A stretch of 64,000 nucleotides of DNA. It comes from an uncultured Chloroflexia bacterium. GTDB taxonomy: Bacteria > Chloroflexota > Chloroflexia > QHBQ01 > JADMIH01. Location of the stretch: the NCBI GenBank assembly GCA_963837315.1, contig CAWINE010000017.1:342549-406548 (forward strand). The letters are read 5' to 3'. Of this stretch, positions 1 through 64,000 are shown piece after piece. The notes beneath the pieces were generated by a model. The model was given only the letters and a program-made list of their open reading frames with translations. It had not been told where the DNA came from and made no database searches. Position 1 is the first letter of the stretch. Each line of letters starts with the position of its first letter. The position numbers and the translations under genes were made by a program.

Positions 1-1272
1 GCGGCTCTGGTCGAGGTTCAGGTCGAAACCGAGTTGGGTCTGGTCGTTGTTGAAGCCGACAAGCGACATATTGAGGTCGTTCTCGAATGTATCGCTCAGA
101 TAATCGCCGCTCAGGGCATCCGCGCCCTTCAGAACCACCCAGGCGGCCAGACCGTTCTTGTAAGCGCGCAGCTCTTCCTCGATGCTGCAATTGGACTGTT
201 GTGATACCACGCCGCTGGTGAAGTCATATGCATGGGTGGCTTCGTGGGCGAGCACGCTGGCAAGCGCTTCGGGAGGCTCGTTGCGGTACTGCTCAGGAAT
301 AACGATGAGGTAGGGTTGCCTCCTGTTGCCTGTAGTGATGAAAGCGCCCCCTACGTCCTGGTCCTGTATCTGAGTGAACTGTACCACGACCTTGTTCTGG
401 ATTATCACGGCGGGAACCCACCTGAATTGCTGGGTGTGCCCCAATTCCTTTATGGCCGGCAACAGGCCGGCGTCCACCAGGTTCGCGAGGCGCGGGTCGT
501 CGCTCAGGTCGGTGTCGGCAGCGGGCAGGGGGGCCGGAAGCTCTATCCGGGCGAGCGGGTCTAAGGCGCTCGAGCGGGCGTATTCCACGCCGAGGAGGCC
601 AAGCTGGACGTTATCGGGCGGATTCAATTCGGGGTGCCATTCGAAGCGGTTGCGCTCGAAATACTGGACAGTATATTGCTGCCCGTCGGCATCGTTGGTC
701 TCGGTGAACTCTTCCGAGATCGGGTAGCCGAATACTGCCAGCCCGCCGTTCTGCTGCCAGTAAGCCAGGAAGCCATTGGCGAGGTTATGGCCGGTCTGCG
801 GGAAGAAGAACGAAGTAGCGGTGTCGCTGCCCGAGGGTTGGGGGTCGAAGGACTGGGATCCCGTCACTGAGAGGCCGCGCTGCTCAGCAAGTGTAACGCC
901 CAGCCGGGTGAGGAGCACCTTCTGCTGGCCGGTGCCGGGGATCTCGGGGTGGTACTCCAGGCGAGCGCGCTCGAGGTATTGCACGGCGAGGCCGTCCTCA
1001 AGGGTCGGCTCGGTGATAGGCAGGCCCAGCACGGCGGTGCCACCATGGCTGTTCCAGTAGTCGAGGAAAGCGCCCCGCAGGAAATGGGCAGTTTGCGAGA
1101 AATATCTCTGCTTGCCCTGGCTTACTTCGGATGGTGCGGGAACTTCTGATTGGATGGAGTATTGCTTGCTGCCTACTGCTTCGGACGTGGTGGACGCGTG
1201 CGCCGCCTCCGGGCTTGGAGCCCAGGCGGCGAGTGTGCTCACTATAACTAACAATAGGAGCAGGACGCGCAT
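1..1272 (-). CDS. Secreted protein, 3' end cut by window edge: signal peptide, two tandem LGFP-like ~65-aa repeats, distal HExxH-containing region
   Basis: Absent from the ORF track because it runs off the window. My translation from ATG (complement of 1270-1272) stays open for 424 codons: MRVLLLLLVIVSTLAAWAPS... Repeats are FLDYWNSHGGTAVLGLPITEP..VQYLERARLEYHPE and FLAYWQQNGGLAVFGYPISEE..VQYFERNRFEWHPE, followed by VLAHEATHAYDF. Confidence 0.75.
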   Translation of the reverse strand, partial: MRVLLLLLVIVSTLAAWAPSPEAAHASTTSEAVGSKQYSIQSEVPAPSEVSQGKQRYFSQTAHFLRGAFLDYWNSHGGTAVLGLPITEPTLEDGLAVQYLERARLEYHPEIPGTGQQKVLLTRLGVTLAEQRGLSVTGSQSFDPQPSGSDTATSFFFPQTGHNLANGFLAYWQQNGGLAVFGYPISEEFTETNDADGQQYTVQYFERNRFEWHPELNPPDNVQLGLLGVEYARSSALDPLARIELPAPLPAADTDLSDDPRLANLVDAGLLPAIKELGHTQQFRWVPAVIIQNKVVVQFTQIQDQDVGGAFITTGNRRQPYLIVIPEQYRNEPPEALASVLAHEATHAYDFTSGVVSQQSNCSIEEELRAYKNGLAAWVVLKGADALSGDYLSDTFENDLNMSLVGFNNDQTQLGFDLNLDQSR

Positions 1273-1346
1273 CTCGTTCTTTCGTCCTACAAGACTAGGT
1301 TGCGTTGCGGGGCGCAAGGGTGCATAATTGTGCCTCTCGACTGATT

Positions 1347-1419
1347 AATTACGAATTACGAATTACGAATTACGGGTTATGCGGATCAATTCGTAATTCG
1401 TAATTCGTAATTCGTAATT
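1347..1419. repeat. Hairpin built from tandem heptamers (TTACGAA x4 / TTCGTAA x4)
   Basis: aattacgaattacgaattacgaattacg - ggttatgcggatc - aattcgtaattcgtaattcgtaattcgtaatt. The same unit recurs at 43758-43825. Confidence 0.9.
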
Positions 1420-1447
1420 GACCTAGCAGGATCTCCAAAATTATAAC
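1418..1447 (+). promoter_or_regulatory. Candidate sigma70-type promoter of the amidohydrolase gene
   Basis: TTGACC (1418-1423), 18-nt spacer, TATAAC (1442-1447). It lies ~20 nt upstream of the GGAGG RBS. The -35 overlaps the last unit of the hairpin. Confidence 0.4.
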
Positions 1448-1468
1448 GTTTTTTATTCGGAGGTAGTG

Positions 1469-2665
1469 ATGGGCAGGCTAATACTGACCAATGCTCGCCT
1501 GATCGACGGTACGGGCGCGCAGCCACTTGAAAGGGTCACCGTTGTTATCGAGGAAGGGCGCATCGGCGCGGTGCGCACAAGCTCGAACGGCGTAGAGCAC
1601 AATGGTGCTCAAGTGATAGACCTGGCGGGACGAACTCTCCTGCCTGGGCTCATCAATGCTCACTGCCACGTCTGCATGGACGCTGGGCCCGACCCAATCG
1701 CCGCATTGGCGCACCTGACCCCCGCTGAAGCGGTGCTGAAGGCGGCAAAGCGGTGCGAGCGAATGCTGCGCAACGGCATCACCATGGCCCGAGACCTGGG
1801 CGGCTACGAGTATTGCGAGCTTGCCCTCAGAGATGCCATCGCCTCGGGCGATTTCTCTGGCCCCCGGCTGCTTTGCGCGGGACGTTTTATTACTATGACC
1901 GGCGGCCACGGCTGGCTAACGGGGCTCCAGAGCGACGGGCCGGACGAGGTGCGCAAGTCGGCGCGCCTGAACCTGAGGCATGGAGCTGATTGCCTCAAGT
2001 TCATGGCGACGGGTGGGGTGCTGACGCCGGGGGTCGAGCCGGGGTCGCCGCAATTGTCTGAGGCTGAATTACGAGCCGGGGTGGAGGAGGCGCACAACGC
2101 GGGTAAGAGGACCGCCAGCCACGCCCAGGGCACTACCGGCATCAAGAACTCCTTGCGGGCCGGAATCGACACAATAGAGCACGGCATCTACCTCGATGAC
2201 GAGGCTATCGAGATGATGCTGAAGCAAGGCACCGTGTTCGTGCCGACCCTGGCCGCACCCTACCAGATAGTAGAGGCAGGGGAGGCGAAGGGCATACCCG
2301 CCTACGCGCTCGAAAAGTCGCGCCGGGTGATGGACGCGCATCGCAAATCGTTCGAGCGGGCCGTTGGCGCGGGCGTCACCATCGCGGCGGGCAACGACGG
2401 CGGCACCCCCTTCAACCCATCCGAAGACCTCGTTACCGAGATGCGTCTGATGGTCGAATACGGCATGAGCCCCACCGGCGCTATCATGGCTGCCACCCTC
2501 GGCTCGGCAAAAGCAGCAGGCTTATCGGAAGAGGTCGGCACGATACAGCAGGGCAAGCAGGCCGACTGCATCGTGCTGGCAGCAGGGGCCGACCCACTGA
2601 CCAACATGGACGATATGGCGCGCGTGGAGCAGGTTATCAAGCAAGGCAAGCTCGTTAATTTTTAA
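1469..2665 (+). CDS. Amidohydrolase-superfamily metallohydrolase
   Basis: ORF 1466-2665, with GGAGG just upstream of ATG 1469. It has the LPGLINAHCHV HxH metal motif, followed by ASHAQG, IEHG and AAGNDGG. Confidence 0.85.
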   Translation: MGRLILTNARLIDGTGAQPLERVTVVIEEGRIGAVRTSSNGVEHNGAQVIDLAGRTLLPGLINAHCHVCMDAGPDPIAALAHLTPAEAVLKAAKRCERMLRNGITMARDLGGYEYCELALRDAIASGDFSGPRLLCAGRFITMTGGHGWLTGLQSDGPDEVRKSARLNLRHGADCLKFMATGGVLTPGVEPGSPQLSEAELRAGVEEAHNAGKRTASHAQGTTGIKNSLRAGIDTIEHGIYLDDEAIEMMLKQGTVFVPTLAAPYQIVEAGEAKGIPAYALEKSRRVMDAHRKSFERAVGAGVTIAAGNDGGTPFNPSEDLVTEMRLMVEYGMSPTGAIMAATLGSAKAAGLSEEVGTIQQGKQADCIVLAAGADPLTNMDDMARVEQVIKQGKLVNF

Positions 2666-2682
2666 CAGCCGCTGTGAAAATA

Positions 2683-2807
2683 GGTGTGCAGGGATCTCCC
2701 TGCCTGGGGCATGGGGTCTGTCATCCCCAAACTAACTCAGTTCTCACAAGTTGGGGACAAAGGGGGTGCAGGGATCTCCCTGCCGGGGTTTGGGGTGTCC
2801 CCAATAC
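2683..2807 (+). repeat. Pair of ~45-nt GC-rich repeats (GTGCAGGGATCTCCCTGCC...GGGGTGTCCCCAA)
   Basis: Copy 1 is 2683-2731 and copy 2 is 2762-2807. Each has GCAGGGA/TCCCTGC and GGGG/CCCC stems. The same pair, in the same orientation, recurs at 25944-26055. Confidence 0.85.
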
Positions 2808-3011
2808 TCCCTCCTTTATTTTCATTGCCGCTGGTGGCCCCGGGGCCATGCTTACTCAGAACAACAAGCTCAAAGAGATACACCAGAGACCGACATTGCG
2901 TTCGCGCTGCCATTTCCGCTGAGTTTGAGGGATGCACTCTTCGGCAATTGTGTATACTTTAACGTTGCACAGCCGAGGGCAAATAGCCCAGGTGCTCAGG
3001 AGGTAACGGTA

Positions 3012-3644
3012 ATGGATGAAACCGGCGCGACCGGCGCGAACGATGCCACTGATGATCTAAAAGGGCCGCACGAAGTCTATGAGGGTGATGAGACGGCAGA
3101 GACAAACGAGCCTGCCGTCATTGAGGGGAGTGGCGATCCCGACCTTGATATAAGGCCGGAGCTGATAATCGCTACCTTTGCTGATGAAGCAGCCGCCAAA
3201 GCGGCATACGACGAAATCCGCGAGGCCGAGAAGCAAGGGATCCTCTTATTGATCGATGCAGCGGTGGTGAACCGTGACCATGCCAATAAGCTGCATATCA
3301 AAGAAGAAGCAGACATGCGGGGCGGCGAAGGTGCCGTCTTCGGAGCAGCTATCGGAGCAATACTCGGCATGATCGCCGGCCCGCTTGGGCTGGTAATCGG
3401 CGGAGCGGCAGGCGCAGCAGTGGGCGCGGTAGCCGCGGAAAGCAGCGACGTAGGCATGTCCGACGATCGCCTCAGAGAGTTCGCGAATTCGCTCACGCCC
3501 GGCTCCTCGATGGTGATTGTAGCTGTCGCGCACTATTGGAGCGCACTGGCCTCCGCATTCCTCACTCGCGCCGGCGGCGAAGTCAACACCATCATTCTCA
3601 CCGACGACATGGCCCGCCAGTTAGATCTGAATGAGATCACCTAG
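3012..3644 (+). CDS. DUF1269-like membrane protein with glycine-zipper segment
   Basis: AGGAGG RBS followed by ATG 3012. The ORF-track start at 2751 reads through the upstream repeats and is unlikely. Acidic N-terminus, then GAAIGAILGMIAGPLGLVIGGAAGAAVGAVA. Confidence 0.65.
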   Translation: MDETGATGANDATDDLKGPHEVYEGDETAETNEPAVIEGSGDPDLDIRPELIIATFADEAAAKAAYDEIREAEKQGILLLIDAAVVNRDHANKLHIKEEADMRGGEGAVFGAAIGAILGMIAGPLGLVIGGAAGAAVGAVAAESSDVGMSDDRLREFANSLTPGSSMVIVAVAHYWSALASAFLTRAGGEVNTIILTDDMARQLDLNEIT

Positions 3645-4004
3645 TTGTCAGTGGGTGACCAAGTTGTCAGTTGTCAGTTGATGAGCGAAGCGAACTATTG
3701 TCAGTAGACGACCGGCGACGGTATTTTTCAACGCCAAGACGCCAAGACGCCAAGGATTTACGGTTTGAACCACAAAGGCACAAAGAGCACAAAGGGCACG
3801 AAGATTACGAAGGTTTATATGGGTTTGAATCACAGAGACCACAGAGGATTATTATGGTCTAAACCCATAGAAACCTTGGCGTACCTTAGCGTTCTTTGCG
3901 TCTTGGCGGTTACGTCTTACGTTTTACGTTTCAGCCGGTGGTCGTCGGTCGTCCGTCTACTGACAATTGATCGCTTCGATCAACTGACAACTGACAACTA
4001 CGTC
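3645..4004. repeat. Mosaic intergenic element, full-length copy, inverted orientation relative to 30380-30747
   Basis: It starts with GTTGTCA units directly after the stop codon and ends with CTGACAA units. The reverse complement aligns module by module with the 30380-30747 copy (gatgagcgaagcgaactattgtcagtagacgaccggcgacgg..., ccaagacgccaagg, cacaaag arrays, GGTTTCTATGGGTTTAGACCATAATAA core). Confidence 0.9.
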
Positions 4005-4006
4005 GT

Positions 4007-4035
4007 TTGACGCCCGGTAGGCAATCGCGTATAAT
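4007..4035 (+). promoter_or_regulatory. Promoter of the rpsP operon
   Basis: TTGACG (4007-4012), 17-nt spacer, TATAAT (4030-4035), ~85 nt upstream of ATG 4121. Confidence 0.6.
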
Positions 4036-4120
4036 GCTAGGCAGGCTTGTTTGCCGGCAGGATTTATAGAGAACCGGAATGTGGTCCGTCCATAATTTAT
4101 AGAGGAGTAACAGACCAGGA

Positions 4121-4699
4121 ATGCTCAAGATTAGACTGCGCCGCATGGGCGCTATCAGGCAGCCGCACTATCGTATAGTGGTAGCTGACTCTCGCGCACC
4201 CCGCGACGGCGCGTTTATCGAGTTGCTGGGTCATTACAACCCACTCACTAACCCGGCCACCATCCAGGTGGACGTTGCGAAGTATGAGGAGTGGAAGAAG
4301 AAGGGCGCACAGCCCACCGACGCTGTCGCCAGCCTGGTGAAGCAGTTCAACAGGGCTAATAGGGTCGCAGACGTCGCCCCCGCCGACAAGCGCACCCGCA
4401 CAGCCTCCGGCAAACGCCGCACGCCTGCGCCCGCCACTGCGCCTGCGGCCGAAGTAGCTGAGACTGCCGAAACTGCCCAAACCGCCGAAGCTGCCGGCAC
4501 CGCTGAGACCTCTGATAGCGCCGAGGCTGCCCAGAGCGCGCAAGCTGCCGAGGCCCCCGCTGAGGCTGCTGAGGCTCCTACCGAAGCCGCTGTCGCAGAG
4601 GCCCCCACTACTGAGGCCCCCGCAGATAGCGCTGAAGAGTCTGACGCCGTCATAGCAGAAGCCGCCGAGAACGGGACTTCCGCCAATTCCGGTCAATAG
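4121..4699 (+). CDS. rpsP: 30S ribosomal protein bS16 with long Ala/Glu/Thr-rich C-terminal tail
   Basis: [42 protein letters not shown] ~110-aa low-complexity acidic extension follows. Confidence 0.95.
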
Positions 4700-4779
4700 A
4701 CGATAGTGGTTGGTGGTCAGTATTATTTTTGCGGATACTAACCACCAATCACTAATCCTAACCTGCCCCCGAGGTATCC

Positions 4780-5007
4780 ATGAAAGAACTGGTAGAATAT
4801 CTCGCAAAGAACCTGGTGGACAAGCCGGAAGCCGTGCGTGTGCGCGAGCATCGCGGCGAATACGTTGTACGCGTTGAGCTGGCAGTCGACCCCGAAGAGA
4901 AGGGCAAAGTCATCGGGCGAGAAGGCAAGATCGCTCGCGCCATGCGTGCCCTGGTCAACGCCGCCGCCGCCCGCGAGGGCCGCCGAGGCGTGCTTGAGAT
5001 AGACTGA
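4780..5007 (+). CDS. KH-domain RNA-binding protein (YlqC/UPF0109 type)
   Basis: 75 aa with GKVIGREGKIARAMRAL. It occupies the conserved position between rpsP and rimM. Confidence 0.85.
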   Translation: MKELVEYLAKNLVDKPEAVRVREHRGEYVVRVELAVDPEEKGKVIGREGKIARAMRALVNAAAAREGRRGVLEID

Positions 5008-5008
5008 C

Positions 5009-5079
5009 GGCATTGCGGATTGCGGATTGAAACGCCACGGCGATCAATTCACGATCCGCAATCCGCAATCCGCAATGCC
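5009..5079. repeat. Hairpin of GCGGATT / AATCCGC heptamers spanning the rimM start codon
   Basis: Left arm ggcattgcggattgcggattg (5009-5029). Right arm gatccgcaatccgcaatccgcaatgcc (5053-5079). ATG 5075 lies inside the right arm. Confidence 0.85.
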
Positions 5080-5698
5080 AGAAGAGCCTGAACACCTTAT
5101 AGTCGGGCAGGTGGTCGCCCCGTTCGGGGTGAAGGGTGAGATGAAGGTCAATATCATGACCGAGTTCCCTGACCGTTTCAACAAGCTTGAAACGGTCATT
5201 CTTGCGCCTTTCGATACGATCGCCCCGGCCGATGTGCCCACAGCTTCGCTCTACCCGGTCACGGTGCGGCCCGCGCCTGTGCGGGAAGGGCAGACATTCC
5301 GACCGCCCAAAGAGCCGGTGCCGTTCACTATCGAGTCCACACATATTCACAAAGGCCAGCTTCTGCTGAAGGTCGAGGGAGTGGACGACCCGGAGAGCGT
5401 GCAGGCGCTGCGTGGGTACTGGGTGCTGGTGCCAAGAGAGCAGGCGCGTAAGCTGCCGCGTGGCGCATACTATCTCTACCAGGTGGTGGGGCTTGAGGTT
5501 TATACTACTAAAGGCGATTTTGTGGGCAAAATCGAGGATGTGATAACGTCGACGGCAAACGATGTCTATCTGGTTCGAGGGCCGGGCGTGACCGACCCTA
5601 CAGGCGAGCTGCTTGTGCCTGCCGTCAAGCAAGTCGTGCGAAAGCTCGACGTAGCGGGCGGACGCGTTGTGATAGTGCCGCCATCAGAGTGGACCTAA
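5075..5698 (+). CDS. rimM: 16S rRNA processing protein RimM
   Basis: MPEEPEHLIVGQVVAPFGVKGEMKV..., with a PRC-barrel-like C-terminus. The ORF-track start at 5027 would add residues encoded only by the heptamer repeat. Confidence 0.85.
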   Translation: MPEEPEHLIVGQVVAPFGVKGEMKVNIMTEFPDRFNKLETVILAPFDTIAPADVPTASLYPVTVRPAPVREGQTFRPPKEPVPFTIESTHIHKGQLLLKVEGVDDPESVQALRGYWVLVPREQARKLPRGAYYLYQVVGLEVYTTKGDFVGKIEDVITSTANDVYLVRGPGVTDPTGELLVPAVKQVVRKLDVAGGRVVIVPPSEWT

Positions 5699-5708
5699 AG
5701 GGGTTTCT

Positions 5709-5852
5709 ATGATCTACGTGATGATTGCTTCCATAATACTGTTTGTGGTCCTTCTAGGCTATCTGGACGCCCGCGTAGGCTGGCCCGGCCCCACAGAAAA
5801 AGTTGACCGCTACGTGAGCATCACCGAGCGGAGTAAGACGCTGCGACGATAG
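5709..5852 (+). CDS. Small hypothetical membrane peptide (47 aa)
   Basis: Own translation: MIYVMIASIILFVVLLGYLDARVGWPGPTEKVDRYVSITERSKTLRR. It starts 11 nt after the rimM stop and falls below the ORF-track length cutoff. Confidence 0.3.
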   Translation: MIYVMIASIILFVVLLGYLDARVGWPGPTEKVDRYVSITERSKTLRR

Positions 5853-5864
5853 CAGGCTGCGCCT

Positions 5865-6133
5865 CGTAAAACGTAAAAGACGTAACCGCCAAGACGCCAA
5901 GGTCCGCCAAGGTTCGCCAAGGTTTCTATGGGTTTAAACCATAATAATCTCTGTGACCTCTGTGGTTCAAACCCATAAAACCTTCGTGCTCTTTGTGATC
6001 TTAGTGCTCTTCGTGATTAAACCCATAAAACCTTGGTGATCTTGGTGTCTTGGTGGTTCAAACCGTACAAATCTTGGCGTCTTGGCGTTGAAAACGTCCG
6101 TCTACTGACAACTGACAACTGACAACTGACAAC
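5865..6133. repeat. Mosaic intergenic element lacking the left GTTGTCA arm
   Basis: Module order: CGTAAAA units, ccgccaagacgccaagg, ggtttctatgggtttaaaccataataa, ctctgtga units, aaacccataaaa + cttcgtg units, aaacccataaaa + cttggtg units, cttggcgtcttggcg, CTGACAA x4. Confidence 0.9.
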
Positions 6134-6150
6134 TATGTAGGAGAATTTCC

Positions 6151-6774
6151 ATGTTAGCCGGACATTACGGCCTGGCTGCTATCGTGAAGTCGCGGCAGCC
6201 ACAATTGCCGCTTTGGGCGTTGATGCTGTGCGTCGAGCTGCTCGACATAGCGTTTCTCGTGCTCTATTTCCTGGGCACCGAGAGCTACAAGGCGGTGCCA
6301 GGCACCGGGGGCGGATATGGCGAGAAGATATTCTCTGCAGACTACTCTCATTCGTTGGTGGGAGCGCTCGTCATCAGCCTGGTGGTGCTGGTCGTAGCCT
6401 GGATATTCTGGGGGCGTGCCAACGGGCTTGTTTTAGGCTCGGTGACTTTCTCCTCATGGATCCTTGATTTCGTCACACACAGGGGCGACCTGGCTATTAT
6501 GCCGGGCGACAGTGCCGGCTTGCATGTGGGGCTTGGCCTCTGGAGCATCCCATGGGCCGCCATTCTGCTGGAGCTTGCGATTGCACTGGTGGGCACCTAT
6601 CTTTATTACCACGCATCCATGCGCACCGCAGTGAGGCTGGAGAGGCAGCAAGGCAAGACTACCGGGGCTACAGCCACTACTCCAGCAGGCTACCGGCAGA
6701 GCGCGCTGGTCGCCACTCTTACGCTATTGGTATTGTTGGTAGGCACGCTGGCTGCGGATTTCCTGATCGCCTGA
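6151..6774 (+). CDS. Polytopic membrane protein of unknown function
   Basis: 207 aa with about 6 hydrophobic segments. GGAG RBS before the ATG. I did not recognise a family. Confidence 0.6.
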   Translation: MLAGHYGLAAIVKSRQPQLPLWALMLCVELLDIAFLVLYFLGTESYKAVPGTGGGYGEKIFSADYSHSLVGALVISLVVLVVAWIFWGRANGLVLGSVTFSSWILDFVTHRGDLAIMPGDSAGLHVGLGLWSIPWAAILLELAIALVGTYLYYHASMRTAVRLERQQGKTTGATATTPAGYRQSALVATLTLLVLLVGTLAADFLIA

Positions 6775-6795
6775 TCGAGATCCAGCAATATTCAT

Positions 6796-6845
6796 AAAAA
6801 GAGGCCGGCTGAGCGTCCGTGGTGCGCTCAGCCGGCCTCTTTTTA
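6796..6845. terminator. Bidirectional stem-loop terminator between convergent genes
   Basis: aaaaagaggccggctgagcg - loop - cgctcagccggcctcttttt, with A/T tracts on both sides. Confidence 0.8.
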
Positions 6846-6857
6846 TGCACCTACGTA

Positions 6858-7898
6858 TTACGGACCCCAGCTCAAGGCGGATGGCGCGTCTATGTTTGCG
6901 CCATCGGTTAATTGCTGGGGCTGCATGATCGAAGGACTGTTGCTCGCATCGATCGTAAACGCTCCTGCATAGAGGTCGAACGAAGTGCTTTTGAGCGTGA
7001 TATAGGCGAGCTTGGTGCCATCGGGAGACCATGCAGGGGCGCGTGATGCTCCATCTGTGGTTAGCTTTATCGGAGTGGGATATTCGCCGGTCCACTTCGT
7101 CGCATCGGTTGGCACGACGTAGATATTGGTGGCACCATTCTCGCGCATTGTGAAGGCTATCCAGGCCCCGTCGGGTGACCAGGATGGGTCGTAGGCTCCT
7201 TCTTTCGAATCGGTGAGCGCAACCCAGTGCTCTGTCGAGACATCGTAAACCCAGATCTGGCCGATGTTACTGTTGGTGCCCGTGTAGTTGGCGACGGCTA
7301 TTTTGCTGCCGTCTGGAGACCACGTTGGGTGCTCGACAGTCTGCTGGCTGAAATCGAGGGTGCTCGGCAATCTGCTTGCCGCCGTGCCATCCGGGCTCAT
7401 CACCCGCAGGTTGGGGTACTCTGTGCCCACATCGGATGTGAAGGCTATTTGCTGTCCGTCGGGCGACCAGGCCGGGTAATCGGCCCAGAGCGCAAGCTCG
7501 TTGTAACCTTTGCTCACGCCTGGCACGCCTGCCTGCCCAACTTCGACGTCGGGTTTGTGATTTGTGAGCGCAATAGGCGTGGAGGGGTTGGCGATATCCA
7601 GCTTGTAAAGGTCCGAATAGCCTTCGTCAACGCGGGTATAGATCACCTGCGTGCCATCGGGTGAGATGGAAGGGAAGGCGTCGCGCTTGTCGTTTCTGTC
7701 TTTGGGCCCGGCGGTCAACTGTTGCTGGTTGCCGCTCGTGTACATCCAGATCGCGCCGCTGCGTGCGTAGACGATTTTGCCGCCCATGTCAGGGCTTGCC
7801 GCCACGCTCGCCGGTTGTCCGGTGCCATGACCCCAGGCCGTTGCCGCAACCAGCACCGCTATCACCAGAACGGATAAGAAGACGATTTTTCTCAGCAT
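6858..7898 (-). CDS. Secreted TolB-like beta-propeller (PD40/WD40-like repeat) protein
   Basis: Signal peptide MLRKIVFLSVLVIAVLVAATAWG. Repeated SPDG..I(A/V)(F/Y) blades: WSPDGQQIAFTS, WSPDGSKIAVAN, WSPDGAWIAFTM, WSPDGTKLAYIT. Confidence 0.8.
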   Translation of the reverse strand: MLRKIVFLSVLVIAVLVAATAWGHGTGQPASVAASPDMGGKIVYARSGAIWMYTSGNQQQLTAGPKDRNDKRDAFPSISPDGTQVIYTRVDEGYSDLYKLDIANPSTPIALTNHKPDVEVGQAGVPGVSKGYNELALWADYPAWSPDGQQIAFTSDVGTEYPNLRVMSPDGTAASRLPSTLDFSQQTVEHPTWSPDGSKIAVANYTGTNSNIGQIWVYDVSTEHWVALTDSKEGAYDPSWSPDGAWIAFTMRENGATNIYVVPTDATKWTGEYPTPIKLTTDGASRAPAWSPDGTKLAYITLKSTSFDLYAGAFTIDASNSPSIMQPQQLTDGANIDAPSALSWGP

Positions 7899-9057
7899 TT
7901 AGCTCTCGTTTACCCCCCAGGTTGGCGCCTCGCCAACGCATCCAAAGCTTGTAGAGCAGGGGGTTATAGATATAGTCGTATGCGCCTGGGTACTCTATTT
8001 CTCTGCCGCCAAATCCTCGTTTGAACCAGTATACACCACGCAAACCCGAGCGTGTATTTGTTGGGGAAACGTCCCCACCTTCCTTGCTTTCTTCTCCATC
8101 GTCCGCCGGGGGATCAGGGATGCCCCAGAAGTCGTATAGAGTGCAGCCGTGCTCTTTGGCCCACCTGATCGCCTCCCACTGGAGGATATAGTTGGGCATA
8201 TGCTCGCGGCCCCGGTTGTCGGACGCGCCGTACATGTAAATGGCTTCGTGCCCAAACTTGAAAGCGAGCAAGCCCCCGATCGGTCCCTTGTCGCGCTCGG
8301 CCACGTCAGGGTGGTCGGCGAGCAGCACAACCATACCTGCCTCCGCACCTGCACCTGCCCCTTCGCCATCGGGACCGAATATGCGCCATAGCTGTTCATA
8401 ATATGAAAACGTATGAATGCCGAATTCGTCACGCTTGCCCGTTACATCCAGCAGCGTATGGAACGCTTTGATATCATCGAGGCCCGTGGCGCGTCGGACG
8501 GTCACGCCGCGCTTGCCCGCAAGGCGCAGGTTATACCGGGTCTTGGGCTTCATGGCTTTCAGGAGGTCGTCTTCACTTTTATCGATGTCGAGAACCCAGG
8601 TGCGGGCCGGCTGGAGGCGTCCCGATGGCTGAAAGCCGAGCGCAGCCATCCTCGCGCTTACAAAGCTTCTGGGCATGGCTTCACTTATAGCGATATTAGG
8701 CTCGACCTTGAGAAAGATGGCCCCGCGCTTGCGGCTCTCGTGGTGGATCGCCCTCCAGAACGACTTTTCGGCCTCTTTATCGTCCTGCGAGCCGGGGAAA
8801 TAGACAGGCCCCCTTGGTAGGTAGCCGATTGACACAGGAAGTGGCAGACGCGGGACAGCGCGATATAGCACCTGCCCGTAAATGGTCGGATTCGGCTCCG
8901 CGCCTATGCCAAAGCGAAAGGGCAACCAGCCGGAAGCCCGCTTGAACTCGCCCCAGCGCCACGACTGGAGCAAGCTGGCATTTTGCTCGGAGATTAAGGG
9001 ATCCCAGTCCGTCGTAAGTTCTGAGCTCTGAGTTCTGAGTTCTAAGTTAGATGCCAT
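7789..9057 (-). CDS. FemAB/FemX-like peptidoglycan interpeptide-bridge aminoacyltransferase family protein
   Basis: LLQSWRWGEFKRASGWLPFRF... with GNAT-like duplicated domains. As written it overlaps the next gene by 110 nt. One fewer C in the C6 run at 7913-7918 would give ...RGANLGVNES-TAA (7899-7901), abutting the TolB-like ATG. The first 15 aa are encoded by TCAGAAC heptamers. Confidence 0.7.
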   Translation of the reverse strand: MASNLELRTQSSELTTDWDPLISEQNASLLQSWRWGEFKRASGWLPFRFGIGAEPNPTIYGQVLYRAVPRLPLPVSIGYLPRGPVYFPGSQDDKEAEKSFWRAIHHESRKRGAIFLKVEPNIAISEAMPRSFVSARMAALGFQPSGRLQPARTWVLDIDKSEDDLLKAMKPKTRYNLRLAGKRGVTVRRATGLDDIKAFHTLLDVTGKRDEFGIHTFSYYEQLWRIFGPDGEGAGAGAEAGMVVLLADHPDVAERDKGPIGGLLAFKFGHEAIYMYGASDNRGREHMPNYILQWEAIRWAKEHGCTLYDFWGIPDPPADDGEESKEGGDVSPTNTRSGLRGVYWFKRGFGGREIEYPGAYDYIYNPLLYKLWMRWRGANLGGKRELNAEKNRLLIRSGDSGAGCGNGLGSWHRTTGERGGKP

Positions 9058-9092
9058 TCTACTGGTAATAACTCATAACTCAGAGCTCGTCT

Positions 9093-9917
9093 TTACTCGT
9101 GCCCATTGGTTGAGTTGGGCTGTGCGGCAGTGGGGTGGGGTAGGGGAATGGAGTGGGTGTCCAGGCAAGGCTCGGCGTCGGGAAGGCCGTAGTCCTGATT
9201 GGCGGCGAATTCGTACGCTGCCGCCTGGGTGCCGCGCTGCTCCTGGCCTTCCATATGCACCTGCGAGCGCTGCTCGCGGTTCTCCCACTGCTGGGGGCCT
9301 TGAGATCGCTCGGATGGAAGCTGGTAGGTGGCATTGTAGGTCACCGAACGATATGCGTAGACGCCACGCACGTCACCATTCTGATGAGCTCCGTTCGGCT
9401 GGGCAGGGCGCAGATGTATGCTGGGGCCGGAAGGGGCATTACGGAAGATGCCGGGCAGAGACGTGATCTCGGTGAACTGGTCGGCAGCCTCTATCAGCTC
9501 GTTTGACGTGCTGATGCCGAACGAAATAACCTCGCAGCGCACGCCTTTCATCTGCACCGCCTCTACCAGGCGCACGAAATCGCCGTCACCGCTCACGATC
9601 ACCACCACATCCAGGTTCGCGGAGAGGAGCATGATGTCCACTGCCATCTCGATATCGAGGTTGGCCTTGATACGTCCGCCTTCGTACTTGTGTATGTCTT
9701 TACAGACAACCTTATAACCGTTAGCGCGCAGGAAATCTATGAATTTGCGCTGGTTGGGATTATCGGGATCGACGCCTGTGTAAGCGCACGCCCTGATAAG
9801 ATCGCGCCCTGCTACCGACAGGTCGAGCAGGCGACAGTAATTAACTTCCACCCCGGCGGACTTCGCCGAGTAAAAGAGATTTGACACGTCTACAAAGACG
9901 CCTATGTTTTGTGACAT
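9093..9917 (-). CDS. NYN-domain (LabA/DUF88-like, PIN-fold) protein with low-complexity C-terminus
   Basis: IGVFVDVSNLFYSA...ANLDIEMAVDIMLLS..VVVIVSGDGDFVRLVEAVQMKGVRCEV. Confidence 0.8.
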   Translation of the reverse strand: MSQNIGVFVDVSNLFYSAKSAGVEVNYCRLLDLSVAGRDLIRACAYTGVDPDNPNQRKFIDFLRANGYKVVCKDIHKYEGGRIKANLDIEMAVDIMLLSANLDVVVIVSGDGDFVRLVEAVQMKGVRCEVISFGISTSNELIEAADQFTEITSLPGIFRNAPSGPSIHLRPAQPNGAHQNGDVRGVYAYRSVTYNATYQLPSERSQGPQQWENREQRSQVHMEGQEQRGTQAAAYEFAANQDYGLPDAEPCLDTHSIPLPHPTAAQPNSTNGHE

Positions 9918-10287
9918 TATATTTCCCCCGTTATCGTTCTACCCTTGCATACAGCTTACTGTTATGATTCCTCTTTATACCCGAATTATACCTTAAAACT
10001 GGCGACATCGCATCACCGTATCAGCATAAAACCCGAAAATAGGCAGAGCTTGAGCTTGCCTGCTTGAGCTTGCTTGCCTGAGGATTGGCGCGTACGCCGA
10101 CTAGGATTTGTCCGGTCCTCTGGGTGTCTAAAGGAACATGCCCAAATTCTGAGCGAAGGTTAGGCCTGACACGCTCAGCAGCCACGTTGCCCCCACCGCG
10201 TAAGGTCCCGCGTGTACAACCTAGCCAGTCCAGATAGTTGGCCTCCGAGAGCATAAAGCGTGGGTAATTCTGTTAGAATGGTGTTCC

Positions 10288-11178
10288 ATGATCAGGGTTC
10301 CTGACGAATTTGCCGTTACGACAATAGAGAGGGAAGGGGCCGCGGGACGCGAGTGGAATCGCTCGCTGCCACACCTGGTCGAGACTTCTATGCGACCGGT
10401 GGGACCTTGTCCTGGACGGGCCGGCAATGCATGGCTATCTCAGCCTGGTAGCCCCTGTGCGCCGGGGAGACGAATTGTGTGTGCTCAAAGTTTCCTGGAT
10501 CAGCGAGGCTGATACGGGACAGGCCGCCGCCCTCTCAGCCTGGGATGGGCGAGGCGCGGTTCGGCTGCTTAAGTCGGAGCCGTCCGATGGCGCGATGTTG
10601 TTAGAGCGACTGGATTTTAGCCGGTCGTTGAGCGACGTGCCAATCGGTGATGCTCTTACTATAGCCGGTCGCTTGCTCCGCCGCCTTGCGATAGATGCCC
10701 CGGACGGATTGCGTACTCTGCCTGCCTGGGCACCGATATTTCCTGTGGCCTGCCCGAGCGCTGGGAGCGATACGGTCGCCCGATGCCACGGCGTTGGCTC
10801 GACCATGCCCAGGAGCTGGCAATCCAGCTTGGAGGGGAGTGCGAAGCCAAGCTGCTGGTCAACTACGATCTTCATTATGGCAATGTGCTTGCGAGTTGGA
10901 GAGAGCCGTGGCTGGTTGTGGACCCGATGGTAGTGGTTGGCGATCTTGAGTTCGGTATCGCGCAACTCCTCTGGCGGCGGCTGGAAGATATCGAGGCTCA
11001 AGGCGGCCTGGACCGTTATTTCCGCGTTTTGACCGAGGCAGCCGCGCTGGAACCCGCTCTCGCCCGCGACTGGACGCTGGTGCGCTGCGTGGATTACTGG
11101 CTTTGGGGTCTGAGCGTCGGCCTCACTTATGACCCAGCCCGGTGCGAGCGAATCATCGAATGGCTTACTGCAGCTTGA
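10288..11178 (+). pseudogene. Aminoglycoside/streptomycin 6-phosphotransferase-like kinase, split over three frames
   Basis: ORFs 10288-10512, 10427-10933 and 10783-11178 together give an APH-type protein (AVRLLKSEPSDGAMLLERL..., LVNYDLHYGNVL, WLVVDPMVVVGDLEFG). Frame goes +1 near 10383, then -1 somewhere between ~10690 and 10790. Confidence 0.75.
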
Positions 11179-11193
11179 GGTGGCATGCCCGAG

Positions 11194-11381
11194 TGGATTA
11201 CGGTAACTCACCGCAGAGGCGCAGAGGGTACGCAGAGACGCAGAGTTACGCAGAGATTATTGTGGTTTGTGGATTACGGTACCTCATCACAGAGGCGCAG
11301 AGAATGTTATTGTTTCATTACTCTAAAAACTTAAATTACTCTCTGCGTAACTCTGCGTACTCTGCGCCTCTGCGGTGAGTT
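11194..11381. repeat. Large palindromic element built on CGCAGAG units, with partly duplicated left arm
   Basis: taactcaccgcagaggcgcagagggtacgcagagacgcagagttacgcagag ... ctctgcgtaactctgcgtactctgcgcctctgcggtgagtta. A second copy lies at 14546-14669. Confidence 0.9.
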
Positions 11382-11509
11382 ATGGTCGTACTGGTTTGCG
11401 ATGTGGGAATCACTGCAGATAAATATCTTGACAGAGCAGCTATCCTTCCGGTTATTATTTAGAAGTATTCTAAATAAATATCCACACGAAATAGATAGAG
11501 GTTCTAATT

Positions 11510-11990
11510 ATGGCCGGACATTTTCCTCTTACACTGACCGAAGACGACCTGATCGCCCATTTGCGCGATGCCGGGCTAAGGGTGACGCCGCAGCGGCTGG
11601 TGATTTACGAGACGCTGGTCAAGGACAAGCACCACCCGACGGCTCAGAACTCTTTTCGAGCGTCTCCAGAGCGTCCTTCCTTCGCTCAGCCAGGCGACTG
11701 TCTACAACACCCTTGAGACCATGGTGGAGATGGGCCTGGTGCGCGAGCTTGGCACCGCCGGCGATGGCACAGTGCGCTACGATGCCGATGTCAGTCCACA
11801 CGCTCACCTGGTATGCACAGGCTGCAATTCGATCGAGGACTTCGCGGCTGTGGAAGTGCCTGTTCCCCCCTTTTCCGTCTTTGAAGAGAGGGGTTACACG
11901 ATACGCTCCGTGGGAGTCTATTACTACGGACTTTGCCGGGATTGCTATAAGCAGCAAAAGTCCCATGAAGGAGGGCGCGCCGGTGAGTAA
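11510..11990 (+). pseudogene. Fur-family metalloregulator (Fur/PerR/Zur type) with one frameshift
   Basis: LRDAGLRVTPQRLVIYETLVKDKHHPTA, then after a frame change LFERLQSVLPSLSQATVYNTLETMVEMGLVREL...HAHLVCTGCNSIEDF. The shift is at the T4 run near 11650. With T3 the frame is continuous. Confidence 0.8.
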
Positions 11991-14622
11991 CTCTCCACTC
12001 AACGCCCCCCACGGAACTGCTGCCGGCATTGTCCAGGCTCCCGCTTCCGAGGCCAGGGATACGGCCTGTGTTGATTTGCTGCGCGAGGCCACGGACGACA
12101 AACCGGGTATCGTCAACGTCAACCTGGATACGCAGAACAAAGTAATGTCCTTCGGATATATGCCTGAGCTTGTTGCTCAGCCCGACCTGGACAAAATCGC
12201 TCAGGAGCTTGCGCCGACCCTTCACCAGAGGATGGAGACCTGCACCCTACGCGTGGGGCACGTGGGTGGGCGCGCCTGCAAATCTTGCGCGCTCGGCCTT
12301 GAGAGGCGTATGAGCCGCGTTCCGGGCGTGCGGCACGCCTCCGCCAGCTATCTGGGAGGCGTACTGAGCGTCACATACGACGGCGCGCTCCTTTCACCCG
12401 GCGCAATTGCCGATCGAGTAAAAGAATACGGAGTGCCTCTGTTACCGGCGTCAGTTGACGAAGAGGATGCCGCACAGCCGCGCACGCTGCGGGCGCGCCT
12501 GCAAAGCCGGCTCACGACCGACAACCTGGCCGTAGTGCTCACAGTGATTACTCTCGTGTCGATGCTGTTGGCGTTAGGCATCGAAAAGATCGTGGGTGCC
12601 TCGGGCGAGGATGTAGCCACAGGCCTGTACGCGGTGGCTTATGTAGCGGGCGGCAGCTTCGCGCTGAGGAAAGGCGTCGAGGCGTTGTTGCACGGCGTCA
12701 TCGATATTGACTTGCTGATGGTGCTGGCGGCGCTGGGCGCGGCCTTTGTAGGGTCCTTTCTTGAGGGGGCAGTGCTGCTCTTCCTCTTCTCGTTCTCCAA
12801 CGTTTTGCAGGCTTACGCCATCGACAGGACGCGCAATGCCATCAGGGCGCTGATGAAACTGCGGCCCAAGCAGGCGTCGGTGCGACGCGGCGATACCACT
12901 GTTGTGTTGCCTATCGAGCGCGTGATGGTGGGCGACTGCATCGTCGTGAAGCCGGGGGACCGCGTGGCGCTGGACGGCATGGTGTCGGCAGGCGAGAGCA
13001 CCGTCGACCAATCCTCCATCACAGGCGAGTCGATGCCCGTGAGCAAGTGCCTGGGCGACACAGTATTCGCGGGCACCATCAACAAGAACGGCAGCCTCGA
13101 CGTAACGGTGAGCAAGCTGGCGAAGGACTCGACGTTAGCGCAGCTCATCAAAATGGTGGAGGAGGCACAGAGCGAGAAAGCCCAGACCCAGCGCTTCATA
13201 GACCGGTTCGAGCAGTTTTACGCGGTGGCTGTGATCCTGATAACCGCGCTGGCGATTGTGGTGCCGATATTCATCTTTGCCGAGGTATTCCATTCGGCCT
13301 TCTATCGCGCCATGACGATCATGGTGGCAATGTCTCCCTGCGCGCTTGTGATCAGCACGCCCGCCTCGATCCTATCAGGAATCGCCAACGGAGCGCGCCG
13401 TGGCGTGCTGTTCAAGGGAGGCGTCCACCTGGAACAGGCTGCCCTCATCAAAGTAGTTGCGTTCGACAAGACCGGCACCCTGACTGAGGGCAAGCCGAAG
13501 GTGACCGATGTGGTGGTGCTGGCGGCGGACGAAGGACGAAAGACGAAGGACGAAGGACGAACCACGGCCGACGAAAGCGAGATACCTTCGTCCTTCGTCC
13601 TTCGTCCTTCGTCGGTCGACCGCCCTTCGCCCATCCTCACAGCGAGCGACCTTCTTGCCCTGGCTGCCGCTGTGCAGAGTAAATCCGAGCACGCTCTGGC
13701 GCGGGCCACCTTGGCGGCGGCGGCTGAGCATGATACGCAGGTGTCTGAGGCATTCGCCTTCCAGGCGACTACGGGCAAGGGCGTTCGCGGCCTTGTGGAT
13801 GGTCGGGATATCAGGATAGGTAACCTGCGATATTACGAAGGGTTCAAGTGCATAGGAAGGGAAGAGGCCGAGTGCGAGGTGCTGCGGCTGGAGCACGAGG
13901 GCAAGACCAGCGTGATTGTGGGCGAACTGGGCGACGACGGCGAGACCGCCACCATGCTCGGCGTAATTGCGTTCGCAGACCTGTTGCGGCCCGAGGTGGC
14001 AAGCATCGTGCGCGCCATCAAGGCGGCGGGAGTTGAGCACGTAGTGATGCTAACAGGCGACAACCGCCACGCAGCCGAAGCCATCGCACGGCAGGCAGGA
14101 TTGGACGATTTCTACGCCGAGCTGCTGCCTGAGGACAAGGTGAGGGTAGTCAGAGAGATCGGTGAAAAGTATGGCCCCGTGGCGATGGTGGGTGACGGTG
14201 TGAACGATGCGCCCGCCCTGGCGACCGCCCGCCTGGGCATCGCGATGGGCGCGGCGGGCACCGACGTAGCTCTCGAGACAGCCGATGTGGTGCTAATGGG
14301 TGACGACTTGCGCCAGATCCCGTACCTGATCGCCCTCAGCAAGCAGACCCGTCGCACCCTCGTGACCAACATCGGCTTTGCGATGTTCATGATCTTCCTG
14401 ATGCTGTTGGGGATATTCGCGATACAGCTGCCCCTACCTGCGGCCGTAGTGGGCCACGAAGGGGGCACAGTGCTGGTGTCTCTCAACGGCCTGCGCCTTC
14501 TTGGGTATAAATACCGCCCATCAGAAAGCAATTACTGGGACGACCGTAACTCACCGCAGAGGCGCAGAGGACGCAGAGTTACGCAGAGATTTCTTTGGTT
14601 TTGTTACTCCTGCAAACATTAA
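11965..14622 (+). CDS. P1B-type heavy-metal translocating ATPase, SPC / HEGGT signature (P1B-4-like)
   Basis: DKTGTLT, TGES, GDGVNDAP, TM motif AMSPCALV, HEGGTVLVSLNG, and an N-terminal HMA-like CKSC. Start chosen at ATG 11965, because the ORF-track start at 11401 overlaps the fur gene. The last ~20 aa and the stop lie in the CGCAGAG element. Confidence 0.9.
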   Translation: MKEGAPVSNSPLNAPHGTAAGIVQAPASEARDTACVDLLREATDDKPGIVNVNLDTQNKVMSFGYMPELVAQPDLDKIAQELAPTLHQRMETCTLRVGHVGGRACKSCALGLERRMSRVPGVRHASASYLGGVLSVTYDGALLSPGAIADRVKEYGVPLLPASVDEEDAAQPRTLRARLQSRLTTDNLAVVLTVITLVSMLLALGIEKIVGASGEDVATGLYAVAYVAGGSFALRKGVEALLHGVIDIDLLMVLAALGAAFVGSFLEGAVLLFLFSFSNVLQAYAIDRTRNAIRALMKLRPKQASVRRGDTTVVLPIERVMVGDCIVVKPGDRVALDGMVSAGESTVDQSSITGESMPVSKCLGDTVFAGTINKNGSLDVTVSKLAKDSTLAQLIKMVEEAQSEKAQTQRFIDRFEQFYAVAVILITALAIVVPIFIFAEVFHSAFYRAMTIMVAMSPCALVISTPASILSGIANGARRGVLFKGGVHLEQAALIKVVAFDKTGTLTEGKPKVTDVVVLAADEGRKTKDEGRTTADESEIPSSFVLRPSSVDRPSPILTASDLLALAAAVQSKSEHALARATLAAAAEHDTQVSEAFAFQATTGKGVRGLVDGRDIRIGNLRYYEGFKCIGREEAECEVLRLEHEGKTSVIVGELGDDGETATMLGVIAFADLLRPEVASIVRAIKAAGVEHVVMLTGDNRHAAEAIARQAGLDDFYAELLPEDKVRVVREIGEKYGPVAMVGDGVNDAPALATARLGIAMGAAGTDVALETADVVLMGDDLRQIPYLIALSKQTRRTLVTNIGFAMFMIFLMLLGIFAIQLPLPAAVVGHEGGTVLVSLNGLRLLGYKYRPSESNYWDDRNSPQRRRGRRVTQRFLWFCYSCKH
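13528..13613. repeat. GACGAAG-heptamer hairpin element inserted in frame inside the ATPase coding sequence
   Basis: Left arm is gacgaag x5 (13528-13562). Right arm is cttcgtc x4 (13586-13613). It translates as DEGRKTKDEGRTTADESEIPSSFVLRPSSV, between the KPKVTDVVVL and SDLLALAAAVQSKSEH blocks of the nucleotide-binding domain. Confidence 0.85.
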
Positions 14623-14669
14623 ATAATCTCTGCGAAACTCTGCGTACTCTGTGCCTCTGCGGTGAGTTA
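14546..14669. repeat. Second copy of the CGCAGAG palindromic element
   Basis: gtaactcaccgcagaggcgcagaggacgcagagttacgcagag ... ctctgcgaaactctgcgtactctgtgcctctgcggtgagtta. It contains the ATPase stop codon. Confidence 0.9.
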
Positions 14670-14689
14670 AACGTAATCACCGTAAGCTA

Positions 14690-15916
14690 TTACTCTGGAA
14701 GTAACGCCTGGATAACATGTCCCAGGCGCTTTATCGCTTCTTCTATCTCCACCACGCTCAAAAGGCTGTAGCTGAGGCGGATGTAGGTGCCTGGCAGGGC
14801 GGGAGGCTGCGCGAAGCATGACTCGCCGGGGAGGTATTCGACGCCTTCTTCGCGGGCCAGCGCGGCCAGCTTGTGAGGGTCGACGGTAGGTGGGAGCTTA
14901 ACCCAGACGAAGAAGCCGCCTGACGGGCGGGTCCATTCGACACCGGGCGGGAAATATCGGTCGAGGGCCGCCAGTGCGGCATCACGCTTGGCGCGGTAGG
15001 CGTCGACCAGAGTAGCGATGTGCCGCGTGAGCACGCCGTCACGAGCATATTCGACTGCGACATACTGGGAGAATGGCACCGTGCCTCCTTCTTCTTTGAG
15101 AAGGAGCATTTTCCGGATAATATCGGGTTGCGCGATGGCCCAACCTAGGCGCATACCGGGTGTCAGTATCTTCGAGAAGGTGCTCGTGCGTATCACGCGG
15201 TTTTCACGGTCAAGAGCGTAGAGTGAAGTGGGCAAGGGGCCGTTGTCTGCGTCGTAATAAAGCTCGCGGTATGGATCGTCCTCGATTATGACGAGGTTGT
15301 AGCGGCGAGCCAGGGCTAAGAGAGCCACGCGCGAGGCTTCGGGTATGGTCAGCCCGCTGGGGTTCTGGAAAGTAGGGATTGTATAAAGGATTTTGGGCCG
15401 GACGCCGCGCAAGTGCAGCGAATCGAGCAGGGTTTCGGTAGCGGCAACGTCTATCCCCTCGCGGCCCATAGGCAGGTTGACCAGGTCGCCCCCCGCCCGC
15501 TTCAAGACGCTGAGCGCGCCTGGAAACGATGGTGCTTCAACCAGCACCACGTCGCCTTCGTCGATCAACGAGCGTGTGGCAAGTCCGATGGCAGCCGACG
15601 CGCCGTTGGTGATTACGATATTCTCCGGCGTAACGTGGATGCCTTCCTCACGCTCCAGCTTTTCAGCCACCAGCGCCAGCAATTCAGGCTGGCCCCGCAC
15701 CAGGCCATATTGGAGCGCGACGGCGGCCCTTGCAGGGTCGGAAAGGACGCGGGAAGCCGCCGCCGCGATCTCCTGCGCAGGGAAGAGAGCCGGGTCGGGG
15801 TTGCCGTACGCCATCGAGAAAGGTGCGCGCACCCCGCCAACGAACCACGCTTCGCCCCCGTCCGCGACATGCCGCGACCATTCGGGTGTGAAGAGGTTTT
15901 CGTACGTGATGTTCAT
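14690..15916 (-). CDS. PLP-dependent aminotransferase, class I/II
   Basis: 408 aa with TFSKILTPGMRLGW (PLP lysine), TNGASAAI and IIEDDPYREL. Confidence 0.85.
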   Translation of the reverse strand: MNITYENLFTPEWSRHVADGGEAWFVGGVRAPFSMAYGNPDPALFPAQEIAAAASRVLSDPARAAVALQYGLVRGQPELLALVAEKLEREEGIHVTPENIVITNGASAAIGLATRSLIDEGDVVLVEAPSFPGALSVLKRAGGDLVNLPMGREGIDVAATETLLDSLHLRGVRPKILYTIPTFQNPSGLTIPEASRVALLALARRYNLVIIEDDPYRELYYDADNGPLPTSLYALDRENRVIRTSTFSKILTPGMRLGWAIAQPDIIRKMLLLKEEGGTVPFSQYVAVEYARDGVLTRHIATLVDAYRAKRDAALAALDRYFPPGVEWTRPSGGFFVWVKLPPTVDPHKLAALAREEGVEYLPGESCFAQPPALPGTYIRLSYSLLSVVEIEEAIKRLGHVIQALLPE

Positions 15917-16038
15917 GTTGGGCTTATTGCTCAGTCAATTGTCCACCGCAAGCATAGGACAAGGAGCCCGCGCAGACAGACTTTGCACATGACGCGCGGA
16001 TTACTCCGCTGTGCGCTGCTGATCCCTGACCCCGATCC

Positions 16039-16951
16039 CTAAATCGGGGTGAGCGGATTGGCCGAAAAGGCGATCTCCTGCAACGCCTCCTGGGCTGCTT
16101 CCTTCATGGCGGGGTCGTTGCCCTGGATAACCTCGTTGAGAGCTTCGGCTGCAGGTTTGCCGCCTATCTGGCCGAGCGCCCATATGGTTGCCAGGCGCAC
16201 TTCGGTGTCGTCGTCGTTTATCAGGTGGGCTAGCTGTGGCAAGGCATCTTCGAGGGTCATCTCGCCCGCGGCATGAGCAGCCTCGTAGCGCATAGCCGGG
16301 CGCTCGCTTCGTAGCTCGTGGAGCACGATAGGCGACCACTGGTTGTCCATACTGCGGCCCATCGCCAGCACGGCGCTTTCGGCGTTACGCCCACTCTGCC
16401 GGTATTGGTCCGCGATAAGCTGCTTCACCTCGTCGTCGCCGTGCAGGTAGCCAAGGCTCTCCACGGCGCGGCGACGCACGTCGCTTTCCTCTGCTCTGTC
16501 GTTGGCGCTCTCCATGAGGGCGTCGCGGAGCCTGCCGGCCTGCCCGTTCAGCTTATTGCATTCCGCCAGGTAGGTAAAGCGGCCCAGGGAGGTAGCGGCG
16601 GCCTCGCGCACGTACTGGTCCGGAGTCGTTGCGGAGTATATTGACCAGCCTGCCCATCAGCAAGCTACTGGTGTCTTCGACAAGGCCCTCGATAGCCGAG
16701 CGGCGCACGTCCGCGTTGCTATCTTCCAGGGCAATGAGGAAGACATGGCGGAAATCGAAGTCGATGTTGTCCTCGATGATATCAACGAGGGCATCCACGA
16801 TGCGGATGCGGCGGTCGAGCGGCAAGCCCGGCCAGACTTCTCGAAGGATAGCGCGGTCCTCGCTACCAGGATCCGAAAGGAACTTGAGCGCCTTGACGCC
16901 AGGAGTACCGCCCTGTTTGAGGTCCTGCAGGTTCTCTCTGAAAGTTGCCAT
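16039..16951 (-). pseudogene. HEAT-repeat protein, one frameshift
   Basis: ORFs 16553-17017 and 16039-16611 join as ...LVNILRNDS/DQYVREAAATSLGRF..., with D..VR..A...LG HEAT motifs throughout. The shift is near 16633. Start ATG 16951 (MATFRENL) or 17017. Confidence 0.7.
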
Positions 16952-17126
16952 GCTGGTTGTTTCTCTTCTTCTATCTTTTATGATTTGCTTCTTTGGGTTT
17001 TGCTGTGTGAATGTCATATTTAATTATGCCAAACCTGTCAAGGGGAACGCATCGGGCAAAGGTCTGAACCAAAGTCGAGAACATGCCGGGGAAGGGTTTC
17101 CCACTTGTCTCTCGACTTTGCATCAG

Positions 17127-17186
17127 CGCCCAATAAAAGAGCGAAGGTAGGGCCCGCGGGCCCTACCTTCGCTCTTTTATTGGGCG
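17127..17186. terminator. 60-nt perfect palindrome after the 609-aa gene
   Basis: cgcccaataaaagagcgaaggtagggcc-cgcg-ggccctaccttcgctcttttattgggcg. Confidence 0.75.
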
Positions 17187-17191
17187 AAAAA

Positions 17192-19021
17192 CTATGACGG
17201 GCGTTTGGAGGCATCGTAAAAGTACGCGCCCTCGGTGGTCTCGTCGGGGTAGAAGAAAGGATAAGCGCCGGAGACGAGCGTGCGAAGCCAACTCCGAGAG
17301 ATCGGGCGCTCGATGTTCACGATCGGGTAGATGTCGTCGAAGATTGCCCAGAGCTTGCCGTCGTTGTTTTCGCCGATGGCCTCGAAGGCGTTAGTGATGA
17401 TGACGTCGGGGCGGCGGCGCTCGGAGTCCTCCAGCTTCTTCTGGTTGTGCAGCTTACCGAACTTCTCCTGCGTGAGGAGCATTGCAGGGTCGGTTGCGAC
17501 CGCGAACGAGACAGGACGGAACACGTAGCGGCCCTTCCTATCGTCAAGCTGCAGCAGGTTGTCTTCTTTCTCTTCTGCACGGGTGAAGTGTATCTCGAAG
17601 ACATCCTCACCGCGGTCGGTAGGGGTGATAGTGAACCTCGCGCCGGGCACCAGGTGGTCGGTGAAAAGCTCGCCCATGCCCATGAGGAAGCCGCCTCTGT
17701 TGCCTGTGGGGTAGCGCAGCTCGGCCAGCAGAGAGCCATATAGCTGCGGTATCTCGAAGCGGATTAGAGACGAGCGCTGGTCCTCGAACACCGCGCCTGG
17801 GAAGACACGCTTGAACCGGCGGTCGTAGGGGAGCACGCCGTTCTCGTATTCGTAATAGGTGAGGGAGTAGTCGATGGGGCCGCCGCTGTAGTCGCGGGCT
17901 GCTTCTTCTTCGTCCTCGGCCCAGGAGGTTGCGGGGTCTTCGAGGAATCGGTAGTCCTGTCCGATTTCCGCAGGCTTGCGTGCGGGCGGCAGCACAGGCG
18001 ACGTCCCGGCATTGATCCAGAGCCGGTCGGTGTCTATGCCTACAAACTCGAAGTCTTTCTTCTCCTTGAGCATACGGTAATTGAGAGAGAAGCGAAGCCG
18101 CTCGTAATCGGGGTGGTCCATTCGACGGCCTAGCACGTAGTCCATGATGTCGCGGTCGGAGGCCACGCCGCCTGTCTCAGGCTCTTCGAGGTATTCTTTG
18201 ATGCGACGATAGTCGCCCTTGCTGAAGCGCTCGGTGGCTTCTTCAGGGAATATATCGGAGCCGAAGCGGATCAAGCGGGTGTCGTTGGCCGCCACTGCAT
18301 CGCTTATCAATGCTTCGAGGGCAGCAGCCGCCTCTTCGTTGGCCAGTATATCATCCAGCGGCTCGACCAGGTTGACGGTCACCGGCCCGTTATCGGAAGG
18401 AATGCTCACCTCTATAGGGCCTGTAATGACGGGCTGGGGTGGCGCGACAGGTGCAACCGGCCGCGGGGGCGCGGTTGGAGTAGCCACAGGCGGTTTCTGG
18501 GTGGTGACAGGCGCCTGAGCGGCTGCTTCTACGGGTGGCGGGGGTGTGGCGGCCTGTGCCTGTGTAGCAGCAGCTCCCTCGGCTGGAGCGACAGGCGTAG
18601 GGCGGGCCTGGGCAGGCTGTTGCGGCTGCGCCTGGGGAGCCGTCTCGGCAGACCTGCGCGGCGGGACTTCTTCGGCGGGCCTGGTTGTGGGCCTTACAGC
18701 CGGGGTCGTTGGTGTGGCTACCGCCGTGGGCTGGGCCTGAGGCGGTGCGGTCACTGCGGGCTGAACATGTGTGGTCGGGGCTGCCGGCGCTGCAGGTGTA
18801 GCTGTGGCGGCGTGCGCTGCCGGTGCTACCGGAGCGCTGGGAGCTGCCGTCGCCTCCTGAGGGCGTGCGGCCGGAGTAACGGGAGCGGGTGGGGCCTGGA
18901 CTTCCTCGGGCTCGCGTTCTTTAACCAGATGAGCTTGGGGGATGAGAGTAGGGATCTCGTTGCTTCGGGTGTATGGAGTGCTGACAGGCGCGGGATAGAC
19001 CGGGCGAATGGGGGACAGCAC
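17192..19021 (-). CDS. Hypothetical 609-aa protein: ~200-aa Pro/Ala/Thr-rich N-terminus plus uncharacterised globular C-terminal region
   Basis: Long ORF with no family recognised. Last gene of a three-gene minus-strand operon. Confidence 0.7.
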   Translation of the reverse strand: MLSPIRPVYPAPVSTPYTRSNEIPTLIPQAHLVKEREPEEVQAPPAPVTPAARPQEATAAPSAPVAPAAHAATATPAAPAAPTTHVQPAVTAPPQAQPTAVATPTTPAVRPTTRPAEEVPPRRSAETAPQAQPQQPAQARPTPVAPAEGAAATQAQAATPPPPVEAAAQAPVTTQKPPVATPTAPPRPVAPVAPPQPVITGPIEVSIPSDNGPVTVNLVEPLDDILANEEAAAALEALISDAVAANDTRLIRFGSDIFPEEATERFSKGDYRRIKEYLEEPETGGVASDRDIMDYVLGRRMDHPDYERLRFSLNYRMLKEKKDFEFVGIDTDRLWINAGTSPVLPPARKPAEIGQDYRFLEDPATSWAEDEEEAARDYSGGPIDYSLTYYEYENGVLPYDRRFKRVFPGAVFEDQRSSLIRFEIPQLYGSLLAELRYPTGNRGGFLMGMGELFTDHLVPGARFTITPTDRGEDVFEIHFTRAEEKEDNLLQLDDRKGRYVFRPVSFAVATDPAMLLTQEKFGKLHNQKKLEDSERRRPDVIITNAFEAIGENNDGKLWAIFDDIYPIVNIERPISRSWLRTLVSGAYPFFYPDETTEGAYFYDASKRPS

Positions 19022-19080
19022 AGGCGCTTCGGGAACGCTGTCGAGAACGGTACTTCTTTCGGCCCTGGTAGTGCTGCGAT

Positions 19081-19476
19081 TTACGAGCGACGATTTGTAT
19101 TCGTTGGCTGCTTCGGCATCGAGCGCTTTGGCCTCGGTGTTAAACGCTGCTTGAAAGTATGAGTGTTCTGGGACTGGCCGTTATTTGGGGCGTGCCCCGC
19201 CTTGGTGGTGATGAATTCGCCGTTATCGCCTTCCGCGAAGACCGCGCTGTTGTGGCGCAGAGCTGCTTCCAGCTTGCGGGCCACTGCGTCCGGCTTGTTG
19301 CCCGCCATTGCTCCGCCCGTCTTGGTAAGGGCTTCCACAATGGCCGACAGGCTCATCTTGATGGGGACATTGACGCCATGCAGAATATGCTTGCGCTTGA
19401 TCACGTCGAAAGCGCGCGCGGCCAGTTCCTGCTCTTCTTTTGTACCTTCATACGCTATTTGCGTCTCTGTTGCCAT
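19081..19476 (-). CDS. Hypothetical protein (~131 aa)
   Basis: ORF 19081-19515. I prefer the MATETQIAYEG start at 19476. Basic C-terminal tail. No family recognised. Confidence 0.5.
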   Translation of the reverse strand: MATETQIAYEGTKEEQELAARAFDVIKRKHILHGVNVPIKMSLSAIVEALTKTGGAMAGNKPDAVARKLEAALRHNSAVFAEGDNGEFITTKAGHAPNNGQSQNTHTFKQRLTPRPKRSMPKQPTNTNRRS

Positions 19477-19501
19477 AATTAGTGATGCTCCAGAATTCAA
19501 T

Positions 19502-19654
19502 TTACTTGCTATCACGAATGCCCCGCTCTTCGCGCAGCATTTCCAGATAGCGACGGGCCATGGTCTGCACAGTCTGGGGGCGGCCTGTACGCCGCATCCA
19601 GTCTATCAGGCGCTCCATATCGCGCATACTTATCGAAATCTCTTTACCAGCCAA
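19502..19654 (-). CDS. Small hypothetical protein (50 aa), first gene of the operon
   Basis: Own translation from TTG, preceded by GGAG: (M)AGKEISISMRDMERLIDWMRRTGRPQTVQTMARRYLEMLREERGIRDSK. Below the ORF-track cutoff. Confidence 0.35.
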   Translation of the reverse strand: MAGKEISISMRDMERLIDWMRRTGRPQTVQTMARRYLEMLREERGIRDSK

Positions 19655-19804
19655 GCTCTACTCCTTTGTGTTCTCGCGCTCATCGTCCGCTTTGCATATT
19701 ATTACAGAAGTTATGATGCTTACCTATTTTACAGTAAGACGTCTGGAAACACAAACAGATTCGCCACAGTTACAGTTCAGAGTTGGGCTGGAGGAACGGA
19801 TGTC

Positions 19805-19879
19805 GGGGCAGACCCACGTGTCTGCCCTGGTCGGATTAGAACTCCGTGCCCCACGAGGGCAGACACGTGGGTCTGCCCC
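19805..19879. repeat. Palindromic element with 24-bp perfect arms and CACGTG cores
   Basis: ggggcagacccacgtgtctgccct - 27 nt - agggcagacacgtgggtctgcccc. A second copy lies at 34683-34763. Confidence 0.9.
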
Positions 19880-20129
19880 TACAACCTTAATCTGAACGCT
19901 TACTCGCCACAGCCGGGCATCCCCACATAACACCGAACAGTAACGGAATGAACCACAAACCCTTATCATTCTCAGTGCGTTCCTTGTGCCCTTTGTGCCT
20001 TTGTGGTTCATTTCGTCAGGGGTCGTTGTGATTGCAGCTATGAGTGGGATATCAGGCCAACGGAATTGACAAGCAGGGGTGCCTCGGATAGAATGTGGCG
20101 ACTCCATCTTGTTCAGGAGCCTGGGCGGT

Positions 20130-20618
20130 ATGTCGTTGAGCGAAATTGCGGCCTGGGTCGGGCTAGTGTTGGTATTAGCTCTAGGCACATTCTGCCTGGG
20201 GCTTGGTTCGCGTCTGAGTAGGGTTGAGCGGCAATACAAGGCACTGATGCGCGGCTCCATCGTGCCGGGTGAGCAGACGCTATCGATTGGCGAAGCCCTT
20301 GTCCGTCAGGGCGAGGGGCTTGAGCTGGCGCGCTCAGATCTGGCGGCCCTTCAGAAAAGGGTCATCGACATGAACGTGCTGGTCACTCATAGCGTGCAGC
20401 ACGTTGGCCTGGTGCGCTATAATCCGTTCCAGGATACAGGCGGCGACCAGAGTTTCGCGCTTGCCTTGCTCGATAAGCAGGGCGACGGCGTTGTAATCAG
20501 CAGCCTGCACAGCCGCACCATGACCCGTTTCTACGCGAAGCCGATCAAAGGCGGCGTTGCTGTAGTTTCCCTGTCTGAAGAAGAAGTCACAGCCGTACAG
20601 CAAGCGTTCGGCAAATGA
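20130..20618 (+). CDS. DUF4446-like membrane-anchored protein
   Basis: MSLSEIAAWVGLVLVLALGTF TM segment, then GLVRYNPFQDTGGDQSFALALLDKQGDGVVISSLHSRTMTRFYAKPI. Confidence 0.7.
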   Translation: MSLSEIAAWVGLVLVLALGTFCLGLGSRLSRVERQYKALMRGSIVPGEQTLSIGEALVRQGEGLELARSDLAALQKRVIDMNVLVTHSVQHVGLVRYNPFQDTGGDQSFALALLDKQGDGVVISSLHSRTMTRFYAKPIKGGVAVVSLSEEEVTAVQQAFGK

Positions 20619-20633
20619 TGCTTAGTGTGTAGT

Positions 20634-20813
20634 GTTTTCACCGCCAAGACGCCAAGGTCAGCAAAGGTTCGCCAAGATACCTATTGGATTTAATCGATAT
20701 GATCCGATGATTCCAACCCGATAAAACCTTCGTGATCTTCGTGATCTTCGTGAATTCAAAACAATAAAAACCTTGGCGTCTTGGCGGTTAAGGTAATCCG
20801 CAATCCGCCAATC
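20634..20813. repeat. Degenerate or short copy of the mosaic element
   Basis: caccgccaagacgccaagg ... aaaaccttcgtgatcttcgtgatcttcgtga ... aaaaaccttggcgtcttggcgg, followed by aatccgcaatccgccaatcc. Confidence 0.75.
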
Positions 20814-21014
20814 CATTGAAACTTGAGCTCGGTTTCGTTGTATTTAATGATGGGGATCGCTCGTTTTATTTGATAGCAGTTGATATGCGCGGGCTGGGCC
20901 CGTCGCGTATAATGGTGGATGGAAGATCACCTCAATCAGGAGCCAGAATAATCCGTACCGCCGAGGCGTAATAACAAGAAAAGAGCAGCACCCGCCTCGA
21001 CAGGAGCCACAAAT

Positions 21015-22064
21015 ATGAGCATGCTTCGCAACTTACGTGAGAGAAAAGGGCTGACAGTGTCGCAGTTGGCGGCTAAAGCCAGCATCTCCTCACGTGTGAT
21101 ACTTGATTACGAAGATGGGCAGAGCATTCCGCTGGCCCATGCGAAACTACTTGCCAAGGCACTATACGTCAGCATCGAGGAATTGATGCCCCCGGCAGGC
21201 TCGGCACCGCCTCAGCCTGTTGGGGCCTCTTCGCAAGCTCCGCGTCCCGCGGCGGTGCAATCTACCGCGCCCCAACCGGTCCCTGCGCCGCGGCCGCAAA
21301 TGACAGCAGAGACTGCTGTCGCCCCGCCTCCCGTTCAGAGACCCACGCCGGCTTTGGCGGCGCCGCCCAGGTATGACCCACCCCGTACCGTCCGCCCAAT
21401 CAGCGGAGACGGCCAGGGGCCGCGTGCCGGCTCGCCCGCGCCCGGAGGGGCCGGGGCCAGGACTAACAGGCCCACCCGACCTGCTCCTCCGCCTCCTGGA
21501 CCGATCACGGAAGGGCAACTGGAAGAGCTGCAGCGGTTGGCAGTCAAGCTGGAGATAACCGGCGAGCAGCTTGAAGAGCGAATCGGCAAGAAAATGGCGG
21601 AGCTGAACAGGCCGGAAGCCAAGGAGTGGATAAAGCGAGTGCGCGGCATGGCCGAAGAGATCGCGCCTGGCCGCAAAGTACCTTACGGCCAGTGGCCTGA
21701 GGGGCGCGAGGACCAGGAAGCGGCCTATCTCAAATCGCAGCAAGACGCCGGCTCATACTTCCTCTTCAAGCTCTTCAACGGAGAGGCATTCAGCGGAGCG
21801 ATTACCGACTTTACGCCCTACACCATCACCATCAAAGAGCATGGCAACGGCGTGGAGACGGTGCTTCGCAAGCTGGCTATCGCCTATTATCGCCACGCAG
21901 ACGCCCCTGCCGAGAAGGCGGCCCCCAAGCCAAGCAGAGCTAAGGCCCGCAGCCAGACCGCTGAGGAGCAACACCAACCTCTCGCTACCGGCATCGATTC
22001 CGACCGTGCAGACGAACCCAGCGGTCCGGAAAAGGACAATATGGACGAGGACCGAGGATTATGA
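21015..22064 (+). CDS. XRE-family HTH protein with Pro-rich linker and Hfq/Sm-like C-terminal domain
   Basis: N-terminus LRERKGLTVSQLAAKASISSRVILDYEDGQSIPLAHAKLLAKAL. C-terminal YFLFKLFNGEAFSGAITDFTPYTITIKEHGNGVETVLRKLAIAYY parallels the Hfq pattern v.iyLvNG.kL.G.i.sFD.f.ill.....q.vyKhAIs. Confidence 0.7.
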   Translation: MSMLRNLRERKGLTVSQLAAKASISSRVILDYEDGQSIPLAHAKLLAKALYVSIEELMPPAGSAPPQPVGASSQAPRPAAVQSTAPQPVPAPRPQMTAETAVAPPPVQRPTPALAAPPRYDPPRTVRPISGDGQGPRAGSPAPGGAGARTNRPTRPAPPPPGPITEGQLEELQRLAVKLEITGEQLEERIGKKMAELNRPEAKEWIKRVRGMAEEIAPGRKVPYGQWPEGREDQEAAYLKSQQDAGSYFLFKLFNGEAFSGAITDFTPYTITIKEHGNGVETVLRKLAIAYYRHADAPAEKAAPKPSRAKARSQTAEEQHQPLATGIDSDRADEPSGPEKDNMDEDRGL

Positions 22065-22531
22065 GCCTTAGCGATTACATCAAATACCAGCGCGCTCTCA
22101 AGGGTGGCTTGACCCCCTGGGAGATTGCCGAGGGTTGCGGCGTGCCGGCGCGAGAGGTCCATCTGATAGAAGTGAAGCACCGGCGCATGGGCGAGGATGA
22201 CGCTATTTTGGAGCGCCTCGCGTCCTATTTCGGCGTATCCATGCAGGATCTGGCGGGCAGGCGAGAGGCTTACCGTAAGAGGCTTACCTATTTCCTGGAA
22301 GAAAGCAAGCACGATTCGATGCCTGTCGAGCTAAAGCTGGAGAACGGCGAGGTGGTCGGTGGGTGGCCTGAGTGGTACTCGCGTGAGGCGATAGCTCTCA
22401 AGGCCGATGGCGCGGACGCCGATGATCTTTGTGTCGTGCAGCGCCCCTGGGTAGCCGATTGGCGGCGGGGCGGCTCTTCCGATTGGGAAGTGGCTTCTGC
22501 CCTGGCAGGCTCGGGCGATAGCGCGAGCTAG
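22061..22531 (+). CDS. Second HTH-like / Sm-like protein, translationally coupled (ATGA overlap)
   Basis: N-terminus LSDYIKYQRALKGGLTPWEIAEGCGVPAREVHLIE. C-terminus MPVELKLENGEVVGGWPEWYSREAIALK...LCVVQRPWVADW. Confidence 0.6.
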   Translation: MSLSDYIKYQRALKGGLTPWEIAEGCGVPAREVHLIEVKHRRMGEDDAILERLASYFGVSMQDLAGRREAYRKRLTYFLEESKHDSMPVELKLENGEVVGGWPEWYSREAIALKADGADADDLCVVQRPWVADWRRGGSSDWEVASALAGSGDSAS

Positions 22532-22572
22532 CCTGGTTTCTTCAGAGTGCATGACCGGCACGATGTCCTTGA

Positions 22573-22618
22573 GAAGCAAGCAGAAAGGTCGCCCGCGGGC
22601 GACCTTTCTGCTTGCTTC
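22573..22618. terminator. Perfect 46-nt palindrome terminator with GGTCGCCCGCGGGCGACC tip
   Basis: gaagcaagcagaaaggtcgcccgcgggcgacctttctgcttgcttc. Confidence 0.75.
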
Positions 22619-22659
22619 CAGGAAACGAAGATCATTCTCCACCAGGGATTAATTGAATC

Positions 22660-23826
22660 ATGAACACTACGAGCGACAGCCAAACGCCAACTTCCTCGGA
22701 AACCAGGATCAGCGAGCTTGACCCCGAGCGCCAGCGCGTGGCGAAAGAATACGCAGGAGTGCAACGCCGGCTTTTCTTTGTGGAGCTGGGATTGTCGGCG
22801 CTCGGGCTGTCCGTGCTCCTCGTTACAGGCTGGTCTATGGGTCTGCGCGATTGGGCGGAGGGATTCTCGCGGGATGCGTGGGTGGTGGTCGGGCTCTATG
22901 CAGTGGCGCTCGGCGTCATCTTCGTGGCGCTGACGCTACCTCTCGACTTCTACTCCGACTACCTGCTGCCCAGGAGATATGGGTTGCTGACGCAGTCGCC
23001 TGCCGGCTGGGCCCTCGATCTGCTGAAGAGCCTGGCCCTCGGCGCGGTGTTCGGGCTTGTGGGTATCGAGGTGCTTTACTGGCTCCTGCGAGCCTTCCCC
23101 GATTGGTGGTGGGCTATCATGGCGGCTTTGCTCTGGCTCTTTACGGTAGCGATGGCCCAGCTTGCGCCCGTACTTATTATGCCTCTCTTCTACAAGTTCC
23201 GACCCCTCAACGACCCCGACCTGACGGCGAGGCTGACCTCGCTGGCCGAGCGGGCGGGTGCGAGGGTGCGAGGTGTTTATGTGATGGAGATGAGCAGCAA
23301 AACCACCACGGCAAATGCCATGTTAGCGGGGCTGGGCCGCACTCGCCGCATTATCCTGGGGGATACGCTGCTGCGCGACTACACCCCAGATGAGATAGAG
23401 ACGGTGCTGGCCCACGAGCTGGCGCACCACGTCCACAACGACCTTATCAAAGGGCTGGTTGAAGAGGCAGTGCTTATCCCTCTCACTTTGTGGGTGGCCT
23501 CGCTCCTGCTAGCGTGGGGCGTGAGCGCTTTCGGTTTCCGCGGCATAGACGATGTGGCCGCGCTGCCCCTCTTTGTGGCCGTAATGTCCATTTTCGGCCT
23601 GGTAACTATGCCCGCAGGCAACTACCTCACGCGGCAGATGGAGCGCGCTGCTGACCGCTACGCTCTTGAGACCACCCACAACAATGCCGCCTTCAAATCG
23701 GTGATGCTCAAGCTGGCAAGCCAGAACCTTTCTGATGCGGACCCGCCCGCCTGGGTGCGCTTCCTCTTCTACAGCCACCCGCCTGTATCCGAGCGCGTGC
23801 GCATGGCCGATGTATCGCAGCCATAA
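22660..23826 (+). CDS. M48-family (Ste24/HtpX-like) zinc metallopeptidase, membrane bound
   Basis: VLAHELAHHVHND HExxH motif, multiple TM segments, YSHPPVSERV near the C-terminus. Confidence 0.85.
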   Translation: MNTTSDSQTPTSSETRISELDPERQRVAKEYAGVQRRLFFVELGLSALGLSVLLVTGWSMGLRDWAEGFSRDAWVVVGLYAVALGVIFVALTLPLDFYSDYLLPRRYGLLTQSPAGWALDLLKSLALGAVFGLVGIEVLYWLLRAFPDWWWAIMAALLWLFTVAMAQLAPVLIMPLFYKFRPLNDPDLTARLTSLAERAGARVRGVYVMEMSSKTTTANAMLAGLGRTRRIILGDTLLRDYTPDEIETVLAHELAHHVHNDLIKGLVEEAVLIPLTLWVASLLLAWGVSAFGFRGIDDVAALPLFVAVMSIFGLVTMPAGNYLTRQMERAADRYALETTHNNAAFKSVMLKLASQNLSDADPPAWVRFLFYSHPPVSERVRMADVSQP

Positions 23827-23827
23827 G

Positions 23828-23856
23828 TTGCGCAATGCTGCATTGCGCAATATAAT
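23828..23856 (+). promoter_or_regulatory. Promoter with embedded 9-bp inverted repeat (operator candidate)
   Basis: TTGCGC, 17-nt spacer, TATAAT. The spacer plus -35 form TTGCGCAAT-gctgc-ATTGCGCAA. Confidence 0.55.
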
Positions 23857-23942
23857 CCAGGCAGCATGAGACGTAGTGGGTGATGCGTAATAATGACAAG
23901 CAGCAAAAGACGCATCAGGCACGATAGAACGAGGTGGAATGA

Positions 23943-24659
23943 TTGGACAAGATTCGTGTCGGGTTGATAGGTGACTATAGCCCCGATGTGGTGGCGCATA
24001 AGGCTATACCTCTGGCGTTAGCGATGGCCTCAGACAGGGCCGGGCGGGCTGTCGGCTTCGAGTGGCTTCCCACAGACGCGCTGGCAACCGGCGCTGTGCA
24101 CGCGGAGGATTACGACGGGCTCTGGTGTGTGCCAGCCAGTCCATATGTAAGCATGCAAGGCGCGCTCAACGCGATCACCTACGCCAGGGAGAGCGGCACG
24201 CCGTTCCTGGGCACCTGCGGTGGGTTCCAGCACGCCCTCATCGAATATGCCCGCAATGTGATAGGGATTGGGGAAGCGGACCATGCCGAGTTGAATCCGG
24301 ATGCATCAGTGCTCTTTGTAACACCGCTCACCTGCGCACTGCGCGGGGTGAAAGGCATCGTACGGCTTATGCCCGGCTCGATGGCGGCACATTTCTATGG
24401 CGCTGAAGAGGCGCTCGAAGAGTACAATTGCGGCTTCGGCTTGAACCCGGTCTATCGAGATAGCCTCGAAAAGAGCGACCTTCATATAACAGGCGTGGAC
24501 GCTGATGACGAGGTCCGCGTGATCGAGCTTCAGGGGCATCCATTCTTCCTCGCCACTCTTTACCAGCCGGAGCGGGCCGCCAGAGATGGCAGGGCTCATC
24601 CCCTTGTCGACGCTTTCGTGCAGGCGATAATAGACGAAGGACCGGCGACCTATAGCTAG
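23943..24659 (+). CDS. Class I glutamine amidotransferase-like protein (homolog of the CTP synthase GATase domain)
   Basis: TTG start after GAGGTGG. LGTCGGFQHALIEYARNVIG contains the nucleophile Cys. HPFFLATLYQPE. Confidence 0.7.
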   Translation: MDKIRVGLIGDYSPDVVAHKAIPLALAMASDRAGRAVGFEWLPTDALATGAVHAEDYDGLWCVPASPYVSMQGALNAITYARESGTPFLGTCGGFQHALIEYARNVIGIGEADHAELNPDASVLFVTPLTCALRGVKGIVRLMPGSMAAHFYGAEEALEEYNCGFGLNPVYRDSLEKSDLHITGVDADDEVRVIELQGHPFFLATLYQPERAARDGRAHPLVDAFVQAIIDEGPATYS

Positions 24660-24660
24660 G

Positions 24661-24714
24661 GTCTACCGACAACTGACAACTGACAACCGACAACTACGTC
24701 AAACAACTGACAAC
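24661..24714. repeat. Isolated right arm of the mosaic element (CTGACAA-type units)
   Basis: gtctaccgacaactgacaactgacaaccgacaactacgtcaaacaactgacaac. Confidence 0.8.
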
Positions 24715-24735
24715 GGACCGAATAGTGAGCATCAT

Positions 24736-25863
24736 ATGACCGAGACAACGAGCGATCTGGAGACAACCATCGACCCCCTTGCAGCAGTATTGCAGTGGGA
24801 TTGGGGCACTGCTTACGAAATGCTCAATAGCCTGCACACGATATTGCGGCCTAAGGAGCATGGTATAGCCGCACCGTGGGCGGCAGGGGTGCGCAAGAGG
24901 CTGTCCCAGCAAGGGCAGACCGACCTCAAACTTTTCTTCAGCCTGCCCTTCGGCTATCTCGGCTACACACCTATGCACCTCATTCAAGAGATGAAGGGTA
25001 CGAAAGATGTGAGACGGTTCCTCGAAATGCTCGAAGCTATCCCCGAAGAGGACTTCTTGGGCCGCTTGCACTTGCCACTGGACGACGCAAGCTTGTCGCA
25101 CATCACAAGCAAAGTGACCGCAGGCAAGCCTCCCACCGATCTGGAGGTTGACGAGTACCGCCGCATTATTGCCCACTCCAACCCGAGAACCCTGCCCAGT
25201 GCCACCGATATTCGGCGCCTTCTTTCGGATATGGCCGAACCGGCGAACACCAAGAGAAGATACCTGGCTCTGCTGCATGAATACCAGGCGGTCTTCTTTG
25301 CCGAGGAAGAGCAACGTGTGAGGCCGGTGCTGGAGAAAATGCTGTCCGACGCAAAAAAGCTGTCCAGGAAGACTAGCGTGCCCGATCTGCTCGAGCGGCT
25401 CTCCAACGGCTTTACCATCAGCCCGGATATAGGTCTCAAGAAGCTGGTGCTGGTGCCTTCGATATGGCTACACCCGTTCGTGTTGCGGCTTGAGCTAAAC
25501 GACAGCGATCTATTCGTCTGCTGGGGTGCTCACCCGGCGGGCTACAGGCTCGTGCCCGGCGAGAGCGTGCCGGATGACGCGCTGCTCGTGTTACGCGCCC
25601 TGGGCGACCCAACCCGGTTGCGCCTCCTTCGCCTGCTGAGCGCCGAGCCCCGCTCCCCGCAGTCTCTCGCCGTGGAGCTGAAGCTGAGCCTGCCAACGGT
25701 ATCCCATCACATGAGAGAGTTGCGCGTGGCGGGCCTGGTCCGCATCGAGCTTGCAGGCAAAGGTCGCGAAAGCAAGTACACAGTGCGCTGGCCCAGCGCC
25801 CAGCGCGCCTTCCAGCAGCTTGAAGAGTTTGTGTTGGATGATGGTGATGGTAAGGAAGGGTGA
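24736..25863 (+). CDS. ArsR/SmtB-family winged-helix regulator with large N-terminal domain
   Basis: C-terminus LRALGDPTRLRLLRLLSAEPRSPQSLAVELKLSLPTVSHHMRELRVAGLV. The ~270-aa N-terminal domain was not recognised (possibly DUF5937-like). Confidence 0.8.
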   Translation: MTETTSDLETTIDPLAAVLQWDWGTAYEMLNSLHTILRPKEHGIAAPWAAGVRKRLSQQGQTDLKLFFSLPFGYLGYTPMHLIQEMKGTKDVRRFLEMLEAIPEEDFLGRLHLPLDDASLSHITSKVTAGKPPTDLEVDEYRRIIAHSNPRTLPSATDIRRLLSDMAEPANTKRRYLALLHEYQAVFFAEEEQRVRPVLEKMLSDAKKLSRKTSVPDLLERLSNGFTISPDIGLKKLVLVPSIWLHPFVLRLELNDSDLFVCWGAHPAGYRLVPGESVPDDALLVLRALGDPTRLRLLRLLSAEPRSPQSLAVELKLSLPTVSHHMRELRVAGLVRIELAGKGRESKYTVRWPSAQRAFQQLEEFVLDDGDGKEG

Positions 25864-25864
25864 G

Positions 25865-26100
25865 GCGTGAAGCGTGAAACGTAAGGGGCTAGGGGCTAGT
25901 GGCTAGTGGCTAGTGCAGGTTCACGTAGAGGTCTTGTGCAAAGGGGGTGCAGGGGAGCTCCCCTGCCGGGGCCGGGGGTGTCCCCAGCTTCCCTCGTTCG
26001 TCATAGATGGTGCAGGGGATCTCCCCTGCCGGGGGTTGGGGTGTCCCCAAACTTCCTATTCCCCAATATCTCTCATGAACATGCACTAGGGGCTAGGCGT
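25865..26100. repeat. Repeat cluster: GTGAARC units, GGCTAGT units, and a second pair of GTGCAGGGG...GGGGTGTCCCC repeats
   Basis: ggcgtgaagcgtgaaacg, ggggctaggggctagtggctagtggctagtg. Copy 3 is 25944-25993 and copy 4 is 26007-26055. It closes with cactaggggctagg. Confidence 0.85.
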
Positions 26101-26124
26101 AAAGTGTGATGGGCACTGTGGCGT

Positions 26125-28161
26125 GTGGTGGTTAGGCGCTGCTTTCAGAATGTGAGGGTAGGCATAAACGGGCAATTAGTGAGTGATGAGTTGGACCAGG
26201 ACCATTTACGTTTTACGTTTTACGTTTTACGTTTTCGTCGTCACAAGGTAGCTCTCGTCGCTCTTCTGGTCATCGGTGTCCTTTATCTCGCCGGCCTGGT
26301 GGTAATGCCGCCGGATGCGCTGACTCACCACGATACCGGGGCCAAGTATCTGCAGGTTCGCAACCTGCGCATCACGCCCTCCGGGCTCGATTATTCCATC
26401 AATTATCCGGCCCGCCCCCTCGACCCCAATCTGCAATACGTACCGTTTCGGGATAAGCAGTTCTATATCGACGGGCACGAACATATCTATCTCCAGTGGC
26501 CGATCTTCCTGGGGCTGCTCACGCGTATTCCATGGAAAGTGCTCGGCTTCTGGGGACTCTATCTGGTGCCATTACTGGCCGGGCTGGGGGCGTGCTGGGC
26601 CACTTACCTGCTGGCCATGGCGGTGGGAGTGCCGAAGCGACTGGCCTGGGTGGCGATACCTTTGCTGGGGTTTGCTACTCCGGTGGCGATCTATTCGCTC
26701 CTCTTCTTCGAGCATACGCTGGCCGACATGCTGGTGGCGCTCAGTCTGCTCTTTGCACTGCTGGCTATTCCTCTGGAAAATAATCCTGAGAAGACCCTTA
26801 GGGTCTTCTCAGGATTATTTTCCAACAATGATAAGCGGAGAATGGCCGCCAGCGCCGTGCTGCTGGCAGTGGCGATCTACTTCAGGTCTGAGCTATACGT
26901 GCTGGCGGCGGTGATCGGGCTGACGCTGGTTGTCATGGCCTGGAGGGCGGCAGCATGGCGGCGGCTCTTAGCAGCCTGGGCAGTCGCGTTTGTGCTGGCG
27001 CTGGTGCCACTCTGGTCCTTCTACATGATCAGCGACGGAACGCTCCTTCCGCTGCACGCTATCTGGTATTTCGCTGGAAGCGAAGGCGCGAGCTTGCCGG
27101 GCGAGCCTGTGCAGTTTCAGCTTCCTGCCCTCCGCTATATCGTGCAGGCGGGTTGGGGCACCGTGCCGGACTTCCTGTTCGGGCCGCAAAGTTTCCCCTC
27201 ATCTCCCATCTACCCATTGTGGGCCGGAGCGGTTGGTCTCATCGGGACGTTACTGTGCGGAGTGTCGGCGCTCTTGAGGCTGGCTCGCGGCACGCTCGGC
27301 TCTATCAGAGTGAGATTGGCCATCTTCGCAATTGGGCTTGCCGGTGTAACTCTGACATCAGCCTATATCCTGCTGATGCCCCAGTATTACCACAACCTGC
27401 ATGGCTTTCTGCTGGCAAGCCCGTTCGTGGCGTTGGCTCTCTGGCCGCCCACAATTATTACAACTCGTGATGGGCTGACACGGCAAGGCTTTCTCTACGT
27501 GGTCACGCTGCTGCACGTGGGGCTTCATGCCCTCGTTATCAGCTCGTTGAGCGGGCTTGGACCGATCAGCAGGAGCGAATGGGGGCAGCGCTACCTGCTT
27601 GCGGCCTACCCGGCCCTCGTTGTGCTGGCTTTGCTTGCTGCCTGGCGCATCTGGACCGAGTACCGGCCTATGCTCGACCTCAGGCGGGTGGCGGCGTTTT
27701 CACTATCGTTCGGGACTGTGCTGATGCTGGTGGGCTTCTTTTTCACCCTGCGAGGCTACGGCGCTCTCTACGACGAGCGGACGCAGGTGAAATCGTGGCT
27801 CACCCTCTCAGAGAGCTTGCCCGACCGCGAGCCTCTCGTGACGGACGAGTGGTGGCTCCCCCTGAACCTGGCGGCGGACTTCTATACGCGTCCGATCATG
27901 CTCGCCGTAGGCGATGACAAGCTAATGCACTGGGCCAGCGATATGCGCACCCTGGGCGTAATGCAGTTCGGCTTCATGACCGACAAGCCGGCGACATTCA
28001 CGAGCGCCTGGTTATCCCACGTCCCAGGCCTCCGCGCCGACGGCCCGCCCATGGAAGTGCGAGGTATCTGGATGCAGAAGTATACGTTCGCAGGGCCATC
28101 TTCCACAGGCTCAACGCCACCAATCCGTGTGCCCGATCCACTTAGCCCCAAGCAACACTAG
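26125..28161 (+). CDS. Large polytopic membrane protein, GT-C (ArnT/PMT-like) glycosyltransferase candidate
   Basis: 678 aa with more than 12 hydrophobic segments. The start is uncertain (GTG 26179 or TTG 26191 are also possible). Residues LRFTFYVLRFRR are encoded by an ACGTTTT heptamer array at 26205-26235. Confidence 0.6.
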   Translation: MVVRRCFQNVRVGINGQLVSDELDQDHLRFTFYVLRFRRHKVALVALLVIGVLYLAGLVVMPPDALTHHDTGAKYLQVRNLRITPSGLDYSINYPARPLDPNLQYVPFRDKQFYIDGHEHIYLQWPIFLGLLTRIPWKVLGFWGLYLVPLLAGLGACWATYLLAMAVGVPKRLAWVAIPLLGFATPVAIYSLLFFEHTLADMLVALSLLFALLAIPLENNPEKTLRVFSGLFSNNDKRRMAASAVLLAVAIYFRSELYVLAAVIGLTLVVMAWRAAAWRRLLAAWAVAFVLALVPLWSFYMISDGTLLPLHAIWYFAGSEGASLPGEPVQFQLPALRYIVQAGWGTVPDFLFGPQSFPSSPIYPLWAGAVGLIGTLLCGVSALLRLARGTLGSIRVRLAIFAIGLAGVTLTSAYILLMPQYYHNLHGFLLASPFVALALWPPTIITTRDGLTRQGFLYVVTLLHVGLHALVISSLSGLGPISRSEWGQRYLLAAYPALVVLALLAAWRIWTEYRPMLDLRRVAAFSLSFGTVLMLVGFFFTLRGYGALYDERTQVKSWLTLSESLPDREPLVTDEWWLPLNLAADFYTRPIMLAVGDDKLMHWASDMRTLGVMQFGFMTDKPATFTSAWLSHVPGLRADGPPMEVRGIWMQKYTFAGPSSTGSTPPIRVPDPLSPKQH

Positions 28162-28258
28162 TGCCGATTTCAGAGGTTCGTGTTGCGGGCTGCCACCCCC
28201 CTTTGCCTCAACGAATCGAAATAACAGGCTAAGTTATCGTGCCGGTTGCTTGATCACC

Positions 28259-28618
28259 TCAGCAAGCTTCGTAGCCATCATATTCAGGCATCACCAAAAA
28301 CGTCCCATCCGCCTCTCGCAACGCAACCCTCTTGCCCACAATCGCGTCGCGGTTGAGAGGGCCATAGATATGCGGGTAGATATGGCCGGGGTCTTCGTAC
28401 TTGATAGGGCTTTTCACCCGCTCGGTGTCGATGTCTAGAAGGTAGAAGTCGCGCGGGTCTTCTCGGTAATGGCGATTGCCCGTTGCAGCCATATTCTCGG
28501 CCCCGTCGGTGCAATGGATGAAGCCATCCTGCTCGAAATGCGGAGGGAGATAGTCGGCGCTAGGGTCGAGGCTATCGAAGTAAGGGACGGGGGAATAGTG
28601 GAGGGTGTATCGTGGCAT
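28259..28618 (-). CDS. DUF952-family protein
   Basis: FEQDGFIHCTDG...IYPHIYGPLNRDAIV. Confidence 0.75.
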   Translation of the reverse strand: MPRYTLHYSPVPYFDSLDPSADYLPPHFEQDGFIHCTDGAENMAATGNRHYREDPRDFYLLDIDTERVKSPIKYEDPGHIYPHIYGPLNRDAIVGKRVALREADGTFLVMPEYDGYEAC

Positions 28619-28620
28619 GG

Positions 28621-28692
28621 CTGATATTGCTTACTGCTTACTGCTTATTCCTTCAAAAATCTTGGCGACCTTTGCGTCTTGGCGGTTAAGAA
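28621..28692. repeat. Repeat fragment: TGCTTAC units plus CTTGGCG module
   Basis: gctgatattgcttactgcttactgcttatt...aatcttggcgacctttgcgtcttggcggttaag. Confidence 0.7.
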
Positions 28693-28704
28693 GCTCGCTC
28701 GTCA

Positions 28705-29373
28705 TTAGTCGGTCGCCGGTCGTCGCTCGGCTATTATCTCAAGTGTCTTCTGCAAGATGGTGGCGGCGACCATGCCTATTGCCAGCCTGCCGTCAATGGT
28801 GATGATGCAGTCGCCGGACTGGCGATCCTGCTCGATGAGCTCCAGGTAGTTGGCGTAGATGGGGGCGAGGCGCTCTTCGGTCTCGTACATCTCGATATAG
28901 CCGCCCCTTGATTTGATGCGCTGCTGGCTCACGTCGGGCGGTACATCAATGAAGAAGGTGATGTCGGGCGCGATAGAGCGCTTATTGAGGGCGCGCACCC
29001 ACTCCTGGCCCAGGTTGAGGCCCTGGTACGCATACGATGAAAGGCGGTAGCGGTCGCATACTACATTGATGCCTGCTTCCAGGCGCGGCACAATATCCGC
29101 ACGAATATGGTCGAGACGGTCGGCGGCATAGAGTAGGGCCATCACATCGTCGCCCACCTGGCGGTCAGGGGGATAAACCAGCCTGTGGGTGAGGGCCTGG
29201 CGAACAATCGAGCCGATAGGCCCGTTGGTAGGCTCCTTGGTGGCTATAGCCTTGATATCGTGCTGTACAAGCCCTGAGTGGAGCAGCGCCGTTTGTGTGC
29301 TGATGCCCGCTCCATCCGGCCCCTCAAGCACGATGAATAATCCACGCTTTACCGGAGCACCTGCACCTGCCAT
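28705..29373 (-). CDS. tmk: Thymidylate (dTMP) kinase
   Basis: FIVLEGPDGAGISTQ P-loop, DRYRLSSYAYQG. Confidence 0.9.
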   Translation of the reverse strand: MAGAGAPVKRGLFIVLEGPDGAGISTQTALLHSGLVQHDIKAIATKEPTNGPIGSIVRQALTHRLVYPPDRQVGDDVMALLYAADRLDHIRADIVPRLEAGINVVCDRYRLSSYAYQGLNLGQEWVRALNKRSIAPDITFFIDVPPDVSQQRIKSRGGYIEMYETEERLAPIYANYLELIEQDRQSGDCIITIDGRLAIGMVAATILQKTLEIIAERRPATD

Positions 29374-29413
29374 GGCGAACCCCCTTGTGGGATTATAGCT
29401 AAACGGATGCGAA

Positions 29414-29560
29414 AAGCCAAGACGACGGTTGTCAGTTGTCGGTTGTCAGTTGTCAGTTGACCGGAGCTATCAGCTATCAGCTATCAGCCGGCCTTCGCTC
29501 TTCGTCCATCGTCCGTCGTCCGTCTACTGACAACTGACAACTGACAACTGACAACTACGT
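29414..29560. repeat. Short form of the mosaic element (outer arms only, with CAGCTAT units in the centre)
   Basis: gccaagacgacg, gttgtca x4, gagctatcagctatcagctatcagcc, cttcgtccatcgtccgtcgtccgtctactgacaa, ctgacaa x4. Confidence 0.9.
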
Positions 29561-29628
29561 CCCATTTGCTCCTAACGCCGTACTGCTTTATACTTCACTA
29601 CAGGTGGATTATTGTAGAGGGGTGGCTG

Positions 29629-30369
29629 TTGCGCCGGGTGCGGATACTTGGAGTGGGAATAGACAACTGTGATGAGGCGGGGGCGGTGGAGGCTATCGAA
29701 GCTTTCCTGCGCGAGCAACCGGCCCGTGTGCACCAGGTGTGTACGGTCAACCCGGAGTTCGTGATGGAGGCCCGTCGCAATCCGCTCTTCCGGCGATTGC
29801 TGAATACCGCCGACCTGGCAACACCCGATGGTGCGGGTATTATTGCCGCGGGAAAGCTGCTACGCAGACCATTCAAGGGTAGAGCCACGGGCGTTGCGCT
29901 GGTGGGCCATCTGGCCGCAATCTCGGCCCGCGAGGGCTACGCACTCTTCCTGCTGGGGGCCGCGCCAGGCGTGGCGCATGAGGCCGCTCGCGTGCTGGCC
30001 CGGCGTCACCCCGGAGTGAAGATCGTTGGCACATACGCCGGCTCGCCACGCGACGAGGATTGGCCCGACATTCTGGAGAGATTGCAAGCTGCACGGCCTG
30101 ACATACTGCTGGTGGCTTACGGTGCTCCCAGGCAGGACCTGTGGATCGATGCCCACAAAGGCGAACTGCCGGACAGCATAAAGCTGGCGATGGGTGTAGG
30201 CGGTGTATTCGACTATCTATCAGGGCGAGCGCCTCTGGCACCGCCCCTCGTGCGCCGGGTGGGACTTGAATGGCTCTACCGGCTGGTAACGCAACCCTGG
30301 CGCTGGAGACGCATTCTACGTGTATTCGCCTTCGGCGCGCTAGTATTGAGGCAGGCGATGGGACGGTAG
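29629..30369 (+). CDS. WecB/TagA/CpsF-family glycosyltransferase
   Basis: ILGVGIDNCDEAGAVEAIEAFL..VCTVNPEFVMEA..ADLATPDGAGII..GAPRQDLWI. TTG 29629 after GAGGGG is preferred over ORF-track 29566. Confidence 0.85.
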   Translation: MRRVRILGVGIDNCDEAGAVEAIEAFLREQPARVHQVCTVNPEFVMEARRNPLFRRLLNTADLATPDGAGIIAAGKLLRRPFKGRATGVALVGHLAAISAREGYALFLLGAAPGVAHEAARVLARRHPGVKIVGTYAGSPRDEDWPDILERLQAARPDILLVAYGAPRQDLWIDAHKGELPDSIKLAMGVGGVFDYLSGRAPLAPPLVRRVGLEWLYRLVTQPWRWRRILRVFAFGALVLRQAMGR

Positions 30370-30379
30370 TTTGGACCGA

Positions 30380-30747
30380 GTTGTCAGTTGTCAGCAGACG
30401 GGCGATGGACGATGGACGACCGTCAGTGTAAAACGTAAGAGGTAAAACGTGAAACGTAACCGCCAAGACGCCAAGTTCCGCCAAGGGCCGCCAAGGTTTC
30501 TATCGTTTTAACCATAATAACCTCTGTGATCTCTGTGTTCTCCGTGCGCTCTGTGATTTAAACCCATAATAACCTTCGTGGTCTTCGTGACCTTCGTGAT
30601 CTTCGTGTTAAAACCCATAGAAACCTTCGTGATCTTTGTGTCTTTGTGGTTCAAACCGTAAAAACCTTGGCGTCTTGGCGTTGAAAAATACCGTCGCCGG
30701 TCGTCTACTGACAATAGTTCGCTTCGCTCATCAACTGACAACTGACA
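30380..30747. repeat. Mosaic intergenic element, full-length reference copy
   Basis: All modules are present in order, from GTTGTCA x2 to CTGACAA x2 (see the first finding). It fills the whole gap between two genes. Confidence 0.9.
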
Positions 30748-30756
30748 TAGGAACCA

Positions 30757-31329
30757 ATGACAAGAACAGATTTTAGCCAATACGATCCGGAAATACCGAT
30801 GTATTGCGCGAACCACCCGGATACACAAACGTTCTTGCGCTGCGGCAAGTGCGAGAAGCCTATCTGTGCGCGGTGCCGGGTGAGTACGCCTGTGGGCTTC
30901 CGCTGCTACGATTGTGCCAACATGCAGGTAGTGCCCACTTACGCGGTCAGTGCCGATTACTACCTCAAGGCCGCCCTCATGGGTGGGGTGGCTGCCGCGA
31001 TTATAGGCGCGCTGATGGGCATCTTCCCGGGGTTCGAGTTCTGGGCTGCGCTCATTATGGGCATAGCGGTGCCTGAGGCGGTTGCGGCGGCAGCCAACCA
31101 GAAGCGTGGGCCGGGCCTGCGAGCAGTAGCAATAGGTGCTATCATTTTCGGTTTTGTACTGAGCCGTGTGGTGCTGAACGCCTTTCCCGGTCTGCTGTTG
31201 CTCGGAGGCATAAACTACCCGTCGCCGGGAGGTATCTCCTGGCTTGATCACCTGCCTATCTACGTAACCCAGTACACCATTCTATGGCTGGCAATGGCCA
31301 TTTTGCTTGCCTACCAGCGGCTTCGATAA
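30757..31329 (+). CDS. Membrane protein with N-terminal B-box-like zinc ribbon
   Basis: CANHPDTQTFLRCGKCEKPICARCRVSTPVGFRCYDC, followed by 4-5 TM segments. Confidence 0.7.
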   Translation: MTRTDFSQYDPEIPMYCANHPDTQTFLRCGKCEKPICARCRVSTPVGFRCYDCANMQVVPTYAVSADYYLKAALMGGVAAAIIGALMGIFPGFEFWAALIMGIAVPEAVAAAANQKRGPGLRAVAIGAIIFGFVLSRVVLNAFPGLLLLGGINYPSPGGISWLDHLPIYVTQYTILWLAMAILLAYQRLR

Positions 31330-31349
31330 TGCGAAGTGCGGAGTGAGTG

Positions 31350-32372
31350 ATGGAGAGCGTAAGCCGGTATTCGGATAGCGAGGAAGAGCAGAGGCTCACA
31401 GCCATCATGGCGCGCTTCTGCAGCGTGTCTGTGCTTGTAGTGGGCGACCTCGTGCTGGATAAGTACACGGTGGGCAAGCCTGTGCGCATCTCGCGGGAAG
31501 CGCCTATCCCGATCCTTGAGTTCACACGCGAATATGCTCTGCCTGGCGGCGGCACCAGCCCGGCTTGCACCGTAGCCTCCCTGGGCGGGCGCTCGTACCT
31601 GACCGGCGTGGTCGGTGTGGACGATGCGGCACACGAGCTGCTTCTGGAGCTTGCCGGCTACGGCGTGGACACAGGCGGCGTGGTGGCCGACCCGTCGAGG
31701 CCGACCATAGCCAAGAGGCGTATCGTGGCGCAGGTGACGTCCACTATTTACCAGCAGGTGGCGCGGGTGGACCATATCGACAGGCGGCCTGTGACCGAAA
31801 GTGTGGAGAGAGCGTTGATCGCCTCTATCGAGGATAGGCTGCCTCATTGTGACGCTGTGCTGCTGAGTAATTACCAGAGCGGCACGCTCACCCCGGCGCT
31901 GGTCGAGCAGACGCGCTTGCTGGCGTCGCGGCTCGGCAAGATTTCGACGGTCGACTCGCAGGGTGACCTGGCGCTTTTTCATGGCTTCGACATCGTGAAG
32001 TGCAACCAACCCGAAGCCGAGGATGCCCTGCGCAGGCCCCTCAGGAACGAGGCCGACTTCGAGGAGGGCCTGGTCCAACTCCTCAGCGAACTGAAAGCGA
32101 AAGCTGTAATCGTGACGCGCAGCGCCGAGGGGATGTCGGTAGCTACGCGTGATGGCGACTACGCGCATATCCCCGTCACCAACACCTCAGAAGTGTTCGA
32201 CGTGACAGGCGCGGGCGATACCGTGATCGCGCTGGTAACGCTAGGCCTGGCTGCCGGGGCCGACCTGTTCGATGCGGCCCGCCTGGCCAACTACGGCGCG
32301 GGCGTGGTGGTCCGCAAGTGGGGCAACGCTGTCCTCAAGCCCGATGAATTGCAGGCGGCGCTGAGTAGATGA
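31350..32372 (+). CDS. PfkB-family sugar kinase, RfaE/HldE domain-I-like (heptose-7-phosphate kinase type)
   Basis: VLVVGDLVLDKYTVGKPVRISREAPIPILEF...DVTGAGDTVIA. Confidence 0.8.
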   Translation: MESVSRYSDSEEEQRLTAIMARFCSVSVLVVGDLVLDKYTVGKPVRISREAPIPILEFTREYALPGGGTSPACTVASLGGRSYLTGVVGVDDAAHELLLELAGYGVDTGGVVADPSRPTIAKRRIVAQVTSTIYQQVARVDHIDRRPVTESVERALIASIEDRLPHCDAVLLSNYQSGTLTPALVEQTRLLASRLGKISTVDSQGDLALFHGFDIVKCNQPEAEDALRRPLRNEADFEEGLVQLLSELKAKAVIVTRSAEGMSVATRDGDYAHIPVTNTSEVFDVTGAGDTVIALVTLGLAAGADLFDAARLANYGAGVVVRKWGNAVLKPDELQAALSR

Positions 32373-32382
32373 GGCTGACGGA

Positions 32383-32665
32383 GTTGTCAGTTGTCAGTTG
32401 ACCGGCGACCGAGGACGAAACGTAAAACGTAAAACGTAAGACGTAACCGCCAAGACGCAAGAACCTCTAAGGTCGCCAAGGCTTCTATGTGTTCTAGACC
32501 AACAAATCCTCTGTGATCTCTGTGGTCTGTGTAATTCAACCATAATAACTTCGTGATCTTCGTGATCTTCGTGATCTTCGTGATTAAAAAGCCGATAGCT
32601 GATAACTACCGTCTACTGACAAATAGTGCGCTTCGCTCATCAACTGACAACCTGGTCCGACAACT
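32383..32665. repeat. Mosaic intergenic element, intermediate-length copy
   Basis: gttgtca x2, cgtaaaa x3, ccgccaagacg, ctctgtgatctctgtgg, cttcgtgat x4, ccgtctactgacaaatagtgcgcttcgctcatcaactgacaac. Confidence 0.9.
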
Positions 32666-32674
32666 GGAGCAAAC

Positions 32675-33862
32675 GTGAATAGAAACGGCAATCGCAAGCT
32701 TGGGATCCTTTACTCTCTTTTCGCATGGACGCTACTTGTGCTGCTGGCGGCGTGCGATGGCTCCGGGGCTGCTCTGTCCAACGTGACGGGCTCTACAAAC
32801 AGCATCGTGCCGGGGTCCACAGGCATCGGCAAGCCTGCGGGAGTGGTCGAGGTGCATTATACGCTCGGCTCGAAACAGTCTGTGACGGCCATGCTCGACG
32901 GCCCTGTAAAGGCTACCCTCTTTTCGGGAGATCAAGCGGCAGGGGACCACCTGTTGCGCTTCAACGGCGTGATTAACACGAGCGAGCCGTCAGGCGATAC
33001 ACAGGTAGTTCGCAGGGTGGTGCCCGCTGGCGATTACAAGATCATCGTGCAAGCCGGGGGTATCCAGGGGAGTGCGAGCTTCAACGTGAGCCAATCCAAG
33101 CAGGACGTCCCGGCTATACAAAGTGTGGTGGTACACCCTGACACCATCTCGCCCAACGGCGATGCGGTCGACGACGTAGCCGAGGCCACCTTCCGCACAA
33201 CCCAGACCGCCACTCTGCGGCTGGACCTGTACGACAAGACGGGCAACAAGACGCCTGTGCTTGCGCCCATCAAGAAGGGGCCGGGCGAGCAAAATGTGGT
33301 GATAAACGGTCAGGACGAGCTGGGCAATCCGCTGCCTGATGGCGTTTATACGGCCACGGTCCAGGCTACCGACGACGTGGGCAATCGGATAGAGGCGACC
33401 AGGCCCATCACCATAGAAGGCGGGGGCAAGCCCGATATATCGATATTGAGCGTAGACTTCGCTCCAACTCAGATCATCGAAGGCGACACAATAAGCGTGA
33501 CCATCAAAGTGAAAAACACGGGCAAAGTACCGCTAAGGACGCAAGGCCCGGACCCCGGCTACACCTACACGACCAACGATACATATGCCTCCATCGCGAA
33601 CGGCCAGTTTACCGACAAAGCGGGCCTCTGGCGTGCTGGAGTAGATTGGGATGGTAATAGTGGAGGTGGCGGGGCATATCGCTATCCCTTCCGCTGGGGC
33701 TTCGGCCATACCCTCGTGCCCGGCGAGGAGGCCGTAACGGGCGGGACGATACGCATCCTCAAGCAGGAGCGCACCATGTGGTTCTATGGGGGAGTGCTCC
33801 AGGAAGGAGTGCGCATAGTGCTCGATCGCCTGGGCCGCACGCAGATCAACGTGAGCTTCTAA
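32675..33862 (+). CDS. Lipoprotein with FlgD-Ig/CARDB-like beta-sandwich domains
   Basis: Lipobox LLAAC. ISPNGDAVDDVAEATFRTTQTATLRLDLYDKTG... GTG start. Confidence 0.65.
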   Translation: MNRNGNRKLGILYSLFAWTLLVLLAACDGSGAALSNVTGSTNSIVPGSTGIGKPAGVVEVHYTLGSKQSVTAMLDGPVKATLFSGDQAAGDHLLRFNGVINTSEPSGDTQVVRRVVPAGDYKIIVQAGGIQGSASFNVSQSKQDVPAIQSVVVHPDTISPNGDAVDDVAEATFRTTQTATLRLDLYDKTGNKTPVLAPIKKGPGEQNVVINGQDELGNPLPDGVYTATVQATDDVGNRIEATRPITIEGGGKPDISILSVDFAPTQIIEGDTISVTIKVKNTGKVPLRTQGPDPGYTYTTNDTYASIANGQFTDKAGLWRAGVDWDGNSGGGGAYRYPFRWGFGHTLVPGEEAVTGGTIRILKQERTMWFYGGVLQEGVRIVLDRLGRTQINVSF

Positions 33863-33864
33863 AG

Positions 33865-33924
33865 TTAGCTATGGAAGAGAAATGAGGTCGCCTTAAGGCG
33901 ACCTCATTTCTCTTCCATAGCTAA
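33865..33924. terminator. 60-nt perfect palindrome between convergent genes
   Basis: ttagctatggaagagaaatgaggtcgcc-ttaa-ggcgacctcatttctcttccatagctaa. Confidence 0.8.
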
Positions 33925-33929
33925 GAGTG

Positions 33930-34539
33930 TTAATTTCTGCCGGGGCGGTGGAGGAGCCGATCGCTGAGCCAAAGCGCGGCCAGGCAGAGCACGAGCGAGC
34001 CGACTATGCCTACTATCCAGGCTGCGCCCACCAACTGGGTAAGCCGAGATTCACGGTCTTCTACCTCGCGCAGGGAGCGGCCCGCGAGCACAAAGCCTGG
34101 GCTGGCTTCCCCCGAATTGCGTCACGATCGCGGCTTCTCGCACTCCCTCCTGGGGCTGCCAGGTCAGCCTGTCCTCTCCTGATGCTCGCACCGAGTTGAA
34201 CACTCCCGGCGGTATATCGGGCACCGCTCCGTTCAACTGAGCGGAGGAGGCCAGCACATGGCCTGTCGCGTCGTAGACTATCAGGAAGGGAGCCAGGCTG
34301 CGCGACATGTCCACCTTGCCACTCCCCACTACCGTCTGTGCTTGCGCGCCATCTTGCAACTGAACTGCAGCATCCTCGGCCATCTGAATTTGGGGATCGT
34401 TTGCCCCTTGCCTGAAGTTTTGCTGCACGGCCGTATAAACCAGGCCCGCCAGCACAGTCAAGCAGAAGGCCAGCGGCAGCCAGTAAAGGAATGTACGCGG
34501 CAGCAGATTGGTGCCGCCGGATGTTCTAATGTCGGACAT
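33930..34539 (-). pseudogene. Bitopic membrane protein of unknown function, frameshift at a homopolymer
   Basis: ORF 34051-34539 ends early. With G6 instead of G5 (C5 on the plus strand) near 34095 it continues as ...TQFGGEASPGFVLAGRSLREVEDRESRLTQLVGAAWIVGIVGSLVLCLAALWLSDRLLHRPGRN, with its stop at 33930-33932. Confidence 0.6.
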
Positions 34540-34682
34540 AGAGTTAGGCGCCTCCTATGGACATACTTATATGCACCCATATTCTAATGCATAAGCTTGA
34601 CAGAAAAGATAGTTTGAGGGTTTGTGAATCTGCACCTGAGTGCTTGACCATGAGGCCGATGGCAAGCGTGATGTAGGGGCAG

Positions 34683-34763
34683 ACCCACGTGTCTGCCCTG
34701 GTCGGGTAGAGATTCTGCGCCCCACGAGGGCAGACACGTGGGTCTGCCCCTACCCCCTTTCTT
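34683..34763. repeat. Second copy of the CACGTG palindromic element
   Basis: gtaggggcagacccacgtgtctgccct - 27 nt - agggcagacacgtgggtctgcccctac. Confidence 0.9.
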
Positions 34764-34903
34764 CTGTATCCAACTCTGAACTGTTTCGGCCCGTGGTACA
34801 ATTGTCGCAGGCGTATTCGCTCGCAAATGACATGCAGGGCGACCTTCATAGCGGACCGTCTATCGTTGAACACAGCGCACATTTCGTTTGGAAAGAGGCA
34901 AAA

Positions 34904-36982
34904 ATGAGGCAGAACAAGAGGCCAACGCGGTTGTTGCGGCAGAGCATCATGGCGATGCTGACGATGTTTGTAATGCTGATCCCGGCGACGGGATATATGC
35001 CGTTTGGTAGCCGCGCAGCGCTGGCAGCAGGCTACACAGTCACCATTACGGCCAACCAGTTCCAGAATCCGGCGGGCAGTTCAGGGGGGCCGCTCGGCAT
35101 AGCGGTAGGCGATAGTGTGGAATGGCTGAACCAGAGCCCCGACTCGCAGGACATCGACATTCTAAGCGGACCTGTGTTGAACGTGTCTCCCGAGATTCAC
35201 CCTGGCAAATCCTGGAGCATGACCTTCACCGTTGCGGGCAAATACCACTACTCCAGCGAGTTCCACCCCGAGATGTCAGCCGACATTATCGTGGGCGGCT
35301 CAACGAGCGCCAGCCCAGTGGACCGGGTCGTGCAGACCTTCCCTGAGACCGGCAGGAGCGTGCGCGGCCTCTTCCTCGACTACTGGAATACGCATGGAGG
35401 GCTGGCGCAGCAAGGCTTCCCGATTTCGGAGGAGACGGAAGAGAAGAGCGATACCGATGGCAAGTTCTACACTGCGCAATACTTCGAGCGAGCAGTGTTC
35501 GAGTACCACCCCGAAAACCAGCCGCCGAACGACGTGCTCCTTTCGTTGCTTGGCGTTTTCCGCTACAAGGAGAAGTACCCCCACGGCGCCGCGAGCCAGC
35601 AGCCCAATACCTCGCCCGGCTCGGTCCTCTTTCAGCAAACCGGACACAGGCTGGGCGGAAAGTTCCTCGACTACTGGAATACGCATGGAGGGCTGGCGCA
35701 GCAAGGCTACCCGATCTCCGACGAGTTTATGGAGCAGAGTGACCTTAACGGCAAGACATACAGAGTGCAATACTTCGAGCGAGCAGTGTTCGAGTACCAC
35801 CCCGAGAACCAACCGCCGTACGACGTGCTGCTGTCGCAGCTAGGCAAGTTCCGTTATGACGAGGTGGCCCAAGCGCCGAAACCGGACGCGAACGGCATAC
35901 AGGTAATAGGCATATCGCAGGGACCGCAGCATTACCCGCTGCTGGCGGGGCCGCACGCCGCGCCCGGCCTCAACGTGTGGGTCTACCAGAACGACCCCCA
36001 GCCCGTTATCGGCTGGATGAGCGACCTGGGTGTGAAATATGCAATGCACCAGCTATCGTGGGGCGACCTGGAGCCTCAGAAGGGCGTATACAAGTGGGAA
36101 ATACTGGATAACGCGGTTGATGCCCTCTCGAAGGCGGGAGTGCGTGTTATCTTGAACCCCGTACACACTCCCGGATGGCTTCAGGCCCCCGACGGAGGGA
36201 TGACCGACACAGGCGAGCTCCAGCGGTTCATGACGCTGGTGGCGCAGCGATACAAAGGCAAAGTGGTCGGCTACCAGATATGGAACGAGCCGAACCTGGC
36301 CCGCGAGGTGGGCAAGTACGTCGTTTCGGCCCGCTATGCTGAAATTCTCAAAGCGGGCTACCTGGGAGTGAAAGCGGGCGACCCGAATGCCATAGTGATC
36401 ACGGCGGCCCTCACTCCCACAGGGGTGAATAACCCCGAGCTAGCAATAAACGACGTGACATTCCTGCAAGAGCTTTACGCGTACAACGGCGGCGAGCTGA
36501 AGGGCTATTTCGACGTGCTTGGGGGCCACCCCGGCTCTAACGCCAACCCGCCCAACACCTTCTATCCCACCAACCCCGGCCCCGGCCCCGGCTGGAACAA
36601 CGACCCCAGCTTCTACTTCAGGCGCATCGAGCAGTTGCGGCAGGTGATGGTAGAGAACGGCGACGCGCAGAAGCAGATGTGGCTCACTGAATTCGGCTGG
36701 GCGAGCACACCCAGCCCCGCGCCCGGCTTCGAATACGCCGCGCAGACCAGCGAGCAGGCGCAGGCCCAGTATATCGGCCAGGCCTTCCGCATGGGCCGCG
36801 ACCAGTACCCCTGGATGGGTGCCATGATCCTCTTCCAGCTAAATATGGCCCTCCCCAACGTCTCCACCGACCCCACCGACGAGCGCATCGCCTGGGGCAT
36901 CCTCCGCCGAGACGGCACCGAGCGCCCATCCTATACCGCCGTGAAGCAGTATGCGGCGGAATGGAATGCCGCGAATAAATAA
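34904..36982 (+). CDS. Secreted multidomain protein: cupredoxin-like domain, two LGFP-like repeats, clan GH-A (GH5/GH39-like) glycoside hydrolase domain
   Basis: GAAAGAGG RBS then ATG 34904. Signal/TM segment MAMLTMFVMLIPATG. GDSVEWLNQS...GKYHYSSEFHPEMSADIIVG. Repeats FLDYWNTHGGLAQQG(F/Y)PIS...QYFERAVFEYHPENQPP x2. YQIWNEPN and WLTEFGW catalytic-type motifs. Confidence 0.8.
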   Translation: MRQNKRPTRLLRQSIMAMLTMFVMLIPATGYMPFGSRAALAAGYTVTITANQFQNPAGSSGGPLGIAVGDSVEWLNQSPDSQDIDILSGPVLNVSPEIHPGKSWSMTFTVAGKYHYSSEFHPEMSADIIVGGSTSASPVDRVVQTFPETGRSVRGLFLDYWNTHGGLAQQGFPISEETEEKSDTDGKFYTAQYFERAVFEYHPENQPPNDVLLSLLGVFRYKEKYPHGAASQQPNTSPGSVLFQQTGHRLGGKFLDYWNTHGGLAQQGYPISDEFMEQSDLNGKTYRVQYFERAVFEYHPENQPPYDVLLSQLGKFRYDEVAQAPKPDANGIQVIGISQGPQHYPLLAGPHAAPGLNVWVYQNDPQPVIGWMSDLGVKYAMHQLSWGDLEPQKGVYKWEILDNAVDALSKAGVRVILNPVHTPGWLQAPDGGMTDTGELQRFMTLVAQRYKGKVVGYQIWNEPNLAREVGKYVVSARYAEILKAGYLGVKAGDPNAIVITAALTPTGVNNPELAINDVTFLQELYAYNGGELKGYFDVLGGHPGSNANPPNTFYPTNPGPGPGWNNDPSFYFRRIEQLRQVMVENGDAQKQMWLTEFGWASTPSPAPGFEYAAQTSEQAQAQYIGQAFRMGRDQYPWMGAMILFQLNMALPNVSTDPTDERIAWGILRRDGTERPSYTAVKQYAAEWNAANK

Positions 36983-37126
36983 GCGTGAACACGTTACCTA
37001 TCAAGACTTCAATAGGCCCTGAAACAGTCGAATTGCGCGCAGATTCCGCTTCTCTGCCTGAGAACCTTTATCTATTCGATGAGCGCAACAGGGCGTTCTT
37101 GGAATACCGCTCCAAAAAGCTCTACG

Positions 37127-37444
37127 ATGTTGGCCCTACAGCCCTACAATTGTAAATGGAGGGCCGTTACCGGCGTTTCTATTCTATTCCTGCCAGTTCT
37201 TATTGCAGTGCTATCTTCTTTGTACAGGGACACTGTTATTGGGATAAGAACAGATCAACTTCGGCAAGATGGTGTTACGCCCCATGGGCGCATAACAAGG
37301 CACGATAAATTTGGGGGTGGTAGGAGCGGTCCAAGTTATGAGATATCATTCCAGTTAATAATTAATGGCACGACTGTGATAGTGCCCATAGAAGAATCCA
37401 GGCTTACCGAAGGCTTTGCAGGGTCGAAAAGCATTGTACCTTAG
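37127..37444 (+). CDS. Hypothetical small membrane-anchored protein in an AT-richer patch
   Basis: ORF 37079-37444 with one TM segment (VSILFLPVLIAVLSSLY). No family recognised, weak support. Confidence 0.3.
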   Translation: MLALQPYNCKWRAVTGVSILFLPVLIAVLSSLYRDTVIGIRTDQLRQDGVTPHGRITRHDKFGGGRSGPSYEISFQLIINGTTVIVPIEESRLTEGFAGSKSIVP

Positions 37445-37616
37445 TCTCATCAAGGTCAGGCAGAACCATGACCCGCACCTTCGTGACAGGCTGGCCGCGA
37501 AATAAACCTCGCCTGGAGGTAGGAACTCCAATAGCCCTTCTATTTCAGAATTACAAGAATTTCCAGGTGCTTTAGCTCGGATAAGCAGAAGTGAAGCTTA
37601 TCGGATCCTTCGCTAT

Positions 37617-39495
37617 CTACCTGACAGCGTCGCCTTTGAGCAGGCTCGTGCCGTCGGCTCCCAGCACTTCGATGTTATCGGCGGGGCCGGAAAGAGGGAT
37701 TGTGGCGGGGGTATCGGGGTAGGCGTCGAAGTGGTAACTGGTTGTGCCTGTAGAGGGGTTGGTCACCAGCAGGGTCGCGCCTTCGGTGCGCCTGGTGGGC
37801 AGGACATGAGCGATGTTGCCATCAACCGATACGGTGCCCCATGGGCTTGCCACGCTGACGCCTCCTGTGTGGGCGACGGGCTGCCATTTCTCAGTCCAGC
37901 CGAGAGCGCCGTTCGGTGGGAAGAGCGCATAGTCCCAAAATGTGGGTGTGATGCCGCCCCAAAGCTCGGCGTAAGACGAATCGCCGTCTGTGTAGACTGA
38001 GGGGTTGAGGTCGGGACCCCAGCCGAACATCTTGAGGCCCGGCATATCTTTGTTGGAGAAGGTCTTGACCAGCCCCTCGTCGGCATCGGGATTGTATACC
38101 GCCGCGAAAGCGCCTCGACTTGGGCGCAGGCGGAGCGAAGCCGCCCAGCCAGCCGCCCCATGTGGAGCTATCCGACAGCAGGCGTCCGCTGTAGTTGGGC
38201 CAACTGATAACGCTATGCGCCGCCGGCAGGCCCGTATCACTGGTGCTGTGGATTATCATTTGCGTGGTGGGGATGATGAACTGCATCCTGGTCGAGACAT
38301 GGTTGGTGCCGCCGGGAGCAACCATCGCGTTGGTCCAGAGTTGGCCGCGCTGCTGGGCTGCCGTGCGGTTCTCTATTCGCGCCGATACCGTGTAGGCATC
38401 CTCTTCGGGGCTGAGGGTGATCGTGCCTGTCACCTTCATGCCGGTCAGCCTGTCGGTGGCCGAAACTGTCACGGTGGCCCCACCATCGCCGTTGCGGGTG
38501 GTAGTGGCGTCCCAGGGGAGATATTCCATCAGGCCGTGCTCTTCGGTTGGGGCGGCCCATTCCATGCCGCCAACTCCCAGCCACCAGCCTTTGTCCGAGA
38601 AGGGTGCCGGCTTGACCACGGGGTTGCGGTATAGCTCGTCGTGGCCTGTGGGCTTGTAGATGGCTTCGTAGAGCCGCCCACCAAGTTGCGGCAGCACGCT
38701 CAGCTTGATGTAACGGTTCTCAAGCACGATAAGGCGGTAGGTGTGCACAGTAATCGGCCCCATCTTGTTGAGGTCGAGATGCGGGTATGGAGCGACCGAG
38801 TCGTTCGTGGGAGTGTAGAAACCCTCTTCGTAGCCGTACGTGGGCAGGCTCACGCTGGTCTCGGTTATTTGCACGCGCTGGGCGAGTAAATCGCGCCCCA
38901 GCAGGCCAAGCTGCACCTCGTAAGGCGTGCCCGCCTGGTCGGGGTGTAGCTCGAAGCGGTTACGCTGGAAATATTGCACGGTCACACCGTTCTCCACCAA
39001 CGGCTCGGAGATTGGGTACCCGAAGAGGGCCAGCCCGCCGTTTTGCTGCCAGTAGTCGAGGAACTTGCCTGCGAGCGTGTGCTGGGTCTCAGGGAAATAG
39101 AGGCGCGTGGGCGTGGTGGAGGCGTCTGCGACGGGCGAGGGGGCGAAGTTGCGCCCCGCAGTCTCGATGCTGCCCAGGAGGCCAAGCTGCACTTCGTAGC
39201 CGGTGCCCGCGTTTTCGGGGTGGTATTCGATACGGGCGCGCTCCAGGTATTGCACCATGAAACCGCCCTCGGTCTCCGGGTCGGTAAGAGGGTAGCCGAG
39301 GAGTGGCACGCCGCCGTGGCTGTCGAAGAAAGAGATAAATTCTGGGGCGAGCGTCTTGCCCGTCTCAGGATAGTTTCGCCCCTGTGCCTGGGCCGTTACG
39401 ATGTGCGTTCCGGCGGCGGAAAAGAATAGACCCAGCGCAAGAACTGCCAGGCTAATGCCCGCGATCTTCTTATTTGTTCTCGTTGCCATAATCAA
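37617..39495 (-). pseudogene. Secreted protein: two LGFP-like repeats plus DUF5107/mutarotase-like domain, one frameshift
   Basis: ORFs 37891-39495 and 37617-38240 join near 38105-38160 (...STWGGWLGGF / GAFAAVYNPDADEGLVKTF...). Signal peptide. FISFFDSHGGVPLLGYPLT..VQYLERARIEYHPE and FLDYWQQNGGLALFGYPIS..VQYFQRNRFELHPD. Confidence 0.7.
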
Positions 39496-39689
39496 ATACG
39501 TATCTTTACTTCAGCTTCGTCCTGTTTCGCCCAAAGAAAAGGACGGACACCCATCCGCCCTAGCATACCACAACGTGAAGACGGTTCATTCCTGCTTTGC
39601 ACATCTCGTGCTCTGGTAATAGAACGTTTTAGGCTGAGGCAGGTTGCACGGCGAGGGGTCAGGGGCCGGGAGACCAATGACGAATTACG

Positions 39690-39760
39690 ATAGGTAACTG
39701 CTGCTACTGCTGCTACTGCTTACTACGTTTTACGTTTTACGTTTTACGTTTTGCGCGTTC
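39690..39760. repeat. CTGCTAC and ACGTTTT tandem arrays overlapping the 3' end of the epimerase gene
   Basis: ctgctgctactgctgctactgcttactacgttttacgttttacgttttacgttttgcg. On the minus strand it encodes ...NAQNVKRKT and the TAA stop. Confidence 0.85.
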
Positions 39761-40767
39761 GTCGGTCCCCTCGTCTCCGCCTCCCACTCCATATTCCACG
39801 CCACCGCCCTGGGTATTCCCTCTTCCAGGGGCACTTTTGGATCGTAGCTCAGGAGCTCTCTTGCTTTGGTGATGTCGGCTACATAGTGAGTGACTTCGCC
39901 GAGGAGGGGAGTGGCGAGTGTGATCTTCGGCTCTTTGCCGACGGCCTGGCCTATCAGTTGGGCCATTCTCACGAGAGTGTTGCCCTGGCCGTAGGCGAGA
40001 TTGATGGTCTGGTTCTCGACCCGTCCTTCATGCAGGGCATAGATGCCTGCTGCGATGCCGCTCACACAGTCGTCTATATAGGTGAAATCGAGCACTTTGT
40101 TCTCGCCGAAGATCGTGATGGGCTGGTTGTTGGCGACGCGGCGGATGAAGAGTGGGATAACACGCTCCATCCGCTCGATGTCGTTATCATAGCGCCCGTA
40201 GACATTGGAGAAGCGGAAGACGATATATTTCAGATCATAGCAGCGTGCATAAGAGTAGATGAAGGCTTCGCTGGCAATCTTGGAGGCTGAATAGGGAGAT
40301 TCGGTGTAGGCGAAGTGAGCCGTGATCTCCGTCCTTCGTCCTCCGGTTCCTCCTTCGCCCATTGTCTTAGCGCTCTGGGCCTCGTCCTCGATGTAGCGGT
40401 GGATGTCGCCGTAGACCTCGCGGCTGCTCGAAAAGACTATCGGCAAGCGCGCAAGGCGGCAATATTCGAGCACGTTGTAGGTCATTGAGATGTTTTCCAT
40501 AGCCCGGTGCGGGTGGCGCACAAGCTCGTGCACTTTGGCGTGGGCCGCCAGGTGTACCACCAGGTCTACCTTCGGGTACTCGACGCCGCCGATGCCCCCC
40601 TCGTAGGGTGGGTAGGGGCTGGAGAGGTCTTGCAGCAGGTAGCGGAAGCGGTCGGTCCAGGTGTTGACGCGCTTGTCCACGCCGAACACTTCGTGCCCGT
40701 CGTCCATCAGCCGCAGCGCCAGGTTAGTGCCGATTTGCCCGGACGAGCCGGTGATCAGTACGCGCAT
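39730..40767 (-). CDS. NAD-dependent epimerase/dehydratase (extended SDR)
   Basis: MRVLITGSSGQIGTNL, SPYSASK catalytic YxxxK region, FRFSNVYG. Confidence 0.85.
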   Translation of the reverse strand: MRVLITGSSGQIGTNLALRLMDDGHEVFGVDKRVNTWTDRFRYLLQDLSSPYPPYEGGIGGVEYPKVDLVVHLAAHAKVHELVRHPHRAMENISMTYNVLEYCRLARLPIVFSSSREVYGDIHRYIEDEAQSAKTMGEGGTGGRRTEITAHFAYTESPYSASKIASEAFIYSYARCYDLKYIVFRFSNVYGRYDNDIERMERVIPLFIRRVANNQPITIFGENKVLDFTYIDDCVSGIAAGIYALHEGRVENQTINLAYGQGNTLVRMAQLIGQAVGKEPKITLATPLLGEVTHYVADITKARELLSYDPKVPLEEGIPRAVAWNMEWEAETRGPTNAQNVKRKT

Positions 40768-40773
40768 CTATGC

Positions 40774-41475
40774 TTAGTCCTCTGTTTCACGGTGTCGTAA
40801 GGCCTGGCACGCTTCAATAAACTCATGAGACGTGGATGTATATCCTTCATTGGTCTCGAACAATCTCATAATTGCGTAGCGCACCCAACCGCCTTCAGGA
40901 TTGTGGTTATCAAGGGTATCTGCGAACTCGTTTGTACCTGGCGGACTTGTGCAATCGCGGAGCATAATAACCCGGAAGTTATGCTCCATGGCTCCTATGC
41001 AAGTATGGTAAAGACAAGACCTCAGACTGAAGCCTACGGCAATCAATGTGTCTATGCCCCAGGTTTTGAGGTACTGGCCGGCGAATGTATCTCGGAATCC
41101 GTTGCGGTCAGCTTTCTGAAACTCCGGCTCGGTATCCAGGGGCGCTATGATCGGGAAATAGCTGGGTCTTGAAGGTTTCCAGCCTGATGGGTCGAGGCGC
41201 TCGCGAGCATGCCGCGTTCCGTGTAGCTCTCGTGATATGTTGCGAGGCCCACCTTCTCCACCCGGCGCGTTGTGGAAGTATATGACTTTAGTTCCAACCT
41301 CGCGTGCTGCTGCCAGAACAGGCGCGATATTTTCTTTGATTACCTTGTTATTTTCGGGTCCGCAATCACCATAACAATCCACAAGCATAAGAGCCGTTCC
41401 GACTACGTCAATGTTCAGCGTTCTATAAATTGCTATTTCATCATGGAATTGCACTTGTAACGTCAGTTTGCTCAT
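40774..41475 (-). CDS. Isochorismatase-family cysteine hydrolase
   Basis: ALMLVDCYGD..., TLIAVGFSLRSCLYHTCIGAMEHNFRVIMLRDC. Confidence 0.75.
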   Translation of the reverse strand: MSKLTLQVQFHDEIAIYRTLNIDVVGTALMLVDCYGDCGPENNKVIKENIAPVLAAAREVGTKVIYFHNAPGGEGGPRNISRELHGTRHARERLDPSGWKPSRPSYFPIIAPLDTEPEFQKADRNGFRDTFAGQYLKTWGIDTLIAVGFSLRSCLYHTCIGAMEHNFRVIMLRDCTSPPGTNEFADTLDNHNPEGGWVRYAIMRLFETNEGYTSTSHEFIEACQALRHRETED

Positions 41476-41518
41476 GTAAGTGTTCTTTGGCGCACAATCA
41501 AATACCTTATCAATTCAA

Positions 41519-41743
41519 TCAAGTGGCTGTTTGGTAGATAACGGGGCGATAGCGCGGTTCCGGAATGGGTTTTCCTTCTATCTTTGCGGCCTCCAACCAG
41601 GCGGACTTTGCTATTTCCAGTTCAGCCAAAGCCTCATAAGGCGTCTTACCGAAAGCGGAGCAGTATTCCAAATCAGGGATATCGGCAATATAGCCTTCAT
41701 CCTCGTCGCTATAAAAGATATTGATATGGTAATCTTTCATCAT
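41519..41743 (-). CDS. HicB-family antitoxin-like protein
   Basis: YHINIFYSDEDEGYIADIPDLEYCSAFGKTPYEALAELEIAKSAWLEAAKIEGKPIPEP. Confidence 0.8.
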   Translation of the reverse strand: MMKDYHINIFYSDEDEGYIADIPDLEYCSAFGKTPYEALAELEIAKSAWLEAAKIEGKPIPEPRYRPVIYQTAT

Positions 41744-41948
41744 CTTCGATTAACTTTTGGTCGTACCTCGAAGCTATTCCGCGAGCCATAGAAACAACCA
41801 TCGAATTCAGCGAAGAAGTTTGCCTGGCCAAGTAACAAAGGTACTTTTTCAGAGCGCGTCCAGGCAAATGCCAGTCGAACCGGCTCAAATTGCCCTCGCC
41901 ACGTGCATTTTTGAGTGGGGCATATGGAACGAGTAGGCTATCAGCCAT
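41709..41948 (-). CDS. Small hypothetical protein upstream of hicB, possible degenerate or frameshifted toxin
   Basis: The ORF overlaps hicB by 35 nt. An alternative frame after the A5 run near 41840 ends in ATGA overlap with the hicB start, which suggests a 1-nt indel. I could not see a clear HicA GSH motif. Confidence 0.35.
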   Translation of the reverse strand: MADSLLVPYAPLKNARGEGNLSRFDWHLPGRALKKYLCYLARQTSSLNSMVVSMARGIASRYDQKLIEDDERLPYQYLL

Positions 41949-42156
41949 TAGGTGATTCTACAACGTCTTGCAGCATCTTGTTCAGTTTCGCAGCAGCTTC
42001 CGGCGCATCGAAAGGCGACCAGATTTCATATTGCGCCCCAGGAATCAATAGAGCTTCTTCCTCAGCCGATAATTCTAGCACCAATAGTTGCATGGCCCGA
42101 AGCTTATCGGCCCGATTAAGCTTACGAAGCTCCACAAATAGCTCTTCAGCACTCAT
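41941..42156 (-). CDS. Small hypothetical protein (71 aa), antitoxin-like, translationally coupled to the next ORF
   Basis: MSAEELFVELRKLNRADKLRAMQLLVLELSAEEE... It overlaps the downstream ATG by 8 nt. Confidence 0.45.
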   Translation of the reverse strand: MSAEELFVELRKLNRADKLRAMQLLVLELSAEEEALLIPGAQYEIWSPFDAPEAAAKLNKMLQDVVESPNG

Positions 42157-42184
42157 TTTCGTCGTCTATCTCCTCATAGTATGT

Positions 42185-43120
42185 TCATGCTTCAAGCTTC
42201 TCCAGCACCCCTTGCAAGTCTTCGGGCAGATCGCTCGTGAACTCGCGCCACTCGCCCGTTGAGGGTAGTGTAAACCCCAGGCGCTGGGCGTGCAAGAACT
42301 GGCGTTTGAGGCCGAGCGCGGCTGCGTCGTTCAGCGTCCTTTTGCCGTACACAGGGTCGCCCAGTATCGGGTGGCCGGTGGAGGCCATATGCACCCTTAT
42401 CTGGTGGGTCCGGCCCGTTTCCAGGGTGGCTCGTATAAGAGTAGAGCGTCCCAGGTCGCGCTCGGTGGTGTAGCGAGTGCGGGCATGGCGGCCACCGGGC
42501 ACGATGGCCATGCGCTTGCGGTCGCGAGGGTCGCGGGCGATAGGGGCGTCTATTATGCCCTGGGGCGGGCGGGGTGTGCCTGCCACCAGAGCGACATATT
42601 CTTTCAGCATCGTGCGGGATGCCATCTGCCTGGAGAGGTTTTCGTGAGCCGAGCGCCTCTTGGCTACCACAATCAGGCCGCTCGTGTCCCTGTCCAGGCG
42701 ATGCACGATACCCGGACGCGCCTCGTCGCCCATGTCAAGCTCGATGCCGGGCACGTGTGCCAGGAGGGCATTTACAAGTGTACCGCTGCCGTGGCCAGGC
42801 GCGGGGTGGACCACCATGCCCGCAGGCTTGTCCACCACCAGCAGGTCGGCATCCTCGTACACGACTTTGAGGGGTATCTCCTCGGCGAATAGGCCACTGG
42901 GCTGAGGAGCCGGTATCTCGACATTAACGAGGTCCCCGGCCTTCAGCCTGTGGCTCGTCTTGCTTACTAAGATGCCGTTCACCGTCACCATGCCCGATTC
43001 GATAAGCATAGCCGCATAGGATCGCGATACATCTGCGATATGCATAGCTATGGCACGGTCGAGGCGCTCACCCTCATCTTCGGGCGTAGCTTGCCATTCT
43101 ACAATATTCGGGGTAACCAT
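42185..43120 (-). CDS. rluD: RluA-family 23S rRNA pseudouridine synthase (RluD-like) with S4 domain
   Basis: HRLDRDTSGLIVVAK, GRTHQIRVH. Confidence 0.9.
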   Translation of the reverse strand: MVTPNIVEWQATPEDEGERLDRAIAMHIADVSRSYAAMLIESGMVTVNGILVSKTSHRLKAGDLVNVEIPAPQPSGLFAEEIPLKVVYEDADLLVVDKPAGMVVHPAPGHGSGTLVNALLAHVPGIELDMGDEARPGIVHRLDRDTSGLIVVAKRRSAHENLSRQMASRTMLKEYVALVAGTPRPPQGIIDAPIARDPRDRKRMAIVPGGRHARTRYTTERDLGRSTLIRATLETGRTHQIRVHMASTGHPILGDPVYGKRTLNDAAALGLKRQFLHAQRLGFTLPSTGEWREFTSDLPEDLQGVLEKLEA

Positions 43121-43166
43121 AGTGGAGTTCTAGTTGGGTTCTGAGTTCTGAGGCGAGAGGGCTAAC

Positions 43167-43757
43167 TCATGACTCCCGAAGAGCAGTGCTCTTTGGGTCT
43201 GTCTCGGGCTCCTGGGGAGTGGGCAGGGTGGTGTCCATGGGAGGGACCGTGGTGGCCTCCGGCAGAGCAGGCTCGCTTGTCTTGCCGAACAAGAGGCCGA
43301 CCAGAATAAGTATCACACCCACGGTGATGGCGCTGTCGGCTGTGTTAAATACGGGGAATGTATAGACCGTATTATTGAGCGTCAGTTGCGGCCTGTATAC
43401 TTCGATGAAATCTCGCACGTAGCCAAGGCTGATGCGGTCCGCGAAGTTGCCGAGCGCGCCGCCTATTACCAGCCCCGCGGCCAGCACCGACAGCGAAGAA
43501 GGGTTGCCCAACCGCACGAATGCGACGACTATACCCGTTATCACCACCACCGACACGATGCTGAGGATACCTGTGGCGTCGGAGAAGATGCCGAATGCCG
43601 CACCCGTGTTCTGAGTATAGCGGAGGCGTATATAACCCTCAATTATGGGGCTAGTCTGTCCAAGCTCCAGGCTGCTTGAAATCCAGAGCTTGGTAAGCTG
43701 GTCCAGTACCAGCACCACCAGCGCCGCCAGGGACATCAGGATGAAACTTCGTTTCAT
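43167..43757 (-). CDS. lspA: Lipoprotein signal peptidase II
   Basis: NTGAAFG, FPVFNTADSAITVG, four TM segments. Confidence 0.9.
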   Translation of the reverse strand: MKRSFILMSLAALVVLVLDQLTKLWISSSLELGQTSPIIEGYIRLRYTQNTGAAFGIFSDATGILSIVSVVVITGIVVAFVRLGNPSSLSVLAAGLVIGGALGNFADRISLGYVRDFIEVYRPQLTLNNTVYTFPVFNTADSAITVGVILILVGLLFGKTSEPALPEATTVPPMDTTLPTPQEPETDPKSTALRES

Positions 43758-43825
43758 AATTACGAATTACGAATTACGAATTACGAATTTACGAATTGCC
43801 AACCTTTCATTCGTAATTCGTAATT
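43758..43825. repeat. TTACGAA-heptamer hairpin (same unit as 1347-1419)
   Basis: aattacgaattacgaattacgaattacgaatttacgaatt - gccaacctttc - attcgtaattcgtaatt. Confidence 0.9.
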
Positions 43826-43833
43826 CAAGTAAT

Positions 43834-44226
43834 TTATAGCTTCCCTCTGTCTGCCAGTTGCTGGCAATCTATGTCATAGATGGACGAGGGGCGGGCTTCG
43901 AGGCGGGCAGGGTTGATCGGTTTGCCGCAGTTGGCGCAGGTGCCGTATGTGCCGGCTTTGATCCGGGCCAGGGCTGTGTTGATCTGGTCGATCTCGCGCT
44001 GGGCATTCTGCTGTAATGAGAGCATCGTCTCTTGCTCTGCGGTTTCGTTGGCATCGTCGGCCATGTGGTTGCCGATTCCGCCGCGCTCCGGCACAAGGTC
44101 GTCGCCGTCCTCGGCTACCTGCTTTTCTTTAATCTGAACGTCGCGCAGCAGTTGCGCTTTCATCTTGAGAAGCCGTTCTCTGGCCACTTCCACGTCAATG
44201 GATACTACGTCACTGTCGCTATCCAT
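43834..44226 (-). CDS. DksA/TraR-family C4 zinc-finger protein
   Basis: ALARIKAGTYGTCANCGKPINPARLEARP. Confidence 0.85.
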   Translation of the reverse strand: MDSDSDVVSIDVEVARERLLKMKAQLLRDVQIKEKQVAEDGDDLVPERGGIGNHMADDANETAEQETMLSLQQNAQREIDQINTALARIKAGTYGTCANCGKPINPARLEARPSSIYDIDCQQLADRGKL

Positions 44227-44239
44227 GTATTTCTCCTGT

Positions 44240-44305
44240 TTAGAAGTTAGAAATTAGAAATTAGAAGTTAGAACCAAATCTAACTTCTAATTTCTAATTT
44301 CTAAT
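44240..44305. repeat. TTAGAAR-heptamer hairpin
   Basis: ttagaagttagaaattagaaattagaagttagaa - ccaaa - tctaacttctaatttctaatttctaat. Confidence 0.9.
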
Positions 44306-44343
44306 ATCAATTTTCTGACTTATAATCCTCTGATTATACCACA

Positions 44344-46134
44344 CTACTTGCAGGGAGATATATCGAGGCCTAGCAAGCCAAGAAGCACTTCGGCGTTGGT
44401 GCCCGTATATTCAGGGTGAAGCTCGAGGCGGGCACGCTCTGTGTATTGCACCGTATAGGTCTTGCCGTCTGCGGGGTTCTGCTCGAGCACAGGCTCGGAG
44501 ATTGGATAGCCGAACTGTGTGAGGCCGCCGTTCTGCTGCCAGTACTGGAAGAAGGTCCCGCTCAGCGTATGCTCGACCTGTGGGAAATAGAGCGTGTCCG
44601 CCCCCGGTGCGGGATCGGTGGCGGGCGGGAAGAAGCGCCCCCCTGCCGCCTGTACTCCCAGCAGGCCGAGCAGCACGTTGTTGGGAGGCTGGTTCTCCGG
44701 ATGCAATTCGAAGCGGTTGCGCTCGAAATACTGCACCGTGTATCGCTTGCCGTCCGTGGGGCTTTTCTCTGTGAATTGTTCGGTGAGGGGGTAGCCGAAC
44801 ACGGGTAACCCGCCGTTCTGCTGCCAGTATTCGAGGAATGCTCCGCTCAGGCTGTGCCCTGTCTGCGAGAAATATAATCTGTCCGTGGTGGACGTGAAGG
44901 GCGTGATCGCGTTGCAGGCTACCGGTTTGGGTGTAGGGGTTGAGGTCGGCGTGGGGGGCTTCGGCGTGGCAGTGGCGGGTATGCTGGTTGCCGTGGACGG
45001 CGGGCCGGGCGTGGTCGTGCCGGGCCGGTAGCCCTGAGGGGTGCCTGTGGCGGGGAGGGGCGTTGGAATACCGGCGATCGTATCCCAGATGTGCGGGTCC
45101 TCCTGCCCTAGCCGCCAGAGGGCGAAGCCGGCCATCTTATCACCTGTGACCAGGCTCAGCTTGGCTTCGAAGCTTTGCTCGTTCTCGTACCAAACTTCCC
45201 TTAGCTGCCCGTTGGTCGTGTAGCGCGTCCAGGGAGCCTGGGCCGAGGCGTCATAGCCGCTTTGCGAGCCGGGTTGGTGCGCGATGGCGTCGGCTTCCGC
45301 CCACGTGCGTGGGTCGGCCATGCCAAGCGATTTGCCGTCCGGCCCCTCAGGCCAATCGTAGCCATACACGCCCATACCCCATATTACCTGACGTGCGGGC
45401 ATCTTGGAGAGCGCATAAGTAGCTGTGTCGCGCAGCTTGTTCAACGGTGCTATGGGGCCAGGGTTGCCGCCCGGGTAGGAGTAATCGTAGGCCATCACCA
45501 TAACGTAGTCCACGACCTTGTACAGGGCCGAATAATCATAAACTGCCGCCCAGCCCGTGCTTATGTCGCGGGTCTTTGCGGCCACCACAGCCGTCACCAG
45601 CTTGCCTTCCGCGTGGAGACGGTCGTAGACGCGGCTCATGAAGATGGTGAGTCTCGTTTTGTCGGCGGGGTTGAGAGCTTCAAAGTCTATCGTGATACCG
45701 TCGTAGCCGTTGGCCGTCACCAGAGAATCAATAGAGTTGACGATGGCGCTTATTTTGTTGTCGTCGTTGATGATAGCCGAGAAGGTATCGTACTCGGCTG
45801 AGCTGTTCTTGAGCATAGGCAGATTCTTCGCGCCTGCGCTCCTGATTATCTGGGTGACGTCAGCTCGGTCGCTGCCTGTGACCTGGCCGTTCGCGTTGAG
45901 GTTAAAGTACCAGGGCGACACGTAATTGAGCTTGCTCACATTGGCCTGCAGCGACGCGAGCGAGTTGGCGTTATAAGTCACATAGAAGCCCCACCGGATA
46001 GCCGCCGCGCCTGTGGAGGACAGGGGAGCAGCCCCCGCGCTATAAGACGCGAGGCTGAGGCCGCCAATCGCTAACGTTGTGGCCGTTGTAATCAGAATGA
46101 GCAGTGAATGGACCCGTAGGCTGCGTAGGCTCAT
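44344..46134 (-). CDS. Secreted GH18 chitinase-like glycoside hydrolase with Pro/Thr linker and two C-terminal LGFP-like repeats
   Basis: Signal peptide. YDGITIDFEAL (DxxDxDxE-type GH18 motif), MAYDYS. C-terminal FLEYWQQNGGLPVFGYPLT..VQYFERNRFELHPE and FFQYWQQNGGLTQFGYPIS..VQYTERARLELHPE. Confidence 0.85.
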   Translation of the reverse strand: MSLRSLRVHSLLILITTATTLAIGGLSLASYSAGAAPLSSTGAAAIRWGFYVTYNANSLASLQANVSKLNYVSPWYFNLNANGQVTGSDRADVTQIIRSAGAKNLPMLKNSSAEYDTFSAIINDDNKISAIVNSIDSLVTANGYDGITIDFEALNPADKTRLTIFMSRVYDRLHAEGKLVTAVVAAKTRDISTGWAAVYDYSALYKVVDYVMVMAYDYSYPGGNPGPIAPLNKLRDTATYALSKMPARQVIWGMGVYGYDWPEGPDGKSLGMADPRTWAEADAIAHQPGSQSGYDASAQAPWTRYTTNGQLREVWYENEQSFEAKLSLVTGDKMAGFALWRLGQEDPHIWDTIAGIPTPLPATGTPQGYRPGTTTPGPPSTATSIPATATPKPPTPTSTPTPKPVACNAITPFTSTTDRLYFSQTGHSLSGAFLEYWQQNGGLPVFGYPLTEQFTEKSPTDGKRYTVQYFERNRFELHPENQPPNNVLLGLLGVQAAGGRFFPPATDPAPGADTLYFPQVEHTLSGTFFQYWQQNGGLTQFGYPISEPVLEQNPADGKTYTVQYTERARLELHPEYTGTNAEVLLGLLGLDISPCK

Positions 46135-46296
46135 ATGGCCTCCTGTTAGTTGTCATAACATCCTAGCGCCGATTATAGATGCAGGATCAGCCGAAGTCAA
46201 AATCACCTGACGGCAGATGTGGATTGCCATCCCTTTGTTCTGTTTATTTGCCCCGTATTGAAGTAACGTGCGAAGTCGTGCCAGGTAGCGTGGCCG

Positions 46297-46583
46297 GTTG
46301 TCAGTTGTCAGTAGAACAGTAACCGCCAAGACGCCAAGTTCCGCCAAGGTCGCCAAGGTTTTCATTGTTTAAGCCCATCAAATCCATAAGCGAAGTAGTT
46401 CGCTCATCTCTGATCTACTGTGCACTCTCTACTCATGAGAAGGGTGCCCTCTGGGCTGCGAGCTCTGATTCAAACCCATAAAAACCTTCGTGATCTTCGT
46501 GCTCTTCGTGCTCTTCGTGATTTAAAACCTGATAGCTGATAGCCGATAAGCTACCTGACAACTGACAACTGACAACTGACAAC
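46297..46583. repeat. Mosaic intergenic element with a divergent ~100-nt central insert
   Basis: gttgtca x2, ccgccaagacgccaag..., unique centre 46375-46470, aaacccataaaaaccttcgtgat units, gatagctgatagcc, ctgacaa x4. Confidence 0.85.
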
Positions 46584-46629
46584 TTGGTCATACGAACTAA
46601 GGCCAGGACAAACTAGGCCAAAAGACCGA

Positions 46630-46671
46630 TTGACAAATTACGTAACTATGTTATATATTAGCTAAGCTAAT
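46630..46671 (+). promoter_or_regulatory. marR promoter with palindromic operator candidate
   Basis: TTGACA (46630-46635), 16-17-nt spacer, TATATA/ATATAT, followed by ATTAGC-taa-GCTAAT (46657-46671). Confidence 0.5.
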
Positions 46672-46746
46672 TATTTCTTGCCGGCAACGATGAAAAGATT
46701 GGCTGCGAAGAAACAGGGATTTATGGCTCGATGAAGAGCCGAAGAA

Positions 46747-47322
46747 ATGGAGAGGCATAAAGTGGCATACACACTAAGGATAATGCCGGAGAGCGATCAG
46801 GCAAAGGCGATTCTGGAAGCCGAGTGGCGGCATGCGCAGGCGCTTGAGGAAGCTACGACACAGGTTGTCCGCACCTTGCCCAGGGTGTTCAGGACTCTCA
46901 AGCACCAGATACGAACGACTACGGTGATGACGCCGTACAAGGACATGGGCGAGCAGCAAATGGCAATCCTTCATGAATTGACACGGGGTAAGCTGCTCAC
47001 GAGCGAGCTGGCGAAGAAGTTCGACGTTGCCAACCCCACAATCACCCGTACCGTAGACCGCCTGGTAGAGCTGGGCTATGTCGAGCGTTTGCCGGACGCC
47101 GACGACAGGCGCAAGACCTACCTCCGGTTGACTGCGACAGGAAGTGAGATAGGAGAGATCGCTCAGTTGCAGTTCCGGGCTGCAATGCGTAACCACCTCT
47201 CTCGCCTCACAGACGGCCAGCTATACGACATTGCCCTGGCCTGCCGCCATCTTGGCACCCTGTTCCCCGAGGGTCTCTACGAATACGACGAAGCCTGTCC
47301 GGTGCGACCAGGCGAAAAGTAA
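46747..47322 (+). CDS. MarR-family transcriptional regulator
   Basis: QQMAILHELTRGKLLTSELAKKFDVANPTITRTVDRLVELGYVERLPDADDRRKTYLRLT. Confidence 0.9.
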   Translation: MERHKVAYTLRIMPESDQAKAILEAEWRHAQALEEATTQVVRTLPRVFRTLKHQIRTTTVMTPYKDMGEQQMAILHELTRGKLLTSELAKKFDVANPTITRTVDRLVELGYVERLPDADDRRKTYLRLTATGSEIGEIAQLQFRAAMRNHLSRLTDGQLYDIALACRHLGTLFPEGLYEYDEACPVRPGEK

Positions 47323-47349
47323 AAATAACAATCGAGGAGATTAGAGAAA

Positions 47350-49173
47350 ATGGATAACAGAGCAACCGTATCTCCCGCCAGAACCGGTACCGGGGCGCAA
47401 GCCTGGGGCCAGCCGGCGGAAGAAAGGACCTATATTAAAGGCACTCAGCTCCTGATAGTCATGGTCAGCGTGCTACTTGGTATTTTGCTAGCGGCACTCG
47501 ACCAGACTATCGTCGGCCCGGCGCTTCCCAAGATCGTTGGCGACTTGCAGGGTCTTGATCGCTATTCCTGGGTAGTTACGATCTACCTGTTGACATCCAC
47601 GATCAGCGTGCCCATTATCGGCAAGCTGTCAGATATGTATGGCCGCAAGTGGCTTTACATGGCCGGTATCGGAGTCTTCCTGATAGGCTCGGCGTTGTCG
47701 GGCATCAGCGGCGACATGAACCAGCTTATTATCTTCCGTGGCCTGCAAGGCCTGGGAGCGGGCTTCATTGCCGCCTGCGCTTTCGCAATTATCGCAGACC
47801 TTATCCCACCGGCAGACAGGGGTAAGTGGCAGGGCGTATTCGGCTCGGTATTCGGCCTCTCTTCTGTGGTCGGCCCCACGCTCGGCGGCTTTATCACAGA
47901 CAACTATAGCTGGCACTGGATATTCTATATAAACGTGCCGGTGGGCATCCTCGCCCTGGCCGTGCTTTTCTTCACCTTCCCTGCCGAAGATAAGAAGCAG
48001 GTCCGTAAGTCGATCGACTGGCTGGGCGCGGGCGCGCTGGTTGTCTCGCTCGTACCGCTCCTGATAGCCCTTTCGCTTGGCGGCACGCCCGATTGGGATT
48101 GGGGCTCGGCCAAGGTGATTGGTATGTTCGTGGTAGCGGTGGTAGCCATGGCGGCCTTCATCTTTATCGAGAGCCGTACTCCCGAACCGATAATACCGCT
48201 CGACCTGTTCAAGAACAGTATCTTCACCGTTTCAGTAGGCACAGTCTTCGTGACCGGTGTGGGTTTGTTCGGGGCGGTGCTATTCATCCCGCTCTTCATC
48301 CAGGCTATCCAGGGTGATTCCGCTACCGCCAGCGGTAACGCCATTACACCTCTGACCCTTGCAGTGGTGGTGTCGAGCGTCATCACGGGACAGATAATCT
48401 CCCGAACGGGCAGGTACCGGATTATCGGCATCATCGGCATGGGCCTGGTCACGCTCGGTATGGGCTTACTCTGGACAATGCAGATAGATGTTTCACGCTT
48501 CACCACGATCGTCTATATGATTATCATGGGTCTTGGCCTCGGTGTGGCATTCCCGCTCTACACGCTGGTAGTACAAAACGTCTTCCCGATACAACGCGTG
48601 GGCGTAGTAACGGCGGCGGTGCAGTTCTTCCGCTCGATCGGCAGCACGGTGGGCGTGGCCATCCTGGGCACGGTTGTCAACAACCAGTTCCAGAGCCAGC
48701 TCCCAGCGCAGTTGCAAAACGGCGTGAAGGCCTTGCCTCCCGATGTCGCCAAGAACATTCCTGTGGACAAACTGTTGGCGGGATTCAGCCATGTGTCTAC
48801 TCAAAGCCTGGCGACGGGCGGTGGTGGCGCAGACGCTCTCAAGGCGCAATTGCTGCAGGCCGGCACGCCGCCGTCCGCTGTGGATACAATGGCTAATCTG
48901 ATCAACACCGCCTTGAAGAACTCTCTCTTTGCGGGTATCCAGGAGGCGTTCTTGATCGGCACGATCCTGTTAGGTTTGGGTTTCGTGTTGACTATATTCC
49001 TCAAGGAGATTCCGCTCCGCAAGAGCAACCGTCCTGCACCAGGTGCAGCTATGGCTGAAGGCGGTGGCATTGAATATACGGTTGAGGAAGCAGGCAGGGA
49101 AATGGCAGCCGAGGGCTTGCCCGGGGCAACCCAGCTATCCCCTGAAGAAGAACCGGACCTGGTCCAAAGATAG
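47350..49173 (+). CDS. MFS transporter, DHA2 (EmrB/QacA, 14-TMS) drug:H+ antiporter type
   Basis: LDQTIVGPALPKI, GKLSDMYGRKW, and about 14 hydrophobic segments. Confidence 0.9.
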   Translation: MDNRATVSPARTGTGAQAWGQPAEERTYIKGTQLLIVMVSVLLGILLAALDQTIVGPALPKIVGDLQGLDRYSWVVTIYLLTSTISVPIIGKLSDMYGRKWLYMAGIGVFLIGSALSGISGDMNQLIIFRGLQGLGAGFIAACAFAIIADLIPPADRGKWQGVFGSVFGLSSVVGPTLGGFITDNYSWHWIFYINVPVGILALAVLFFTFPAEDKKQVRKSIDWLGAGALVVSLVPLLIALSLGGTPDWDWGSAKVIGMFVVAVVAMAAFIFIESRTPEPIIPLDLFKNSIFTVSVGTVFVTGVGLFGAVLFIPLFIQAIQGDSATASGNAITPLTLAVVVSSVITGQIISRTGRYRIIGIIGMGLVTLGMGLLWTMQIDVSRFTTIVYMIIMGLGLGVAFPLYTLVVQNVFPIQRVGVVTAAVQFFRSIGSTVGVAILGTVVNNQFQSQLPAQLQNGVKALPPDVAKNIPVDKLLAGFSHVSTQSLATGGGGADALKAQLLQAGTPPSAVDTMANLINTALKNSLFAGIQEAFLIGTILLGLGFVLTIFLKEIPLRKSNRPAPGAAMAEGGGIEYTVEEAGREMAAEGLPGATQLSPEEEPDLVQR

Positions 49174-49192
49174 TCATTACATTCCGAAGCAA

Positions 49193-49230
49193 GACGAAGG
49201 ACGAAGGCAGAAATGCCTTCGTCCTTCGTC
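49193..49230. terminator. GACGAAG-unit hairpin after the MFS gene
   Basis: gacgaaggacgaaggc-agaaat-gccttcgtccttcgtc. Confidence 0.7.
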
Positions 49231-49315
49231 GTCCCATGCAACCATCGCCCCTCTTCCCCGTTATACTTCCAGTCGCTGTCAAAAGGCACCCCAAAATGCG
49301 ACGCGGAGGATACAG

Positions 49316-50978
49316 GTGAAGAAAGTATTTAGCAGGGTTATGATACTTGGCGTCTTTCTCTTGACAATTGTTGGCGGTCCAGGGTTTGCATTCGCGCAAT
49401 CACAAACGGACACGCGCTTTTTCTCCGTGACACAACAATCTGTTTCAGGTCGCTTCCTTGAATATTGGAATGAAAACGGCGGGCTATTGCAGCAAGGCTA
49501 TCCGATCTCTCCTGTGCTGGAAGATCAATCAGCTATAGATGGCAAGACATATACTGTGCAGTATTTCGAGCGGGCCGTCTTCGAGATGCACCCGGAAAAC
49601 CCTCGGCCATACGACGTTGAGCTTGCGCTGCTCGGTGTGCTGGCATACCGGCAGAAATATCCCGATGGCGCGCCCAACCAGGTTCCTAATACAGACCCGG
49701 GATCTGTCTCGTATCCTGCAACGGGCAAGCGGTTGGGCGGCTCTTTCCTGGTCTACTTCAACCAGCATGGCGGCGTAGCCCAGCAAGGCCTGCCTATCTC
49801 CGACGAGTTCCAGGAGAAAAGCAGCCTCGACGGCAAGGTGCGCACCGTCCAGTATTTTGAGCGCGCAGTCTTCGAGTGGAATCCATCCGAACCAGCCTCC
49901 CTACAACGTTCTGCTGAGCCAGCTCGGCACATTCGCTTACAAAGCAAGGCAAACGCCTGCGCCTGCGCCTGTTCCCCCTCTGCCCACTACGATTGTCCCG
50001 CCGCCGGTAGGGGGCAAGGACCAGTACGCGCCCATCGGCAATGACCGGTACCTTGTATGGTCAGAGGGCGAATTGAAGTCCAGCGGCGGAGGCATAGTAA
50101 ACACCTTCGATATACGCGCCCTCGATCTGCGCACAAATAACGTGATCACCGTTACAGATGCACAGGGCGACCAGGGAGACCAGGTCCTCGACGGCAACAT
50201 GGTCGCATGGGGAAGCTATGACACCAGTTGTGCGGGCTGCCAATCTTCTGCATCGGGCGTTTACGCGAAGAACCTTGCGACAGGCCAGGAGTATACGGTA
50301 GCCACAGGCTTTGTGCCTCAAGGAACCATCGGCATATCCGGCAGAAAAGTCGCATGGCTGGAAGGTGGCGCGGCAGGTCAGCAGCTAAAGGTGAAGGACC
50401 TCGACAGCAATGAGATTACGCTGGTGCGAGAGGTCGCCACTGAAGAACCATATCTCACAAACGTACAGATGAGCGGCAACAATCTAATCTGGAGCGAGAT
50501 CGCCTATAACAATACCAAAGGGGACAGCAAGGTGTCGTACATAAAGGCCTACGACCTCAAAACAGGCCAAACACACGACGCGTATTCCTACGTGCTCGAC
50601 CCGAAGGGCTCCCTGCCCAACGTCGCATTGAGCGGCGACAGACTTGTTGTGCAAGACAGCGAGGGCAATGTCTTTGTCAAAGACCTGCCGAGTAACGATT
50701 CGTTCGAGCTTGCTTACAAAGGACTGATGAACAATCTTGTAGTTCAGGGCGATCTCATCCTGTTCAGCAGCAGCCCCGCCCATGCGGATATCAATGGCAT
50801 CAATCTGAAAAGGGCCAACACTGTAGTGCCAATAATCAACTCGGTTCCGGGCAGCTTCAGCCAGTACGAGTTCACGGTGGCCGGCGGCAGACTGGTGTAC
50901 GTGGACGCCAATGGCAACCCCTCAAGGCAAGATCGCCCCCGGTTAGTAGTGCGCGAGCTTCCGGACGCGCTAAAGTAG
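49316..50978 (+). pseudogene. Secreted protein: two LGFP-like repeats plus beta-propeller-like domain, 1-nt insertion; paralog of 51107-52777
   Basis: GTG 49316 (VKKVFSRVMILGVFLL...). ORFs 49043-50044 and 49857-50978. The paralog reads gagtggaatccgtccaaccagccg, whereas this gene has gagtggaatccatccGaaccagcct, with the extra G at ~49889. Confidence 0.8.
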
Positions 50979-50996
50979 GTCTGCCAGGTTGTCAGT

Positions 50997-51032
50997 GGAA
51001 GGACGAAGGTAGTTGGCCTTCGTCCTTCGTCC
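50997..51032. terminator. GACGAAG-unit hairpin between the paralogs
   Basis: ggaaggacgaagg-tagtt-ggccttcgtccttcgtcc. Confidence 0.65.
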
Positions 51033-51106
51033 TCGCCACCGCATTTCTTAGGTTATACTATCAGCCGGTAGCTAAAGCACCCCAAAACTCGGCATGGAGA
51101 ACAACG

Positions 51107-52777
51107 GTGAAGAAGATATTCAGCAGGGTTATGATACTTGGCGTCCTTCTCTCGACAATTGTTGGCGGTCCAGGGTTTACATTTGCGCAATCACAAACGG
51201 GCACGCGCTATTTCCCTGAGACACAGCAATCTATCTCGGGCCGCTTTCTTGAATATTGGACCCAGAATGGCGGGCTGATGCAGCAGGGGTACCCGATCTC
51301 GCCTGAGATGCAGGAGCTATACCCTACAGACGGCAAAACCTACACGGTGCAATACTTCGAACGCTCCATCTTTGAGATGCACCCCGAGAACCAGAGACCT
51401 TACGATGTGCTTCTCGGGCTACTTGGCGTACTGGCATATCGCCAGAACTACCCGCACGGCGCTCCCAACCAGATTCCGAACAACGACCCTGGCTCAGTTC
51501 TATTCAAAGAGACGGGCAAGCGGGTAGGCGGCTCCTTCCTGGCTTACTTCAACGCTCATGGCGGCATAATGCAGCAAGGTCTCCCAATTTCGGACGAGTT
51601 TCAGGAGACGAGCGCTCTCGATGGCACCATGCACACGGTCCAGTACTTCGAGCGAGCCGTGTTCGAGTGGAATCCGTCCAACCAGCCGCCTTATAACGTC
51701 CTTCTGAGCCAGCTTGGCACATTCGCCTACAAGGCGAAATATAGCGCACCGCCGCAGGAGCAACCTATACTCGAGCCGGTGCTCCCGGCGCCCTCCAATT
51801 CCAGAAAGGCCCAGGTTGGCCCGCAAGCATCGAGCGACTATCTCGTCTGGTACGAAGGATTGCAGACAGGCCCGGCCGACAGGGGAAACTACACAGACCT
51901 CGATATCATGGCGCTCGATTTGCACACGAATAAGCCTGTAACCGTCACAACTGCCTCTCAGAACCAGACAGAGGCCAGCATAGATGGCTCGCTCGTGGCC
52001 TGGCGCGACGAGAGCATCGGTTGTGCTGAGTGCTCTCCGCCGGGATTGTACGCGAAAGACCTGGCCACAGGCATGGACTACGATATTTCCAGGGCGACGG
52101 GGAGCTCGTTTCCTCAGAACCCTGTGGTCGCGGGTAGAACCGTCGCATGGCTGGAAGTGAGCGACAACGCGCAGATTATCAAAGCCAAGAACGTGGACAC
52201 AGGCAACACGACAGAGGTGAAAGATTTGATTGGCAACACGTCTCAAATCACCGGCCTGGCGGGACAAGGACGGTTTCTGGTCTGGTGCGAGGTTGACTAC
52301 GATCATTCGCAGACTTCCACTCCGGTGCCAGGCTATCCATACACTCTTGAAGCCTACGACCTGGCAACAGGCAACCAATATCAGGAGCTCACAGCCTATC
52401 TAAGCAGCGGCCCGGACTTCGCGCTCCCTTCCTATTCGCTGAGCGGCACCCGGCTTGCTGTGAGCATGAAATCCAAAAACTCATTCTTGATTAACCTCTC
52501 TACAGGCACAAGCATTGAGCTACCATATACCGGCACTATGCAAAACCTCACCCTTTACGGTGATAAGCTCCTCTTCAGCACAAGCATCGATGCTTCGGAC
52601 CTTTATGGCATCGATCTCTCGTCCCCCGACCTGAAAGCTGTTCCACTGCTCCAGACCCCTCCGAACACCCCCCCGCAGGATGCCCCGAGATACCAGGCCG
52701 CCGTGGTAGGGGATTGGCTCGTCTGGGACAATGCAAAAGACCCGCAGTCCAGGCTAAGCCATAAGAAGCTGGATTAA
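51107..52777 (+). CDS. Secreted protein: two LGFP-like repeats plus beta-propeller-like domain (intact paralog)
   Basis: Signal peptide MKKIFSRVMILGVLLSTIVGGPGFTFA. FLEYWTQNGGLMQQGYPIS..VQYFERSIFEMHPE and FLAYFNAHGGIMQQGLPIS..VQYFERAVFEWNP. Then recurrent ..LVW/..VAW blade-like segments. Confidence 0.8.
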   Translation: MKKIFSRVMILGVLLSTIVGGPGFTFAQSQTGTRYFPETQQSISGRFLEYWTQNGGLMQQGYPISPEMQELYPTDGKTYTVQYFERSIFEMHPENQRPYDVLLGLLGVLAYRQNYPHGAPNQIPNNDPGSVLFKETGKRVGGSFLAYFNAHGGIMQQGLPISDEFQETSALDGTMHTVQYFERAVFEWNPSNQPPYNVLLSQLGTFAYKAKYSAPPQEQPILEPVLPAPSNSRKAQVGPQASSDYLVWYEGLQTGPADRGNYTDLDIMALDLHTNKPVTVTTASQNQTEASIDGSLVAWRDESIGCAECSPPGLYAKDLATGMDYDISRATGSSFPQNPVVAGRTVAWLEVSDNAQIIKAKNVDTGNTTEVKDLIGNTSQITGLAGQGRFLVWCEVDYDHSQTSTPVPGYPYTLEAYDLATGNQYQELTAYLSSGPDFALPSYSLSGTRLAVSMKSKNSFLINLSTGTSIELPYTGTMQNLTLYGDKLLFSTSIDASDLYGIDLSSPDLKAVPLLQTPPNTPPQDAPRYQAAVVGDWLVWDNAKDPQSRLSHKKLD

Positions 52778-52778
52778 A

Positions 52779-52838
52779 CGGACGAAGGACGAAAGACGAA
52801 GGACGAAGGCTAACCTTCGTCTTTCGTCTTTCGTCCGT
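52779..52838. terminator. GACGAAG-unit hairpin between convergent genes
   Basis: acggacgaaggacgaaagacgaaggacgaagg-ctaa-ccttcgtctttcgtctttcgtccgt. Confidence 0.75.
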
Positions 52839-53479
52839 CAAAACGCCGTGAACTCAGGCTTGCCCCGGCAGGCGTCGAAATCACCCGTGGCGCGGGCGAC
52901 CTGCTTGTAGGCCGGCTGAAGCATGATAGCGTCTTTGAGATGGGCAGAGGCGAGGTCGCAGCGGCCCATCATGGCGTTGATGCGTGCCAGGTTGAAGTGG
53001 GCTTCGGCGTACTGAGGCTTGATATCTATGGCGCGGCTGAAGTCTATGGTGGCACCCACCAGATCGCCCATTTGCGCCAGCACTGCCGCGCGAGTGTTGT
53101 ATGGCTCCGGCTGGTTGGGGTTTAGCTCGATGCAGCGGGTGAGGTCGGCGAAAGCTTCCTCCCACCGGCCCATCATGGCGTAGATATTGCCCCTGTTATT
53201 GAGGATATCGGCGTCCTCTCCCCGCAATTCGAGGGCATGCGTGAAATCTTGTACAGCCGCCTCATAGGCGCTGTCTGTGGCGTAGACAATGCCGCGATTG
53301 TATAGATAGCCCGGGTTCTTCGGGTCAAGCTCGATAGCCTTCGTAAAAGAGGCTATCGCCTGCTGAGGCATATTCTGGGTGGCCTGTGTTATGCCGAGTG
53401 TGTTGTAGCGGTTGGCCTCCCCAGCGCTCGAAAGCCCACCATCTTCTGTGCCCGGCTCTGCGGGCTGCTTTTCATCCAT
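52838..53479 (-). CDS. TPR-repeat protein
   Basis: At least five 34-aa TPR units (AIASFTKAIELDPKNPGYLYNRG..., AVQDFTHALEL...). Confidence 0.85.
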   Translation of the reverse strand: MDEKQPAEPGTEDGGLSSAGEANRYNTLGITQATQNMPQQAIASFTKAIELDPKNPGYLYNRGIVYATDSAYEAAVQDFTHALELRGEDADILNNRGNIYAMMGRWEEAFADLTRCIELNPNQPEPYNTRAAVLAQMGDLVGATIDFSRAIDIKPQYAEAHFNLARINAMMGRCDLASAHLKDAIMLQPAYKQVARATGDFDACRGKPEFTAF

Positions 53480-53519
53480 CGTATCCAGGTCCTTTCAGGG
53501 CATTATACCAGACCTGTTT

Positions 53520-53576
53520 ATTCAGTCATTTAGAAGAGATGGACGCGCCGCGTCCATCTCTTCTAAATGACTGAAT
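53520..53576. repeat. 57-nt perfect palindrome in a divergent promoter region
   Basis: attcagtcatttagaagagatggacgcg-c-cgcgtccatctcttctaaatgactgaat. It lies between the minus-strand TPR gene start (53479) and the plus-strand gene start (53725). Confidence 0.8.
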
Positions 53577-53724
53577 ACTTATCTTTGATTGGACGCAGCG
53601 CAGGCAAAATCAAAAGCAGTACGCAGCACGTTGTCGTACCAAAGTCCCAGTGCTATGACCACCTAATAGGCTATTGTTGGGAGGGGTACCGGTTGGTAGG
53701 ATTATTATCGGAGGTATTCCATTT

Positions 53725-55050
53725 ATGAAATCACAGACTCGCTCCATGGGGATAAATCGTATTTTTGGACGGCGCGCCCGGAATGAAGCCGTCGATACTA
53801 ACACAGCTGACGCAACAAATGTAGCCGACAATCCAAGAACGAATATGCAATCGCTGGCCGCCGAGCTTCAACAATCGGCCCAGCAGGGAGAGTTCCAGTA
53901 TCCGAGGAATTGGACGCTGGTGACAAACACGTTTTCTGCGCTGCTGGTGATGCTGTCGGTGGCTCATGCAGGTCTGGTGCTGATACCTCTGGTCGCGGCG
54001 CAGGGCAATTCATTGTCTTCGCTCGTGAACTGGGCCACGCTTGGCGTTGTGCTTGGAGTAGCGGGTGCGAGCCTGGTGGCGGCTTTCCTGACGAACCTGT
54101 TTCCGACGATTCAGGTGACACCCCAGGGTCTGGGCGTGGCGGAGATTACGGGCTGGCGTTACATACCCTGGCAGCAGATAAGCGTGCTGCGGGTGATGGA
54201 GCTACACAATCGCTCGCGCTACGTGGTGCTGATTCCTTTTACGGGTAAGACCAGGCCTTCGACTCCGGCGCCTATGCTCGGCTGGCTGCCTACGCTGCTG
54301 GGAGCGTCGGGCCGGGGCGGGAGAGGGCTGCTCATTACTTCCGACATGAAGAACTTTGACAGGCTGCTCCAGCTTGTGGTGTCGTACCTGGTGCAGTCAT
54401 CCGGGCAGAACCATAACGCAATGCCTCTTGAGGCTTTTGTAGACGAAGATTCCGTGATGCCTATCGCCCAACTCTTCCTGGACCCTGACGCCGAGATTGT
54501 GCGCATTGCAGGCAGTTCCAATAATAAGTCCGATCTTTATAGTGTGAGCAGCGAGGAGACCGACGCGCCTGTCACATGGCTCCCTGTGCTCAGGAGACAA
54601 CTCCTCATTTCTCTGGTGCCGGCCTACTTGTTGCTCAGTGATGTGCTGATGCGCCACAACGAGCGACCTTTTGTGTGGCAGCATGCTGCCTGGGTGATCT
54701 TCATGCTGGTGCTCGGGATAGCCGAGTTGCCGTTCGTCGGGATGCTGGTCAGGTCGGTGGGTGAGCTGATGGTGGGGAGCGGGCAGTTCAACCGCTCGGT
54801 ATGGGCATACCTTGAGTTGCAGGTGCCGCGAGCTATCCTGATCATGGCGGGGGCAGCTCTTGTCGACCTCGGCCTGCCTGCTTTCTTTGGCGAAGCGCTC
54901 TGGTTCGCCGGTATCGTGCTCACCACTTTCCTGACTGTACGCTTCGTACAGCGTCTCTACTATATGCCTTTGAGCCATACCCTGCTGGCCGCGCTGGGCA
55001 CTTTCATCTTCCAGTTCCTTTCGCTCGCACTCTATTTCGGCGTGCGCTAG
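53725..55050 (+). CDS. Polytopic membrane protein of unknown function
   Basis: ORF 53674-55050. I prefer the ATG 53725 start (MKSQTRSMG...). It has hydrophobic segments at both ends and a soluble middle region. Confidence 0.6.
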   Translation: MKSQTRSMGINRIFGRRARNEAVDTNTADATNVADNPRTNMQSLAAELQQSAQQGEFQYPRNWTLVTNTFSALLVMLSVAHAGLVLIPLVAAQGNSLSSLVNWATLGVVLGVAGASLVAAFLTNLFPTIQVTPQGLGVAEITGWRYIPWQQISVLRVMELHNRSRYVVLIPFTGKTRPSTPAPMLGWLPTLLGASGRGGRGLLITSDMKNFDRLLQLVVSYLVQSSGQNHNAMPLEAFVDEDSVMPIAQLFLDPDAEIVRIAGSSNNKSDLYSVSSEETDAPVTWLPVLRRQLLISLVPAYLLLSDVLMRHNERPFVWQHAAWVIFMLVLGIAELPFVGMLVRSVGELMVGSGQFNRSVWAYLELQVPRAILIMAGAALVDLGLPAFFGEALWFAGIVLTTFLTVRFVQRLYYMPLSHTLLAALGTFIFQFLSLALYFGVR

Positions 55051-55055
55051 ATAGT

Positions 55056-55111
55056 ATGTCACCAAAAGCAAAAAGGTCGCCCGCGGGCGACCTTTTTGCT
55101 TTTGGTGACAT
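55056..55111. terminator. Perfect palindrome terminator with GGTCGCCCGCGGGCGACC tip
   Basis: atgtcaccaaaagcaaaaaggtcgcccgcgggcgacctttttgcttttggtgacat. Confidence 0.8.
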
Positions 55112-55263
55112 AGAAGTGCTTCCCACGCCTTACAGATTGTAGAGTTCCTGGTAAAGAAAGTAGATATTTATCCTCTTTCATGGGCGAAGCAAACCGGTAG
55201 CTCCGGCCACCGGCTTGCCTTAGGGACAATTCTACTTCAATCTGAATCGGGAAGTTTGATTCC

Positions 55264-55617
55264 TCAGGTGCGTGCTTCTACAACCAGGCGAATGGCGGTG
55301 CGCTCTTCATCGGCGATCATGACGTCGATGAAGGCGGGTATCACAACGATATCTATGCCATTCGGCTGAAGATAATCGCGGGCGATTGCAATCGCTTTAA
55401 TAGCCTGGTTGGTGGCTCCTGCGCCTATTGCCTGCACATCAGCGCGGCCATGGTTGCGTATAACCGCCGCGATCGCGCCTGCTACTGCACTTGGGCGCGA
55501 GTGTGCGGATACTTTGAGGATCTCCGTGTCGTCGTAAACGTGCACTTCTTTGGGGATAATCTCATCTGATACACCATCGAGACTGATCGTAGGATTTGTA
55601 AGGTTAGTAGGGTCCAT
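55264..55617 (-). CDS. spoVS: SpoVS-family protein with ~30-aa N-terminal extension
   Basis: ILKVSAHSRPSAVAGAIAAVIRNHGRADVQAIGAGATNQAIKAIAIARDYLQPNGIDIVVIPAFIDVMIADEERTAIRLVVE. GGAGGC RBS before ATG 55617. The ORF-track start at 55920 is unlikely. Confidence 0.85.
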   Translation of the reverse strand: MDPTNLTNPTISLDGVSDEIIPKEVHVYDDTEILKVSAHSRPSAVAGAIAAVIRNHGRADVQAIGAGATNQAIKAIAIARDYLQPNGIDIVVIPAFIDVMIADEERTAIRLVVEART

Positions 55618-56077
55618 TAAGTTGCCTCCAAAGGAGAATGTTCTGCCAACATGTCGGGGCCTCAATGTGGGACCACATGCTTCAGACAAGTCTTGAGTAT
55701 TGAATATTGACGATGCGGGTAGTCCAGGCCCAACGCAATAGTCCAAACTCAATGTGTGTAGTACGTGATAATTCGCCTTGTCGCAGCTCCGAGCGCCAGG
55801 ACGAACAGCGGTATCGCACCATTGCCCATGCTGCGGCCGCGGGTGCTGCTCTAAAACGACCTTTTGTATTTGCTTAGTCAGGCACTCATTCAGGCGCCGG
55901 AAGACGCCGCAGAGAACCAATCATAGGCTTGGACTCCTCCCCAGCGAGATTGCTGCCCTACATAACCTCCTGGGCCCCATCTGCTTGCAGGCAACCGGCC
56001 CTCGTGAGGGGGCGGTACAACGCACACCTCCCACATACTCCAGCCGCCTTTCATAATTCCTCAATCCCTCCAAACGG

Positions 56078-56112
56078 CAATCAGGCCGGCTTTATAGGCA
56101 CCGGCCTGATTG
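56078..56112. terminator. 12-bp stem hairpin downstream of rny
   Basis: caatcaggccgg-ctttataggca-ccggcctgattg. Confidence 0.6.
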
Positions 56113-56184
56113 GAATTTAGAATTCCGAATTTTGAATTCTGAGTTAATCGGTTAACTCAGAATTCAAAATTACGAATTATAAAT
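56113..56184. repeat. AT-rich GAATTYN-unit hairpin abutting the rny stop codon
   Basis: gaatttagaattccgaattttgaattctgagttaa-tcg-gttaactcagaattcaaaattacgaattataaatt. Confidence 0.85.
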
Positions 56185-57750
56185 TTACTTGGCGTACTCT
56201 ATGGCACGAGTTTCGCGGACTACGGTTACTTTGATCTGGCCCGGGTATTCCAGGCTTTCTTCGATCCGTTTGGCCACGTCTCGCGCCAATCTCATCGCGC
56301 CGAGGTCGTCTATCAACTCGGGTTTGACGAGCATTCTGACTTCGCGCCCTGCCTGTATGGCGAAGCTCTTTTCAACTCCCTCGAAAGAGTTGGCGACAGC
56401 TTCGAGCGCCTCCAGGCGTTTGATATAGTGCTCCACGCTATCGCGCCGCGCACCGGGGCGTCCACCGGAGAGGGCATCTGCGGCCTGCACTATCCAGGCC
56501 TCCACCGTTTCCGGCTCTTCCTCGTTATGGTGTGCTGCGATTGCATGTACTATCTTCTGCGACCGTCCGAGCCGCTTGGCTAGCTCCGCGCCGATGATTG
56601 CATGAGGGCCTTCGACCTCGTGGTCGACAGCTTTTCCGATGTCGTGCAACAGCGTAGCGGTCCTGGCTACGTTCACGTCGGCGCCGATTTCGGCGGCCAG
56701 GGCTGCCGCGATCTTTGCGGCCTCCACAACGTGGTGTAGCTGGTTTTGCCCGTAGCTGGTGCGGTACATCAGCCTGCCCAGTAGCTTGATAAGATCAGGA
56801 TGTAGTCCCTGAACGTTGGCGGCATAGGCAGCTTTTTCGCCCTCCTCACGCATCTGCGTTTCTACCTCTGCTTTGGCTTTCGTAACCACCTCTTCTATGC
56901 GAGCGGGGTGGATACGGCCATCGGCGATCAACTTGAGCAAAGCTCGACGGGCCACCTCACGGCGAACCGGGTCGAATGCCGACAGGGTAATGGCTTCGGG
57001 GGTCTCATCTATGATGAGGTCGACCCCTGTTGCCTGCTCGATTGCGCGGATGTTTCGTCCTTCGCGGCCGATTATACGGCCTTTCATTTCATCATTGGGC
57101 AGCGGCACAGTGGAAGTGGTGATTTCGGGCACATACTCGGATGCTGCTCTCGACGCTGCGATTGACAGTATCTTGCGTATGCGAGTGTCGGCCTCTTCTT
57201 TGACCTCGGCCTCTACCTCACGATAGCGGCGATTGGCATCTATCCTTACTTCCTCCTCGATTTCGGCAAGTAGGACTGATTTGGCCTCCCCGGCTGTCAT
57301 GCCTGCGACACGCTCCAACTCTTTGCGCTGTTCTTCCTGCATATTGCTTATGCTGGCTTGCAGAGCATCGAGCTCGCGCTCTCTGGCTAGAAGCGTTTTC
57401 TCACGTTTCTCTGTGGTTTCGAGCTTGCGGTCGAGATTCTCCTCTTTTTGCTGGAGTCTTCGCTCCTGGCGCTGCACTTCGGCTCGCCTTTCGCGGTACT
57501 CGGTTTCAACTTCGCTCCTGATCTGGTGCGATTGGTCTTTAGCTTGTAGGACTATCTCTTTACGCTGGGCTTCGACCTCCCGGATGGCTACGCCGGCCTT
57601 CTCTTCGGCGGTCTTTACCCTCTCGTCAGCCAGCTCTTTCTCTCTTGATAGAGCTGACCTCGCTGACCTGAATGCTACGTATGCGGCTACGGTGGCAATA
57701 ATTGCGACAACCGCAACTACAATCCCGATCACCGCAAGGGGATCTAACAT
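56185..57750 (-). CDS. rny: Ribonuclease Y (TM anchor, coiled coil, KH, HD domain)
   Basis: [24 protein letters not shown] (KH) and [27 protein letters not shown] (HD). GGGAGG RBS before ATG 57750 ([15 protein letters not shown]...). Confidence 0.92.
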
Positions 57751-58005
57751 AAGACACCTCCCTATTCTGTTTTTAAGGTACGTCGTTGGACGTGGTAGTA
57801 CGTTGTTTTTCGGGAGGACTACATAACCTCCCGTTCGGATTTGCCTGTGCAAGACCTTCGATACTTTTGGAGTATCGAGCAGTCCAGGTTACAGGCGTAG
57901 TTTATCTAACAGCATAGCCGCAAGGCTAATTTGTATAACTTGTATGATACAGGCGGAACGGTCTACCTGTCAAGGTCTTTACAAGAAAGTTTCGTTGGAA
58001 GCCGT

Positions 58006-58034
58006 TTGCAAACCCTGGGCGTATTTGTTATAAT
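58006..58034 (+). promoter_or_regulatory. Promoter of the tRNA cluster
   Basis: TTGCAA, 17-nt spacer, TATAAT, ~22 nt upstream of the first tRNA. Confidence 0.6.
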
Positions 58035-58056
58035 GACAGAGTTAAAAAAGGACCGC

Positions 58057-58132
58057 GTGGCTGTAGCTCAGTGGATAGAGCGTTGGGTTGCGGACCCAAA
58101 GGTCGGGGGTTCGAGCCCCTCCAGCCACGCCA
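58057..58132 (+). tRNA. tRNA-Arg, anticodon GCG, CCA encoded
   Basis: Manual cloverleaf: GTGGCTG-TA-GCTC AGTGGATA GAGC-G-TTGGG TTGCGGA CCCAA-AGGTC-GGGGG TTCGAGC CCCTC-CAGCCAC-G-CCA. Confidence 0.8.
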
Positions 58133-58172
58133 CACGAGCCGACCTAAAAGGTTGGCCCTTTTTTTAGCAAGT

Positions 58173-58258
58173 GGAGAGGTCGCATAGTGGCCTAGTGCGC
58201 TCGTCTCGAAAACGAGTGGGTCTGAAAAGCCCCGTGGGTTCGAATCCCACCCTCTCCG
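58173..58258 (+). tRNA. tRNA-Ser, anticodon CGA (long variable arm)
   Basis: GGAGAGG-TC-GCAT AGTGGCCTA GTGC-G-CTCGT CTCGAAA ACGAG-variable arm-GTGGG TTCGAAT CCCAC-CCTCTCC-G. Confidence 0.85.
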
Positions 58259-58261
58259 CCC

Positions 58262-58348
58262 AAACGAATGCGGAATGTGGAATTCGGAATGCGGAATAGC
58301 ATTTCCGTTCCACATATCAATTCCGAACTCCGCATTCCACATTCCGCA
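58262..58348. repeat. GAATGYG-unit hairpin in the spacer between the two tRNA-Ser genes
   Basis: cgaatgcggaatgtggaattcggaatgcggaat-agcatttccgttccacatatc-aattccgaactccgcattccacattccg. Confidence 0.85.
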
Positions 58349-58352
58349 ATGT

Positions 58353-58440
58353 GGAGAGGTCGCCTAGAGGCCTAGGGCGCTCGCCTGGAAAGCGGGTACG
58401 GGGAAACTCGTCGTGGGTTCGAATCCCACCCTCTCCGCCA
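58353..58440 (+). tRNA. tRNA-Ser, anticodon GGA, CCA encoded
   Basis: GGAGAGG-TC-GCCT AGAGGCCTA GGGC-G-CTCGC CTGGAAA GCGGG-variable arm-GTGGG TTCGAAT CCCAC-CCTCTCC-G-CCA. Confidence 0.85.
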
Positions 58441-58499
58441 ACGAAATCAGGCTCTTGATTTGCGATCAATATCATCGCAAATCAAGAGCCTGATTTCGT
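58441..58499. terminator. Long perfect hairpin between the tRNA cluster and the convergent RIO kinase gene
   Basis: acgaaatcaggctcttgatttgcgat-caatat-catcgcaaatcaagagcctgatttcgt. Confidence 0.8.
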
Positions 58500-59456
58500 T
58501 TACTGGTCGTCGAGCGTGATGTTGCGCGACCACATCTCCTGCGCCAGCTTTTCAGCGTTCGCCTCGATGCCGTACTTTGAGAAGTACTGGCAGACGCGGG
58601 TGACATCTCGCAGGAAGATTTCGTAGCCGTACGGGTTCACGTCGGGGTTGACCGCCTGCGGGAAGTCTATTATCTTCACCTCTCCTTCCCAGTAGAGGAT
58701 ATTGTGCGCCGACAGGTCGCCATGGATGCGGTTGTTTGCCAGCATCAGGTCTATGTTGTGCATAAGGCGGTCGAAGAGCGGACGAGCCTCTTTCTTGCTC
58801 ACAGTGACGTTCTGGAGCACTGGAGCCGGCCAATCGACGTCGCCAAAGTAGTCCATCAGAATAGCATGGTCGTTGCTGGCATATACACGTGGCACGTCGG
58901 CTCCCGCCTCATAAAGCAGGCTCAGCGTGGCGACCTCCGTGCCGAGCCAGTTCGATTGGCGCAGCTCCTGGCCGAAGCGCGTCTTGTTCTCCATCGCCCT
59001 GGCCTCGCGGCTCCCCACGCGCTTGCCCTCTTCGTTGAGCACCGTCCGGCCCATCCGGTAGAGCGAATCGTTGCGCAGGTTGCGGAAGATGCGCGGGCGG
59101 TAGAGCTTCGCCGCCAGTAGATCGACGCCAATTACCGGGTCGGCCCGGCAGCAGTAGACTGTGGCCTCCTTGCCGCCTTTCACAGGCTTCAGCACGTCCA
59201 GGATAAGGTGCTCCTCGTAGAAGCCGCTCAGATAGAGCAGTATCCACTCGCGCTCGTGCCGAGATACGTTGAACTTTTCGGCAGATTTGGAGCCGAACGA
59301 TGGGTCGAAGCCCGCCTTTGTGTCGTCGCTCTGCTCGACCAGCTCGGCCACGATGTCGGCGCGGCTTCGTTTCGGTTTCGCCCTGGGTTTGTATTTTACC
59401 GTAGCCATATCCGTATATTCTTCTAGTTCGTCCTCATAATTCCATCTGGTAGGCAT
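58500..59456 (-). CDS. RIO-type serine protein kinase
   Basis: KGGKEATVYCC, HGDLSAHNILYWEGEVKIIDFPQAV. Confidence 0.85.
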   Translation of the reverse strand: MPTRWNYEDELEEYTDMATVKYKPRAKPKRSRADIVAELVEQSDDTKAGFDPSFGSKSAEKFNVSRHEREWILLYLSGFYEEHLILDVLKPVKGGKEATVYCCRADPVIGVDLLAAKLYRPRIFRNLRNDSLYRMGRTVLNEEGKRVGSREARAMENKTRFGQELRQSNWLGTEVATLSLLYEAGADVPRVYASNDHAILMDYFGDVDWPAPVLQNVTVSKKEARPLFDRLMHNIDLMLANNRIHGDLSAHNILYWEGEVKIIDFPQAVNPDVNPYGYEIFLRDVTRVCQYFSKYGIEANAEKLAQEMWSRNITLDDQ

Positions 59457-59894
59457 GGTTGGTGAGTGCTCCTTGGGTTTGCTTCATTACTGATGTTTGA
59501 CCGCAAAAAGAGAGGCAGTGGGCTTCCAAAGTCCACTGCCCCCGGAGCATCGCCTACTATGCGGACAACGCAAAAGGCAACACAATAAAGAAGGCCGTAG
59601 CTGCGAGAGTTGCGCTACGGCCTTGCGATATTCAAATTGTCAGCTACTGAAGAGTAGCCTATCTGCACGCAAGCGCGCCCCTCCCACGAAATGGAAGACC
59701 GCTATATGAGCCGGTGGTGACAATTATTCTGCTCATACTGCCTCCCTTGCGCGGTGCTGCGCATTAGCTTACTTGCGTCCCCACTATAGCAGGGTTACGA
59801 TCAGCAAGTCAATACGTCCGGAGACCGATCTTACAGGGCGCTTGAGATGTTGACACTGATAAATCCGCAGGGCACAATGGGAACGTAATCCAAT

Positions 59895-61148
59895 ATGCTA
59901 CGAGCAGCTATTATGCCGCGTTTCGATTTCTCATCACAGGCATTCCGGGCATCCGTCTTGAGCTTTCTCGGCTCACGCCTTGTAGTTCTCACGGCTGCCT
60001 GGCTCGGGCTGAGTAACCTTCCCAGGCTCTATCATGGCGGGCCAATCACCGAGTTCGCTCTCGGCTGGGATGGCGCCTGGTACGCAGGCATCGCAAAGTT
60101 CGGCTACTTTATCCCGCCTGCGCCCTCCGTCTCTAATCTGGCGTTCCCTCCGGTCTTACCTTTGCTGGCGCATCTGCTCGGCGGGCTGTTCAGTGTCTTT
60201 GGCCTCACCATCGACGATCCTGATTATGGTAGTTACGCGCTCGCGGGACTCGTAGTAAGCAACCTGGCGTTCCTGGCGGCCCTCTACTTCCTTTGGCATC
60301 TCGTTGCCGCCAGCCATCCACAATCTGTGGCGACCCGCACGCTCTGGCTGGTCGCGGTCTTCCCGGCCGGCGTCTTCTGGTCAGCCTTCTACACCGAGTC
60401 CCTCTTTCTTTTGCTGGCGGTTGGTTGCGTGCTGGCAGCTCGTCACGCCATATGGCCCCTGGCGGGAGCACTGGGCGCCCTGGCTGTGCTCACCCGCTGG
60501 ATCGGCGTAGTGTTGGTGGTCGTGTTGATCGTGGAATGGTTAGCAGCGCGAGCAAAGAACGATAACGGCCACGATGCAGGAACGACCGCGAGTGACCGCA
60601 AGGATCCCGGTTGGGGTGATCTCGGCTGGGTTGCACTGGTCCCACTTGCGCTCGCACTCTACATGGTCTACGCATGGAGCATATCCAACAACTTATGGAT
60701 TATCGTGCAAGAACACGCCGCCTGGGGGCAATCTTTCACTTTCTTCCCGCTTACATACGCCAGGGGTGTCAGCCTGCTCTGGCAAAGCGTCGCCCAATCG
60801 GGGCCTGACAAAGACCTTGTTTTGACGGTCGGTTATGGCAACTCCCTCTACATGTGGCTCGATCTCGGCTTGCCTGTTATATTCGTTATTCTGGGAGTAA
60901 TAGGGTGGCTGCGAGGCTGGCTCATGCCTGGTGACCTGGCATGGCTTCTGGCCGGCATCATCTTCCTTCTCAGCGCAGGCAATACCGTCAGCATGACCCG
61001 CTTCTTGATGCCCTTCTGGCCTGCAGCCGTTGTGCTGGCGCGAATGGGTATTCGCAGACCGCCCATCATATGGGCATGGCTTGCTGCCTCTACGGTTCTG
61101 CTCGCAGTCTGCAGCTATCTTTTCGCCAATGAGAAATGGATAGGGTGA
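59895..61148 (+). CDS. GT-C membrane mannosyltransferase-like protein (PIG-V / GT76-like)
   Basis: WDGAWYAGIAKFGYF...NLAFPPVLPLL, and about 10 TM segments. Confidence 0.65.
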   Translation: MLRAAIMPRFDFSSQAFRASVLSFLGSRLVVLTAAWLGLSNLPRLYHGGPITEFALGWDGAWYAGIAKFGYFIPPAPSVSNLAFPPVLPLLAHLLGGLFSVFGLTIDDPDYGSYALAGLVVSNLAFLAALYFLWHLVAASHPQSVATRTLWLVAVFPAGVFWSAFYTESLFLLLAVGCVLAARHAIWPLAGALGALAVLTRWIGVVLVVVLIVEWLAARAKNDNGHDAGTTASDRKDPGWGDLGWVALVPLALALYMVYAWSISNNLWIIVQEHAAWGQSFTFFPLTYARGVSLLWQSVAQSGPDKDLVLTVGYGNSLYMWLDLGLPVIFVILGVIGWLRGWLMPGDLAWLLAGIIFLLSAGNTVSMTRFLMPFWPAAVVLARMGIRRPPIIWAWLAASTVLLAVCSYLFANEKWIG

Positions 61149-61159
61149 TGAAAGCAGCC

Positions 61160-61188
61160 TTGACACTATCCATGAGGTCCGGTAAGAT
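61160..61188 (+). promoter_or_regulatory. Promoter of the SRP RNA gene
   Basis: TTGACA, 17-nt spacer, TAAGAT, ~8 nt before the predicted 5' end. Confidence 0.6.
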
Positions 61189-61195
61189 TAACATA

Positions 61196-61462
61196 AGTCG
61201 TGCTAGATGGGGAACTAGCGGTGCCCTGTAACCCGCAAACCGCTCCAGCGGGGTTGAATTCCCTTTCGAGGTCCGACATTGTGGGACTGCGTCTGTTAAG
61301 CGGTGTTGACGATTGGGTCCTGCGCGGCGAAAGCCTACGAAATTGGTCAGGTCTGGAAGGAAGCAGCCATAAGTAGTCCCTTTCGGGTGCCGCAGGGTCG
61401 CCTGATTCGAGCTGGCTGGCAGCCGTAAGCCGGAATGCCGTATCGGAAAAGGGTGCACGACG
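61196..61462 (+). ncRNA. ffs: Signal recognition particle RNA, large Bacillus-type with Alu domain
   Basis: 5' gtcgtgctagatggggaactagcggtgccctgtaacccgc parallels the Alu-domain start of B. subtilis scRNA. Domain IV is ggtcaggtctggaaggaagcagccataag...gtgccgcagggtcgcctga. The 5' gtcgtgc pairs with the 3' gcacgac. Confidence 0.85.
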
Positions 61463-61491
61463 CAATAATTCTCTCCATATGGGGAGCCGGG

Positions 61492-61522
61492 GAGCGAGCC
61501 TGCGGGTTCGCTCTTTTGTTTT
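61492..61522 (+). terminator. Intrinsic terminator of the SRP RNA
   Basis: gagcgagcc-tgc-gggttcgctc followed by ttttgtttt. Confidence 0.75.
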
Positions 61523-61532
61523 GTAAGCTATA

Positions 61533-62207
61533 ATGACACTCATGCAATCGCAACCACCTCTCAAAGCGGTGCTGTTCGACCTGGATGGCACTCTTATAGC
61601 ATCGATCGACCATATCGTGGAGTGCTGGCAGCATACGGTGCGCACCTGCCTGGGGCGTGAGATCACCCGCGAGGAGGTGCTGCCCACGCTGGGGCGCACC
61701 CTTTACGACGCCTTCGAGGAGATCGCACCTGGCAGGAGCCAGGAAATGTATGCGTCTACAGGGCTTACCAGACCATCACACACGATACCGCTATCACCCT
61801 GGTACCCGGCACGAAGGAGACCCTGGCGCGGCTCAGAGAAGCCGGGATGTTGCTTGGCGTCGCCACCTCCAAAGGCATACCGGCAGCCACTCGCGGCCTC
61901 AACCTGTTCGGGCTTACACCATTCTTCGATACTCTCGTCACCATCGAGGACACCGAGCGGCATAAGCCATATCCCGATCCCTCTGCTGGTGGCCTCCCAA
62001 AGGCTCGGCGTGCCTCCAGCCGAGATGATCTATGTAGGCGATGCGCTTGTGGACATCAAAGCGGGCAAGGCGGCAGGCATGAGAACGGCCTGGGTTACCT
62101 GGGGCTCCGGCACCATCGAAGAGATAGACAGCCTGCACCCCGATTATAAGTTCGATAGCATGGAAGATCTGCTCTCGCTGCTTCCGACCGCTGTGCAAGC
62201 GAAGTAA
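61533..62207 (+). pseudogene. HAD-superfamily phosphatase (PGP/PpaX-like) with two compensating frameshifts
   Basis: VLFDLDGTLI (motif I) is in frame 0. The middle (VYRAYQTITHDTAITLVPGTKETLARLREAGMLLGVATSKG...HKPYPDP) is in frame -1 (ORF 61847). The C-terminus (LLVASQRLGVPPAEMIYVGDALVDIKAGKAAG) is back in frame 0. The shifts are at ~61753 and ~61982. Confidence 0.8.
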
Positions 62208-62265
62208 GCGGATATCATGCAATACGCATGGTACCGGGCAGCGGTGCAAGAACCGAAAGCATAGG

Positions 62266-62694
62266 ATGGAGAACAGCCAATATTCAAGTGAATACTCCGC
62301 GGGTGGGGTGGTCTACAGGCACAACGGCGCGCAAAGCGAAGTCGCCCTGATCTACCGCAATCGCCACGACGATTGGTCCCTTCCCAAGGGGCATATCGAG
62401 GCGGGCGAAAGTCGAGAGCAGGCAGCCCTCCGCGAAATAAAAGAAGAGACCGGCCTCGACGTTAGCATAGTGCGCCCGCTCGGAGAAGCCGTCTACTTCT
62501 TCAGAAAGAGGGGCGGCGATCTTGTTCGCAAGACCGTCTACCATTACCTAATGGAAGCTCTCACCACCGAGCTTGGCAAGCCTAACTGGGAAGTGACCGA
62601 AGCCCGCTGGGTCCCCATCACTGAGGCCCGGAGCTTGCTAAGCTATGAAAAAGATCGCGAGATGATAGGCAAGGCAATTGATGTTTTACGATAG
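62266..62694 (+). CDS. NUDIX hydrolase
   Basis: [28 protein letters not shown] Nudix box. Confidence 0.9.
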
Positions 62695-64000
62695 CGCAAA
62701 AATCTGGGTGAAAGCCGGTAACGGCGGCGACGGAAGCGCCTCGTTTCGGCGCGAGAAGTTTATACCGAAAGGCGGGCCGGACGGCGGGGACGGTGGGCGC
62801 GGCGGCAGCGTCTATCTACGCGTCAACCCCGACCTGAACACGCTCCTGACTTTCCACTACCAGCAGCATTTCAAGGCGCAGCACGGCGGTGCAGGAGCGT
62901 CCAACCAGAAGCATGGCAAGGCGGCTCCCGACCTCTATATCGATGTGCCGCCAGGCACTTTTGTAGAGATTCTGGACGAAAAGCCGCTATCAGGTGCTGC
63001 CGCCGAGATCGTACAGGCCGACCTCGTGCGCCCGGGCGACACGCTAATGGTGGCGCGGGCCGGGCGAGGCGGGCTGGGCAACACCCATTTCAAAACCTCT
63101 ACCCAGCAGGCCCCCAGGTTCGCCGAGAAAGGCGAGCCTGGACAAGAGCGCACAATAGTGATGGAGCTGAAGGTGATAGCCGACGTGGGCATCGTGGGCT
63201 ACCCCAACGTGGGCAAGTCCACCCTGCTGTCGGTGGTAAGCGCGGCTCAGCCCAAAATCGCCGATTACCCCTTCACCACCCTCCAGCCTATGCTGGGCGT
63301 GGTCAGCGTAGACGACTATACGTTCGTGATGGCCGACATTCCAGGCCTGATCGAAGGGGCCAGCGGCGGTGCCGGCCTTGGCCTCGAATTCCTGCGCCAC
63401 GTCGAACGGACTCGCCTCCTCGTACACATGGTAGATGGCTCGGCAGGATTGTGGAATCCCGAATGGGGAGTCCAGGAGGAAGAGAACGACAGATGCAGAC
63501 CAATCCGCAATCCGCAATCCGCAATCCGCAATCGAATCATCCTGCGCAGACCACCGACCCCATTGCCGATTTCAAGCGCATCAACGCGGAGCTGGAGCAG
63601 TACGACTCCGAGCTTGCAGCCAAGCCGCAGGTTATCGCCATCAACAAAGTAGATTTGCAGGAAGTGCGAGACCGCCTGCCGTCGCTCATCAAGCAGTTCC
63701 ACGACCTGGGCTATGACGAGGTTTACCCCATCTCGGCAGCTACGGGCCAGGGAGTGCAAGAGCTGATGGGCGTGGTCGCCGCGAAATTACGCGAGCTGCC
63801 GAAGCCTGCATGGCAAGAAGAGCCGGAAGAAGTTTCTGCAGAAGATGTTATCGTGAAGCCGCGCCATATCGCATCCGAGTCTCGAGCGGTTCGAGATCGT
63901 GCGCGAAGGTAAGCACCACTTCCGCGTGGTCGGCGACAGAGTGGAGCGAATGGTCACAATGACCGATATGAGCAACCCGTTCGCCCTCGACCGGATGCAG
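62681..64000 (+). pseudogene. obg: GTPase Obg/CgtA, interrupted by a repeat insertion and two frame changes; 3' end beyond the window
   Basis: N-terminus [46 protein letters not shown], then G-domain [24 protein letters not shown] (frame A). [38 protein letters not shown] is in frame A-1 (ORF 63451-63912). The OCT domain ERFEIVREGKHHFRVVGDRVERMVTMTD is back in frame A from ~63884. Confidence 0.85.
63443..63555. repeat. AATCCGC-heptamer element inserted inside obg
   Basis: ~113 nt lie between ...HMVDGS and DPIADF. The core is aatccgc x4 at 63502-63529, preceded by a degenerate complementary arm ggattgtggaatcccgaatgggg. The length is not a multiple of 3. Confidence 0.8.

Follow-up and report, generated by a model that had tools for sequence, protein, structure and literature searches.

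Among the palindromic repeats of an uncultured Chloroflexia bacterium, we found a hairpin of tandem 7-nt units that lies in frame within the nucleotide-binding domain (N-domain) of a heavy-metal pump. Based on its structure, its relatives, and its distribution, the hairpin is probably a tolerated, translated passenger copy of a genome-wide class of heptamer hairpins, neutral or mildly costly, and not a functional module. The window, by which we mean the whole stretch of 64,000 nt that was analyzed, contains further members of this class. The source class would be hairpins with tandem 7-nt stems, usually outside genes and for the most part behind a stop codon or in the gap of a convergent gene pair; one of these hairpins would have been installed in the solvent-exposed loop joining the first N-domain beta-strand to the helix of the SEHxL motif. 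The frame would have been kept open by the unit GACGAAG, stop-free on both strands, by a stop-free hairpin loop, and by a net addition of 102 nt, and so the hairpin would be translated, adding ~34 residues in which an acidic/basic DEGR(K/R)TK stretch precedes a Ser/Pro-rich PSSFVLR one. These residues would form a disordered surface loop that leaves the catalytic core intact, and the loop would be a permissive sink, colonized by repeats many times over among related pumps. As for the route by which the hairpin arrived, we would guess that the arrays expanded by replication slippage, that the mirrored arm was made by template switching or copying, and that homogenization is ongoing.

The Host Gene

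By its Pfam domains, motifs, and best solved relative, the host gene (11983..14622, + strand) is classified as a P1B-4 type ATPase. The open reading frame 11401-14622 is uninterrupted and its translation (...KPKVTDVVVLAADEGRKTKDEGRTTADESEIPSSFVLRPSSVDRPSPILTASDLLALAAAVQSKSEHALA) is exactly as given in an earlier note on this DNA, which had described the frame as continuous and the hairpin as in frame; the stretch from 11401 onward is read-through of the fur region upstream of the ATPase. The start at 11983 was taken from P0001, a protein of 879 aa in a public collection that matches the window ATPase at 100%, and the alternative ATG is at 11965. Pfam identified HMA, E1-E2_ATPase (2e-51), and Hydrolase (1e-35) domains. 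The motifs DKTGT, TGES, and GDGVNDAP are invariant in the homolog alignment, and all invariant catalytic residues are kept in the window ATPase. The defining motifs of P1B-4 pumps are SPC in M4 and HEGxT in M6 (PMC8880997); both are present here (SPCALVISTP and GHEGGTVLV) and invariant among homologs. The best solved relative is sCoaT (7QBZ), itself a P1B-4 pump (6.8e-129 by sequence, 1.7e-45 by Foldseek), and the top Foldseek matches for the ATPase model were P1B-ATPases, in agreement with the family that the note had proposed. The absence of a classical N-terminal metal-binding domain is typical of the class, if not universal, and the window ATPase departs from it with a weak HMA match (2.1e-05) and a CKSC motif at its N-terminus. 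Because some P1B-4 pumps with extended N-termini may have N-terminal metal-binding domains (PMC8880997), such an N-terminus is compatible with P1B-4 membership. The dN/dS between the window ATPase and four orthologs was ~0.1 (0.08-0.11 for all pairs), a value that indicates purifying selection on the window gene, and the insert-bearing pump is presumably active.

Structure of the Hairpin and Position in the Protein

The hairpin is composed of a left arm (13528..13562, +; GACGAAG GACGAAA GACGAAG GACGAAG GACGAAC, translated DEGRKTKDEGRT), a 22-nt loop (13563..13584, +; the degenerate units CACGGCC and GACGAAA plus GCGAGATA), and a right arm (13585..13613, +; CCTTCGT x4.1, 100% perfect, translated PSSFVLRPSS). 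It had been described as five GACGAAG units against four CTTCGTC units: the four right-arm units are indeed perfect, but two of the five left-arm units are variants. Folds and ortholog alignments extend the whole palindrome, including outer GGCGG/CCGCC pairing, to ~13521..13631 (+), and the ~102 nt (34 codons) that are extra in comparison with the ortholog L002 correspond to about 13525-13626. The RNA MFE was -68.5 kcal/mol, against -43.1 +/- 4.0 for shuffled sequences (z = -6.4), and 0 of 200 shuffles were as stable; folding with DNA parameters gave z = -6.35. The 14-mer GACGAAGGACGAAG occurred 16 times in the window with at most one mismatch, while 0.01 occurrences were expected. The note had also argued that this repeat type can survive in a coding region for want of stop codons. 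GACGAAG and its complement are in fact stop-free in all frames (DEGRRTK / LRPSSFV), but 50% of all possible heptamers are equally stop-free on both strands, which weakens this as a special property of the unit. Rfam returned no family at or near the hairpin, its sole matches in the window being SRP RNA and three tRNAs elsewhere. A scan of 11000-15000 for intrinsic terminators found none at the hairpin, with counts that did not exceed those of shuffled sequence, and no direct target-site duplication was visible at the ends of the window copy.

The added codons map to the connection between strand 1 and helix 1 of the N-domain. The phmmer alignment with 7QBZ splits at the insert (query 511 to 552 against chain 385 to 390), where 7QBZ has ~4 residues, and alignment thus delimits the segment as extra in comparison with both L002 and 7QBZ. 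AlphaFold2 modeled the ATPase with a mean pLDDT of 82; residues 519-544 (nt 13537-13614) were coil with pLDDT <50, flanked by a strand (506-512) and a helix (554-565) that both exceeded 90. In this model the ~34 added residues probably make up a disordered surface loop, and the low-confidence coil lies in an N-domain loop, as the note had anticipated.

Other Repeats in the Window

The same unit forms three intergenic hairpins (no strand assigned): a GACGAAG/CTTCGTC hairpin at 49193..49230, 20 nt past the stop codon of an MFS transporter gene; another at 50998..51034, after an ORF ending at 50978; and a GACGAAG/GACGAAA hairpin at 52780..52835, between the convergent ORF 51107-52777 (+) and TPR gene 52838-53479 (-). 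All three had been listed before with the unit common to them, and only the position of the second, given as 50997, needs to be moved to near 50998. A second intragenic hairpin, made of a different unit (CAATCCG x4.7 with a degenerate complementary left arm), lies inside the obg GTPase gene between the motifs VDGSAG and DPIADF (63446..63545, +).

The window contains 31 exact arrays of period 7-9, 28 of which are outside ORFs or at their edges, though ORFs cover 82% of it; for period 7, the 64 kb contain 26 exact arrays that belong to at least 10 unit families. The commonest units (GACAACT, AATTACG, AAAACGT, and AAATTAG) contain stops and stay intergenic, and the two found deep inside genes, GACGAAG and CAATCCG, are without stops. 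This pattern fits a filter that keeps stop-bearing units intergenic. No Y1 transposase was found in a Pfam scan of 21 window ORFs.

A CGCAGAG-type palindromic element with 23-nt terminal inverted repeats (TAACTCACCGCAGAGGCGCAGAG) is located at 14547..14669 (+). The ATPase has ~30 extra C-terminal codons, of which the last ~25, together with the stop codon, come from the left arm and loop of this element. Orthologous ATPases end 4-5 residues past YK(Y/F)RP, and AlphaFold2 gave pLDDT <50 at residues 850-879 of the window protein. A sister copy, also with 23-nt terminal inverted repeats, lies upstream of fur (11204..11382, +), and the fur-ATPase pair is bracketed by the two.

Recurrence in the Same Loop and in Other Proteins

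The same ATPase loop holds other repeats in other homologs: AAGGTTGAAGGTTCT x3 plus its complement (L088), AAGGTTG units (L089), AAAATCC x3 (L087), and, in a CopA-type pump of Thermoflexus, an ATTTTGG/AAATCCA hairpin. The interval from DKTGTLT to SEH measures 66 aa in the window ATPase; 38 of 120 homologs have the minimum of 31-32 aa. In homologs elsewhere the segments at this site vary in length and differ in sequence; a similar segment of equivalent length in unrelated bacteria, which the earlier note had named as evidence against an insertion, was not seen. Judged from these alignments, the loop is a recurrent hot spot and not the site of a unique event.

GACGAAG hairpins were detected on >120 metagenome contigs, several of them in frame in other genes. 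Thirty-one metagenome hairpins lay within long stop-free stretches, and ten were checked for Pfam support. In-frame cases were found in NRPS adenylation domains (two cases), Mfd, HemW, MoeA, and a DUF4147/MOFRL (glycerate-kinase-like) protein. As intragenic candidates, L091, L115, and L112 were excluded for lack of Pfam support, L195 for a domain present only far from the hairpin, and L106 for its location upstream of the thymidylate kinase start. The HemW loop, 8-9 aa at its minimum, reaches up to 82 aa of 7-residue-periodic peptide in Anaerolineae homologs. The 105 distinct GACGAAG hairpins had arm copy numbers from 2 to 15, unrelated loops of 7-34 nt, and different flanks. Where both arms carried variants, these were mirrored in 28 cases and differed in 3, far above chance.

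We tentatively suggest, while holding it somewhat doubtful, that an active process in Chloroflexota (at least in Anaerolineae-like lineages and Thermoflexus) makes and homogenizes heptamer hairpins genome-wide, and that these routinely colonize permissive loops of conserved proteins as a major lineage-specific source of disordered segments. If this were true, the near-perfect arms at dS ~1 and the mirrored variants would point to a dedicated mechanism, not to simple decay, and the candidates would include gene conversion among loci and the use of one arm as template for the other. Proteins in which such hairpins have been seen to date are the P1B-ATPases, in one and the same loop across at least three lineages and two classes of paralog, as well as HemW, Mfd, MoeA, Obg, and the adenylation domains of NRPS.

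Orthologs and Evolution of the Insert

The orthologs compared were from metagenome contigs; a scan of genome representatives gave no close relative among the matches listed, the best of these being 58% identical. A check of orthologs for the insert, as the note had proposed, found it absent in L002, present in L001, and reduced to remnants in L004 and L006. L002, with 79-81% identity and the same Fur-ATPase-aminotransferase synteny, reads VIV-APSAS-LTKDEL where the window reads VVL-AADEG...RPSPI-LTASDL (5 residues vs. ~38), and the window gene is 34 codons longer at the insert. L001, an independent JGI metagenome contig, has GACGAAG x4, a loop entirely unlike that of the window, and CTTCGTC x4 at the same codon position and in frame. 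L004 retains ~four degenerate units, a decayed left arm without the right arm, and L006 a single GACGAAGG unit. In a neighbor-joining tree with bootstrap, L002 was placed outside the insert-bearing clade (92%), and L001 grouped with L004 and L006 (68%) inside the clade of the window. This tree is compatible with one old gain followed by decay, and also with repeated gains at a seed.

It is possible, though we do not favor it, that the hairpin grew in place: a chance GACGAAG-like seed in a variable linker would have expanded by replication slippage and acquired its complementary arm by template switching, as the local product of a genome-wide mutational bias and not as a mobile element. The orthologs can be read as a graded series, from the one unit of L006 through the ~four degenerate units of L004 to the full hairpins of L001 and the window, and at a second N-domain loop L006 has GACGAAG x2.7 exactly in place of the native GGCGACGACGGCGAG of the window, a sequence that differs from the unit by one mismatch. 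Growth in place would also agree with the want of a master copy among the 105 distinct hairpins, whose loops, copy numbers, and flanks vary, with the want of an evident target-site duplication, and with the distribution of heptamer arrays, which crowd the window and L001 and are few or degenerate at the L002 and L004 loci. However, the tree (92%, 68%) makes one ancestral hairpin plus decay more parsimonious than two growths, and the L004 remnant is similar at its right end (CGTCGCTGGACC) to the distal right arm of the window (CGTCGGTCGACC), which suggests the deletion of a former hairpin.

The state of the arms is relevant to whether the hairpin is kept for a function. The window and L001 each have two arms that are 92-100% perfect, while dS between the two genes is ~1.0 and their third-position identity is 56%. 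Neutral inherited arms should have decayed at this distance, as in L004, so something regenerates or selects the arrays, and the near-neutral effect that we infer for the insert is hard to square with arms so nearly perfect. The near perfection of the arms, a stem as stable as -68.5 kcal/mol, the RNase III targets proposed for Neisseria MITE stem-loops (PMC2229807), and the mirrored variants (28 vs. 3 among the 105 distinct hairpins), from which it would follow that base pairing is maintained, could all indicate an internal RNase III target, a folding pause between P- and N-domains, an attenuator of pump level, or a charged disordered loop modulating N-domain movement or a binding partner. We nevertheless consider a selected function unlikely. 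L002, L004 (decayed left arm), and L006 (one unit) manage without an intact hairpin, and in other lineages the loop holds unrelated sequences or nothing. A role specific to the pump is further disfavored by the presence of the hairpin in unrelated proteins and, for the most part, in intergenic DNA; moreover, mirrored variants are equally expected from arm-to-arm copying, and no terminator-like U tract follows the stem. For a passenger copy, the reading that we prefer, a cost or regulatory effect is still plausible, with the ~35-bp RNA stem in the ORF serving as an RNase III or ribosome-pausing site.

That the ATPase is a decaying pseudogene with accumulated repeat insertions, a hairpin in mid-gene and a replaced C-terminus, is very improbable: two different repeat elements do intrude on the ORF (13528-13613 and 14547-14669) and the upstream regulator fur is apparently frameshifted, but the 879 codons of the ORF are free of stops and frameshifts, every residue invariant in the family is retained, dN/dS is ~0.1 in every pair that includes the window, and both additions are in predicted disordered regions outside the folded core. 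An assembly or sequencing artifact, by chimera or miscounted repeat, can practically be set aside, for although each heptamer copy-number error shifts the frame by one base and frameshifts are apparent in fur (split near 11650) and obg (whose frame changes across the heptamer array and again near 63880), the independent JGI assembly L001 has a hairpin of this kind in frame at the matching position, remnants are kept in L004 and L006, GACGAAG hairpins lie on >120 metagenome contigs with several in frame in other genes, and here the frame is open and homology resumes immediately past the insert. Because of the frameshifts in fur and obg, the exact hairpin copy numbers are not beyond doubt.

Comparison with Known Systems

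The earlier note drew a parallel with the Rickettsia palindromic elements (RPE), which holds functionally, as an analogy and not as family membership. RPEs are 105-146 bp long, have a conserved consensus and terminal inverted repeats, and occur in Rickettsia only (Ogata et al. 2000, as reviewed in PMC2229807 and PMC3733652); an RPE-bearing guanylate kinase stays active with altered substrate affinity, and its insert was read as neutral or slightly detrimental (PMC2229807). Both kinds of element are palindromic, keep open frames, and are present between genes as well as in frame at tolerated sites of conserved genes. In contrast to RPEs, the GACGAAG stems are 7-nt tandem arrays of variable copy number with unrelated loops and no consensus beyond the unit, the host belongs to Chloroflexota, and the units found at this one protein loop vary from lineage to lineage. 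With a periodic 7-nt stem, 105 copies that differ in loop and length, and host proteins whose relatives are Chloroflexota, membership in the RPE family was rejected.

In-frame palindromic repeats are already documented outside Rickettsia (PMC3733652). Intragenic REPs (GTAG- and CGTC-tagged; Di Nocera et al. 2013, PMC3733652) belong to mostly extragenic stem-loops of several phyla, often form dimers encoding 20-30 residues, and sometimes occur twice per gene; REPs have a fixed consensus, loops of 4-5 nt, and a short tail, and GTAG types are linked to RAYT transposases (PMC3733652). Short stem-loops with an extragenic bias that also enter coding regions are common to both, and the complement of GACGAAG contains CGTC. 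However, the stems of the GACGAAG hairpins repeat every 7 nt, their loops measure 7-34 nt, and their ends are not fixed, and a CGTC-type REP was rejected on account of the variable loops and periodic stems.

The STRR and heptameric repeats of cyanobacteria, Xanthomonas, and Beggiatoaceae have a strong intergenic bias, often within ~50 bp of stop codons; they were reported as direct arrays, G-quadruplex formers, or 5'-UTR arrays, under-represented in coding regions (PMC4692102, PMC4679880). The window resembles them in its tandem heptamers, several unit families per genome, and intergenic bias (28/31 arrays), and its commonest family, CAACTGA/GACAACT, is one base from TAACTGA. Paired complementary arrays forming long hairpins that are translated as part of conserved proteins are absent from these descriptions (PMC4692102, PMC4679880), and the phylum here is Chloroflexota. 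A cyanobacterial origin, considered because of the STRR-like arrays, was rejected, since the named close ATPase and HemW homologs are all Chloroflexota/Anaerolineae.

Bacterial MITEs with ORFs (the 107-bp Correia form, ERIC, and YPAL) include stop-free forms fused to ORFs and stop-bearing forms that are intergenic (PMC2229807). The same stop filter appears in the window, where the 14547-14669 element is MITE-like in its 23-nt terminal inverted repeats, but the GACGAAG hairpin varies in length, lacks terminal inverted repeats apart from its periodic stem, and shows no evident target-site duplication. Borgs are described as archaeal extrachromosomal elements whose direct tandem repeats create new disordered regions (PMC9879509); rapidly evolving perfect repeats, independent origins, and in-frame disordered segments are shared with the present case, while the 7-nt unit, the 7-residue peptide period read in all three frames, and the inverted hairpin-forming pairs set it apart. 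We found no description of heptamer hairpins in Chloroflexota, Thermoflexus, or Anaerolineae, which is weak evidence because most subscription journals were outside the search.

In-frame palindromic repeats are best known from Rickettsia and scattered REP cases, and here a structurally different element is present in a free-living phylum. The outcome is repeatable, in that the ATPase and HemW loops were filled many times by different units, and therefore provides a natural map of sites in conserved enzymes that tolerate 20-80 extra disordered residues. The system is also a tractable case for studying how heptamer arrays arise and stay perfect and at what cost an ORF carries a 35-bp stem. Low-complexity inserts such as DEGRRTK, LRPSSFV, IQNPKSK, and QSAIRNP will look odd to gene callers and homology tools. 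Since a heptamer copy-number error shifts the frame, such loci are prone to false pseudogene calls, of which obg in the window is a possible example.

A Heptamer Hairpin Kept in Frame in the P1B-4 ATPase Gene

A hairpin from an intergenic repeat class of this genome occupies a permissive loop of the ATPase gene, with the reading frame left open and the gene under purifying selection. By direct reading, the left arm of the hairpin (13528-13562) consists of the units GACGAAG, GACGAAA, GACGAAG, GACGAAG, and GACGAAC, and the loop region (13563-13584) of two degenerate units and GCGAGATA. In the right arm (13585-13613), array detection found CCTTCGT x4.1 with zero mismatches, and pairing extends outward to about 13521-13631. 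The RNA fold of the region reached -68.5 kcal/mol, dinucleotide-shuffled sequences gave -43.1 +/- 4.0 (z = -6.4), and DNA parameters gave z = -6.35. The ORF runs uninterrupted through the hairpin, as the earlier note had claimed, with the same translation, which includes the tryptic peptides TKDEGR and TTADESEIPSSFVLR. The encoded segment would be disordered, first acidic/basic and then Ser/Pro-rich; we infer both that it is translated and that the pump tolerates it. The two-unit 14-mer (at most 1 mismatch) has 16 occurrences in the window, where 0.01 would be expected. The intergenic hairpins previously attributed to the same unit were also recovered and account for the occurrences outside the ATPase gene: short-looped structures of the GACGAAG type were located at 49193-49230, about 50998-51034, and 52780-52835, each either just past a stop codon or in the gap where two ORFs converge.

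The host protein contains the Pfam domains HMA (weak), E1-E2_ATPase, and Hydrolase, together with SPC in M4 and HEGGT in M6, the motifs that define P1B-4 pumps (Gronberg et al., PMC8880997). Its closest solved structure is the P1B-4 pump sCoaT (7QBZ, 6.8e-129), and Foldseek gave the same result. According to the 100% identical public protein P0001 (879 aa), the gene starts at 11983, and the longer ORF, open since 11401, reads through the fur region before that start. The gene order FemAB, NYN, Fur, ATPase, convergent aminotransferase, and HEAT is common to the window and four metagenomic orthologs (79-82% identity). A cyanobacterial relationship of the ATPase was considered and rejected, the named relatives among the matches listed being MAGs of Chloroflexota, Anaerolineae, or Ardenticatenaceae. 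Every family-invariant residue is kept in the protein alignment and dN/dS (Nei-Gojobori) is 0.08-0.11 in all pairs, those with the window included, which suggests that the pump is functional.

The insertion was delimited by aligning the protein with the P1B-4 pump 7QBZ and with an ortholog. Where P0003, the protein of contig L002, reads VIV-APSAS-LTKDEL, the window reads VVL-AADEG...RPSPI-LTASDL, a net difference of 34 extra codons, and the phmmer match to 7QBZ splits exactly at the insert (query 511 to 552 vs. chain 385 to 390). The DKTGTLT-to-SEH spacing is 31-32 residues in 38 of 120 homologs and 66 in the window. An AlphaFold2 model (76-sequence alignment, mean pLDDT 82, pTM 0.73) predicted a strand at 506-512, a coil at 519-544 with pLDDT <50, and a helix at 554-565, with confident flanks. 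This strand-coil-helix order supports placing the insert in the loop that joins the first strand and first helix of the nucleotide-binding domain, directly before the SEHxL helix. The suggestion that the insert is a surface loop draws support from the predicted model and from the alignment gap that 7QBZ shows there.

History of the Hairpin at the ATPase Loop

Presence and absence were compared among the orthologs by DNA alignment. The hairpin is present in contig L001 (GACGAAG x4, an unrelated 23-nt loop, and CTTCGTC x4) and is reduced to remnants in L004 (four degenerate left-arm units and part of the distal right arm) and L006 (one GACGAAGG only), while L002 has no repeat at the site. In a neighbour-joining tree, L002 fell outside the clade of the window, L001, L004, and L006 (92% bootstrap). 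The most economical reading would be a single gain, with later decay along the branch of L004 and L006; growth of the hairpin in place from a seed is a possible alternative.

The window and L001 have diverged (synonymous divergence about 1.0, third-position identity 56%), and their loops have nothing in common, yet the arms are 92-100% perfect in both. Simple neutrality does not account for this perfection, which implies that the arrays were regenerated or selected by some process. Heptamer arrays have a density of about 5 per 10 kb in the window and also occur near the ATPase gene in L001, whereas a 10-kb stretch of L002 has none and those of L004 are all degenerate, a difference that, in these small samples, agrees with regeneration or selection.

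A second GACGAAG array, consisting of a left arm only and adding 11 residues, was observed in L006 (5017-5035) and at the corresponding place in L004, in the N-domain loop between GKTGVVVGQV and IVRLLGVIAFAD. The native GGCGACGACGGCGAG of the window at this spot is one mismatch from the GACGAAG unit, which suggests seeding by microhomology.

Heptamer Hairpins in Other Genes and Lineages

In other lineages, this ATPase loop is filled by different repeats: AAGGTTGAAGGTTCT x3 and its complementary arm in contig L088, AAGGTTG units in L089, and AAAATCC x3 with a 26-nt direct repeat in L087. The CopA-type ATPase of a Thermoflexus sp. MAG (L051, 373-2031) contains two in-frame heptamer hairpins, one of ATTTTGG/AAATCCA (…DFGFWILDSKDKNEIQNPKSKIQN…) at the N-domain loop homologous to that of the window, and one of GAAAATT/AATTTTC in a P-domain loop before VAMVGDGINDAP. 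When metagenomes were scanned for two units, a 4-34 nt gap, and two complementary units, at least 120 contigs matched, and 31 of 122 hairpins among the matches listed lay in a stretch without stops that extended 60 or more codons in each direction. Pfam confirmed 6 ORFs with 7 hairpins, of 10 tested, the domains flanking or spanning the hairpin. In-frame GACGAAG hairpins were found in two NRPS adenylation domains, Mfd, HemW (L111, 11142-11200), and MoeA, and a DUF4147/MOFRL protein contained two. The loop YEISNWA...C(R/Q)HNLVYW of the best 120 HemW homologs (P0121-P0240; named members from Chloroflexi or Anaerolineae) ranged from a minimum of 8-9 to a maximum of 82 residues. Most of these homologs have the loop filled with peptide of 7-residue period, which derives from a wide variety of heptamer units (including QTANGKW, RISESAN/IRHSPFA, QSAIRNP, and PSAISHQ), a periodicity that reads as the signature of translated heptamer arrays. 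QSAIRNP corresponds to the unit of the obg array in the window. In-frame heptamer hairpins are therefore a general phenomenon, shown by other ATPases, metagenome genes, and HemW.

Within the window (G+C 57.7%), we detected 31 exact arrays with periods of 7-9, which represent 10 or more unit families and commonly form complementary pairs or nested sets. Most of them (28 of 31) were outside ORFs or at ORF edges, against an ORF coverage of 82%; the deeply intragenic ones were the ATPase pair and a single obg array. Each of the commonest units (GACAACT, AATTACG, AAAACGT, and AAATTAG) has a stop on one strand or both, and the intragenic units GACGAAG and CAATCCG are stop-free on both. The earlier note was right that GACGAAG lacks stops on either strand, but half of all heptamers do likewise, so the property is permissive and not special.

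Origin and Role of the Hairpin Class

At least 105 distinct GACGAAG hairpins were compared. Because they differ in loop (7-34 nt), in flanks, and in copy number (2-15), the class has no master copy. Variant units were mirrored in 28 cases, varied in both arms but unlike in 3, and one-sided in 44; arm-to-arm mirroring across the 105 was far above chance, so either selection maintains base pairing or one arm serves as the template for the other. More weakly, the arrays may arise via slippage and the mirrored arm via template switching, and continuing homogenisation would keep the arrays perfect. Alternatively, the hairpin could be functional, as an RNase III or pause site at the RNA level or as a modulator at the protein level, but it was lost in orthologs, the same element is present in proteins unrelated to the pump, and the great majority of the class lies between genes. 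An assembly artefact is unlikely, since an independent assembly (L001) has the same hairpin.

In-frame palindromic repeats (RPEs) were found in 19 ORFs of Rickettsia, where an RPE-bearing guanylate kinase was active, and MITEs with open reading frames are known (PMC2229807). REP elements have been documented inside genes in several phyla (PMC3733652), and cyanobacteria, Xanthomonas, and Beggiatoaceae have tandem heptamers that favour intergenic sites close to stop codons (PMC4692102, PMC4679880). In Borgs, tandem repeats create disordered regions (PMC9879509). The parallel with Rickettsia drawn earlier stands for behaviour, which is RPE-like; the hairpin itself is not an RPE, since its stems are periodic, its loops vary, a conserved consensus is lacking, and the host belongs to another phylum. 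Among the papers that our literature search covered, none described heptamer hairpins in Chloroflexota.

Frame Changes and Other Repeats in the Window

Two genes showed apparent frame changes. The fur gene (about 11510-11990) lies in two frames split near 11650 (residues 1-47 vs. 49-159), whereas its orthologs are intact (158-159 aa); one extra A in CAGAACT is probably the cause. In the essential GTPase gene obg (62678-64000), a CAATCCG x4.7 hairpin (array 63501-63533, degenerate left arm about 63446-63480) lies between the VDGSAG and DPIADF motifs, and the frame changes across the array. The intervening stretch is 107 nt, and one additional base or CAATCCG unit would restore the frame. A second change near 63875-63885 (VIVKPRHI / SLERFEIVREGKHHF) has no repeat. 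The obg changes could reflect assembly indels, a pseudogene, or recoding. If the frameshifts of both genes are assembly indels, as they may be, the exact unit counts of the ATPase hairpin become less certain.

Two copies of a palindromic element with CGCAGAG-type units (11204-11382 and 14547-14669) bracket the fur-ATPase pair; their terminal inverted repeats are perfect and 23 nt long (TAACTCACCGCAGAGGCGCAGAG). The latter copy replaces the native ATPase end, adding about 30 residues (…NSPQRRRGRRVTQRFLWFCYSCKH) and a stop codon; the orthologs have ordinary hairpins there, that of L002 being terminator-like. Between the NYN gene and fur, where orthologous loci have a short spacer only, a 131-aa ORF (10783-11178) matches an aminoglycoside/hydroxyurea resistance kinase (APH_6_hur) over the C-terminal half alone and is probably a gene fragment.

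Heptamer hairpins are also reached by other ORFs at their 3' ends: an ORF without a Pfam match (4955-5632, minus strand) has arrays of ATTGCGG/ATCCGCA (5012-5076) among its final 40 codons, and a TACGTTT array (39724-39752) overlaps an epimerase stop codon. Repeat-derived C-terminal tails may therefore be common in this genome. A second dispersed family, with 9-nt CTTCGTGAT / CTCTGTGAT and CGCCAAGG units, occurs at 5895-6134, 20728-20753, 30469-30747, 32509-32584, and 46324-46584, with 41-42 nt higher-order repeats at 5990-6085 and 30583-30668; nested between GACAACT/ACTGACA heptamer arms, it forms complex composite intergenic structures. A bacterial SRP RNA of the large type was identified at 61198-61460 and three neighbouring tRNA genes at 58057-58437, the spacer of the second and third containing a GAATGCG x4.6 array (58266-58297).

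What the first reader, a model, noticed from the sequence alone, without database searches (positions are those of the whole stretch)
30380..30747. Mosaic intergenic element family with a fixed order of short-repeat modules
At least seven loci share one ordered series of modules: 3645-4004 (inverted), 5865-6133, 20634-20813 (degenerate), 29414-29560 (short), 30380-30747, 32383-32665 and 46297-46583. Fragments occur at 19975-20012, 24661-24714 and 28621-28692. The module order is (GTTGTCA)n, a GACGA-rich stretch, (CGTAAAA)n, CCGCCAAGACGCCAAGG, GGTTTCTATGGGTTTAAACCATAATAA, (CTCTGTGAT)n, TTCAAACCCATAAAA, (CCTTCGTGAT)n, TTAAACCCATAAAA, (CCTTGGTGAT)n, TTCAAACCGTAAAA, CCTTGGCGTCTTGGCG, TTGAAAA, CGTCTACTGACAA..GCTTCGCTCATCAA, (CTGACAA)n. 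The outer modules are reverse complements of each other and could form a long stem. The inner ~150 nt are direct 9-mer arrays that differ by 1-2 nt (CTCTGTG, CTTCGTG, CTTGGTG, CTTGGCG), separated by a conserved AAACCCATAAAA linker. Copy number per module varies between loci, short forms keep only the arms, and one copy has a foreign central insert. The elements are always intergenic and often fill the entire gap between genes. They encode no plausible ORF and no transposase is nearby. The logic resembles E. coli BIMEs and cyanobacterial STRR heptamer arrays, but I do not recognise this family. At this density (about 1 per 8 kb) it is a dominant feature of genome architecture.
Basis: seen in the sequence. 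Interest (0 to 1): 0.85.

Follow-up and report, generated by a model that had tools for sequence, protein, structure and literature searches.

The report
Gene-less hairpin shells of a nuclease cassette
The mosaic repeats are real: they are fast-changing, gene-less DNA palindromes. Their core arms match the inverted repeats that, in at least ten other bacterial phyla, enclose a small uncharacterised nuclease gene (GxxExxY), an association I could not find described in the literature.

Summary
At least seven colinear mosaic copies, two simpler hairpins and several solo arms lie in 64 kb of a Chloroflexota genome, far above chance.

The core is not lineage-specific. Its arms are tandem 7-nt words of the form CRCNRAG, here CGCCAAG, spaced 1-3 nt and bounded by AC...GT. 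The same arms occur in record titles from at least 10 phyla. In 56 of 80 metagenomic loci they enclose a ~125-aa GxxExxY (PF13366, PD-(D/E)XK) nuclease gene.

Each follows a linker that is the reverse complement of the linker after the single 5' arm. This core is nested inside heptamer-repeat hairpins (GTTGTCA/CTGACAA and others).

Orthologous sites in relatives (96, 86, 83 and 72% identity) lack the element, carry other elements, or differ by whole modules. Stem mismatches show no strand bias (61 G·T, 60 A·C), which points to DNA palindromes rather than a selected RNA structure.

Best reading: non-autonomous elements comparable to MITEs, REPINs and BIMEs. No GxxExxY gene lies in the window, and mobility is inferred, not shown. 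I found no Rfam family or published description.

The parts
30380..30394 (+). Outer 5' arm, (GTTGTCA)2. It pairs with (CTGACAA)n at 30735-30747.
30395..30426 (+). Second-layer 5' arm, GACGA-rich, (CGATGGA)2.4. It is complementary to the CGTC-rich stretch at 30691-30708.
30427..30456 (+). (CGTAAAA)-type heptamer array.
30457..30496 (+). Core 5' arm, TAAC-(CGCCAAG)4 with 1-3 nt spacers. The same arm encloses GxxExxY genes in other phyla.
30497..30521 (+). Inner linker, TTTCTATCGTTTTAACC... It is the reverse complement of the linkers that precede each 3' array.
30522..30555 (+). 3'-type array, (CTCTGTG)4, which is the CACAGAG flavour.
30556..30573 (+). Linker, ATTTAAACCCATAATAAC.
30574..30607 (+). 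3'-type array, (CTTCGTG)4, which is the CACGAAG flavour.
30608..30624 (+). Linker, TTAAAACCCATAGAAAC.
30625..30648 (+). 3'-type array, CTTCGTG followed by (CTTTGTG)2, which is the CACAAAG flavour. It ends in GGTTCA.
30649..30665 (+). Linker, GTTCAAACCGTAAAAAC.
30666..30680 (+). Core 3' arm, (CTTGGCG)2. It is the perfect partner of the 5' arm.
30681..30734 (+). TTGAAAA, then the CGTC-rich partner of layer 2, then the TAGTTCGCTTCGCTCATCAA module.
30735..30747 (+). Outer 3' arm, (CTGACAA)n, which is the same as (CAACTGA)n. It ends 9 nt before the ATG at 30757.
3645..4004 (-). Mosaic copy A, between convergent genes.
5865..6133 (+). Mosaic copy B. It lacks the outer 5' arm and ends 16 nt before the ATG at 6151.
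20634..20813 (+). Degenerate copy F: CGCCAAG arm, (CTTCGTGAT)3, CTTGGCGGTTAA, then (AATCCGC)n.
29414..29560 (+). Short copy G. It has only the outer heptamer shells, (GTTGTCA)4.6, (AGCTATC)3.4, ..., (CTGACAA)4.4, and no core.
32383..32665 (+). Mosaic copy D. Its ortholog in L113 lacks the outer arms and the CTTCGTG array.
46297..46583 (+). Mosaic copy E, with an unrelated central segment of about 100 nt.
11209..11379 (+). Complete gene-less hairpin of the CGCAGAG flavour, TCAC-(CGCAGAG)n...(CTCTGCG)n-GTGA.
14552..14666 (+). Second CGCAGAG-flavour hairpin. It overlaps the 3' end of the ATPase ORF.
19971..20012 (+). Solo 3' arm of the CTTTGTG flavour, ending in GGTTCA.
28661..28689 (+). Solo 3' arm, CTTGGCG..CTTGGCGGTTAA.
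24661..24714 (+). Solo (CAACTGA)n array, 18 nt upstream of the ATG at 24736.
13523..13613 (+). (GGACGAA)n/(CCTTCGT)n heptamer hairpin, in frame inside the P-type ATPase gene.

Best explanation
**What it is.** The element is a gene-less, nested DNA palindrome of a Chloroflexota genome.

**The core.** Its core is the inverted-repeat shell of a widespread gene cassette. Each arm is built from 2-4 tandem 7-nt words of the form CRCNRAG, here CGCCAAG, spaced 1-3 nt and bounded by AC...GT. In other bacteria these arms tightly enclose a ~125-aa GxxExxY (PF13366, PD-(D/E)XK) nuclease gene.

**What differs here.** The gene is absent. The loop instead holds three or four stacked 3' arms of different word flavours. 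Each follows the same linker, and that linker is complementary to the linker after the single 5' arm. The core sits inside one or two outer hairpins made of tandem heptamers (GTTGTCA/CTGACAA, a GACGA-rich layer, AGCTATC).

**How it most likely works.** The elements behave like non-autonomous selfish DNA, comparable to MITEs, REPINs and BIMEs. I infer that copies arise and change in three ways:
- insertion into or next to existing palindromes, which gives the nesting;
- slippage within arrays;
- tandem duplication of arm units and ectopic exchange of modules.

They may be mobilised in trans by a GxxExxY nuclease encoded elsewhere in the genome.

**Likely side effect.** When transcribed, the elements place very stable hairpins in 5' UTRs and between cistrons, and they place (CAACTGA)n arrays at ribosome-binding regions. 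Effects on mRNA processing or translation are therefore likely.

**Shown and inferred.** Shown: homology of the arms, association with the gene elsewhere, turnover at orthologous sites, and the symmetric mismatch spectrum. Inferred: mobility, the role of the nuclease, and any effect on RNA.
For: Their record titles span 10 phyla. In at least 16 loci the pattern is the 5' arm of a hairpin with an unrelated loop.

**2. The arms enclose a GxxExxY gene.**
- In L023 and L019 the loop holds a GxxExxY gene, in either orientation.
- The L006 loop holds a decayed fragment of the gene, E = 3.5e-16.

**3. A search starting from the protein finds the same arms.**
- Of 80 metagenomic GxxExxY loci, 56 have the gene enclosed by tandem-word arms. 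The stems contain 1494 Watson-Crick pairs out of 1720 aligned positions.
- With both flanks available, 44 of 65 loci reach an inverted-repeat score of at least 14, against 0 of 65 shuffled controls.

**4. Database proteins carry arm-encoded ends.** At least 48 of the 120 closest database homologues have C-terminal tails LGxLGVLAV, which is the translated 3' arm. At least 10 have N-terminal heads NRQDAK, which is the translated 5' arm.

**5. Gene and arms descend together.** I counted 11 word flavours. The nearest-neighbour protein has the same flavour in 32 of 57 cases, against 6.7 expected at random.

**6. The window arrays follow the same rules.** They use the same words, the same AC/GT boundaries and the same GGTTCA termini. 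Stacked solo 3' arms also occur elsewhere: L037 has 15 in tandem.

**7. Orthologous sites show turnover.** Intergenic gaps in the window are 192, 387, 17 and 302 nt. In L029 the same gaps are 259, 73, 117 and 72 nt, and in L030 they are 126, 52, 66 and 56 nt.
- L112 has 19 nt at site C.
- L113 (96% identity) has the site-D element without the outer arms and the CTTCGTG array.
- L029 has a heptamer element where the window has only 17 nt.

**8. The mismatch spectrum is symmetric.** There are 61 G·T mismatches on the sense strand and 60 A·C mismatches. Neither strand folds consistently better.

**9. The nuclease looks intact.** D71, E81 and K83 are invariant in the alignment. The AlphaFold2 model has a mean pLDDT of 89.5, and its closest solved folds are Cas4 and lambda exonuclease.
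Against: - No GxxExxY gene lies in the window or in about 52 kb of related contigs. Whether the source genome has one is unknown.
- I saw no target-site duplications at 57 cassette boundaries.
- No experiment links GxxExxY to mobility. The family is absent from the phage and viral collections, and in the plasmid collection it occurs on only 8 records, all typed non-mobilizable. No vehicle for cross-phylum spread was found.
- Differences at orthologous sites could come from in-situ expansion and deletion rather than transposition.
- In the informative gene contexts, the asymmetric copies lie in the sense orientation. (CAACTGA)n arrays sit 9-18 nt from start codons in 5 of 7 cases. This would also fit a selected role in cis.
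Confidence: 0.6

Rival explanations
1. The elements are primarily cis-acting RNA elements of the host. The long hairpins in 5' UTRs and intercistronic regions would direct RNase III-type processing or stabilise mRNA. The (CAACTGA)n arrays next to start codons would tune translation, as proposed for TAACTGA repeats in Beggiatoaceae.
For: - Folds are very stable, with z-scores from -5.5 to -7.9.
- One 5' arm can pair with two or three alternative 3' units, at -40 to -64 kcal/mol, against -19.6 +/- 4.2 for shuffled units.
- Asymmetric copies in tandem-gene contexts are all in the sense orientation.
- (CAACTGA)n lies 9-18 nt upstream of start codons in 5 of 7 cases. This matches the published pattern for TAACTGA (PMC4679880).
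- A Nostoc preprint reports effects of heptamer repeats on expression (10.1101/2022.06.06.494920).
Against: - The same genes in relatives at 72-86% identity lack the elements.
- Across 56 cassette stems, G·U pairs show no excess over A·C (61 against 60).
- Neither strand folds consistently better.
- I found no U-tract terminators and no Rfam match.
Confidence: 0.2
2. The arrays are DNA binding sites for a host protein, such as a nucleoid-associated or iteron-binding factor. That protein would recognise the CRCNRAG words or the heptamers, and the palindromy would reflect dimeric binding.
For: - Word positions C1, C3 and G7 are conserved in all 11 flavours and across phyla.
- Spacing is a regular 8-9 nt.
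- The strand symmetry fits recognition at the DNA level.
Against: - No candidate protein is known.
- An 8-9 bp period does not match the helical repeat of DNA.
- The arms travel with the GxxExxY gene rather than with any host regulon.
- The sites are dispensable at orthologous positions.
Confidence: 0.1
3. The elements are purely local products of replication slippage, with no copying between loci and no function.
For: - Copy number per module varies between copies.
- Words are homogeneous within an array, which is what slippage produces.
Against: - Identical 16-30-mers and identical non-repetitive linkers and modules occur at 5-7 loci. One example is TAGTTCGCTTCGCTCATCAA.
- The same arms occur in other phyla.
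- Both arms of the outer hairpin are gained or lost together between the window and L113.
Confidence: 0.05
4. The arrays are assembly artefacts of low-complexity sequence.
For: None beyond the repetitive nature of the sequence.
Against: The same architecture appears in independent assemblies:
- JGI metagenomes (L112, L113);
- an NCBI metagenome-assembled genome (L029);
- an isolate draft genome (Botrimarina colliarenosi, L019) and two finished records (CP087563, L017; the Gemmatirosa plasmid, L114).
Confidence: 0.01

Closest known systems
REP / REPIN elements with their RAYT gene (Enterobacteria, Pseudomonas; PMC3733652; Bertels and Rainey 2011, cited from my own knowledge)
   Same: - Both are short extragenic palindromes in many copies.
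- A small nuclease or transposase gene is itself flanked by the same palindromes.
- Gene-less copies are dispersed between genes, and a few lie inside genes.
   Different: - The arms here are tandem 7-nt words bounded by paired AC/GT. They lack the unpaired GTAG or CGTC tag.
- The associated gene encodes a PD-(D/E)XK (PF13366) protein, not an HUH/Y1 transposase.
- The gene is often multi-copy and lies inside the hairpin loop.
BIMEs of E. coli (mosaics of REP Y/Z units with fixed linkers; from my own knowledge)
   Same: Both are mosaics with a fixed order of palindromic units and conserved linkers, a variable number of units, and an intergenic position.
   Different: The unit sequences are unrelated. 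Here one 5' arm faces several stacked 3' arms. Outer shells of heptamer repeats are added. No IHF or gyrase sites are known.
STRR heptamer repeats of heterocystous cyanobacteria, and the TAACTGA direct repeats of Beggiatoaceae, Cyanobacteria and Bacteroidetes (PMC4679880)
   Same: The outer modules are tandem heptamers in intergenic DNA. CAACTGA differs from TAACTGA by one base. Like TAACTGA, it usually sits a few nucleotides upstream of a start codon.
   Different: The phylum and the words differ. Here the arrays come as inverted pairs that form the shells of a nested palindrome around a different kind of core.
MITEs, the non-autonomous derivatives of transposons
   Same: Both have terminal inverted repeats without a gene, many copies, and presence/absence differences between relatives. 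A gene-bearing version with the same ends exists elsewhere.
   Different: I saw no target-site duplication. No transposase activity is known for GxxExxY. The ends are internally repetitive.
ORF-bearing intervening sequences of 23S rRNA, in which a hairpin with a small ORF in its loop is excised by RNase III (from my own knowledge)
   Same: In both, a small ORF is packed into the loop of a long perfect hairpin that can sit inside a host transcript.
   Different: The location is intergenic rather than in rRNA. The protein family is different. I found no evidence here for selection at the RNA level.

Membership tests
GxxExxY-cassette hairpin (defined here from 57 gene-bearing examples) | Arms of at least 2 tandem CRCNRAG words spaced 1-3 nt, mirrored by CTYNGYG words. 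| tested here: met
   Window arrays at 30461-30495 with 30666-30680, at 11212-11255 with 11341-11374, and others. Compare.
GxxExxY-cassette hairpin (defined here from 57 gene-bearing examples) | Outer boundary AC|word...word|GT, often extended to TNAAC/GTTNA or TCAC/GTGA. | tested here: met
   Window boundaries read gtAAC|CGCCAAG, tCAC|CGCAGAG...CTCTGCG|GTGA and CTTTGTG|GTTCA.
GxxExxY-cassette hairpin (defined here from 57 gene-bearing examples) | A GxxExxY (TIGR04256 / PF13366) ORF lies in the loop. | tested here: not met
   phmmer and hmmsearch on six-frame ORFs of the window found none. The window copies are empty shells, as are most of the 28 genome loci.
REP / REPIN-RAYT | A 20-40 bp palindrome with an unpaired GTAG or CGTC tag at one end (PMC3733652). 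| tested here: not met
   The ends are paired AC/GT and carry no GTAG tag. That paper lists no CGCCAAG-type family.
REP / REPIN-RAYT | A cognate RAYT (Y1/HUH transposase) gene is flanked by the repeats. | tested here: inconclusive
   None was found among the window ORFs I scanned. The rest of the genome was not available.
BIME | Built from E. coli-type REP (PU) Y and Z units with the L, S, l, r and s linkers. | tested here: not met
   The unit and linker sequences are unrelated. The resemblance is one of logic only.
STRR / TAACTGA-type heptamer repeats | Tandem direct heptamers in intergenic DNA, often just upstream of start codons. | tested here: met
   There are about 45 period-7 arrays in the window. 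(CAACTGA)n lies 9-18 nt from a start codon in 5 of 7 cases. This applies to the outer modules only, not to the core.
STRR / TAACTGA-type heptamer repeats | The published words (TAACTGA, STRR1-3) and the published host groups. | tested here: not met
   The word here is CAACTGA and the host is Chloroflexota. PMC4679880 does not mention Chloroflexi.
MITE | Terminal inverted repeats. | tested here: met
MITE | A target-site duplication and a demonstrated cognate transposase. | tested here: inconclusive
   No duplication was evident at 57 cassette boundaries. Empty and filled sites in relatives are too diverged to map exact junctions. Transposase activity cannot be tested with these tools.
Any Rfam RNA family | A score at or above the family's gathering threshold. 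| tested here: not met
   Nothing scored at the elements. The only weak match was mir-1537 at 40.8 bits, below its threshold of 63.
Intrinsic terminator | A GC-rich stem followed by a U tract. | tested here: not met
   Terminator-like sites were no more frequent than in shuffles, and none lay at the ends of the arms.

The most novel reading that the evidence does not exclude
GxxExxY genes together with their tandem-word inverted repeats form a previously unrecognised class of autonomous mobile or homing cassettes, found across phyla and driven by a minimal PD-(D/E)XK nuclease. The CRCNRAG words would be the nuclease's recognition code, co-varying with the protein clade. The Chloroflexota mosaics would be its non-autonomous, BIME-like derivatives, which have colonised half of the intergenic gaps of at least 60 nt in this window.
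Probability: 0.3. Interest if true: 0.9.

Novelty: new variant of a known kind. Interest (0 to 1): 0.74.

Why it matters
**A large family with no known function gains a testable one.** The GxxExxY / PF13366 family has 33,842 clusters at 50% identity and no assigned function. Only three papers in the searched library mention it, and the two I checked say nothing about its function. Most of its members examined here sit inside a stereotyped hairpin, and the same 30-nt arm recurs from Cyanobacteria to Planctomycetota to Chloroflexota. This suggests a specific hypothesis: a nuclease that recognises or propagates its own palindrome.

**Consequences for annotation.** Many database proteins carry arm-encoded tails and heads. 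Host ORFs can run into hairpins or tolerate them in frame.

**Consequences for this lineage.** The elements fill a large share of intergenic space. They place very stable structures at ribosome-binding regions, so they probably shape operon expression and genome plasticity.

Tried and rejected
- **Source genome.** Exact-protein look-ups of two window proteins found nothing, so the source genome is not in that collection.
- **Metagenome pattern scan.** A scan for the lineage-specific junction AAACGT..ACGTAACCGCCAAGACGC gave 0 hits.
- **Viral and phage collections.** Neither holds GxxExxY.
- **Plasmids.** Only 8 records carry GxxExxY, and all are typed non-mobilizable.
- **Rfam.** Searches at the gathering and E-value thresholds found nothing meaningful.
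- **Terminators and promoters.** The scan showed no enrichment.
- **RNA-structure signature.** I tested for an excess of G·U over A·C and for a better-folding strand. Both tests were negative.
- **Small ORFs next to arrays in the window.** I checked whether they might be cassette genes. They are housekeeping families: DUF952, DksA-type zinc finger, signal peptidase II, NUDIX and DUF4446.
- **Solved structures.** A sequence search of the PDB with GxxExxY gave no match. The fold search gave only weak matches to generic PD-(D/E)XK proteins.
- **CRISPR-like array.** Rejected, because the period is 7-9 nt and there are no spacers.
- **L003 (Caldilineaceae).** Its pattern match looks like a chance hit, with no repeated words.
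Full report
**1.

Tandem Repeats Finder lists 102 rows in the window, dominated by periods of 7-10 nt. A blastn self-search and a MAFFT alignment of seven loci show one colinear module order. The loci are 30380, 3645 on the minus strand, 5865, 32383, 46297, 20634 and 29414.

The three reported fragments are real:
- a solo CTTTGTG arm at 19971-20012;
- a solo (CAACTGA)n array at 24661-24714;
- a solo CTTGGCG arm at 28661-28689.

Both read TCAC-(CGCAGAG)n...(CTCTGCG)n-GTGA.

Chance is excluded on several counts:
- The 16-mer GTAACCGCCAAGACGC occurs 7 times against 0 in shuffles.
- There are 34 tandem-word arrays against a mean of 4.6 in shuffles.
- Fold z-scores range from -5.5 to -7.9.
- 59 of 83 arrays lie in the 14.6% of the window that is intergenic, and 22 of 45 gaps of at least 60 nt carry arrays.

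**2. The organism.**

The window is about 58% G+C and carries a large bacterial SRP RNA. The closest homologues of its PfkB-type kinase are metagenomic proteins at 96, 90 and 86% identity. At 83% identity the closest is a genome labelled Chloroflexota, and lower matches are labelled Chloroflexia. The source genome itself is not in the exact-match collection.

**3. The core arms occur in many phyla.**

The pattern GTAACCGCCAAGACGC-N5-30-CGCCAAGG has 24 specified bases. By my own estimate, about 0.1 chance hits would be expected.

The record titles name Cyanobacteria, Planctomycetota, Verrucomicrobiota, Lentisphaerota, Acidobacteriota, Chloroflexota, Bacillota, Myxococcota, Bacteroidota and Pseudomonadota. 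The G+C content of these loci ranges from 0.45 to 0.70.

In at least 16 loci the match is the 5' arm of a hairpin whose 3' arm is CCTTGGCGnnCTTGGCGTCTTGGCGGTT. The loops are unrelated to each other. Some hairpins are nested in heptamer arms, as in the window: (GGTGGCT)7 in L002 and (GGACGAT)6 in L024.

**4. What the arms belong to.**

In L023 (Lentisphaerales) and L019 (Botrimarina, an isolate) the loop holds a small ORF, in either orientation. The ORF is a GxxExxY protein, matching TIGR04256 at 1.5e-41 and PF13366 PDDEXK_3 at 1e-40. The L006 loop holds a decayed fragment of the gene, E = 3.5e-16.

I then searched from the protein alone:
- At least 48 of the 120 closest database homologues carry the tail LS.PLG.LGVLAVQ, which is the translated 3' arm. 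At least 10 carry the head MNRQDAKSAK, which is the translated 5' arm.
- Of 80 metagenomic GxxExxY loci, 56 have the gene enclosed by tandem-word arms. With both flanks available, 44 of 65 reach an inverted-repeat score of at least 14, against 0 of 65 shuffled controls.
- The arm rule is AC|(CRCNRAG N1-3)2-4 ... (CTYNGYG)2-4|GT. The median distance is 17 nt from the 5' arm to the start of the profile match to the gene, and 14 nt from the end of that match to the 3' arm.
- There are 11 word flavours: CGCCAAG, CGCAGAG, CACGGAG, CACGAAG, CACAGAG, CGCCGAG, CACAAAG and four rarer ones. Flavour tracks protein relatedness: the nearest neighbour has the same flavour in 32 of 57 cases, against 6.7 expected at random. 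Gene and arms therefore descend as a unit.

A finished Gemmatirosa replicon shows a variant in which the gene is followed by an empty CGCAGAG hairpin.

The family is large, with 33,842 clusters at 50% identity. Its catalytic D...ExK residues are invariant in the alignment. The AlphaFold2 model is confident, with a mean pLDDT of 89.5. Its nearest solved folds are Cas4 SSO0001 and lambda exonuclease, but the matches are only weak.

**5. Re-reading the mosaic.**

This applies to CTCTGTG, CTTCGTG, CTTTGTG, CTTGGTG and CTTGGCG.

Most arrays are followed by GGTTCAAACC or ATTAAACCC. The first is the same kind of terminus as CTTGGCGGTTCAACC in L023 and L019.

Each array is preceded by a linker, GTTTAAACCCATAGAAAC. 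That linker is the reverse complement of GTTTCTATGGGTTTAAAC, which follows the single 5' arm.

One 5' arm therefore faces three or four alternative 3' arms. Predicted duplex energies are -40 to -64 kcal/mol, against -19.6 +/- 4.2 for shuffled units.

Stacks of solo 3' arms also occur elsewhere: L037 has 15 in tandem with a 37-nt period.

Around this core lie shells of tandem heptamers. Copy G (29414-29560) is such a shell without a core. This fits nesting of one palindrome inside another.

**6. Turnover between relatives.**

Gene order is conserved: Tmk, WecG, a 190-aa ORF, PfkB, then a FlgD_ig protein. The intergenic gaps differ:

| Genome | Gap sizes (nt) |
|---|---|
| Window | 192, 387, 17, 302 |
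| L029 (83% identity) | 259, 73, 117, 72 |
| L030 (72% identity) | 126, 52, 66, 56 |

- L112 (86% identity) has 19 nt at site C and a different palindrome at site D.
- L029 has a heptamer element where the window has only 17 nt. It also has a mosaic with the order CGTAAAA, CGCCAAG, linker, CAACTGA at 16388-16588.
- L113 (96% identity) has the site-D element with the same inner order. It lacks the outer GTTGTCA/CTGACAA arms and the CTTCGTG array. A profile of the mosaic matches it at E = 6e-23.

Module order is therefore conserved outside the window, while whole modules come and go quickly. L030 has almost no arrays.

**7. DNA or RNA?**

Across 56 cassette stems I counted 1494 Watson-Crick pairs. 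There were 61 G·T mismatches on the sense strand, 60 A·C mismatches and 105 others.

The many two-sided word changes between flavours keep the arms complementary, so pairing matters. The symmetric mismatch spectrum argues against selection on one transcript strand, as does the lack of a consistently better-folding strand.

The elements match no Rfam family and do not look like intrinsic terminators.

**8. Interpretation.**

The best-supported reading is non-autonomous, selfish DNA palindromes related to the GxxExxY cassette. The closest analogues are REPINs with their RAYT gene, and BIMEs.

The elements fail the REP membership test. They have no GTAG or CGTC tag, and the associated gene is of a different kind.

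The outer heptamers match the STRR and TAACTGA phenomenon in form. (CAACTGA)n lies 9-18 nt from a start codon in 5 of 7 cases (PMC4679880).

Mobility and a role for the nuclease are inferred. No GxxExxY gene lies in the window or in the related contigs, and I saw no target-site duplications.

A host cis-regulatory role remains a live rival. It may also be a side effect of selfish elements.

**9. Literature.**

A full-text search found only three papers that mention GxxExxY, two of which were listed. A separate search for PF13366 found two more. Of these I read only the mention in the reverse-transcriptase classification paper. In Steczkiewicz et al. 2012, PDDEXK_3 is listed with function "Unknown" and multiple transfers between divisions (PMC3424549). 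Neither passage describes the hairpins.

Noticed in passing
window 13523-13613: A (GGACGAA)n/(CCTTCGT)n heptamer hairpin lies in frame inside a heavy-metal P-type ATPase gene, just after the DKTGT motif. It adds 22-35 residues that homologues at 57% identity lack.
   Followed up: yes
window 14552-14666: The last 23 or so codons of the ATPase ORF (11401-14622) run into the 5' arm and loop of a CGCAGAG hairpin. The C-terminus is therefore partly element-encoded.
   Followed up: partly
window 1347-1419, 5012-5076, 43758-43826, 44240-44313, 49193-49230, 50990-51035, 52780-52835: Simple hairpins whose two arms are tandem heptamers (AATTACG, ATTGCGG, TTAGAAA, GGACGAA). Several fill the whole gap between genes, and one fills a 60-nt gap between convergent genes. 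None has a U tract.
   Followed up: partly
window 25946-26052: Two direct copies of about 50 nt, ggtgcaggggagctcccctgccgggg...ggggtgtcccca, each internally palindromic. They appear to be a different repeat family, sitting next to (GGCTAGT)n arrays.
   Followed up: no
window 24661-24714, 6104-6134, 29526-29556, 30735-30747, 32641-32665: (CAACTGA)n arrays end 9-18 nt upstream of start codons. This is one base away from the TAACTGA repeats reported at the same position in Beggiatoaceae.
   Followed up: partly
window 37079-37444 and 40774-42156: ORFs in these stretches have low third-position G+C (0.43-0.50), and 40-42 kb has the lowest G+C in the window (0.52). This may be foreign DNA. It carries no arrays.
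   Followed up: no
L037 1222-1760: Fifteen solo 3' arms (CTCGGCG or CCTGGCG doublets followed by GGTTCAAT) lie in tandem with a 37-nt period, downstream of a GxxExxY gene. They resemble a satellite built from one arm.
   Followed up: partly
P0001-P0120 and P0361-P0510: Many database GxxExxY proteins carry arm-encoded tails (LGxLGVLAV) or heads (NRQDAK). Some representatives of 250-295 aa contain two GxxExxY domains, probably from read-through between adjacent cassettes.
   Followed up: partly
L112 2677-2908 and 1-180: The 86%-identity relative has a different palindrome at site D, built on GAGCGAAGCGAA/TTCGCTTCGCTC. This is the same motif as the window's GCTTCGCTCATCAA module. It also has a CTTTGCG arm followed by a long (GGTCGTY)n array.
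   Followed up: partly
L114 783-865 (Gemmatirosa kalamazoonensis plasmid NZ_CP007129): A GxxExxY gene, matched in two tblastn pieces, is followed rather than enclosed by an empty CGCAGAG hairpin. The record is a finished genome from an eleventh phylum, Gemmatimonadota.
   Followed up: partly
window 56185-57852, 58057-58440, 61198-61460: An RNase Y gene, a cluster of tRNA-Arg, tRNA-Ser and tRNA-Ser, and a large bacterial SRP RNA. These are ordinary features that helped with taxonomic placement.
   Followed up: yes

Follow-up and report, generated by a model that had tools for sequence, protein, structure and literature searches.

A paired, LGFP-like repeat module on exported proteins of Chloroflexia and its possible role in envelope tethering

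Six genes of the window (the whole stretch of DNA analysed here, 64 kb in length and part of a soil Chloroflexia genome) share a module that raises two questions: to which family does it belong, and what does it do for the proteins that carry it? A search of the six-frame translation of the whole window with an HMM of the repeat unit returned 12 units, arranged as six pairs in six genes (E 1e-27 to 1e-42 for each unit), and no further copies. The two-copy module that an earlier note had described in six genes is therefore real. Its coordinates as given there agree with the HMM units to within ~50 nt, and the alignment of units shows that the proposed consensus F(P/S)ETGHxLxGxFLxYW... was accurate. 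The spacing of ~90 aa has to be corrected, as the period is 97 aa from start to start, with a unit of ~80 aa and a pair of ~175 residues. The genes, their modules and the further domains of the focal gene g2 are as follows:

1..1272, (-) strand: gene g1, C-terminus off the window; signal-peptide-like N-terminus, module and HEATH (HExxH) region in the translation
Units 883-1110 and 574-810, (-) strand: module of g1; unit HMM E 1.7e-28 and 6e-40; Pfam LGFP 19.4 bits
34904..36982, (+) strand: gene g2; signal-peptide-like N-terminus, weak cupredoxin, module and clan GH-A TIM-barrel hydrolase
~35094-35293, (+) strand: cupredoxin domain of g2; Cupredoxin_1 sub-threshold, amicyanin match weak
35333..35860, (+) strand: module of g2, the focal region; units 35333-35569 and 35624-35860; unit HMM E 4e-40 and 9e-42
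35861-36982, (+) strand: clan GH-A hydrolase domain of g2; Pfam Glyco_hydro_42 32.8 bits and Cellulase 27.7 bits, both above threshold
37617..39495, (-) strand: gene g3; signal peptide, module and DUF5107 (~38239-38790; Pfam E 1.2e-20)
38884..39378, (-) strand: module of g3; units 39160-39378 and 38884-39102; unit HMM E 2e-27 and 1e-32
44344..46134, (-) strand: gene g4; signal peptide, GH18 (~45103-45987; Glyco_hydro_18 E 8e-30), Pro/Thr-rich linker and module
44359..44877, (-) strand: C-terminal module of g4; units 44644-44877 and 44359-44592; unit HMM E 2e-40 and 1.5e-36
49316..50978, (+) strand: gene g5; signal peptide, module and uncharacterised C-terminal domain; tandem paralogue of g6
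49415..49943, (+) strand: module of g5 (unit HMM); units 49415-49654 and 49706-49943, the second split over two frames
51107..52777, (+) strand: gene g6; signal peptide, module and uncharacterised C-terminal domain, maybe a beta-propeller
51203..51733, (+) strand: module of g6; units 51203-51445 and 51497-51733; unit HMM E 2e-40 and 3e-38

As the earlier note stated, the module is N-terminal in four proteins (g1, g3, g5 and g6), internal in one (g2) and C-terminal in one (g4). Modules of different genes recognise each other in BLASTP with E-values of 1e-20 to 1e-103 and 34-79% identity, a level of sequence similarity that is far beyond chance. For most pairs, an origin of this sharing in recent duplication or gene conversion is out, since modules of unrelated genes are only 34-66% identical; it is possible for g5 and g6, whose modules are 78.5% identical. 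These two genes are tandem paralogues (51% identity over 543 aa after correction of the g5 frame, 35% outside the module), so that the six genes represent five unrelated architectures and not six unrelated proteins as first described. The correction concerns a +1 frameshift in the second unit of g5, where an extra G near 49889 gives the junction TCC-G-AAC at the position of 'NPSNQPP' in g6. The reading frame of g3 also breaks, at ~38100-38150, leaving two overlapping ORFs in different frames, and its module is a short subtype that lacks the 6-residue 'DGKxYT' insertion in the alignment.

For some of the partner domains the earlier labels were firmer than the matches. The assignment of g1 as an HExxH protein holds for the HEATH motif itself, while all metallopeptidase-type matches of this region (Peptidase_M91, SprT-like and DUF6782) are sub-threshold. 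Behind the term 'propeller-like' for g5 and g6 stands one sub-threshold hit, the beta_prop_Msarc repeat of NCBIfam (29.4 bits vs a cut-off of 85), and the Pfam scan assigned no family to g6. The combination of cupredoxin and module seen in g2 is also present in homologues.

All six window proteins start with a Sec-signal-peptide-like N-terminus according to a crude rule based on hydrophobicity and charge, which is in line with the earlier expectation that the carriers are exported. A C-terminal membrane anchor was found in none of the translations of the five window proteins with a visible C-terminus.

Which family does the module resemble? The earlier note had pointed to the LGFP repeat and left homology unconfirmed. 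The reference for this family is Pfam PF08310 in mycoloyltransferase A (MytA)/PS1 of Corynebacterium glutamicum, for which 6SX4/6SWZ is the only solved LGFP structure. The window proteins lie below the Pfam gathering threshold of 22 bits: g2 reaches 21.4-21.9 bits, and the Pfam scan gave no LGFP match at E<=1 for g3, g4 and g6. Among homologues, 29 of 85 match LGFP at E<=0.01, and those with four units pass the gathering score (28.6-56.7 bits; best P0139 with 56.7 bits, E 3e-15). Judged by these scores, the shortfall of the two-unit proteins looks like an effect of copy number and divergence. LGFP was the only Pfam family similar to the module in the scans of the window proteins and 85 homologues, in which SLH, LysM, PG_binding, SH3b and dockerin did not occur; these five are also absent from the 25 most frequent of the 115 families found on 99 cluster representatives. 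NCBIfam gave no match for the module, and PDB sequences searched with a profile of the aligned units yielded only a spurious p53 tetramerisation match (E 0.42).

Profile-profile comparison led to the same family. In hhalign, the unit profile matched the endolysin of phage Jace (probability 94.6%, E 6.9e-8) and the LGFP regions of ten actinophage LysA proteins (94.9%, E 4.6e-8; 93.2% in a second run), the matches spanning 54-59 columns at unit positions ~1-64. The Jace endolysin, itself an LGFP protein by Pfam (E 5.7e-26), was the sole tblastn match among 50,697 phage genomes. In the aligned units the name-giving motif reads (Q/F/L)-G-(Y/F/L)-P, with G and P invariant in 11 of 11 and the Phe position aromatic in 9 of 11; the first position, Leu in L-G-F-P, is usually Q, F or L in the module and mostly Q or F in these units.

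The predicted fold is in line with this assignment. AF2 models reached a pLDDT of 97.2 and a pTM of 0.91 for the pair of g2, and a pLDDT of 91 for a single unit. With the single unit, Foldseek placed 6SX4 and 6SWZ, the MytA LGFP domain, in the top three positions of the PDB search (probability 0.98-1.00, TM 0.57, rmsd 3.0-3.5 Å over 72 columns), with E-values of only 0.04-0.17 and the next match at a probability of 0.07. As summarised in PMC11299179, the LGFP fold in MytA consists of an N-terminal helix followed by a three- or four-stranded antiparallel sheet, and DSSP of our AF2 models gave the same order of helix and sheet (H12-20, H23-27, E35-38, E45-51, E55-58, E68-70). The pair model had Gordonia phage lysins as its top fold matches in BFVD, at a probability of at least 0.99, but no match in the PDB (best E 0.39, TM 0.14). 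As the kinship with MytA is seen with the single-unit and not with the two-unit model, the models suggest that the two units are arranged differently from those on the MytA stalk. The C-terminal helix drops from a pLDDT of ~97 in the pair model to 59 in the single-unit model, and the two units are predicted to fold as one compact domain.

The module and the LGFP repeats of MytA share a helix with conserved aromatics, the GG..G-aromatic-P turn, an acidic residue and the Q.FE..hydrophobic..P strands in the same order, a helix plus a four-stranded sheet as the overall (for the module, predicted) plan, and exported proteins as carriers. They differ in unit length (~80 vs ~54 aa), the module having one more helix at its C-terminal end and, in most cases, a hairpin insertion of 6 residues, and in copy number and array: LGFP repeats form an uninterrupted tandem of ~54-residue units in 3-5 copies, five of them on the MytA stalk, whereas the module is fixed at two copies with a period of 97 aa in what is predicted to be one compact domain. 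Sequence profiles and predicted fold together now support the LGFP likeness, and a well-characterised domain with a different role, set beforehand as the outcome that counts against the earlier note, was not what the module mapped to. The module is, very probably, a divergent, lineage-specific form derived from LGFP that had not been filed before. No relevant paper came up in a literature search that combined LGFP with Chloroflexi.

How widespread is the pair, and is it really portable? At a clustering level of 50% identity, about 7,900 protein clusters contain the module, almost all of them from Chloroflexia. Two units were counted in 135 of 145 cluster representatives (four in 8, three in 2) and in 87 of 92 ORFs of genome loci, with a median spacing of 97 aa. 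Units at the same position across proteins are 70.2% identical compared with 66.5% for different positions, which points to the pair as the entity that is inherited and shuffled between genes. A megablast search found no near-identical DNA among 80 related genome loci, so the species of the window is not among them.

The idea of a portable module, put forward in the earlier note, gained from this larger set. Of the 145 representatives, 103 carry the module N-terminally, 22 C-terminally and 13 internally, while 7 consist of it entirely, and a Pfam scan of 99 representatives counted 115 different families fused to it. Signal-peptide-like N-termini were found in 122 of 142 representatives by the same crude rule. 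A peptidase S8 is among the partners, and some others are wall-related, namely an NCBI-named L,D-transpeptidase and a protein that matches Pfam PF01520. Several partners are glycoside hydrolases, an observation that is also compatible with a substrate-binding role.

We propose the following explanation. Each unit would contain an LGFP core, made of a helix with FLxYW, a GGLxxxG(Y/F)P turn and four beta-strands with QYFERAxFExHPE, and a C-terminal helix (VLLGLLG) appended to this core would extend it to ~80 aa. Two such units, 97 aa apart, would form one compact domain of ~175 aa that is passed on and shuffled as a pair. The module follows the Sec signal peptide of many unrelated exported proteins, among them glycoside hydrolases, peptidases, cupredoxins, beta-propellers and enzymes acting on peptidoglycan. 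Its ligand would most likely be a glycopolymer of the Chloroflexia envelope, which has no outer membrane: peptidoglycan itself or a polysaccharide layer associated with it. Non-covalent binding to this polymer would keep exoenzymes at the cell surface. We give this explanation as a whole, an LGFP-derived pair tethering exported proteins to the envelope, a slightly better than even chance.

The part of it that concerns surface tethering and ligand binding draws on analogy with the LGFP domains of MytA and with actinophage lysins, and could go either way, with a slight lean towards yes at best. According to the summary in PMC11299179, the MytA domains bind peptidoglycan-arabinogalactan in pull-down assays. 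Chloroflexota are described as having no outer-membrane markers and layered envelopes of unknown composition (PMC13319060). Unlike the host of MytA, Chloroflexia have no arabinogalactan-mycolate wall, and the ligand must therefore differ from that of MytA. A change in function could accompany the added helix and the obligate pairing.

Binding of a glycan does not have to mean binding of the cell wall proper. The module might instead be a carbohydrate-binding module for polysaccharides of the environment or the matrix, such as chitin, plant or microbial glycans or the cell's own EPS or sheath. The fusions to GH18, the clan GH-A hydrolase and DUF5107 in the window point in this direction, as do homologues with a GH99 match (Pfam PF16317) and with the JGI name PslG, and the glycan wall components bound by LGFP-type repeats in MytA, as summarised in PMC11299179, would suit it as well. 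The majority of partners are however not carbohydrate-active: they comprise the HExxH peptidase, cupredoxin, CopC, Kelch, PQQ and NHL propellers, esterases, peptidase S8 and L,D-transpeptidase. A single conserved module combined with more than 100 partner families is more readily explained by a common destination than by a common substrate, and we regard the carbohydrate-binding reading as unlikely.

The same breadth of partners recalls dockerins, which are also duplicated small modules on many unrelated secreted enzymes of one genome. The pair could accordingly bind a receptor or scaffold, an S-layer or outer-layer protein, and gather exoenzymes on a proteinaceous layer; a lattice-like protein layer can be present in Chloroflexota (PMC13319060). 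Yet the module has no similarity to dockerins, LGFP being its sole Pfam kin in the scans, it is homologous to a glycan-binding wall repeat, and no candidate receptor was identified, which makes docking of this kind improbable.

Position and conservation of the module bring up one more option, a ligand-free role in export, folding or stability, for instance as an intramolecular chaperone or a secretion-competence domain behind the signal peptide. In the 103 N-terminal cases the module directly follows the signal peptide, and it is better conserved than its cargo (78.5% vs 35% identity between g5 and g6). We give little credence to this option, in view of the 22 C-terminal, 13 internal and 7 stand-alone modules, of the invariant surface-type residues W18, Q49, R53, E57 and H59 (module numbering), which suggest a binding site, and of the LGFP relatives, which are binding domains.

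The pair, as a putative envelope tether, can also be compared with two other systems. In the LysA proteins of phages of Gordonia, Rhodococcus and Nocardia, an accessory module likewise accompanies a catalytic domain whose site of action lies outside the cytoplasm. There the canonical ~54-aa repeats come in threes, at the C-terminus and on peptidoglycan hydrolases only, whereas the Chloroflexia module is found on more than 100 kinds of cargo. The SLH triplets of Bacillota and other monoderms are a functional analogy only: they are small internal repeats in a fixed copy number, which many unrelated exoproteins carry directly behind the signal peptide or at the C-terminal end, with no relationship to the module in sequence or fold and no Pfam SLH match in any scan. 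SLH domains bind a secondary cell-wall polymer.

The pair may serve soil Chloroflexia and Thermomicrobiales as their general address for surface display and may recognise a lineage-specific polymer of the multilayered envelope, a tentative idea that we consider rather doubtful at present. If true, it would provide a molecular handle for identifying the envelope polymer of these organisms and would tell which proteins make up the cell surface of a major soil lineage with few cultured members. Chloroflexota are abundant in soil, and we found no paper on the retention of exoproteins at their envelope. Should the module be a wall anchor, its presence would allow the surface proteome to be predicted directly, and fused to GFP it would be a probe for the recognised wall polymer. 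The kinship also extends LGFP-type repeats from Actinomycetota and their phages to a second phylum without an outer membrane, in a structurally elaborated form. In most carriers the module region has no Pfam or NCBIfam match, and an HMM of its own, placed in the LGFP clan, would put thousands of annotations right.

A profile HMM made from the 12 repeat units was searched against all stop-to-stop segments in the six frames of the whole window. It recovered the units as six pairs (E 1e-27 to 1e-42 each), and no further unit was detected in any frame of the window. Together with the motif visible in the translations, this bears out the earlier note's claim that six genes (g1 to g6) carry the same LGFP-like, two-unit module:

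574-810 and 883-1110, minus strand: units of g1 (gene 1-1272)
35333-35569 and 35624-35860, plus strand: units of g2 (gene 34904-36982)
38884-39102 and 39160-39378, minus strand: units of g3 (gene 37617-39495)
44359-44592 and 44644-44877, minus strand: units of g4 (gene 44344-46134)
49415-49654 and 49706-49943, plus strand: units of g5 (gene 49316-50978)
51203-51445 and 51497-51733, plus strand: units of g6 (gene 51107-52777)

Modules of different genes share 34-79% identity (BLASTP E 1e-20 to 1e-103), and the non-module parts of the six proteins show no similarity at E<0.01, g5 versus g6 excepted. Six genes were counted correctly, but they are not all unrelated, as g5 and g6 are tandem paralogues. 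The repeat period is 97 aa instead of the proposed 90 aa or so.

Among the partner domains, the labels GH18 (E 8e-30), DUF5107 (E 1.2e-20) and GH-A barrel held up, with both Glyco_hydro_42 and Cellulase of the GH-A clan scoring above threshold. For the cupredoxin, the HExxH region and the 'propeller', all matches were sub-threshold; homologues share the cupredoxin-plus-module architecture. All six proteins start with a charged and then hydrophobic stretch, as Sec signal peptides typically do (calls by a heuristic, not SignalP). The g2 reading frame stays open for 88 more codons on the 5' side, as far as a GTG at 34640 (region 34640-34903); the ATG at 34904 is the more plausible start, since the signal-peptide-like sequence follows it.

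The Pfam LGFP model (PF08310) scores the window proteins only at the borderline (g2: 21.4-21.9 bits, g1: 19.4 bits, gathering score 22), does not match g3, g4 or g6, and sequence-profile searches of the module against NCBIfam and the PDB gave no match. The suspected LGFP resemblance is nevertheless supported by four independent results. First, 29 of 85 homologues match Pfam LGFP at E≤0.01, and rarer four-unit family members clear the threshold (P0139: 56.7 bits, E 3e-15; P0192: 49.6 bits). Secondly, when 50,697 phage genomes were searched with the module by tblastn, the one gene returned was the Gordonia/Rhodococcus phage Jace endolysin, with three canonical LGFP repeats (Pfam E 5.7e-26). In hhalign, the unit profile aligned to this endolysin with 94.6% probability (E 6.9e-8) and to the LGFP regions of ten diverse actinophage LysA proteins with 94.9% (E 4.6e-8) and 93.2%, the columns spanning the N-terminal 'ETGH' to 'HPEN' (unit positions ~1-64). 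Thirdly, the three best matches of a single-unit AF2 model (pLDDT 91) among 350,542 PDB chains were two chains of Corynebacterium glutamicum mycoloyltransferase A (MytA) and its isolated LGFP domain (6SX4, 6SWZ; probability 0.98-1.00, TM 0.57, rmsd 3.0-3.5 Å over 72 columns); the fourth match had a probability of only 0.07. That both entries are LGFP was confirmed by a sequence search starting from the Jace LGFP region, and PMC11299179 presents MytA as the only experimental LGFP structure. Finally, the two-unit model matches Gordonia phage lysins in BFVD (probability ≥0.99).

Canonical LGFP repeats of ~54 aa consist of a helix and a three- or four-stranded sheet and form uninterrupted arrays, three in the phage lysins and, as described for MytA, five on a stalk. 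In the module, by contrast, a conserved helix (VLLGLLG...) and a linker come after the LGFP core, and these additions account for the 80-aa unit and the 97-aa period. Most units also contain a 6-residue hairpin insertion (DGKxYT) that canonical LGFP lacks; in the alignment it is missing from both g3 units and the first g1 unit. The number of copies hardly departs from two: of 145 cluster representatives, 135 contain two units, eight four and two three, and two is also the count in 87 of 92 ORFs at 80 genome loci. In the AF2 prediction the pair forms a single rigid body (pLDDT 97.2, pTM 0.91). When one unit is modelled singly, only the C-terminal helix drops in confidence (pLDDT ~97 to 59), from which we infer that this added helix may form the inter-unit interface. 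The whole pair model found no match in the PDB, which suggests an inter-unit arrangement unlike the MytA stalk. Between proteins, first units are slightly more similar to first units (70.2%) than to second units (66.5%), and position-specific signatures occur, e.g. SQLG in the second unit; what has been passed on and shuffled among genes is therefore the pair and not the single unit.

In an exhaustive HMMER search covering 1.84 billion cluster representatives, 7,890 proteins matched at E≤1e-3, of which 2,974 reached E≤1e-30; a word-indexed search gave more than 5,000 matches. Named matches were nearly all Chloroflexia/Chloroflexota MAGs, plus Thermomicrobiaceae, Nitrolancea and one named Chitinophagaceae. 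The GTDB genome set holds at least 589 module loci; the best 80 of these all come from Chloroflexia or Chloroflexota MAGs, and some single MAGs supply 6-7 loci within these 80 alone. As a second module gene lies within 3 kb at 12 of these 80, the clustering in the window is not unusual. The kinship has now and then been caught by automated pipelines, as a few homologues carry the JGI label 'uncharacterized protein with LGFP repeats'; we found no discussion of the kinship for these proteins in the literature. While the homology class is known, the helix-extended, two-unit derived architecture, the very large expansion in Chloroflexia, beyond Actinomycetota and their phages, and the failure of current family models to detect the module appear to be new.

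The module behaves as a portable domain, as had been proposed: of 145 representatives, 103 carry it at the N-terminus, 22 at the C-terminus and 13 internally, and in seven it makes up the entire protein. Signal-peptide-like N-termini were called in 122 of 142 representatives with the same heuristic. Scanning 99 representatives gave 115 co-occurring Pfam families (E≤1e-5), including Kelch, PQQ, NHL and SGL propellers, cupredoxin, CopC, lamin-tail domains and esterases; further partners include an NCBI-named L,D-transpeptidase, a protein with a PF01520 match (N-acetylmuramoyl-L-alanine amidase) and peptidase S8. This cargo diversity, the variable module position and the LGFP ancestry are less consistent with three other, less probable readings: a carbohydrate-binding module directed at substrate or matrix, a dockerin-like protein-docking module, and an export or folding module that has no ligand.

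The evidence best supports reading the module as a non-covalent envelope anchor, likely the role expected for the LGFP class, which would tether exported enzymes to the Chloroflexia envelope. PMC11299179 reports pull-downs in which MytA LGFP domains bound peptidoglycan-arabinogalactan, using sites lined with semi-conserved aromatics. In actinophage lysins the repeats stand where a wall-binding domain would be. According to PMC13319060, outer-membrane markers are missing from Chloroflexota, whose envelopes consist of layers of unknown composition. Exported enzymes would diffuse away without tethering. The anchor reading is also favoured by the absence of a C-terminal membrane anchor in the five proteins that end within the window, and by invariant W, Q, R, E and H residues on the module helix and strands, as expected for a common ligand, which cannot be arabinogalactan-mycolate. 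It is further favoured by the conservation of the module far above its cargo: g5 and g6 (49316-52777) share 51% identity overall, with 78.5% for the module against 35% for the remainder. This gap suggests that the module is under tighter constraint or has undergone gene conversion. Although unsurprising in principle, the module has value for annotation and offers a way into the envelope biology of Chloroflexota.

The C-terminal domains of g5 (49950-50978) and g6 (51740-52777), ~340 aa each, represent an uncharacterised exported domain; no Pfam family matched, and the sole match, to a Methanosarcina-type beta-propeller repeat of NCBIfam, was sub-threshold. Single frameshifts interrupt two of the six module genes and reflect either pseudogenes or assembly errors. 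In g5, an extra G at ~49889 (TCC-G-AAC) lies outside any homopolymer and inside the second unit, while the g3 frame breaks at ~38100-38150, within or after the DUF5107 domain.

Two intergenic palindromes of tandem heptamers, (AATTACG)n facing (CGTAATT)n, are located at 1346-1419, between g1 and an amidohydrolase gene, and at 43757-43825, at the start of lspA. The 16-mer TTACGAATTACGAATT occurs 11 times at ≤2 mismatches (0.02 expected), and the palindrome could be a REP-like hairpin or terminator element.
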